From Cyanobacteria bacterium P01_D01_bin.156 (GTDB lineage: Bacteria; Cyanobacteriota; Cyanobacteriia; Phormidesmidales; Phormidesmidaceae): a DNA stretch of 25,757 nt. Within the stretch, counting starts at the first letter, position 1. The number at the start of each line of letters is the position of its first letter. The stretch spans positions 1 to 25,757 of the forward strand of contig JBCCQQ010000077.1 in the NCBI GenBank assembly GCA_039024555.1. The letters are read 5' to 3'. A program made the position numbers and the translations under genes. Positions 1-25,757 of this stretch are shown here, one piece after another. The notes beneath the pieces were generated by a model. It did not search any database and was not told the DNA's origin. It saw nothing but the letters and a program-made list of their open reading frames with translations.

Positions 1-912
1 CTTCTCTAGATAGCTTTGGTAGATTGACGGTATCATAGGGCGTGATAGGTCGTGTTCGTAAAACTAGCCTATCTTTTTTTATCTACCCATTCTTAACCAC
101 TGAATTTATAAGGCTTGCAGCAGTTGTGTAACCCCGTCAGATGCAGACTAATTAAAACTGTTAACGTCTGATCAACGCTTCAGTTTTCTAGATACCTCTA
201 ATTAATCATCCTGCGTTTTTAAGCATGACTATTACTTTTAGTACACCGGTCAAACTCCCTGATGAACGCAGTGGAGTGTTCATTCCTTGTGGATACCGTT
301 TACATGGGCGGGTCCGGGTGAAGGTTCGAAAGGTTCGAGGATGACGTAAAGTTTGGCTCTATGAGGAGGATTGCGTTCCAGATTACAACTACGAGGAGAA
401 AACCATAGTAGAGCCGTAAGCAGCTGCCTACGCTCAAGCAAGGCTTGGTAGTTTCTTCAGATTTGCCCGTTTTCAGAACTTTGGCGGTAAACGGGCAAGT
501 TTATAGGAGTGTTGGAAACCACCCCAGAAACATTTGGATAACAGTTTCTATGGGAGTCGTTACAATTCAATAGTAATATTAAGTTACGTAAAGCAATTAT
601 TGCTCAAATGTTAAGGCGCTCTAGAATCTAAAGTAATTATTAAATTTTTAATTTTGGACATGGCTTCACGAGGAATGGCAATTGTTCACCTACCTAGTAG
701 TTCCTCGTTGCTGCCGATTCGTTATGTGGACTTTCCAGGTTGATTTATCGGTAATTTGCCCTTTCCGCGAAGGGAGCTTTGGAAATTTTAGATGGCAATG
801 TCTGCTTCAGCCCTCGATTTATACCGATTTCTTCCAATAAGCATGGCGACAGCCAAATATTTCAGACTTAGCTAGGCGTATCTAGCATTTAAATAGTTTT
901 ACTCTCCTACTC

Positions 913-963
913 GGCGATTAGAGTTTTCCGTTGTTCAAGAAAGCTCTAATCGCCCTTTCTTCT
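913..963 (+). terminator. Strong hairpin with pyrimidine-rich tail, 31 nt upstream of the 986 ATG (terminator/attenuator-like)
   Basis: GGCGATTAGAGTTTTC (913-928) pairs with GAAAGCTCTAATCGCC (939-954): 16 bp including one G-U pair, followed by CTTTCTTCT. Confidence 0.5.
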
Positions 964-985
964 AGCAATTCAAACTGTTACACCC

Positions 986-1228
986 ATGACCTTAATCGAT
1001 AGTGAAAATCTCAGGTTTATTTGGGGCTTAGTAGAAAACTATAGCCATGTATTAAAGGATATGAGTGATGATGCCGCTTGCTTTTGGCTGTTAAAACAGA
1101 TCAGAGAAAATATTCATCTCAATCATGCCGAAATGGTTGAGATAAAGGCTTATATCGGTAGCCGTATTCATCTAATTCGTGACCTTGAAAACCCAGAGAA
1201 TATTCAGGGTTACGGCGCCCCAGTCTAG
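986..1228 (+). CDS. Small conserved cyanobacterial hypothetical protein (80 aa)
   Basis: Pattern LR.IW.LVE...L..DD....WLLKQ......L...E.....YI.SR..LIRDL resembles a widespread ~70-80 aa cyanobacterial family (recalled, not searched). Confidence 0.7.
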   Translation: MTLIDSENLRFIWGLVENYSHVLKDMSDDAACFWLLKQIRENIHLNHAEMVEIKAYIGSRIHLIRDLENPENIQGYGAPV

Positions 1229-1712
1229 CCTTCAAAAGCTTATAAATGGGCATGTACAGAGTTTCCATACAATAAATCCGTACAGACCCATCGGTAAAAG
1301 AATAAGGCTGACGAGAAAGAACACAGAGACTTTAGTCAGCATTTGTTCTTGTAAAACAAATGCCTTAGATTTCTGACGCATATCACCGGGGGACGCTTCA
1401 ATTGGCCAAAGCACACATTTTCTGAAACTAAGAAACGTGTGCATACAAAATCGTTAAACAGATGGCGAACCTGATCTTTTCAAATTCGCATTCTTAATCC
1501 GGATACTCTCTAGAATCAGCCATTAGGACCAGATAGCTTGACCAGAGATCGGTTCAAATTCATATTCCTCATCAAGTATGACGGCTCCTCTGATAGATGT
1601 TAAGAGAAATAAAAATTTGTTTAATATTTTGTAATAATTACGGTAGCAATAAAATGCGCTGACCTGTGTCTAATATTTTGAGTCGTGCGCTTTTTTATCA
1701 TTTCTCGCCAGT

Positions 1713-3968
1713 ATGAGACAGTCTGTTCTCCAATCCGGTCGCCTTCAAAAAGACCATGAGTTTTACCCAGTTCATTTAATTGGAGCCATTCAGCCCCATG
1801 GTTTTTTGCTGGTGTCTAAGGGGGCTGGATTTACGATTGTGCAGGCGAGTCAAAATACGGGCGCCCACTTAAATGTTGCTCCAGAAACCCTGATCGGGCA
1901 GTCGCTGTCTAAATTGATTGCTTCCTCATCGATGACCCGGCTTCAGCAGCGGTTAGAGCTTTGTTCGGACTTCCCCAGCTATGTTCCTGTGACGGTAGGA
2001 ACTCAGAATTTTGATGGGCAGGTGCATCAGATGGATGACCAGATCATCTTAGAGTTAGAGCCTGTAGAGGCTCACCCGACCGTTGATCCGGTGTCTTTAC
2101 AAGATGATGTCCAACAAGCCATGGCTCGGTTACGTCATAAAAAAGATATCACAGTATTTTTGCAGGCAGCTGTGGCGGAAATTCAAGCGTTGACTGGCTA
2201 TGACCGGGTGATGGCCTATCGGTTTGATGACAGTCAAGCGGGGGAGGTAGTCGCTGAGGTAAAACCGACTGAGGCCATATCTTATTTGGGGTTACACTAT
2301 CCAGCTACTGATGTGCCCGAGCTAGTGCGCCAGCTTTATCAGGAAAGTCTAGTCCGATTTATTCCAGATTTAGTGGCTCCCCAGGCTGCGCTCGTCACTG
2401 CAGAAAGCATTTCATCGGAATCAACCTTAGATTTACGCCATGCCATGCTTCGGGGGGTAGACCCTTGTTGCATCGAATATCATCAGAACATGAATGTTAC
2501 CGGGTTAGGGGTGATCGCTCTGGTGAGTGATCATCAACTTTGGGGACTGATTGCCTGCCACCATCCCACGGCGCACAACATCCCCTATGCCGTGAGATCT
2601 GCCTGTAAAATCCTGGGGCAGTTTATCGGGGCAGAGCTAACGAGTAAAGTCAATCAACAGGCCTTAGACGAGCTAAATACTCTCAAAGCCATTCAAGCGG
2701 ACTTCATTGACTCAATTTCCCGTGCCGAAGGCTTTAAGCAAGCGCTCATCCACCCAGAACCCCGGTTATTAGATGTCGTCAGGGCCCAAGGTACCGTGGT
2801 TTGTTTAGACAACGACCTTACTCTTATCGGCAATACCCCGACTATAGAAGAGGTTCAGCCTTTGATCGATTGGGCGATGTCAGACCTAGATAGCGATATT
2901 TTTCACACGGACTGTCTATCAAATCACTACCCAGAGTCCCTGGAATTTAAGACCGTAGCGAGCGGTGCTCTGGTACTCAAGATTTCTCAACTGCGACGCT
3001 ATCTGATTGTGTGGTTTCGCCCTGAAGTACTGCAAACGGTTAACTGGGCCGGGAATCCTAACGCATCCGTGCGCACAACAGATGATGGGGAGGTTTTAAT
3101 TTGTCCCCGCACCTCATTTGAGGCGTGGCAAGAGATTGTACAAGCTACAGCGCTACCCTGGCAGGCAGAAGAAATCGCCAATGCCTTAGCCCTTAAGAAT
3201 GCCATTGTGGGTATTGTGCTGAATAAAGCAGATGAGCTGGCTCAAATCAATCTCGACTTAGAGCGCAGTAATCGAGAACTGGACTCGTTTGCCTATGCGG
3301 CTTCCCACGACCTCAAGGAACCTCTGCGAGGCATCACCAATTTTTCGAACCTGCTGATGAGACGCAACAGCCAAGGGTTGGATGAGTCAGGTATGAAACG
3401 TTTAAGGACGTTGGTGAAACTATCTCATCGGATGGATGCCCTAATTGATGCGTTGTTAAGATTTTCTCGACTCGGTCAAACTGAGCTGCACTTGGATCCG
3501 ACGGATCTAAACGCAGTGTTATCAAGGGCTATAGATGTGTTGAAAGCTGGGCGTGAAGGTCGGGCTAATTTACCTCCGATTCAGGTTCCACACCCTTTAC
3601 CGTGGGTTAATGGGGACCCGGTGTTACTGGCAGAGGTGTTTAGTAATTTACTGAGCAATGCCCTTAAATACACCGACAAAGCCCAACCTAGAATTGAGGT
3701 GGGTCATTGCATGACCGATGACCTCACCTCAGATATCTGTGTGCTCTATGTGAAAGACGATGGTATTGGGGTTGCCCCCCAGCATTTACAGACTATTTTT
3801 CGCCTTTTTAAGCGGTTACATGAGCGAGATAGCTATGGAGGGGGGACCGGGGCCGGTCTGACCATCACTCAAAAAATCATTGAGCGTCATGGGGGCAGGA
3901 TCTGGGTAGAGTCCACTCCAGGGGAAGGGACGATAGTTTACTTCGTGTTAAACTGTTACAAAAATTAA
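1713..3968 (+). CDS. Knotted phytochrome histidine kinase (PAS-GAF-PHY-HisKA-HATPase), Cph1-like, tandem-cysteine type
   Basis: GAIQPHG (PAS), DRVMAYRF and GLHYPATDVP (DIP-motif variant), LRGVDPCCIEY (bilin Cys), PRTSF (PHY tongue), ASHDLKEPLR (H box), NLLSNALKY, DDGIG, GTGAGL. Confidence 0.93.
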   Translation: MRQSVLQSGRLQKDHEFYPVHLIGAIQPHGFLLVSKGAGFTIVQASQNTGAHLNVAPETLIGQSLSKLIASSSMTRLQQRLELCSDFPSYVPVTVGTQNFDGQVHQMDDQIILELEPVEAHPTVDPVSLQDDVQQAMARLRHKKDITVFLQAAVAEIQALTGYDRVMAYRFDDSQAGEVVAEVKPTEAISYLGLHYPATDVPELVRQLYQESLVRFIPDLVAPQAALVTAESISSESTLDLRHAMLRGVDPCCIEYHQNMNVTGLGVIALVSDHQLWGLIACHHPTAHNIPYAVRSACKILGQFIGAELTSKVNQQALDELNTLKAIQADFIDSISRAEGFKQALIHPEPRLLDVVRAQGTVVCLDNDLTLIGNTPTIEEVQPLIDWAMSDLDSDIFHTDCLSNHYPESLEFKTVASGALVLKISQLRRYLIVWFRPEVLQTVNWAGNPNASVRTTDDGEVLICPRTSFEAWQEIVQATALPWQAEEIANALALKNAIVGIVLNKADELAQINLDLERSNRELDSFAYAASHDLKEPLRGITNFSNLLMRRNSQGLDESGMKRLRTLVKLSHRMDALIDALLRFSRLGQTELHLDPTDLNAVLSRAIDVLKAGREGRANLPPIQVPHPLPWVNGDPVLLAEVFSNLLSNALKYTDKAQPRIEVGHCMTDDLTSDICVLYVKDDGIGVAPQHLQTIFRLFKRLHERDSYGGGTGAGLTITQKIIERHGGRIWVESTPGEGTIVYFVLNCYKN

Positions 3969-4001
3969 TATTAAGCGCTAAAAAATAAGAATCAGATTTT
4001 C

Positions 4002-4463
4002 ATGGAAAAGCGTGAGCTAATGCCGCTCCTCGTTGTTGAGGATAGTGATGAAGACTTTGAGGTCCTGCAAGTTTTTATGGAGGATCTGGAGATAGAGAAT
4101 CCTATTTATCGTTGTACTACTGGAGATAAGGCATTAGATTTTTTGTATCAGTTCCCTACTCAAGTATCTACTGATAAGCGGGGGCTGCCTTCTCTGATTC
4201 TGCTAGATCTCAACTTGCCTGGCACCGATGGCAAAGAGGTATTGGAGCGACTTAAGCAGGATCAGCGATTTTGTGATATACCCATTGTTATTTTCACCAC
4301 CAATGCCGATCCTGATGTGGTGAAGTTCTGCTATCGCAAAGGGGCCAATGGATATTTGATAAAGCCCGTTGAAACAGACCGCTTTGAGAAGGCAATCCAG
4401 GCACTTGTGCATTATTGGCTAGAAACGAATATTCCACCTGATTGGGTTGAGATTACGGGTTGA
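4002..4463 (+). CDS. Rcp1-type single-domain response regulator
   Basis: LLVVEDSDED, LILLDLNLPG, IVIFTT, GANGYLIKP, C-terminal YW; directly follows the phytochrome as in cph1-rcp1. Confidence 0.92.
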   Translation: MEKRELMPLLVVEDSDEDFEVLQVFMEDLEIENPIYRCTTGDKALDFLYQFPTQVSTDKRGLPSLILLDLNLPGTDGKEVLERLKQDQRFCDIPIVIFTTNADPDVVKFCYRKGANGYLIKPVETDRFEKAIQALVHYWLETNIPPDWVEITG

Positions 4464-4720
4464 TACTACGACACATTTCGGAAGTCCGGTGTGATGCTGG
4501 CTATGGAAATCTCGACGCAACAACTGGTTTATCAGGATAGTTCGACTATCTCAGGACAACAGCGTTCAAGTTGATTACAGCAAAATTAAGGTCTTGATAG
4601 AGTAGGCGAGACTCGTTGCTCGCCACAGGTTGGGGTGAGTTATTTTTAATATCTATTTATATTTGGTTGAAAAATAAGTTCAAATGTTAAATTTATGTAA
4701 TAAATGACAGCCTCATTACA

Positions 4721-6334
4721 ATGTCTGCATTTCATTCGCTCCTCATCATTGATGATTGTGCAGAAGATCGGGAAGTTTATCGCGATTATCTATCCGATGA
4801 CCCGCATAATACCTACGAGTTTTATGAAGCGGGCTTGGCAGCGGCTGGGTTAGAGTTATTTTTGCATCGATCATTTGACGCGGTATTGCTCGATTTCTAC
4901 ATGCCCGATATGACCGGGCTAGAGTTTTTGGGGCAGCTACAACAACGCCACCTTAAGGTGTGGTCTCCCATTATTATGTTGACTGGTCAGGGCAATGAGG
5001 ATCTGGCTGTTCAGGCAATGAAGCGAGGTGTACAGGACTATCTTGGTAAGCAGCAACTGCAGCCAGAAGTCTTGCAGCGCACGGTGAGAAGCGTTATTCA
5101 ACAATCTCATTTGCATGTCACGCTGAATAAAACCCGTGAACAACAGCGGGTGATTGCAACAACGTCACTACGGATTCGACAGTCGCTGGATCTCAGTCAG
5201 ATTTTGGATACTGCTGTAGCGGAAGTTCAGCAGCTTTTGGAATGTGACCATGTGGCGGTTTATCAATGTGGTTCAGAGCAGACACCAACAATTCAAGCTG
5301 AACTGGGAAGTCGTTGCGGGATGCCGCTGTTAAATCCGGAGGGACTGCTGACAAATTCAGCTTGTTCGCCTTCTGGCCTAGATAAATCTTGGCCAGAAGA
5401 TCACCGCGATCTGATTGCGCCAATTATTTTAAGCGATCGCACCTCTTCCCAAGGGTGGACATGGGGATATTTTGTCGCGCACCAATACTCTAAACAAACA
5501 CCCTGGCAGTCTGAAGAGCAAAGTTTACTGCAGAAGTTGTCGGTACAACTTGCGATCGCAATCCAACAAGCCGAACTTCTTTCCCAGACCCAGACCGCCT
5601 TGGAAAAAGCTCAGGAACTCAATCACCTCAAATCTCAAATTCTAGCCACCGTTTCCCATGAATACCGCTCTCCATTAGCGGCTATTCTGGGGGCAGCCTC
5701 TACCCTGGACCGTCACGGTGAGAGTCTAGAGGCATCAAGACAAGCTCGCTTTCTCCACATGATCCAGGACAAAGCCAGGCACATGACTCGGCTGGTAGAC
5801 AATATGCTTGTCATGCATCAGTGTGAGATTGACCAAGCCAAGTTTGTTCCATCGCCCATGAATTTATTGCAATTCCTTGCCAACCTGGTGGAAGAGCATA
5901 GAGAAACATTGGGTAATACTCACGAGCTGATTTTTCAAATGAGCGGTAAGACTGAAGGCTTTTGGGGTGACCCAGGCATACTACGCTTAATTTTTGATAA
6001 TCTCCTCTCAAACGCTATCAAGTTTTCACCTAATGCGAGGCGGGTCAATATTCACCTGCAGGGCACGCCAGAAGATGTATCCATTTCCATCAAAGATACT
6101 GGTATTGGCATTCCCAAGGCCGATCAGCCACATCTCTTTCAATCCTTTAGTCGCGCTAGTAATGCCAGGGATATTCAAGGCATTGGGCTAGGGTTGTCCA
6201 TTACCAAAGCATGTATAGAACTGCATGAAGGAGAGCTGCAGTTAGAGAGTCAAGAAGGTGAAGGCACAACCATGATGGTGTGTCTTCCAAAGCAGCCCAA
6301 AGCAGCCCAAAACATTTATAGGTCAGATTTGTAG
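4721..6334 (+). CDS. Hybrid sensor kinase, REC-GAF(shortened)-HisKA-HATPase
   Basis: IIDD, LLDFYMPDMTG, IMLTGQG (REC); IRQSLDL...LAIAIQQAEL (GAF); VSHEYRSPL, NLLSNAIKFS, DTGIGI, GIGLGL (kinase). Confidence 0.92.
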   Translation: MSAFHSLLIIDDCAEDREVYRDYLSDDPHNTYEFYEAGLAAAGLELFLHRSFDAVLLDFYMPDMTGLEFLGQLQQRHLKVWSPIIMLTGQGNEDLAVQAMKRGVQDYLGKQQLQPEVLQRTVRSVIQQSHLHVTLNKTREQQRVIATTSLRIRQSLDLSQILDTAVAEVQQLLECDHVAVYQCGSEQTPTIQAELGSRCGMPLLNPEGLLTNSACSPSGLDKSWPEDHRDLIAPIILSDRTSSQGWTWGYFVAHQYSKQTPWQSEEQSLLQKLSVQLAIAIQQAELLSQTQTALEKAQELNHLKSQILATVSHEYRSPLAAILGAASTLDRHGESLEASRQARFLHMIQDKARHMTRLVDNMLVMHQCEIDQAKFVPSPMNLLQFLANLVEEHRETLGNTHELIFQMSGKTEGFWGDPGILRLIFDNLLSNAIKFSPNARRVNIHLQGTPEDVSISIKDTGIGIPKADQPHLFQSFSRASNARDIQGIGLGLSITKACIELHEGELQLESQEGEGTTMMVCLPKQPKAAQNIYRSDL

Positions 6335-6442
6335 GTTAGAAGAAACTGAGCGATACTGGCCAGCCTGATAGCAAAGACTATCGAGATGGGTCATAGTTTG
6401 AAAAGATGGATAGCAATCTGCTAAGTATATTCGAACGACTCC

Positions 6443-6748
6443 ATGGCTAAAAAGTCTGCCCAGAAGCCTAAATCAAAAGACCAAGTGCCTGTAAAACCCC
6501 CTGGCATGAGCCAAGAACGGTTTGAAAAATTAGTGCAGGAAACCCAATCACCGTTTAAAGGGTTTCGTAAATTTATTTACGGCGCAGTCTTAGCGTCTGG
6601 GTTACTGGGTGGGTTTGTATTTTTGACTCAGTTGATCGCTGGCAGAGAAGTGAACACAGCGCTGCAAAACCTGGCGGTGCAGCTAGGTGTGGTGGGTATC
6701 GCCATATTTTTATTCTGGTTAGAGGGCCGAGGCAAGGGTGACGCATAG
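6443..6748 (+). CDS. DUF3493-family small membrane protein
   Basis: E.QSPFKGFRKFIY....ASG..GGFVF..QL.AG......N.A.Q pattern, with two hydrophobic helices. Confidence 0.75.
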   Translation: MAKKSAQKPKSKDQVPVKPPGMSQERFEKLVQETQSPFKGFRKFIYGAVLASGLLGGFVFLTQLIAGREVNTALQNLAVQLGVVGIAIFLFWLEGRGKGDA

Positions 6749-7325
6749 TGGGCGACCAGTGGTGGTGCTGGTGCACGGTCTTTGGAATACGGTAGGTATC
6801 TTTAATCGCTTGCAGCCTTATTTAGAAGATCGGGGTTGGAGCGTCCATGCTGTTGGTTTAACCCCCAATAATGGAGATATTGGCATCGAACAGCAGGCGG
6901 GGCAGCTCAAAGCCTTTATTGATAAATCTATTGGGCAGCGGTCTTTCTCTCTGCTGGGATTTAGCATGGGAGGACTGGTAAGCCGCTATTATCTACAGCG
7001 TCTGGGGGGACTGCAGCGGGTACAACGGTTTGTGGGTGTGGCGGTCCCCCATTATGGCTCGGTTCTGGCCTGGTTTCGCTGGAACATAGGGGGGCGTCAG
7101 ATGCAGCCAAACAGCACATTCTTACACAATCTAAATCAAGATATGGCGATGCTACAGAGATGCCGTCCGGTATGGCTGTGGACTCCCTACGATTTACTCG
7201 TCATACCAGCTCAGAATTGTTGTTTGCCCATTGGTAAAACAAGGCGTTTGCCAGTGTCTAGTCATAATGGCATGTTGCGAGATGAACGAAGTTTAAGGGC
7301 GATCGCAACCATTCTTGACTCCTAA
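6738..7325 (+). CDS. Alpha/beta-hydrolase (small lipase/esterase)
   Basis: VVLVHG oxyanion motif, GFSMGG nucleophile elbow, candidate Asp (YDLL) and His (SHNG); GTG start overlaps the upstream gene. Confidence 0.88.
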   Translation: MTHSGRPVVVLVHGLWNTVGIFNRLQPYLEDRGWSVHAVGLTPNNGDIGIEQQAGQLKAFIDKSIGQRSFSLLGFSMGGLVSRYYLQRLGGLQRVQRFVGVAVPHYGSVLAWFRWNIGGRQMQPNSTFLHNLNQDMAMLQRCRPVWLWTPYDLLVIPAQNCCLPIGKTRRLPVSSHNGMLRDERSLRAIATILDS

Positions 7326-7361
7326 ATTTTCCTCTACTTGCCCAAGGTTGGCATTTTCAAA

Positions 7362-7907
7362 CTATGTTTCTAGGCTTTGTCTATTAGAGGAACTGGTCAA
7401 ATACTTAACGATCAGATAGACAATTACCATGGTTGGTAAAAGGCTTGCAGCGACTAAACGAAACGTCCCCAGCTGCCATCCGATGATTAGTCCCAGAGCT
7501 ATCGTATTGACGATAAGAACAGGGCTTCGTTCTTGCAATCCCAAAGGCTCTATGGGCTGCAAGCTACCAGGGTAGAGCTGAATCTTCGCCAGGGTATTGA
7601 ATAATAGCTGGCTAATGAGAACTGTTGCGGTGCCCATACCCAGCTTCAACCAAGCTAGGTAGAAGCCGATTAGTTCTAAGACAATTGTTATAAGCGTGAG
7701 CCAATAAAATCGTCTGACGCGCTTGTCTGCCAGGGTAACTTGGTGAATATTGTTGAGATCCACAAGCGCCATACGCCCTTGATCTACACAAAGCAACGCA
7801 AGGGCGATCGCAACTCCCAGACTAGCTAGCGGCTGATAATTCCAGGCCAATATACCAACAGCCGCAACACCAAACAGCCCTCCTAGAGTTACTAAAGGAG
7901 CTCGCAT
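7362..7907 (-). CDS. Hypothetical multi-pass membrane protein, overlapping the aroC stop
   Basis: About six hydrophobic segments; ATG at 7907 (MRAPLV) overlaps the aroC end; the ORF track extends it to 7937. Confidence 0.7.
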
Positions 7908-8980
7908 TGGCCATGGTGACGTAACAAATGATCGCACAGCACCAAGGCCATCATCGCTTCCACCATCGGTACCGCCCGAGGCAACACGCAGGGGTCATGG
8001 CGACCCCGACCAGACAGTGTTGTTTCATTCCCCTGCTGATCCACGGTTTTTTGTTCTTTCAAAATTGTTGCTGTGGGTTTAAATGCCACCCGGATAACAA
8101 TATTCTCACCGTTGGAAATGCCCCCCTGGGTACCGCCGGAACGGTTAGTACGGGTGCGAATAGTGCCATCGGCATCGGTGTAAAACTCGTCGTTATGCTG
8201 ACTGCCAGTGAGCAGGGTTCCGGCAAAACCAGAGCCTAGCTCAAAGCCCTTACTGGCGGGCAGAGACATCATGCCTTTTGCCAAATCAGCTTCCAGCTTG
8301 TCAAATACGGGGGCGCCCAAACCCTTGGGTACTTCACGGGCTATGCATTCAACCACACCGCCAATGGAGTCGCCATCTTTGCGTACCTGATCGATGCGGG
8401 CAATCATTTCCTCAGCAAAGTCTGGATTGGGACAGCGCACAATGTTACTTTCCACCTGCTCCAAGGTGACGCTGTTGGGGTCGATGGGGGCTTCCATATC
8501 CTGAATACGCTTGACGTAACCAACGATTTCTACCCCCGCTACCTGCTGCAGGATTTTCTTTGCGATCGCACCTGCTGCCACTCGACCAATGGTTTCCCGC
8601 GCCGACGACCGGCCTCCCCCCTGGTAATTGCGAATGCCATATTTAGCATCGTAGGTGGCATCTGCATGGGACGGACGATACTTAGTCGCCATCTCGCCGT
8701 AGTCTTGGGGGCGCTGATCTTTATTGCGTACCAGTACGGTAATCGGAGTTCCTAACGTTTTGCCCTGAAACACACCGGAAACAATCTCACAGGTATCGGT
8801 TTCCTTACGCGGTGTAGTGATTTTGCTCTGACCTGGGCGACGGCGATCTAAATCCACCTGAATCTCATCAGCGGAGATCTCTAACTGAGGCGGACAGCCG
8901 TCAATAACAACACCCACACCACCTCCGTGGGACTCGCCAAAGGTGGTGATCCGAAATAGATGGCCGAAGGTATTGCCCAT
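7892..8980 (-). CDS. aroC: Chorismate synthase
   Basis: [36 protein letters not shown] motifs; start taken at MGNTFG (ATG 8980) rather than the track's 9013. Confidence 0.98.
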
Positions 8981-9059
8981 AGGTTTCTGGTAGAAATTGT
9001 GAAAACCTTTCAATCCTACCGTGGATATGGCCTAACAGGGACTTACCCTGCAAAGGAAG

Positions 9060-9971
9060 CTAACGCAGTCGCCAGTAGTCTGCAATGGTGCTGTCCCCAT
9101 CCAACTTCATATGATTACGAGGATTGACCGCATCCCCCTTGTAATAGATGCCGTAGTGCAGGTGAGGGCCTGAAGAACGACCGGTATTACCCAGATAGCC
9201 CACCACATCACCACGCTTTACTCTAGCTCCGCTAGACACAGCTATCTTGGACATGTGGGCATAGAGTGTTTCAAACCCATAGCCATGATCGACCGTTACC
9301 GTATTGCCGTAGCCACCGTAATACTCTGAACGCTTTACAACACCGTCGGCTGTTGCCACGATAGCTGTACCGTAGGGACCTACGAAGTCGGTTCCTTCAT
9401 GGGTTTCATAGGAATAGCCACCAAAGGGGTTACGACGTAGGCCAAACTCGGATGAAATATCAATAGGTCCGGCAATGGGAATACCATCTGGATAGGCCGC
9501 CACCTTCGCTTCCTCAGCCGCTAGGGTCTCTTCCAGGGCCGGCTTGATGCTGCCATCTAGCAAACTGTTCAATCGCGGTAGCTTAGCTCGAGCCTCCTCA
9601 TATAGCTCAAGACCGCTAGCCACCACGCCGATGCCACCTCGAGGAGGCACCTCATCGGACGCTTCGTTGGGTAACTCCCCCTGTTCAGGCAGCCCCGCCC
9701 GCTCTTTAAGGTTTTCAATTTCTGAATCTAAGCTGTTGAGGTCGCTTAGGACTTCATGGGCCTGGTCTGTTAGCTGGCGATTCTCATCCGCCAGCTGGGC
9801 ATTGCTTTGAAACAGCGAGAAAATGACGGCTCCAAGCCAGCCCAAAGGCACACCAACTAAAACAAACGCCGCAATAATGCCAGCTAGGGGAGTAAAGGTA
9901 ATCGTGACAGGGGTTTGCCCAGAACGAGTAACCAAGACCGTATAGTTTTTCAGCAATCGCCAACGACGCAT
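9060..9971 (-). CDS. M23-family metallopeptidase (membrane anchor, coiled coil, LytM domain)
   Basis: HEGTD (HxxxD), YAHM, GNTGRSSGPHLHY (HxH); N-terminal TM helix. Confidence 0.93.
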   Translation of the reverse strand: MRRWRLLKNYTVLVTRSGQTPVTITFTPLAGIIAAFVLVGVPLGWLGAVIFSLFQSNAQLADENRQLTDQAHEVLSDLNSLDSEIENLKERAGLPEQGELPNEASDEVPPRGGIGVVASGLELYEEARAKLPRLNSLLDGSIKPALEETLAAEEAKVAAYPDGIPIAGPIDISSEFGLRRNPFGGYSYETHEGTDFVGPYGTAIVATADGVVKRSEYYGGYGNTVTVDHGYGFETLYAHMSKIAVSSGARVKRGDVVGYLGNTGRSSGPHLHYGIYYKGDAVNPRNHMKLDGDSTIADYWRLR

Positions 9972-10588
9972 AGACAGTGAATTTGAGCGCTCTATGAGAT
10001 GGAAAACCAGCTATGTTGCCAATGTCTCACACTAACAGCTGAATCTCTACGATGAATCAGCATGATTATACGGGGATCGCTCCAGGAAAGTGAAAAGTAA
10101 TTTGAAGAAACGTATAAAGTGCCCTTGTATTATAAGTAAAACTTAATGTTTGTTTTGACTGAGTAGTGCGCCTCCTATTCAGTCACAGTCAGTGATGACG
10201 GCTTAAAACTCAGTTTTAAAGGGTTTGATGTCTGCTTATCTGACATATTTTGTGGCACAGATAAAAATCGTCGTTACTGATTCTATAAAATGACGTTAGC
10301 TTGCGGATTTTGCATCAAGAAAGCGCTTGCGTAGCATTTCATCCTCGAAATTGGTAACGGTAAACCATCTAACTCAAGATTTAACCCTGAATGGACTCGT
10401 CACTTTGATAATCGCAATTAGACAACAGGCATACCTAAGTGGATAAAGCTGCCTTGTTACTAAGGTAGGGGCTGTGTAACTTAGAAGAGTGCTGTCTGTC
10501 TAAAGCAGCAGTCATTGAGGCTTCATGGTCAATAAACTGCTCTCTTTCATGGTTACAGCGAGGGTATTTGGAGGGGTAAGAGGTATTT

Positions 10589-11383
10589 ATGGCACAAGCA
10601 GGACAGATTACTTGGTTGGATGTCAATAGCTGGCAGTTTGAACTGGCTGGACGGTGCATTTTGGTTGATCCATGGTTAGTGGGAGATCTCGTTTTTGGCA
10701 GTAACCTAGGCTGGTTAATTCGCGGTGTGCGGCCCCAGCCGGTGACCATTCCGCCAGTCATTGATTTACTCTTGCTGTCCCAAGGTTTGGCCGACCACGC
10801 CCATCCTCAGACCTTGGAAATGTTAGATAACTCTATTCCGGTGGTAGCTTCTGTGGCCGGGGCCAAGGTGGCAACGGAAAAGGGCTTTACCCAGGTAACA
10901 GCCCTCAACCCCGGTGAGAGCTACTCCCTGGATGATGATGTGATGATTGAAGCATTGCCGGGGGCTCCTGTCGGTCCCTTGGCAACGGAAAATGCCTATA
11001 TCCTGACGGTAAAAAGCACAGGGTTGCGAATTTACTATGAACCCCACGGTTACCCGGATGCAAGCCTAGGGCAACGCCCCCCGGTAGATGTGGCCATTAC
11101 TCCTTTGGTGAGCCTGATGCTGCCAGTATTGGGGCCAGTGATTCGGGGGGGAGTGGGGGCGTTGGAGCTCGCCCAAACGTCAAAACCCCAATGGTTATTG
11201 CCCACTGCCGATGGTGGGGATGTGACCTATGAAGGGGTAGTGGCGAAGCTATTGACGGCAAAGGGGGGTGTGGAGTCGGTGCGATCGCAGCTAGCTGAGG
11301 CCAACCTAGCAACGGAAATCAAAGCCCTACGCCCCATGGAATCTCTCATTCTGGACTTAACTCCCCAGGCCGCTCTAGTCTAG
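10589..11383 (+). CDS. MBL-fold metallo-hydrolase (cyanobacterial/plant type)
   Basis: ILVDPWLVG, SQGLADHAH, YYEPHG motifs; GGAGG/GAGG upstream. Confidence 0.85.
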   Translation: MAQAGQITWLDVNSWQFELAGRCILVDPWLVGDLVFGSNLGWLIRGVRPQPVTIPPVIDLLLLSQGLADHAHPQTLEMLDNSIPVVASVAGAKVATEKGFTQVTALNPGESYSLDDDVMIEALPGAPVGPLATENAYILTVKSTGLRIYYEPHGYPDASLGQRPPVDVAITPLVSLMLPVLGPVIRGGVGALELAQTSKPQWLLPTADGGDVTYEGVVAKLLTAKGGVESVRSQLAEANLATEIKALRPMESLILDLTPQAALV

Positions 11384-11397
11384 CTACAGCATCTTCT

Positions 11398-11850
11398 ATG
11401 CCCCCAATTATCAAGTTCAAAAAACTCTCCCCGGCAGCCATTATCCCCAGCTATACCCATCCGGGGGATGCTGGGGCTGATTTAACAGCTGTTGAACACC
11501 ACCACCTGGCACCGCTGCAGCGGATAGCCATACCGACAGGACTAGCCGTTGAAATTCCCCAGGGATACGAGCTGCAGGTACGCCCCAAAAGCAGCCTAGC
11601 GCTGCACCATGGAATTACTTTGCTCAATGCACCGGGGACCGTGGATGCAGGCTATCGGGGAGAGATAAAGGTAATTTTGATCAACCTGGGACAGGATGTA
11701 TTTGAAATTAGTCCAGGCCAACGGATTGCCCAGATTGTCATTGCTCCTGTGATTCAAGCAGAGTTTACCGTGGTAGACACCTTGAGTGAATCCCAACGGG
11801 GAGCAGGCGGTTTTGGGTCCACTGGAAAGACCTACAGCAAGACCGAATAG
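11398..11850 (+). CDS. dut: Trimeric dUTP diphosphatase
   Basis: AGADL (motif I), RPKSSLA (variant motif II), GTVDAGYRGE (III), RIAQI (IV), RGAGGFGSTG (V). Confidence 0.95.
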   Translation: MPPIIKFKKLSPAAIIPSYTHPGDAGADLTAVEHHHLAPLQRIAIPTGLAVEIPQGYELQVRPKSSLALHHGITLLNAPGTVDAGYRGEIKVILINLGQDVFEISPGQRIAQIVIAPVIQAEFTVVDTLSESQRGAGGFGSTGKTYSKTE

Positions 11851-11950
11851 AAATTTGAGACTGGAAATCTGGGCTACGGTTAAGTTCGGAATTTGGAAGT
11901 CAGAATGAGAAGACGTCTTTAAAATCTTCTAATATCGCTGAATTCAGCCC

Positions 11951-12460
11951 CTAGAAATCGTCCAACACATCTGGATCAATGTCTTCATCATCCAGAATAT
12001 CCGCTATGGAAGCTGGGTTCGCATCAATCGTACGGGGCGGGGGAGTTACCTTTTTGATAACCGTATCGGCTGATAAAGGACCGTGGCCATTCGTCTCTTT
12101 ACCAGTGCTGGGCGTATTGCCTCCAAGAGATTCACTCAGCTTGGGACCGTAGGCTTCCCCAGATAAGAAATGTCGACGAATCTGAAAGATTCTAAACTCT
12201 AATTCGTCAATGGCCCCTCGGGCCAGCACCTGAGCTTCTTCTTTAGAAACGTCATCCTCATAGGCCCAGGGGAGATAGTAGGCTTTGAGGGCACGCACCA
12301 CAGACTCGCGCATATTGACCATTTTGTTATTACGCAGGTGCTCAACAATACGTCCCTCTACGGTATCTGGGTCAGAGCTAATGCTAAAGGACACCCGCTT
12401 TCTGGCTGGAGAGGAATCCTTAGGGGGGTCTTTTTTAGAGGTACTTTTCTTTTTAGCCAC
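11951..12460 (-). CDS. ParR-like partner of the actin-like ATPase (169 aa)
   Basis: GTG start overlaps the ATPase stop by 8 nt; basic N-terminus, strand RVSFSIS followed by helices (RHH-like by eye), low-complexity linker, acidic tail DILDDEDIDPDVLDDF. Confidence 0.65.
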   Translation of the reverse strand: MAKKKSTSKKDPPKDSSPARKRVSFSISSDPDTVEGRIVEHLRNNKMVNMRESVVRALKAYYLPWAYEDDVSKEEAQVLARGAIDELEFRIFQIRRHFLSGEAYGPKLSESLGGNTPSTGKETNGHGPLSADTVIKKVTPPPRTIDANPASIADILDDEDIDPDVLDDF

Positions 12461-13568
12461 GATGCTGCCCCGCAGTAAGTTTTTGGAACTTTAGTGCCAG
12501 CCATTTGGCTCCACCGTAGCAGTCGCAGAACCGCAGCTGATCGATATCAGTATCCAGCTCTAGGTTTGCAGCCACTTCATCCTGCAAATCTTCGAGCCAG
12601 TTTACGGTACAAAACGTGGAGCGTTCTTCAAAGTATTCCTCCAGTTCGTCCCGCAGTTGGGTAGCCGTTCCTCCACTGATGAGGACTTCATAGTTGGGAA
12701 CACTAACCGCCGCTAGCCATTCGTCCAAACGATATTTGACCACCTCCCAATAGTAGGCGGTGGCTTTTTCTTTCCGTTCTGCTAGTGAGTAGCCTTTCTT
12801 AGGACGATTGGGAAACACCACCCGTGATGCATTGTTGACCAGAGCATCATAGAGAAAAGGATCGTCGGAATTGCAGGGGAGATCTTGGGCCACTGCTTTT
12901 AATAGCTGCTGATAACCTAGACGTTCGGTACTGCTGGGCTCCCCCTGGGGAGGCCGACCGCCGTTAAATAGTAAAAAGCTCAGATCACGATGGCCAAACA
13001 TTAGCACCACAAAGGTTTTTTGGGAGCGTTCCTTTTGTTGCGATCGCTGTACCTTACGCCACTGCACCAACCCCGCTGCTTCCGGGAGCACCTTGACTTG
13101 ATTAAAGTCTAAAAAGATATCCTGCCCGCGGTAGGTAAACATCTTGTGTCCCAGGATCTCGCTGGTTAGCGCCTTATAATCCGTCAGATATTCATTGAAG
13201 GGTAGAGCTATACCCACATCTAACGTAATCTGCTCCAACTTATGCTGGTGGGCAAACTCACCAATGACCCCCAAGGCTCGAATATGGGCCAAGGCACTTT
13301 TAGGCAAACTGCTGGTAGCCTTATTGGGACGTCCCTGGGCATCAATACCAAGGGCATAGGCCGGGTTCTCTGGATCTAGCTGCAAATAGCTGACAGACTC
13401 TAGCCCAGATCCTAGCTGCTCGCCCTGGGCCTCAATAATTGTCAGCTCAGACGGAGGCATATCCGCCACCAACGGCGGACACTGATAGGCATAAAATCGC
13501 TCTCCATCATTGAGAACGGCCTTTGTACCGGAGCTACCTAAATCGATAAAGCATTGATATTTAGCCAT
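12453..13568 (-). CDS. ParM/StbA-family actin-like ATPase
   Basis: FIDLGSSGTK (phosphate 1), ALPFNEY, VLPEAAG (connect 1), LMFGHRD (phosphate 2, cyanobacterial type), ISGGTA (adenosine), RFCDCYG (connect 2); GGA upstream of ATG. Confidence 0.88.
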   Translation of the reverse strand: MAKYQCFIDLGSSGTKAVLNDGERFYAYQCPPLVADMPPSELTIIEAQGEQLGSGLESVSYLQLDPENPAYALGIDAQGRPNKATSSLPKSALAHIRALGVIGEFAHQHKLEQITLDVGIALPFNEYLTDYKALTSEILGHKMFTYRGQDIFLDFNQVKVLPEAAGLVQWRKVQRSQQKERSQKTFVVLMFGHRDLSFLLFNGGRPPQGEPSSTERLGYQQLLKAVAQDLPCNSDDPFLYDALVNNASRVVFPNRPKKGYSLAERKEKATAYYWEVVKYRLDEWLAAVSVPNYEVLISGGTATQLRDELEEYFEERSTFCTVNWLEDLQDEVAANLELDTDIDQLRFCDCYGGAKWLALKFQKLTAGQHRG

Positions 13569-13595
13569 GGAGATATGGACTGGAGTTTGTTAAGT

Positions 13596-13609
13596 AGTAC
13601 ATTAGTACG
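13596..13609. promoter_or_regulatory. Candidate cyanobacterial LexA box upstream of the parM-like gene
   Basis: AGTAC-ATT-AGTACG matches the recalled Anabaena consensus RGTAC-NNN-DGTWCB; lies 28-41 nt upstream of the ATG at 13568. Confidence 0.5.
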
Positions 13610-13772
13610 ATTTTCCAGTGAGCTTATTCTAATTCAGTGAGCGTTGACAATCTATCGCAGACGATACGTTTCGTAGATTGCCCAGCTACTACATATGGGG
13701 TCTGTATCTATATATACGTACCGTTAACGTCCAGGAAAACCGAGAAATATACTAGCAAAAGTTTAGGCCAAC

Positions 13773-13786
13773 CACTACATGTAGTG
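13773..13786. promoter_or_regulatory. 14-bp perfect palindrome in the divergent promoter region (candidate operator)
   Basis: CACTACATGTAGTG is its own reverse complement; the partial copy ACTACAT is also at 13688-13694. Confidence 0.35.
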
Positions 13787-13887
13787 TCTTAAACGGGCTA
13801 ACACCATAGCCATCATTGACAGAAGGGAAAGGCATAACTGCTTGTCTCAATGTAAGAACTACGTTTGGCCTAAAAGAGATGATTGTA

Positions 13888-14058
13888 ATGAATCAGAAAA
13901 AATTTCAGACGAAGACATCTAACAGTTTGTGGACAACCATTTCCAGCAACAATACAGAGACTATTGAAGGTGGCGGTGGCTGCGAATGGGTCACCTCAAG
14001 GCGATGGTGTTCAATGACAAAAAGAGTAATGCATATAACCTGGCTACATACTTGGTAG
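13888..14058 (+). CDS. Double-glycine-leader precursor peptide (56 aa), candidate RiPP/bacteriocin
   Basis: MNQKKFQTKTSNSLWTTISSNNTETIEGG|GGCEWVTSRRWCSMTKRVMHITWLHTW; Ile at -4 and -12 from the GG; AAGAG 9 nt before ATG 13888; strong hairpin after the stop. Confidence 0.65.
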   Translation: MNQKKFQTKTSNSLWTTISSNNTETIEGGGGCEWVTSRRWCSMTKRVMHITWLHTW

Positions 14059-14064
14059 TCTTTG

Positions 14065-14112
14065 AAGCTCTGATCAATCTGGAATTTAGCCTATTCCAGA
14101 TTGATCAGGCTT
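14065..14112 (+). terminator. Stem-loop directly after the precursor peptide gene
   Basis: CTGATCAATCTGGAAT (14070-14085) pairs perfectly with ATTCCAGATTGATCAG (14093-14108); 7-nt loop; extends via AAGC/GCTT. Confidence 0.7.
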
Positions 14113-14258
14113 TAAGTAAACCAAGTTTGCGATTAATGGCTCAACCTTAAGTCAAGGATTTGGATCATGGACTTTGCTATATCCTCCCCACTGACAGGGT
14201 GTTATTTCGCCTTGTATAAGTAAAGCTGCATCTACTACCTTTTGGGAAAGTAAAGTCT

Positions 14259-15050
14259 ATGGTTTTTGCTTCAATTACCCCCAGCTCCATAACCACAATT
14301 CAAGGTGAACCTGCTGTGCCTCTAGAGGCTATGCCCCTTAGCTGGCAGCATATTGCCACTGGGGATTGGATGAGTGAGCCCAAGGTGTACGTTGCTATGG
14401 CTCAGGTATTCCTTGCAAAACATCAGCAGGGAAATGTATTGTTTTGCGAGCGTCCGGCAGCGGCTCATCTGAAGGCCGCCTACTGTGAGGGAAATGGCCA
14501 ACTGGCCTATGAAGCTGTTGAACACTATGGGCAAGCTTTTTTGCCCGAGAGTTATCCAAACTTAAATGAGATTCGACAGCAGGTTGCTGCAACCACAGAA
14601 CAAACAGCCGAACGCTTAGCACTGGTAGATACTGTTATCGATTTGTTCGATGAGCTCGGTTATGACGTGCCTGCCACATTTTATTGGACATTCTTACATC
14701 CCCTACAGCGAGACAATGTGTTTGAAGTCCGTTCGTTTCGCTTTAGCGAACAGGATTTAGGAGTTGCTCGTCAGTTTGATGCAATTTTGCATGGAGGCTA
14801 TGTAACCATGCTGCGTCGATTGATTGACAGTATTTCTAGTCGCCATGGTTACTTTATCGAGCATGGCTGTGGCTGTGAAAATCACCTAGCAAAGCTAAAA
14901 CCTTGTGATTCAGCCTTTGACTATCAATTGCCAGCTGCCACCCGACGGAAAACCTTACGGGCCTTTTTCTGGAGCATTATGGAAGAGTATCTACTGTTTG
15001 AGCAACGGGCTGCTACCCGACTGGTCTACGCAGACAGTATGGATGGATAG
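14259..15050 (+). CDS. Hypothetical protein (263 aa) with EHGCGCENH motif
   Basis: Long ORF with protein-like composition, bounded by hairpins on both sides; no family recognised. Confidence 0.8.
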   Translation: MVFASITPSSITTIQGEPAVPLEAMPLSWQHIATGDWMSEPKVYVAMAQVFLAKHQQGNVLFCERPAAAHLKAAYCEGNGQLAYEAVEHYGQAFLPESYPNLNEIRQQVAATTEQTAERLALVDTVIDLFDELGYDVPATFYWTFLHPLQRDNVFEVRSFRFSEQDLGVARQFDAILHGGYVTMLRRLIDSISSRHGYFIEHGCGCENHLAKLKPCDSAFDYQLPAATRRKTLRAFFWSIMEEYLLFEQRAATRLVYADSMDG

Positions 15051-15075
15051 CAACTACCATTCATAGGAAAATATT

Positions 15076-15125
15076 AGCAATCAGGAGACTTTCTGAAAGT
15101 ACTTTCAGAAAGTCTCCTGATTGCT
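15076..15125. repeat. 50-bp perfect loopless palindrome between convergent genes (probable bidirectional terminator)
   Basis: AGCAATCAGGAGACTTTCTGAAAGT|ACTTTCAGAAAGTCTCCTGATTGCT. Confidence 0.85.
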
Positions 15126-15148
15126 TCAGATTCTGTTCTCTCTTCTAT

Positions 15149-15532
15149 TTACTTTGCCTTAGTCGATGCCAATATGGGCTTTATTGGGTTGACATCACCT
15201 GCATTACAGTAAACAGTCCAGAGACTATCATTACGATGGAGAAGTGAGCCCTGCTCAGTTATACAAATGGCTACGGAAGCATCTTCATTGGGGCCACGAA
15301 ACAGAGTGGCAGAGTGATGCTGGCAACCACCTAGCTCGTACTGATTGCAGGTAATTTCTAGCTCACAGGCAATAAACGTTTTCTCAAACGTGGCACAGTA
15401 ATCTCGAATATTATCTAGACTTTTTCGAACAAATTCTCGACGTTTTGATATGGGAAGCTTCTGGGCAATGACTAATGTTTCTTGTAATAGACGCCGTATG
15501 GTTTGTTTAACGTGATACATGGTCTCCACCAC
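15149..15532 (-). CDS. Hypothetical protein (about 123-127 aa), Cys-containing
   Basis: Globular-looking ORF with LFRGPNEDASVAICITEQGSLLHRN; alternative start ATG 15520. Confidence 0.7.
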   Translation of the reverse strand: MVETMYHVKQTIRRLLQETLVIAQKLPISKRREFVRKSLDNIRDYCATFEKTFIACELEITCNQYELGGCQHHSATLFRGPNEDASVAICITEQGSLLHRNDSLWTVYCNAGDVNPIKPILASTKAK

Positions 15533-15990
15533 CTAAAGAACTGCGGTGATGACCCTGATTTGTGCCGATGGTGTCTGACTACTTTTATAGCTGTGTATCC
15601 CTAATATCTTATCGAATAGAAGCATACTACTCGAAGACTGGAGAAACTCTCTTCATCTTGTATGGCTTTTGGCCTGTAAAAATAGAAGCAAAAACTGTTG
15701 CGAGAATGGGTACAGCAGCACTCAATCATCTACAAAAACTATCTAACCAAACTCTTATTAGCGTTAAGACAGATAGGGGGGAACAAAATTTAGTTTATAA
15801 AGTTTGTATGAACGATGTTTAAATTTCATTAAACCTCCTAAACCATGCACACTATAACAATTGTTTTTCGGGGTGGCAATGGCGGTGGATGGGTAACGTG
15901 TCGTGCTTGTTGATACAACAGATTGTCAAGTGTTCAACAAGCTATAGCACCCCAGCTGTAAGAGATTGCTAGCTAAGGTATGGAGTAAAA

Positions 15991-16485
15991 CTACTCAGAT
16001 CGTTGGGATGGTGGTAGCTGACCAATGAATTCAGTTAATTGTGTGCGAATGGATTGATGGGAATAAACGACATTTGGGTGGGCGTCCGTATTGGGTTTCT
16101 GAAAGTGGGGGCGTTCTCCGTTCATGTGGCCTAGCTCAATGGCAACCTGGCGTGCAAATGCGTACAAAATTTCCGGATTTGCCAGCATATCGAAAACAAT
16201 GACTCGTAGTGCCTCCAATGGAGTATCTAAATACTTGCCGATGCGTACATCATCTCTGATCCATTGTTTAAGGGAGGGTTTAAGGGCACCGTCCGGATCC
16301 TGCAAATATTGATCAATCCAGCCGTTAATAGCGGCTTTTGCCCGCAAGGGGCGAGGCACAGCTGCCTGGGAGCCTTTAAGAAATGAGCCGCCCTCACGGC
16401 CAATGGCTTCACTTAAACTAAACTTGCGCCCTAACTGAATTTCGCGTTGAAGATTGGATGGCAGCGGACTATCGGATGGAGGCAT
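15991..16485 (-). CDS. Conserved cyanobacterial hypothetical protein (164 aa)
   Basis: RKFSLSEAIGREGGSFLKG, D.DGAL, ERPHFQ.P....HP...Y.H.S motifs resemble a recalled cyanobacterial family. Confidence 0.75.
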   Translation of the reverse strand: MPPSDSPLPSNLQREIQLGRKFSLSEAIGREGGSFLKGSQAAVPRPLRAKAAINGWIDQYLQDPDGALKPSLKQWIRDDVRIGKYLDTPLEALRVIVFDMLANPEILYAFARQVAIELGHMNGERPHFQKPNTDAHPNVVYSHQSIRTQLTEFIGQLPPSQRSE

Positions 16486-16595
16486 TAGCTATAGGAAATG
16501 TCTAAATTTAAGATACCAAAGCTGCGTTAGTATCGCGGCAAGGCTATTGTGCAAATGCGAATGGCCGTTGCTAGTGAGCCAGCGCACCCAAGGTT

Positions 16596-18719
16596 ATGGC
16601 CGGTGATGACATCAACTTTAGTCCCAAGACCTTTATGCCGGATTTGCCTCCTTCGGAGGGGGTACATCGAGATCATTTTATGGTGTGTGGTCTGGGCAGT
16701 CTCGGTCAGCAGATTATCGTTAATCTGACTAAGTTCAGTTTTGATTCCTTTGAGGTCTGTATTTCGGGTATCGACCGGCAGCCCGTAGAGGAATGGGAGG
16801 CTGAGGACCTACCGACCATGCTTCACCAACCGCCAATTGTGGGGGACTGTCGTCGTGATTATGTTCTGCAACAGGCAGGGGTAGAGCACTGCCGTGCGGT
16901 GTTGATTGTCACCAGCGATGAAAGTACCAATGTGCAAACTGCGATCGCAGTACGTCGGTTAAATCCCCATGCCCACATTGTGGTGAGATCGTCGCGCCAA
17001 GGGTTAAATCGGTTACTCAGCCGTCAGCTGGAGCGGTTTGTCGCCCTGGATGCCACTGAACTACCGGCCATGACCTTTGCCCTGGCAGGACTAGAGGATA
17101 ATACCCTCAGTGTTTTTAATATCGATACATTTCAATTTCGGGTCGTAGAGCGACAGATTACAGCCCAAGATCCACAGTATTGCAATACGCCGGTGCATCG
17201 CTTACATCGGCAAAGCATGCGACTCCTGAACCTGCACCCCGCTAATAACCCCCACCAACCCATCGGCTGGGCCACAACGGCATCGTCCATGTTCCATCGT
17301 TGGCAGCCCCATGTGCGAGTACATGCGGGAGACCAGGTAGCCTATGTGGAGGTGCAAAGCCTCACTCCCAGCCAGATTGCCAACATTCCAAAGCGCCAAC
17401 GGCCCTGGTGGGAAAAACTGCGTCAGGGTATTGGCGATCTGTTAGATGGAGAATGGCGACGACGGCTGTGGAACTTTTGGCAAAGTCCGGATCAGCATTC
17501 CTTACGACGAATGGTTGCGATCGCCCTCACTACCGCCTTAGTGCTTTGGATACTCGGTACCCTATTACTGCTATTTAACATTCCTGACATTACTCTCACC
17601 AAATCTATTGTTTTGGGGGTTGTTCTAATTTTGGGAGGGTACGGTGATGTCTTTGGAGGGTTTGAAGAAAGTGGGGCCCAGGGCTGGGTACTGATTGCCT
17701 GTTTGATGATTACGATCACCAGTTTGCTAATGGTGATTGGTGTGTTGGGGCTATTGGCCGATCAGTTGCTGAGCTCACGGTTTGAATTTTTACAGCGACG
17801 ACCTAAGGTGCCCACCGAAGACCATGTGATTGTGTTGGGTTTGGGGCGTGTGGGAAAACGCGTCATCCGCATTTTGCAAGATCTTCGACAGCCCCTCGTG
17901 GCCATTACCCATCATGTGGACAATCCTGCCCTGCGTCACCAAATTCCATTATTGGAAGGTCCGATGCTGCAGCAGTTAGAGGCAGCTAATCTGGCCACTG
18001 CCCGTAGTGTGATTGCGGTAACCGACGATCCGGTACTCAATTTGGAGATTGCCCTGATTGCCACTGAAGCTTCAGAACACAAAGCTCGTCCCTTTACTCC
18101 CGTCATTCGTACCCTCAGCCAGCTGTTCAGCGATAACATTCAGGCGTTTTTACCCCAGGCTCGTTCCTTCTCTGCCTATGCCTTATCAGCCGAAGCCTTT
18201 GCCGGTGCTGCATTTGGCGAAAATATTCTAGGGCTGTTCCGGCTCAATCAACAAACTATTCTGGTGACGGAGTACACCATTGAATATGGCGATAGCCTCA
18301 ATGGTAAACCTCTGGCGGAGATTGCCTATGGCTATGGGGTAGTGCCAATTTTGTTGCGCCAGATCCAGCCCAATGGACAGTACCACAACTATCCTATGCC
18401 CTCTGATGATATGCGGGTGAGAGTGGGAGACAACCTGTATGTGCTTTCTTCTATTAATGGATTGCGCCGCATTGAACGGGGAGAAATGACCTCACCCCGT
18501 CAGTGGTCTCTTGAAGTGGAACGGCCCCTAAATCCGAACATGGTCTCCGAAGCCAGCAACATTTTAGCCAGGTTATCCAGCCTGCAGCTCAATGACTGCC
18601 ACCGACTGATGAACACCCTACCCAACACAGTTCAGTTAGCTCTTTATGATTACCAGGCCTACCGTTTGATGCAGGAGCTTAAGCGATATGTACCTATCCG
18701 CCTGTCTCCTCTAAGATAA
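16596..18719 (+). CDS. Potassium channel-type protein with two TrkA-N/RCK modules flanking a 2-TM pore
   Basis: VCGLGSLG and VLGLGRVG Rossmann motifs, TM-GYGD-TM core, TrkA-C-like segments. Confidence 0.85.
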   Translation: MAGDDINFSPKTFMPDLPPSEGVHRDHFMVCGLGSLGQQIIVNLTKFSFDSFEVCISGIDRQPVEEWEAEDLPTMLHQPPIVGDCRRDYVLQQAGVEHCRAVLIVTSDESTNVQTAIAVRRLNPHAHIVVRSSRQGLNRLLSRQLERFVALDATELPAMTFALAGLEDNTLSVFNIDTFQFRVVERQITAQDPQYCNTPVHRLHRQSMRLLNLHPANNPHQPIGWATTASSMFHRWQPHVRVHAGDQVAYVEVQSLTPSQIANIPKRQRPWWEKLRQGIGDLLDGEWRRRLWNFWQSPDQHSLRRMVAIALTTALVLWILGTLLLLFNIPDITLTKSIVLGVVLILGGYGDVFGGFEESGAQGWVLIACLMITITSLLMVIGVLGLLADQLLSSRFEFLQRRPKVPTEDHVIVLGLGRVGKRVIRILQDLRQPLVAITHHVDNPALRHQIPLLEGPMLQQLEAANLATARSVIAVTDDPVLNLEIALIATEASEHKARPFTPVIRTLSQLFSDNIQAFLPQARSFSAYALSAEAFAGAAFGENILGLFRLNQQTILVTEYTIEYGDSLNGKPLAEIAYGYGVVPILLRQIQPNGQYHNYPMPSDDMRVRVGDNLYVLSSINGLRRIERGEMTSPRQWSLEVERPLNPNMVSEASNILARLSSLQLNDCHRLMNTLPNTVQLALYDYQAYRLMQELKRYVPIRLSPLR

Positions 18720-19154
18720 TTCTCAGAATCTTTTACCGTTTGATGGCGTCCTTCCTGTAGATATACGGTCTTATCTAAACATTTGGCATACTAGGGACTT
18801 ATCTTTACCTACTCAAATATTGGGTCGATGAGGCTAGAGCACTAGCTCCGACTTAATCTTTTAAGACAGCTCTAAGCCAAGTAAACCCATTGAAAATAGA
18901 GAAACTGAACATTAGTCGCTAAGCATCTGAACGATTTATTAAAGACTGATTAGCAACTGCATTAATTAATTCGTCTCCATACACGGGCAACTTAACTGTT
19001 TAAGGTGTTGTTGCCTAGTCTGTGCTGTCGCAAGTTAAGAAGTGTTGACTTCTCAACGTTTTCTAATTATTTACTTCGATGCTGGTAAAAGTACCCTCTG
19101 GGTAGCGATGTGGCTGCTAGAAAGGGGCTTGGGTATATGCGGAGGAGTGAGTAA

Positions 19155-21341
19155 ATGTCTGGTCGGGTCAACTCGCCAACGGTTCTACAGATGGAGGCGG
19201 TGGAATGTGGTGCCGCTGCCTTGAGCATGGTGTTGGGGTACTACGGACGCTATGTGCCGTTGGCGGAATTGCGCCATGCCTGTGGTGTTTCCCGAGATGG
19301 GGTGACGGCAGCTAACGTACTAAAGGCGGCCCGAACCTACGGTTTAGATGCCAAGGGGTTTAAGAAGAGTTTGACCAGTCTGGAAGAGCTAAAACCCCCA
19401 TTCATTGTGTTTTGGCATTTTAATCACTTTTTGGTGGTGGATGGATTTACGACTAAGCACGTATACCTCAATGACCCAGCTACCGGACCTCGCAAAGTTA
19501 CCCGACAAGAATTTGATGATGGTTACACGGGGATTGCCCTGACATTTTCACCGACGGATGCCTTTGAAAAAGGGGGGCGAAAACCTAATGTTACGGGCTC
19601 TCTGGTGCGACGGCTGGGGGGATCTATCGGAGCTCTACTCTACTGCACCCTGGCGGGATTTTTGCTGGTATTGCCCACCATCGCTCTACCGGCATTTAGC
19701 CGCATCTACATTGACAATATTTTGCTGGCTAAGCGTTTGGACTGGTTGCCCTATGTGCTGTTGGGCATTGCCTTAATTGTCATTGTGCAGGGCCTATTGA
19801 CCATGCTACAGCTGCGCTTTTTGCGAGCGCTACGAATTAAGCTAGCAGTGGGGATGGCTAGTCGATTTGTATGGCATGTGCTGCAGCTGCCCGTGGGGTT
19901 CTATGCCCAGCGGTTTGCCGGAGAGATTACTAGCCGCATTGCCTTGAACGACAGTGTTGCCAGTATTTTGTCGGGGCGATTGATCACCACAGTGATTAGT
20001 TCAGTAATGGTGGTGTTTTATGCGATCGCAATGCTCCAGTACGACATTCTCCTCACCGTGATTGTGATCGCGTTTGCCCTAATTAATGTCGGGGTGCTGC
20101 AGTGGGTTTCCCGCCAGCGAAAAGACGCTAACCTGCGATTGGTGCAGGAGTACGGCAAGGCATCGGGTATTGCCGTAGCCGGACTCCAAGGCATGGAAAC
20201 CCTTAAGGCTGGGGGCATCGAATCGGACTTTTTTGCCCGCTGGGCGGGCTACCATACCAAAGCCGTCAATGCACAGCAAAATTTAGGGTTGGCGAATCGA
20301 GTCATTGGTCTGTTGCCATCGTTGTTGTCCACACTTTCGGCTCTATCCCTTTTGATCATTGGTGGTTTACGTATTATTAACGGCAGTCTCACCGTCGGTA
20401 TGCTGGTGGCATTTCAGCTGCTGATGCAAAGCTTCCAGGGACCGGTCAATTCTCTCGTGAATTTTGCAGGTACCCTACAGACATTACAGGGAAACCTTGA
20501 CCGTCTGGATGATGTCTTAGAAAACGAAACTGATGTAGCCTTCTGTTCCCATTGCAAACATAATGTTTCTGAAGAAGAAGAAGCTGCTAAGAATCATCGT
20601 CTCTCAGGGCTAATGGAGATTCGTGAGCTTTCCTTTGGCTACAGTCCTCTCGATCGTCCCCTTATTGAAAACTTTAACCTCACCATTAAACCAGGACAGC
20701 GAATTGCGCTGGTGGGTGGCAGCGGCTCGGGCAAATCTACTCTGGCTAAAGTGATTGCCGGTCTCTATCAGCCCCGCAGCGGTGACATCTGTTTTGATGG
20801 CCGTCCACGGCAAGAAATTTCCCAAGCGACATTAACCAACTCTATTGCCATGGTAGAACAGGATATTCTCCTGTTTGCTGGGAGCGTGCGAGATAATCTC
20901 ACCCTTTGGGATGACACCGTACCTGACGAAGACCTGCAGCAAGCGTGTCAAGATGCCGCCATTGAAGACGTGATTTTGGCCATGCCCTACGGCTACGATG
21001 CCAAACTATTGGAGGGAGGACAAAACCTCAGCGGTGGCCAGCGTCAGCGCCTAGAAATTGCCCGTGCCCTAGTGAACAATCCATCGATTTTGATCATGGA
21101 CGAAGCCACTAGCGCCCTGGATACGGAAACCGAGAAAATAATCGACCAGAACCTGCGACGACGGGGGTGCACCTGTATTATCGTGGCCCACCGATTGAGC
21201 ACCATTCGAGATGCTGATCAAATCATTGTATTAGAGCATGGCAAAGTAGTGCAGCGAGGCACCCACGATGATCTTTGGCAACAGGAAGGCCACTACGGAG
21301 ACTTAATTCGTAGTTCAGGAGCAGCATTAGCCGTGGCCTAG
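19155..21341 (+). CDS. NHLP/NHLM bacteriocin export ABC transporter, C39 peptidase/permease/ATPase
   Basis: PTVLQMEAVECGAA (catalytic Cys18), FNHFLVV, LNDPA; GGSGSGKST, LSGGQRQR, IMDEATSALD; GGAGGA RBS at 19141-19146. Confidence 0.95.
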   Translation: MSGRVNSPTVLQMEAVECGAAALSMVLGYYGRYVPLAELRHACGVSRDGVTAANVLKAARTYGLDAKGFKKSLTSLEELKPPFIVFWHFNHFLVVDGFTTKHVYLNDPATGPRKVTRQEFDDGYTGIALTFSPTDAFEKGGRKPNVTGSLVRRLGGSIGALLYCTLAGFLLVLPTIALPAFSRIYIDNILLAKRLDWLPYVLLGIALIVIVQGLLTMLQLRFLRALRIKLAVGMASRFVWHVLQLPVGFYAQRFAGEITSRIALNDSVASILSGRLITTVISSVMVVFYAIAMLQYDILLTVIVIAFALINVGVLQWVSRQRKDANLRLVQEYGKASGIAVAGLQGMETLKAGGIESDFFARWAGYHTKAVNAQQNLGLANRVIGLLPSLLSTLSALSLLIIGGLRIINGSLTVGMLVAFQLLMQSFQGPVNSLVNFAGTLQTLQGNLDRLDDVLENETDVAFCSHCKHNVSEEEEAAKNHRLSGLMEIRELSFGYSPLDRPLIENFNLTIKPGQRIALVGGSGSGKSTLAKVIAGLYQPRSGDICFDGRPRQEISQATLTNSIAMVEQDILLFAGSVRDNLTLWDDTVPDEDLQQACQDAAIEDVILAMPYGYDAKLLEGGQNLSGGQRQRLEIARALVNNPSILIMDEATSALDTETEKIIDQNLRRRGCTCIIVAHRLSTIRDADQIIVLEHGKVVQRGTHDDLWQQEGHYGDLIRSSGAALAVA

Positions 21342-21413
21342 CTGAAACAGCTTCTTTAAACGGTTGTCTTAGAAAACTCTTTAAGTAGAACTCTTTTTTG
21401 ATCCGGTAATGTC

Positions 21414-24314
21414 ATGGTTCTTGCAGATTCCCAAAGCACCTCTTCTAACAGCACTGGTGTTCGCTCCATCAACAGTAACGAGGTTTTTCCCTTAGTATCT
21501 TCTGGTCTATGGCGAGTGAACTCAGGTCGTCTGGGCATTTTTGTTGTAGGTTGGAAAAATGGTGAACCCGTAGGAGAGCGTCGCTATTTGTGGACCGTGG
21601 GTGTAGACGAGCTGATTATTGGTACAGAGGCTCGCACCTGTGACTTGGCATTGGTAGCCGTTGCTTTTGAACCCAGTGATATTGAGCCAGTGGGTGGCAT
21701 GGGGGCTGCCAACGACACAATCTGTGGCCATGTGACTATTCCCCTTTTGCGACAGGTAGAGCGTTGGGTAGGAGAACTCACCCACGTCAAAGGATTTCCT
21801 GGACGCTCCATTGTGGAAGTCTCCGACGCGGTTCAGTTCGTAACAATAGAGGCGGGCAATGGCTATAGTCCAAAAACCGCCATGATGTGGGTAAAACCCA
21901 CGCAGGGTACTGTTCAATGGCTGGATGGAGAGGAGTTTATTCTACAGCCGTCATCGCCGCTGTTCCCGATTTCCCGTTCTACGTGGGTACGTGCCCAGGA
22001 CCAGCCAGTGGAGCTAGATGTAGTCTCCGCCAATCAGCTCTGTAATAAAAGCTCCTACGGTGATTTTATCCAAGGTCTAAATCTGTTTCATCAGTATGCC
22101 TTGGAGCTAATTGAAGAAGGCTGGCAGTCGGATCGTCAGCGGGGAGAACAACAGTTTACCGCGCGGCAACAGCTCAACCAAGATGTCACAGAAACTACCC
22201 TGCAGGGGCTAGTCTCTGTGCTACAGCAGGATTCAGGGGACTACTTGCTAGCAGAGACCCCCCTGCTGCGAGTGGCTGGAGCTGTAGGTCATGCCCTAGG
22301 GGTGAAGATTAAGCCACCAGCAGATTCTGAGCGGGGACAACAGTCTAAAGAACCGTTGGAGACCATTGCTCGGTCCTCTCAGCTACGACTGCGGCAGGTG
22401 TTGTTACGGGGGCGCTGGTGGCGAGAGGATGCGGGTCCTCTAGTGGCCTACACCCAGGAAAATCGTCGTCCGGTGGCATTGTTGCCAGTACGGCAAACCC
22501 ACTATGAACTGCTAGAGGCTACGGGCAAACGTGCCGTGGTCAATGAAGCCGTTGCCAGAACAGTGGAACCGGTGGCCTTCATGTTTTATCGTCCCTTGCC
22601 GGATGGTCAGCTAAACGCTTGGGCTTTGCTGAAGTTTGCCTTTCAGGGACGACAGCGGGATTTGCTTGTGGTGGCCCTGGCTGGAATAGTCGTCACACTG
22701 CTAGGAATGGTGGTACCCCAGATGACAGCAGTCCTAGTGGATGATGCGATTCCCTTTGGTAGTGCTGGGTTGTTGTTGCAAATTGGTTTGGCCCTAGTGG
22801 CTGTAGCCATTGGTCGAGCCAGTTTTCAGCTGGTGCAGGCGATTACCACAATGCGGTTGGAAACCGGCTCCGATGTGACATTGCAAGCAGCAGTGTGGGA
22901 TCGGTTACTCAAGCTGCGCACGTCATTCTTCCGCCAATATCCCACTGGGGATCTGTTGTCGCGGGTATCCAGTATTACCTCCATTCGTCGTATTCTCAGC
23001 GGTTCGGCCCTAGATGCCATTTTGTCGGGAACGTTTGCGCTACTAAATTTAGGGCTGTTGTTCTATTACAGTACCGAGCTAGCCATTTTAGCCCTAGGAG
23101 TAGCTCTTTTGATTATGGTGGTGACTATCACCTCTGGTGCGTTGTTGCTCAAAAAACAGCGACCGATTCTGGAGCTAAAAGGAGAACTCTATGGTTTGAT
23201 GGTGCAGCTAATTAATGGTGTGTCCAAGCTGCGTATTGCTGGTGCAGAATCTCGGGCTTTTGCCCAATGGGGAGGGAAATATCGCCGACTATTGGAGATT
23301 GAGCTCAGTACCCAACGGTTGGAAGACTCGGTTAATGTTTTTAATACGGTTATTCCCACGGTGACTACCATTGCACTGTTTTGGTTAGCTAGTACCCTGG
23401 TCGGTCCGTTAGAGCTGACTACCGGTCGATTCTTAGCGTTTAATGCTGCCTTTGCCATTTTTATCAGCGGCGTGACCAGTCTGAGTTTGACCATGATCGA
23501 TGTATTGGATGTGATTCCATTGTGGATGCGATCGCAGCCCATTCTAGAAGCTCACCCCGAAGTCACCACCGAAAAAACCGACCCAGGCCAATTAACGGGT
23601 GCATTTTGTGTTGATCACGTCACTTTCCGATATCGCGATGATGGCCCACTGATTCTAAATGATGTCACCGTTGAAGCTAAGCCTGGCGAGTTCATAGCCT
23701 TAGTGGGACCGTCAGGATCAGGTAAGTCCACAGTATTACGGCTATTACTCGGGTTTGAACATCCCCAATCGGGTACGGTGTATTACGACGGTCGGGATAT
23801 GTGTGGTCTAAACTTGACAGCTATCCGACGACAGTTAGGTGTAGTGTTACAAAACGGTCACATTAGTGCTGGATCCATTTTTGAAAATATTTCTGGCGGT
23901 GCCTTGATCACCCAGGACGATGCATGGCGTGCTGCTGAGATGGCAGGCTTTGCCGATGATGTACGCAGCTTTCCGATGCAGTTGCATACCGTTATTAGTG
24001 AAGGTGGCGGTAACCTATCTGGCGGACAGCGTCAGCGATTGATTATCGCTAGAGCATTAGCCTTGAATCCAAAATTATTATTGCTTGATGAAGCCACTAG
24101 CGCCTTGGATAATCGAACCCAGGCCATTGTCAGTGAAAGTTTAGATCGGCTAAACGTAACGCGAGTAGTTGTAGCGCATCGATTAAGTACAATTCGCAAT
24201 GCCGATCGAATTTATGTAATTAAAGCCGGTCGCGTAGTACAGGTTGGTAACTTTGATGAACTAGCGAAACAGCCAGGTGTCTTTGCCGAACTCATTAAGC
24301 GACAGCTAGCCTAA
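21414..24314 (+). CDS. NHLP/NHLM bacteriocin system ABC transporter, permease/ATPase subunit
   Basis: IARSSQLRLRQVLL...WW..DAGPL degenerate peptidase-like region, QAAVWDRLL, GPSGSGKST, LSGGQRQR, DEATSALDN. Confidence 0.93.
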   Translation: MVLADSQSTSSNSTGVRSINSNEVFPLVSSGLWRVNSGRLGIFVVGWKNGEPVGERRYLWTVGVDELIIGTEARTCDLALVAVAFEPSDIEPVGGMGAANDTICGHVTIPLLRQVERWVGELTHVKGFPGRSIVEVSDAVQFVTIEAGNGYSPKTAMMWVKPTQGTVQWLDGEEFILQPSSPLFPISRSTWVRAQDQPVELDVVSANQLCNKSSYGDFIQGLNLFHQYALELIEEGWQSDRQRGEQQFTARQQLNQDVTETTLQGLVSVLQQDSGDYLLAETPLLRVAGAVGHALGVKIKPPADSERGQQSKEPLETIARSSQLRLRQVLLRGRWWREDAGPLVAYTQENRRPVALLPVRQTHYELLEATGKRAVVNEAVARTVEPVAFMFYRPLPDGQLNAWALLKFAFQGRQRDLLVVALAGIVVTLLGMVVPQMTAVLVDDAIPFGSAGLLLQIGLALVAVAIGRASFQLVQAITTMRLETGSDVTLQAAVWDRLLKLRTSFFRQYPTGDLLSRVSSITSIRRILSGSALDAILSGTFALLNLGLLFYYSTELAILALGVALLIMVVTITSGALLLKKQRPILELKGELYGLMVQLINGVSKLRIAGAESRAFAQWGGKYRRLLEIELSTQRLEDSVNVFNTVIPTVTTIALFWLASTLVGPLELTTGRFLAFNAAFAIFISGVTSLSLTMIDVLDVIPLWMRSQPILEAHPEVTTEKTDPGQLTGAFCVDHVTFRYRDDGPLILNDVTVEAKPGEFIALVGPSGSGKSTVLRLLLGFEHPQSGTVYYDGRDMCGLNLTAIRRQLGVVLQNGHISAGSIFENISGGALITQDDAWRAAEMAGFADDVRSFPMQLHTVISEGGGNLSGGQRQRLIIARALALNPKLLLLDEATSALDNRTQAIVSESLDRLNVTRVVVAHRLSTIRNADRIYVIKAGRVVQVGNFDELAKQPGVFAELIKRQLA

Positions 24315-24406
24315 ATTCAAACCTTTTTTCTTCACTATTTATATAGTTTTCAATGTGTCTGTCAATGATAAGGCGATTGCACAAAAATAAAATTCCAAGC
24401 AGGATT

Positions 24407-24545
24407 TTATTAAGCAACGTCCTCCCCTTAACAAGGGGAGGTGCCTTAGGCGGAGGGGTCTTCGGCCATTTGCGCTAGTTTTCCAGACCCCTCCCTGACG
24501 GTTCCCCTTGCCAAGGGGAACCAGGTATCGCTAAGCCTTATTAAG
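24407..24545. repeat. Multi-hairpin dispersed repeat (REP/MITE-like) flanked by TTATTAAG direct repeats
   Basis: CCTCCCCTT-AAC-AAGGGGAGG (24421-24441), GGAGGGGTCT/AGACCCCTCC (24452-24461, 24485-24494), GGTTCCCCTT-GCC-AAGGGGAACC (24500-24522); TTATTAAG at 24407-24414 and 24538-24545. Confidence 0.7.
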
Positions 24546-24586
24546 GTGTCTTATTTTCACGCACTTACCTTACCTAGCTATTTCCT

Positions 24587-25756
24587 CTAGATAAAGGCCA
24601 CTTCAGGTATGAGGACATTTAGATGATCGTGGTCATGGTCATGACCAAAATGATCATGACCATCGGCCACCAGATTACTGACGCCCACATTGGCAGTACT
24701 ACCAACACTATTGGCAGTACTGCCAACGCTATTAGAAGCACCGATAGATGAGGCAGGTGGAATGTAAAGATCGGCAGCCTCAAAATCAACTGTATAGCCA
24801 ATATCAGCAAGCGAGGCAATGGTCACTTCACTAATGGGATTTACACTGTCGGAGTCTAGAAAACCTGTCATTAATTCGTTCCCGAATACCGATTCTCTCC
24901 AATGACTATCCCGTGTGCCGGGTGATCCTGTATTTGCGAGGGGAACTGACTCCTCAGTAACGCCAAAGATGTCATTGTATGCGGTGGTTGTCTGTTCACC
25001 AGTAAACCTTGGGTCGTCTGATCCTGCATCCGTTAGCAGATCAAATAAGCCATCTCCCCAAAGAGTGCCAATTCCTAAAACATGTCCCATTTCATGCAGG
25101 ATCACATTTTCCAACTGACCATTCTCTTCTAAATTATCTACATCAGCTACATCGAAGGACATTACCCCTGTAACGGGTAAGAAAGAATCGCTTCGGATGA
25201 GGGTAGGACCCGCTTGCCCTAAAATGCCGCTTACTCCATCAATCTCAGGTGCACTGGCCTCGATTACTATATCGTCAACCACGCCAAGTTCGTCATTTAC
25301 AAAGACATCGGGAATATCTTCAATGATGATCTCTTCCCAACGGTTAGCAGCGCTGGTAAACAGCGCCTGTTGGGATTCGGTAAAACTATCATCTGTAAAA
25401 ACAATATCTATATTAAATGTAGAGATTGGCGGTGGTGCATTGACCGTAAAGGTTACCGTCGTAACTGCTGAATCCTCTGTCCCGTCATTAGCAACATAGG
25501 TAAAACTATCTGTGCCGCTAAAATCCTCATCAGGGATGTATGCTAAGAAGCCACTAGGATCTAGCAGTAGAGTTCCATTGCTAACATCATCCACTAGCGT
25601 GACAGTAAGCGCATCGCCATCGGCATCACTATCATTACTCAGAATGCCAGGTGCCTTGATTGAAAAAGTAGTGCCAGTATCTAGGGTAAAGCTGTCATCG
25701 TTTGCCACTGGAGCTGTATTAACAGGTGGCTCGTTGACAGTGAAGGTTACCGTAGC
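24587..25756 (-). CDS. 3' part of a large secreted/surface protein: cadherin-like Ig (Big_9-type) repeat(s) plus leishmanolysin-like Zn metalloprotease; 5'-truncated by the window edge
   Basis: Frame is open to the window end (ATVTFTVNEPPVNTAPVANDDSF); GILSNDSDADGD...DSFTY.ANDG repeat; HEMGHVLGIG, SHWRES, NELMT. Confidence 0.88.
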   Translation of the reverse strand, partial: ATVTFTVNEPPVNTAPVANDDSFTLDTGTTFSIKAPGILSNDSDADGDALTVTLVDDVSNGTLLLDPSGFLAYIPDEDFSGTDSFTYVANDGTEDSAVTTVTFTVNAPPPISTFNIDIVFTDDSFTESQQALFTSAANRWEEIIIEDIPDVFVNDELGVVDDIVIEASAPEIDGVSGILGQAGPTLIRSDSFLPVTGVMSFDVADVDNLEENGQLENVILHEMGHVLGIGTLWGDGLFDLLTDAGSDDPRFTGEQTTTAYNDIFGVTEESVPLANTGSPGTRDSHWRESVFGNELMTGFLDSDSVNPISEVTIASLADIGYTVDFEAADLYIPPASSIGASNSVGSTANSVGSTANVGVSNLVADGHDHFGHDHDHDHLNVLIPEVAFI

Positions 25757-25757
25757 A

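Follow-up and report, generated by a model that had tools for sequence, protein, structure and literature searches.

Described ParMR-type systems

The type II ParMRC modules of plasmids such as R1 and pSK41, together with the ParM/StbA genes of cyanobacterial plasmids (for example pLBX, pAQ4 and pCC7120delta), are the plasmid-borne counterparts of the locus described here. In ParMRC, an ATPase gene is followed by a gene for a small adaptor, the two overlap or are adjacent, and palindromic or tandem sites are located at the promoter. All of these features recur at this locus. In filamentous cyanobacteria, an actin-like ATPase and an adaptor encoded downstream of it are also found on the chromosome, with no parC array, as CorMR in Anabaena sp. 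PCC 7120 (10.1101/2025.06.27.661541), which is the same pair as FcmB/FcmC of Nostoc punctiforme (PMC12645912); these features, too, are shared with the present locus. In the main text of the CorMR preprint, CorM is described as having an extended N-terminal disordered region and CorR as having an amphipathic membrane-binding helix in its first ~10 residues, and CorR is reported there not to bind DNA (10.1101/2025.06.27.661541).

Chromosome-encoded ParMs (cParMR), including Dh-cParM1 and Cb-cParM, have been described as well, and a function beyond plasmid segregation has been proposed for them (PMC12270681). That paper and the main text of the CorMR preprint (10.1101/2025.06.27.661541) both ask whether ParMR has been repurposed more than once. 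The words "Leptolyngbya", "Leptothoe" and "relaxase" do not occur in the main text of the latter, and none of the matches listed by a literature search deals with ParM proteins in Leptothoe, Adonisia or Leptolyngbya PCC 7375. The pair analyzed here is probably a second, chromosomally fixed cassette of the ParMR type that is independent of CorMR and has a putative DNA-binding adaptor.

The gene pair and its replicon

The window, which is the whole stretch of 25,757 nucleotides analyzed, encodes a ParM-type actin-like ATPase (ALP) at 12453..13568 on the minus strand (371 aa, ATG start) and a ParR/CorR-like adaptor at 11951..12460 on the same strand (169 aa, GTG start), with reading frames that overlap by 8 nt. 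An earlier note on this DNA had described exactly such an ATPase and overlapping 169-aa partner, and ORF coordinates, fold and family match agree with that description. It had also placed dut beside the pair, aroC nearby and a HIP1 site at 13040, and all three are where it put them (dut at 11398-11850 and aroC at 7892-9013 in the window ORF scan). Further housekeeping genes in the window encode a phytochrome and a TrkA-domain protein. A family scan of the 22 window ORFs gave 0 matches to rep, relaxase, integrase or transposase families, and a tblastn search of the window with relaxases returned only noise (E of at least 0.5), in line with the earlier statement that such genes are missing from the window. 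An apparent match of orf127 to a Shiga-toxin subunit was rejected as noise (NCBIfam, 12 bits against a cut-off of 720, E 0.069). Among public sequencing runs, the probable source metagenome is the sole listed run with this stretch, and no RNA run is listed.

Because the window is an entire 25.8-kb contig (C77) of a 149-contig assembly, its replicon is shown only indirectly. It might be argued from this that the contig derives from a plasmid or an ICE and that the pair is an ordinary plasmid ParMR. This is highly improbable given the presence of aroC, dut and the phytochrome and TrkA-domain genes, the 11 HIP1 sites at a density typical of the genome, and a gene order shared with scaffolds of 8.16, 7.69 and 3.94 Mb in relatives, which bears out the chromosomal residence proposed earlier. 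The GC and GC3 of the cassette are those of the adjoining genes.

The ATPase and its relatives

The ALP scores 27.8 bits against Pfam ALP_N (PF17989), just over the cut-off of 26.3, and matches the PHROG partition protein phrog_691 (E 7e-14). Its AlphaFold model (pLDDT 86.4, pTM 0.84) has as its best Foldseek matches the CorM filament 9rmi_A (E 2.1e-18), pSK41 ParM, Alp7A and R1 ParM, over an E range of 2e-18 to 1e-11, with Dh-cParM1 (8x1i) also among the fold matches. With the Pfam cut-off passed and an actin/ParM fold predicted, the protein is a ParM/actin-like protein.

A full set of nucleotide-binding motifs had been claimed for it. The phosphate-1 (DLGSSGTK), connect-1 (PEAAG) and adenosine (SGGTA) motifs are indeed present, but phosphate-2 reads LMFGHRD and lacks the Asp of the canonical DxG. 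Residues D9, G11, K16, E163, G166, G192, H193, G299 and G300 are invariant in 31/31 aligned ALPs. The Asp-less phosphate-2 is common to all plasmid-type cyanobacterial ALPs examined, whereas CorM keeps VDIGHQT. The form xMxGHR[DN] and a C-terminal extension occur in 6/6 plasmid ALPs and in all relaxase-adjacent ones, and neither is found in CorM. In the window ALP, this extension is ~35 aa long (RFCDCYGGAKWLALKF) and is likewise common to plasmid-type ALPs, while the N-terminus (MAKYQCFIDLGSSGTK) runs straight into phosphate 1, with no disordered region preceding it.

Homologues of the ALP are present on 59 cyanobacterial plasmids, and it is to such plasmid copies that the ALP is closest in sequence (best E 4e-24, versus 4e-7 for CorM). 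A relaxase is adjacent at 4/6 of the plasmid ALP loci examined, and TrwC relaxases adjoin the relatives at loci L034-38, L044-46, L048, L062, L114 and L115. Among the genomes searched, the window lineage was found in Leptolyngbya-like cyanobacteria only, where its pairs are either divergent beside TrwC/MobF relaxases, on plasmid or ICE backbones, or located at genus-specific chromosomal sites; mobile and fixed members are 50-70% identical to one another. Beyond the genus, the relatives nearest to the ALP are by turns relaxase-adjacent and chromosomal.

Trees were built with FastTree (79 sequences) and with IQ-TREE -fast with SH-aLRT (41 sequences, a set from which 38 near-duplicate or redundant rows had been removed and into which 10 new rows had been put). 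In both, the window clade and genus g58 together form the sister of a group with chromosomal copies nested among relaxase-adjacent ones, and this grouping is supported by SH-aLRT values of 97/96.7/99.1 and a FastTree value of 1.0. Since both trees are unrooted, with a midpoint root and no non-cyanobacterial ParM outgroup, the sole argument they offer for derivation from mobile ancestors is this nesting in the sister clade. To judge by its sequence, its C-terminal extension and its phosphate-2 form, the ALP belongs with the plasmid- and relaxase-linked cyanobacterial ParMs. The earlier note had held that nesting among plasmid ParMs, with patchy presence in relatives, would speak against a domesticated pair; that picture is found in part, in that the ALP groups with plasmid- and relaxase-linked ParMs and three sites in the genus are empty.

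Relation to CorMR and architecture of the adaptor

A true CorM/FcmB and CorR/FcmC pair is encoded on another contig (C76) of the same genome, at 621.6 and 104.9 bits, and such pairs are present in 18/20 genomes of the genus. The window pair thus coexists with true CorMR. Against the FcmB model (NCBIfam NF052678), the window ALP scores 36.8 bits, well short of the equivalog cut-off of 300, and the window adaptor fails the FcmC model (NCBIfam NF052682). CorM is the top PDB match of the ALP by sequence as well as by structure. However, the two are only ~17-20% identical, and the ALP differs from CorM in its phosphate-2 motif, its additional C-terminal extension and its lack of the N-terminal disordered region, which is also absent from the genus's own true CorM. 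The window pair is therefore not CorMR, but a second chromosomal ParM/ParR-type pair.

At its N-terminus the adaptor has a basic arm rich in Lys and Pro, followed by a putative ribbon strand (RKRVSFSIS) and a pair of short helices; a long helix comes next, and a disordered linker connects it to the C-terminal tail IDPDVLDDF. It has no Pfam, NCBIfam or PHROG match, and none to the FcmC model at E <= 0.1. The short helices, at residues 34-44 and 50-62, follow RKRVSFSIS in a pattern that fits a putative RHH domain. As the model of the monomer is of low quality (pLDDT 60.7) and contains no strand, the RHH assignment is drawn from this pattern and a weak profile match. The sole PDB profile match, to Fis (E 0.014), was treated as noise. 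Residues 1-22 carry a net charge of +7 and include three prolines and zero hydrophobic residues, and the hydrophobic moment of the first 11, calculated on a simple Eisenberg scale rather than with Amphipaseek, is 0.13, compared to 0.58 in Nostocales CorR. Unlike CorR, the window adaptor thus has a basic, Pro-rich arm in place of an amphipathic N-terminal helix.

Beyond the arm, the adaptor and CorR share an architecture in which a ribbon-type N-terminal domain (putative here) is followed by a long helix, then by a disordered linker and finally by a ..DP..LDDF tail; five more invariant positions are also shared. P163, L166, D168 and F169 are invariant across window-type partners and CorR, and an hhalign comparison of the two is weak (E 2.6e-4, probability 42%, 85 columns). 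Because CorR, with the same architecture, is reported not to bind DNA, the architecture by itself is no proof of DNA binding by the adaptor. Prediction of a complex between the ALP and the partner tail lends weak support to an interaction, with a score of 0.36, compared to 0.01 for the highest-scoring control; the runs agree in no fewer than 48% of contacts, and the partner pLDDT is at least 48. The mark used is reached by 116/157 solved complexes and 2/215 mismatched pairs, and passes scoring 0.60 or below comprise just 18/157 solved complexes plus both of the passing mismatches. Since the R1 ParM-ParR peptide and CorM-CorR complexes have already been solved, this pass may reflect likeness only.

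It may be that the pair forms a CorMR-like, membrane-bound cortical cytoskeleton that determines cell shape, with an adaptor that anchors filaments to the membrane and not to DNA. The structural and PDB sequence matches of the ALP to CorM, the CorR-like architecture and LDDF tail of the adaptor, and the chromosomal location and strong conservation of the genes in filamentous hosts are all consistent with such a role; anionic lipids are a conceivable ligand of a polybasic N-terminus, and the g58 cassette adjoins a LysM-M23 peptidoglycan peptidase. This explanation is nonetheless unlikely. The genome already encodes a true CorMR, the FcmB and FcmC models are both failed, the arm combines a low hydrophobic moment with three prolines, the active-site motif and C-terminal extension of the ALP are of the plasmid type, and conserved, genome-unique palindromic and tandem sites are located at the operon. 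Of the options raised in the earlier note, a CorMR-like pair is accordingly disfavored by the separate CorMR on C76, the failed FcmB cut-off and the missing amphipathic helix, whereas an independent case agrees with a pair that is separate from the true FcmB/FcmC elsewhere in the genome.

Candidate sites upstream of the operon

Upstream of the ALP, in an alignment of 15 loci, a promoter-proximal conserved block at 13569..13671 (minus strand) contains AAACGTATCG..CGATA..TTGTCA..TAGAAT-like elements, and AAACGTAT is present in 13/15 genus loci; a strict sigma-70 search of the gene strand gave no promoter. Tandem 8-bp boxes (GTACTAATGTACTA, 13595..13608, minus strand) start 40 nt upstream of the ATG and are a candidate operator and adaptor-binding site. 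The boxes (GTACTAANGTACTA) are found at -40 in 15/15 genus loci, despite a four-fold-site difference of ~53%, and occur in tandem a single time in the 6.6-Mb genome. Farther upstream, ~205-218 nt from the ATG, a 14-bp palindrome (CACTACATGTAGTG, 13773..13786) is another candidate binding site. It is exact in 9/15 loci, present with at most one mismatch in 11/15 and missing from 4/15, and it is unique in its own genome. No tandem array by the pair was detected by TRF over 11000-16600 or by a repeat search; the two-copy 8-bp tandem and the single palindrome are all that is seen upstream, as expected from the earlier remark that no iteron (parC) array is visible. In addition to lacking such a multi-copy array, the window pair is unlike plasmid ParMRC in that it is located on the chromosome, with synteny and vertical descent across a genus, and in that it has no adjacent relaxase.

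In the proposed mechanism, an adaptor dimer would still bind DNA via its ribbon strand and basic arm, and it would target the conserved tandem boxes and palindrome that closely precede its own operon and occur nowhere else in the genome. These sites may function as an operator and perhaps also as a one-site centromere. The C-terminal ..DPxxLDDF tail would dock onto the ATPase, coupling filaments to the upstream site, and the cargo of such filaments could, among other possibilities, be copies of the polyploid chromosome. A more far-reaching and rather doubtful extension is that a plasmid ParMR was domesticated here a second time, independently, beside CorMR, yielding a host-beneficial, DNA-anchored actin machine for which the genome-unique upstream site would be a chromosomal centromere, and which would help to distribute polyploid chromosome copies or otherwise organize the nucleoid in marine cyanobacteria that grow as thin filaments.

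The same upstream sites bear on the idea that a domesticated pair is directed at related plasmids or ICEs that enter the cell, interfering with their partition at cognate sites (partition incompatibility). Related relaxase-linked cassettes do circulate in the same cyanobacterial family, and the genome has a relaxase-linked ParM/ParR pair of its own on contig C12, which is of a different type and ~21-24% identical. However, neither the aligned mobile relatives nor the g58 copies have the window clade's cis motifs in their upstream regions, and no adjacent defense genes were detected in a family scan of the window, leaving this explanation with little probability.

Inheritance and selection

The genus considered here comprises Leptothoe, Adonisia and Leptolyngbya PCC 7375, and the named carriers include Leptolyngbya sp. 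PCC 7375, which is probably in culture, and Adonisia turfae CCMR0081. The gene order ALP-partner-dut-MBL-M23-aroC is found in 13/14 fetched genus loci, so that the synteny with dut about which the earlier note had asked is kept in relatives. Both genes are intact in 15/15 genus loci. Values of dN/dS are 0.025 for the ALP and 0.082 for the partner; aroC and dut give 0.028 and 0.084. Both genes of the pair are under purifying selection, which is very strong for the ALP and equals that on chorismate synthase. The dS of the ALP is 1.6, within the 1.3-2.1 of its flanks (saturating), its four-fold-site divergence is 0.528, with 0.561 for the flanks, and there is no anomalously similar pair. The correlation between ALP and flank four-fold divergence is weak (Spearman 0.16, p 0.18), since most pairs are near saturation. 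The cassette is inherited vertically in the genus.

Clean empty sites are found in three genomes (G067, G082 and G074, which are 98, 97 and 99% complete), and comparison of the junctions places the approximate present/absent unit at 11851..14116, where it takes in both genes and the region upstream of them. Three such sites imply at least two losses, and the near-completeness of these genomes indicates that the cassette is dispensable. As no recognizable cassette scar was found at the junctions, the call of loss rather than gain is based on the locus tree and dS. The cassette is flanked by dut on one side and by a species-variable region upstream.

These absences and the variable upstream region, along with nearest relatives that are relaxase-adjacent and multi-copy (there are three cassette copies in G051), might suggest that the cassette is what is left of the partition module of an integrated plasmid or ICE, inert or selfish and without a function in the host. 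Such an origin without a function is improbable in view of the intact genes at all 15 loci, the low dN/dS of both at saturating dS, the lack of relaxase, integrase and transposase genes in the window and in 13 syntenic loci, and a base composition ameliorated to that of the neighbors. A non-plasmid role for the chromosomally fixed cassette is instead suggested, by conservation only.

Implications

With a chromosomal ParM-fold gene and an adjacent adaptor kept among congeners, the window pair fits the description of cParMR (PMC12270681), from which it differs in belonging to another phylum and an unrelated lineage. Unlike in those systems, mobile relatives, empty sites and the strength of selection are documented for the window cassette, and a second, already repurposed ParMR is present alongside it.

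If the cassette is an ordinary leftover, the value of these observations is mainly annotational, and the pair should not be named CorMR or FcmBC. If the domestication reading is true, the cassette would stand between plasmid ParMRC and membrane-bound CorMR as a natural intermediate. Three stages occur together in this one genome, namely the relaxase-linked pair on C12, a chromosomally fixed and constrained pair with a DNA-binding-looking adaptor, and a true CorMR. Provided that PCC 7375 is in culture, the steps leading from plasmid partition to a host function would be directly testable.

Composition of the pair

The actin-like protein (ALP) ORF at 12453-13568 on the minus strand encodes 371 amino acids from an ATG start and overlaps by 8 nt a partner ORF at 11951-12460 on the same strand, which encodes 169 amino acids from a GTG start. 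They lie on C77, the complete contig that forms the window and one of 149 in a 6.62-Mb assembly. The ATPase narrowly passes the Pfam ALP_N cut-off (27.8 versus 26.3 bits) and also matches a PHROG "partition protein" family (E 7e-14). Its AlphaFold model, built from a 31-row alignment, is confident (pLDDT 86.4, pTM 0.84). Queried with this model, Foldseek places the CorM filament 9rmi_A first (E 2.1e-18, TM 0.67/0.74), followed by pSK41 ParM, Alp7A, clostridial and Bacillus ParMs, Ta0583 and R1 ParM. An actin-fold ATPase overlapping a 169-aa partner, as described in the earlier note, is thus borne out. Its description of all nucleotide-binding motifs as present stands for the conserved phosphate-1, connect-1 and adenosine motifs, but not for phosphate-2, which reads LMFGHRD and lacks the usual Asp.

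Positions given there for dut, aroC and a HIP1 site (13040) are correct. No rep, relaxase, integrase or transposase gene is found among the 22 window ORFs scanned, and TRF detects no tandem array over 11000-16600, in agreement with the reported absence of mobility genes and of iterons beside the pair.

Distinction from CorMR

Three ALP/adaptor pairs are present in this genome: the window pair and one each on contigs C76 and C12. The C76 pair (locus L003) is a true CorMR, also named FcmB/FcmC, with CorM/FcmB at 1213-2253 (621.6 bits, cut-off 300) and CorR/FcmC at 2320-2715 (104.9 bits, cut-off 90). On the FcmB model the window ATPase reaches only 36.8 bits, and its partner does not match the FcmC model at all. 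True FcmB occurs in 18 of 20 other genomes of the genus (the Leptothoe/Adonisia/Leptolyngbya PCC 7375 group) and in 12/12 of its high-quality genomes, this one counted; it is also present in the three genomes without the window cassette. In the available text of the preprint describing CorMR, the system is the chromosomal "green" clade, CorM has an N-terminal disordered region, and CorR has an N-terminal amphipathic helix and a C-terminal helix that binds CorM, and has lost DNA binding (10.1101/2025.06.27.661541). The window ATPase, in contrast, begins right at phosphate 1, and over residues 1-11 of its partner the hydrophobic moment is 0.13, versus 0.58 in Nostocales CorR. Partner residues 1-22 carry a net charge of +7 and three prolines, with no hydrophobic side chains. 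The window pair is not CorMR, and a membrane cytoskeleton of the CorMR kind, an option raised in the earlier note, is unlikely given the poor FcmB score, the unmatched partner, the true CorMR elsewhere in the genome and the lack of an amphipathic N-terminus.

The disordered N-terminal stretch of ~40 aa seen in Nostocales CorM is missing from the CorM on C76, and the neighbouring CorR has the N-terminus MAAKSIRKSISF, whose hydrophobic moment (0.57) resembles that of Nostocales CorR. True orthologues of both proteins are present in a Leptolyngbya-like genus; the preprint, as far as its text is available, restricts the clade to Nostocales and Oscillatoriales (10.1101/2025.06.27.661541).

Conservation within the genus

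The cassette is chromosomal, old and constrained in this genus. Among 14 loci of other species, with ATPases 90-93% identical, 13 share the window's gene order of ALP, partner, dut, MBL, M23 and aroC; the exception (L015) has no neighbours in common within 8 kb. The syntenic scaffolds include ones of 8.16 Mb (Leptolyngbya sp. PCC 7375), 7.69 Mb (Adonisia turfae) and 3.94 Mb, which upholds the chromosomal placement proposed earlier, and it is extremely improbable that the contig itself is a plasmid or ICE.

In an even sample of the order, 13/19 other genomes of the genus have an orthologue; in another genome (G146) the end of the partner lies at a contig edge. Two genomes (G129 and G145, 75 and 70% complete) were counted neither as carriers nor as empty. 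In three others (G067, G082 and G074; 98, 97 and 99% complete), the cassette is absent, dut lies directly beside orf164/TrkA or orf263, and no cassette scar is found at the empty site. On a midpoint-rooted tree of flanking genes, the genomes with empty sites branch at two separate points among the carriers, which under that rooting implies two or more losses.

By Nei-Gojobori estimation on all pairs, dN/dS is 0.025 for the ATPase, 0.028 for aroC, 0.051 for TrkA, 0.082 for the partner and 0.084 for dut. The dS of the ALP is 1.6 versus 1.3-2.1 for the flanks, at four-fold sites the ATPase diverges by 0.528 and the flanks by 0.561, and the GC and GC3 of the cassette are like those of neighbouring genes. 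The closest species pairs are identical for ATPase and flanks, and no pair is anomalously similar. These values are as vertical inheritance and strong purifying selection predict, and differ from those expected of a newly inserted mobile element or a degenerating relic; that the cassette is an inert remnant is accordingly quite improbable.

The region at 13816-16485 holds five small ORFs (80, 263, 127, 86 and 164 aa), some of low GC3 (0.32-0.46), with no match in Pfam, NCBIfam or PHROG. It is variable, since the presence of orf263 and orf127 differs from species to species regardless of the cassette. Between the ALP upstream region and orf263 is a perfect 16-nt inverted repeat with a 7-nt loop (CTGATCAATCTGGAAT / ATTCCAGATTGATCAG; 14070-14108). 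Elsewhere in the window, 1713-6334 holds a cluster of two histidine kinases, one a phytochrome and the other a GAF hybrid, and a response regulator. The stretch 19155-25708 encodes two ABC exporters, one of the C39-peptidase type and the other of 966 aa, together with a leishmanolysin-like M8 peptidase that carries bacterial Ig and cadherin-like domains, and is probably a peptide or bacteriocin export cluster.

Plasmid- and relaxase-linked relatives

Among 72,556 plasmids searched with tblastn, 59 from cyanobacteria carry homologues, each less than 60% identical; the best of these (E 4e-24) is far closer to the window ATPase than CorM is (E 4e-7). In four of six plasmid loci inspected, the ParM/StbA gene and a relaxase gene are arranged divergently. 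A ~35-aa C-terminal extension is common to the window ATPase and the plasmid type and separates both from CorM. The phosphate-2 form xMxGHR[DN] is likewise found in the window ATPase, in 6/6 plasmid ALPs and in all relaxase-adjacent ALPs, whereas CorM has VDIGHQT.

Two midpoint-rooted trees without outgroup (FastTree LG+gamma, 79 sequences; IQ-TREE LG+G4 -fast, 41 sequences) are concordant, with CorM on a separate long stem. The window clade and its 49-70% identical relatives form a well-supported superclade (SH-aLRT 97), in which the window genus and genus g58 are joined (99.6); their sister group (96.7) has a chromosomal set (99.1) nested among relaxase-adjacent copies. In the comparison with plasmid ParM and chromosomal CorM proposed in the earlier note, the ATPase stands apart from CorM and groups with plasmid- and relaxase-linked ParMs. 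Superclade members (E <= 1e-60) occur in 19 of 251 genomes sampled class-wide, in five of the families listed. In relaxase-adjacent relatives, a divergent TrwC relaxase of ~1150 aa lies directly upstream, a response regulator and histidine kinase follow downstream, and the vicinity holds an integrase, an Argonaute-like gene or restriction-modification genes. Chromosomal relatives occupy differing, genus-specific sites without a relaxase: beside LysM-M23 and HtrA in g58, beside AzlC/AraC in genus g102, and on a 2.07-Mb contig in genome G052. The window pair is very probably a second, independently fixed cassette of plasmid-type ParMR, distinct from CorMR, vertically kept and under selection.

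Several related loci were also observed. In L044-L046 (three copies in genome G051) and L048 (G053), a relaxase is followed divergently by ALP, partner, response regulator and histidine kinase; the relaxase/ALP intergenic region has a long GC-rich hairpin that looks like an oriT, and MmeI and HsdM restriction-modification genes, an integrase and a Piwi-domain protein lie nearby. The C12 pair (locus L002, 1207-2343 and 2343-2858), ~21-24% identical to the window ATPase, adjoins divergently a TrwC-type relaxase (54% identical to that of genus g7) and probably sits on a plasmid or ICE. A 33-35% identical tier in family f1 (L049-L058, L060, L064-L068) is a widespread chromosomal relaxase-ParMR module: a ~890-aa TrwC-like relaxase, present in 15 of 16 loci compared, with an ALP and a partner ending ..LNPFINDLT, on contigs of ~9 kb to 8 Mb, mostly >0.4 Mb, including a single-contig 5.58-Mb genome. 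In g58, the nearest clade outside the genus (ATPase 69% identical), all four genomes sampled have the cassette, which faces a LysM-M23 peptidoglycan peptidase gene convergently and has HtrA close by (L107, 9531-10427; L109, 7077-8027). The window M23 peptidase is three genes from its cassette and only 35% identical to the g58 enzyme over part of its length, and their shared proximity may be coincidence.

The adaptor and upstream sites

All superclade partners have a strand pattern R-[KE]-R-[IV]-S-x-[RS], an RA[LT]KA[YF]Y..PW helix, an ELEFRIFQIR helix, a variable disordered linker and a C-terminal [IV][DN]PxxLDDF. CorR aligns over this layout and ends ..DPV[IL]SRL..LDDF, with P163, L166, D168 and F169 invariant throughout; profile-profile comparison of window-type partners with CorR gives E 2.6e-4 and a probability of 42% over 85 columns. 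A weak monomer model of the partner (pLDDT 60.7) predicts helices at 34-44, 50-62 and 73-99, disorder over 100-150 and short C-terminal helices. Complex prediction for the ATPase and partner residues 125-169 scores 0.36 (best control 0.01), graded "weak support", with contact agreement of at least 48% and partner pLDDT of at least 48 across runs. The mark is reached by 116/157 solved complexes and 2/215 mismatched pairs, but at 0.60 or under by 18/157 and by both of those mismatches; since like complexes are already solved, the pass may reflect memory of the family.

The ~100 nt before the ALP start codon are conserved over 15 species, despite differences at about half of the four-fold sites. 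Two tandem 8-bp boxes (GTACTAANGTACTA) start 40 nt (36-41) upstream of the ATG in 15/15 loci, and a 14-bp palindrome (CRCTAYATRTAGYG) lies 204-229 nt upstream, exact in nine of the 15 and with at most one mismatch in 11. Each occurs once in the 6.6-Mb genome. The tandem boxes may be likened to the binding mode of ribbon-helix-helix repressors such as MetJ. Different palindromes occupy the near-upstream regions of other subclades, with no motifs in common between subclades; that the cassette acts in incompatibility against incoming plasmids has little probability. The basic arm and Arg-rich strand of the adaptor are present in mobile relatives and absent from CorR. Together with the conserved cis sites, they fit an adaptor that would still bind DNA at its own operon. 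A specific DNA-anchored mechanism is plausible, if somewhat tentative; the proposed identity and history combined with such anchoring make up a reading that is moderately favoured.

Implications

Earlier work describes chromosomal ParMRs of unknown role from Firmicutes and other groups (PMC12270681, in the part available), and CorMR/FcmBC from filamentous cyanobacteria (10.1101/2025.06.27.661541; PMC12645912, likewise). The accessible portion of the preprint adds two further cyanobacterial clades, mostly plasmid-borne, one of unknown function (10.1101/2025.06.27.661541). What is new here is a very probable independent chromosomal fixation, coexisting in one genome with CorMR and a relaxase-linked pair, with mobile and fixed relatives both at hand, and with an ATPase constrained as tightly as a core biosynthetic enzyme.
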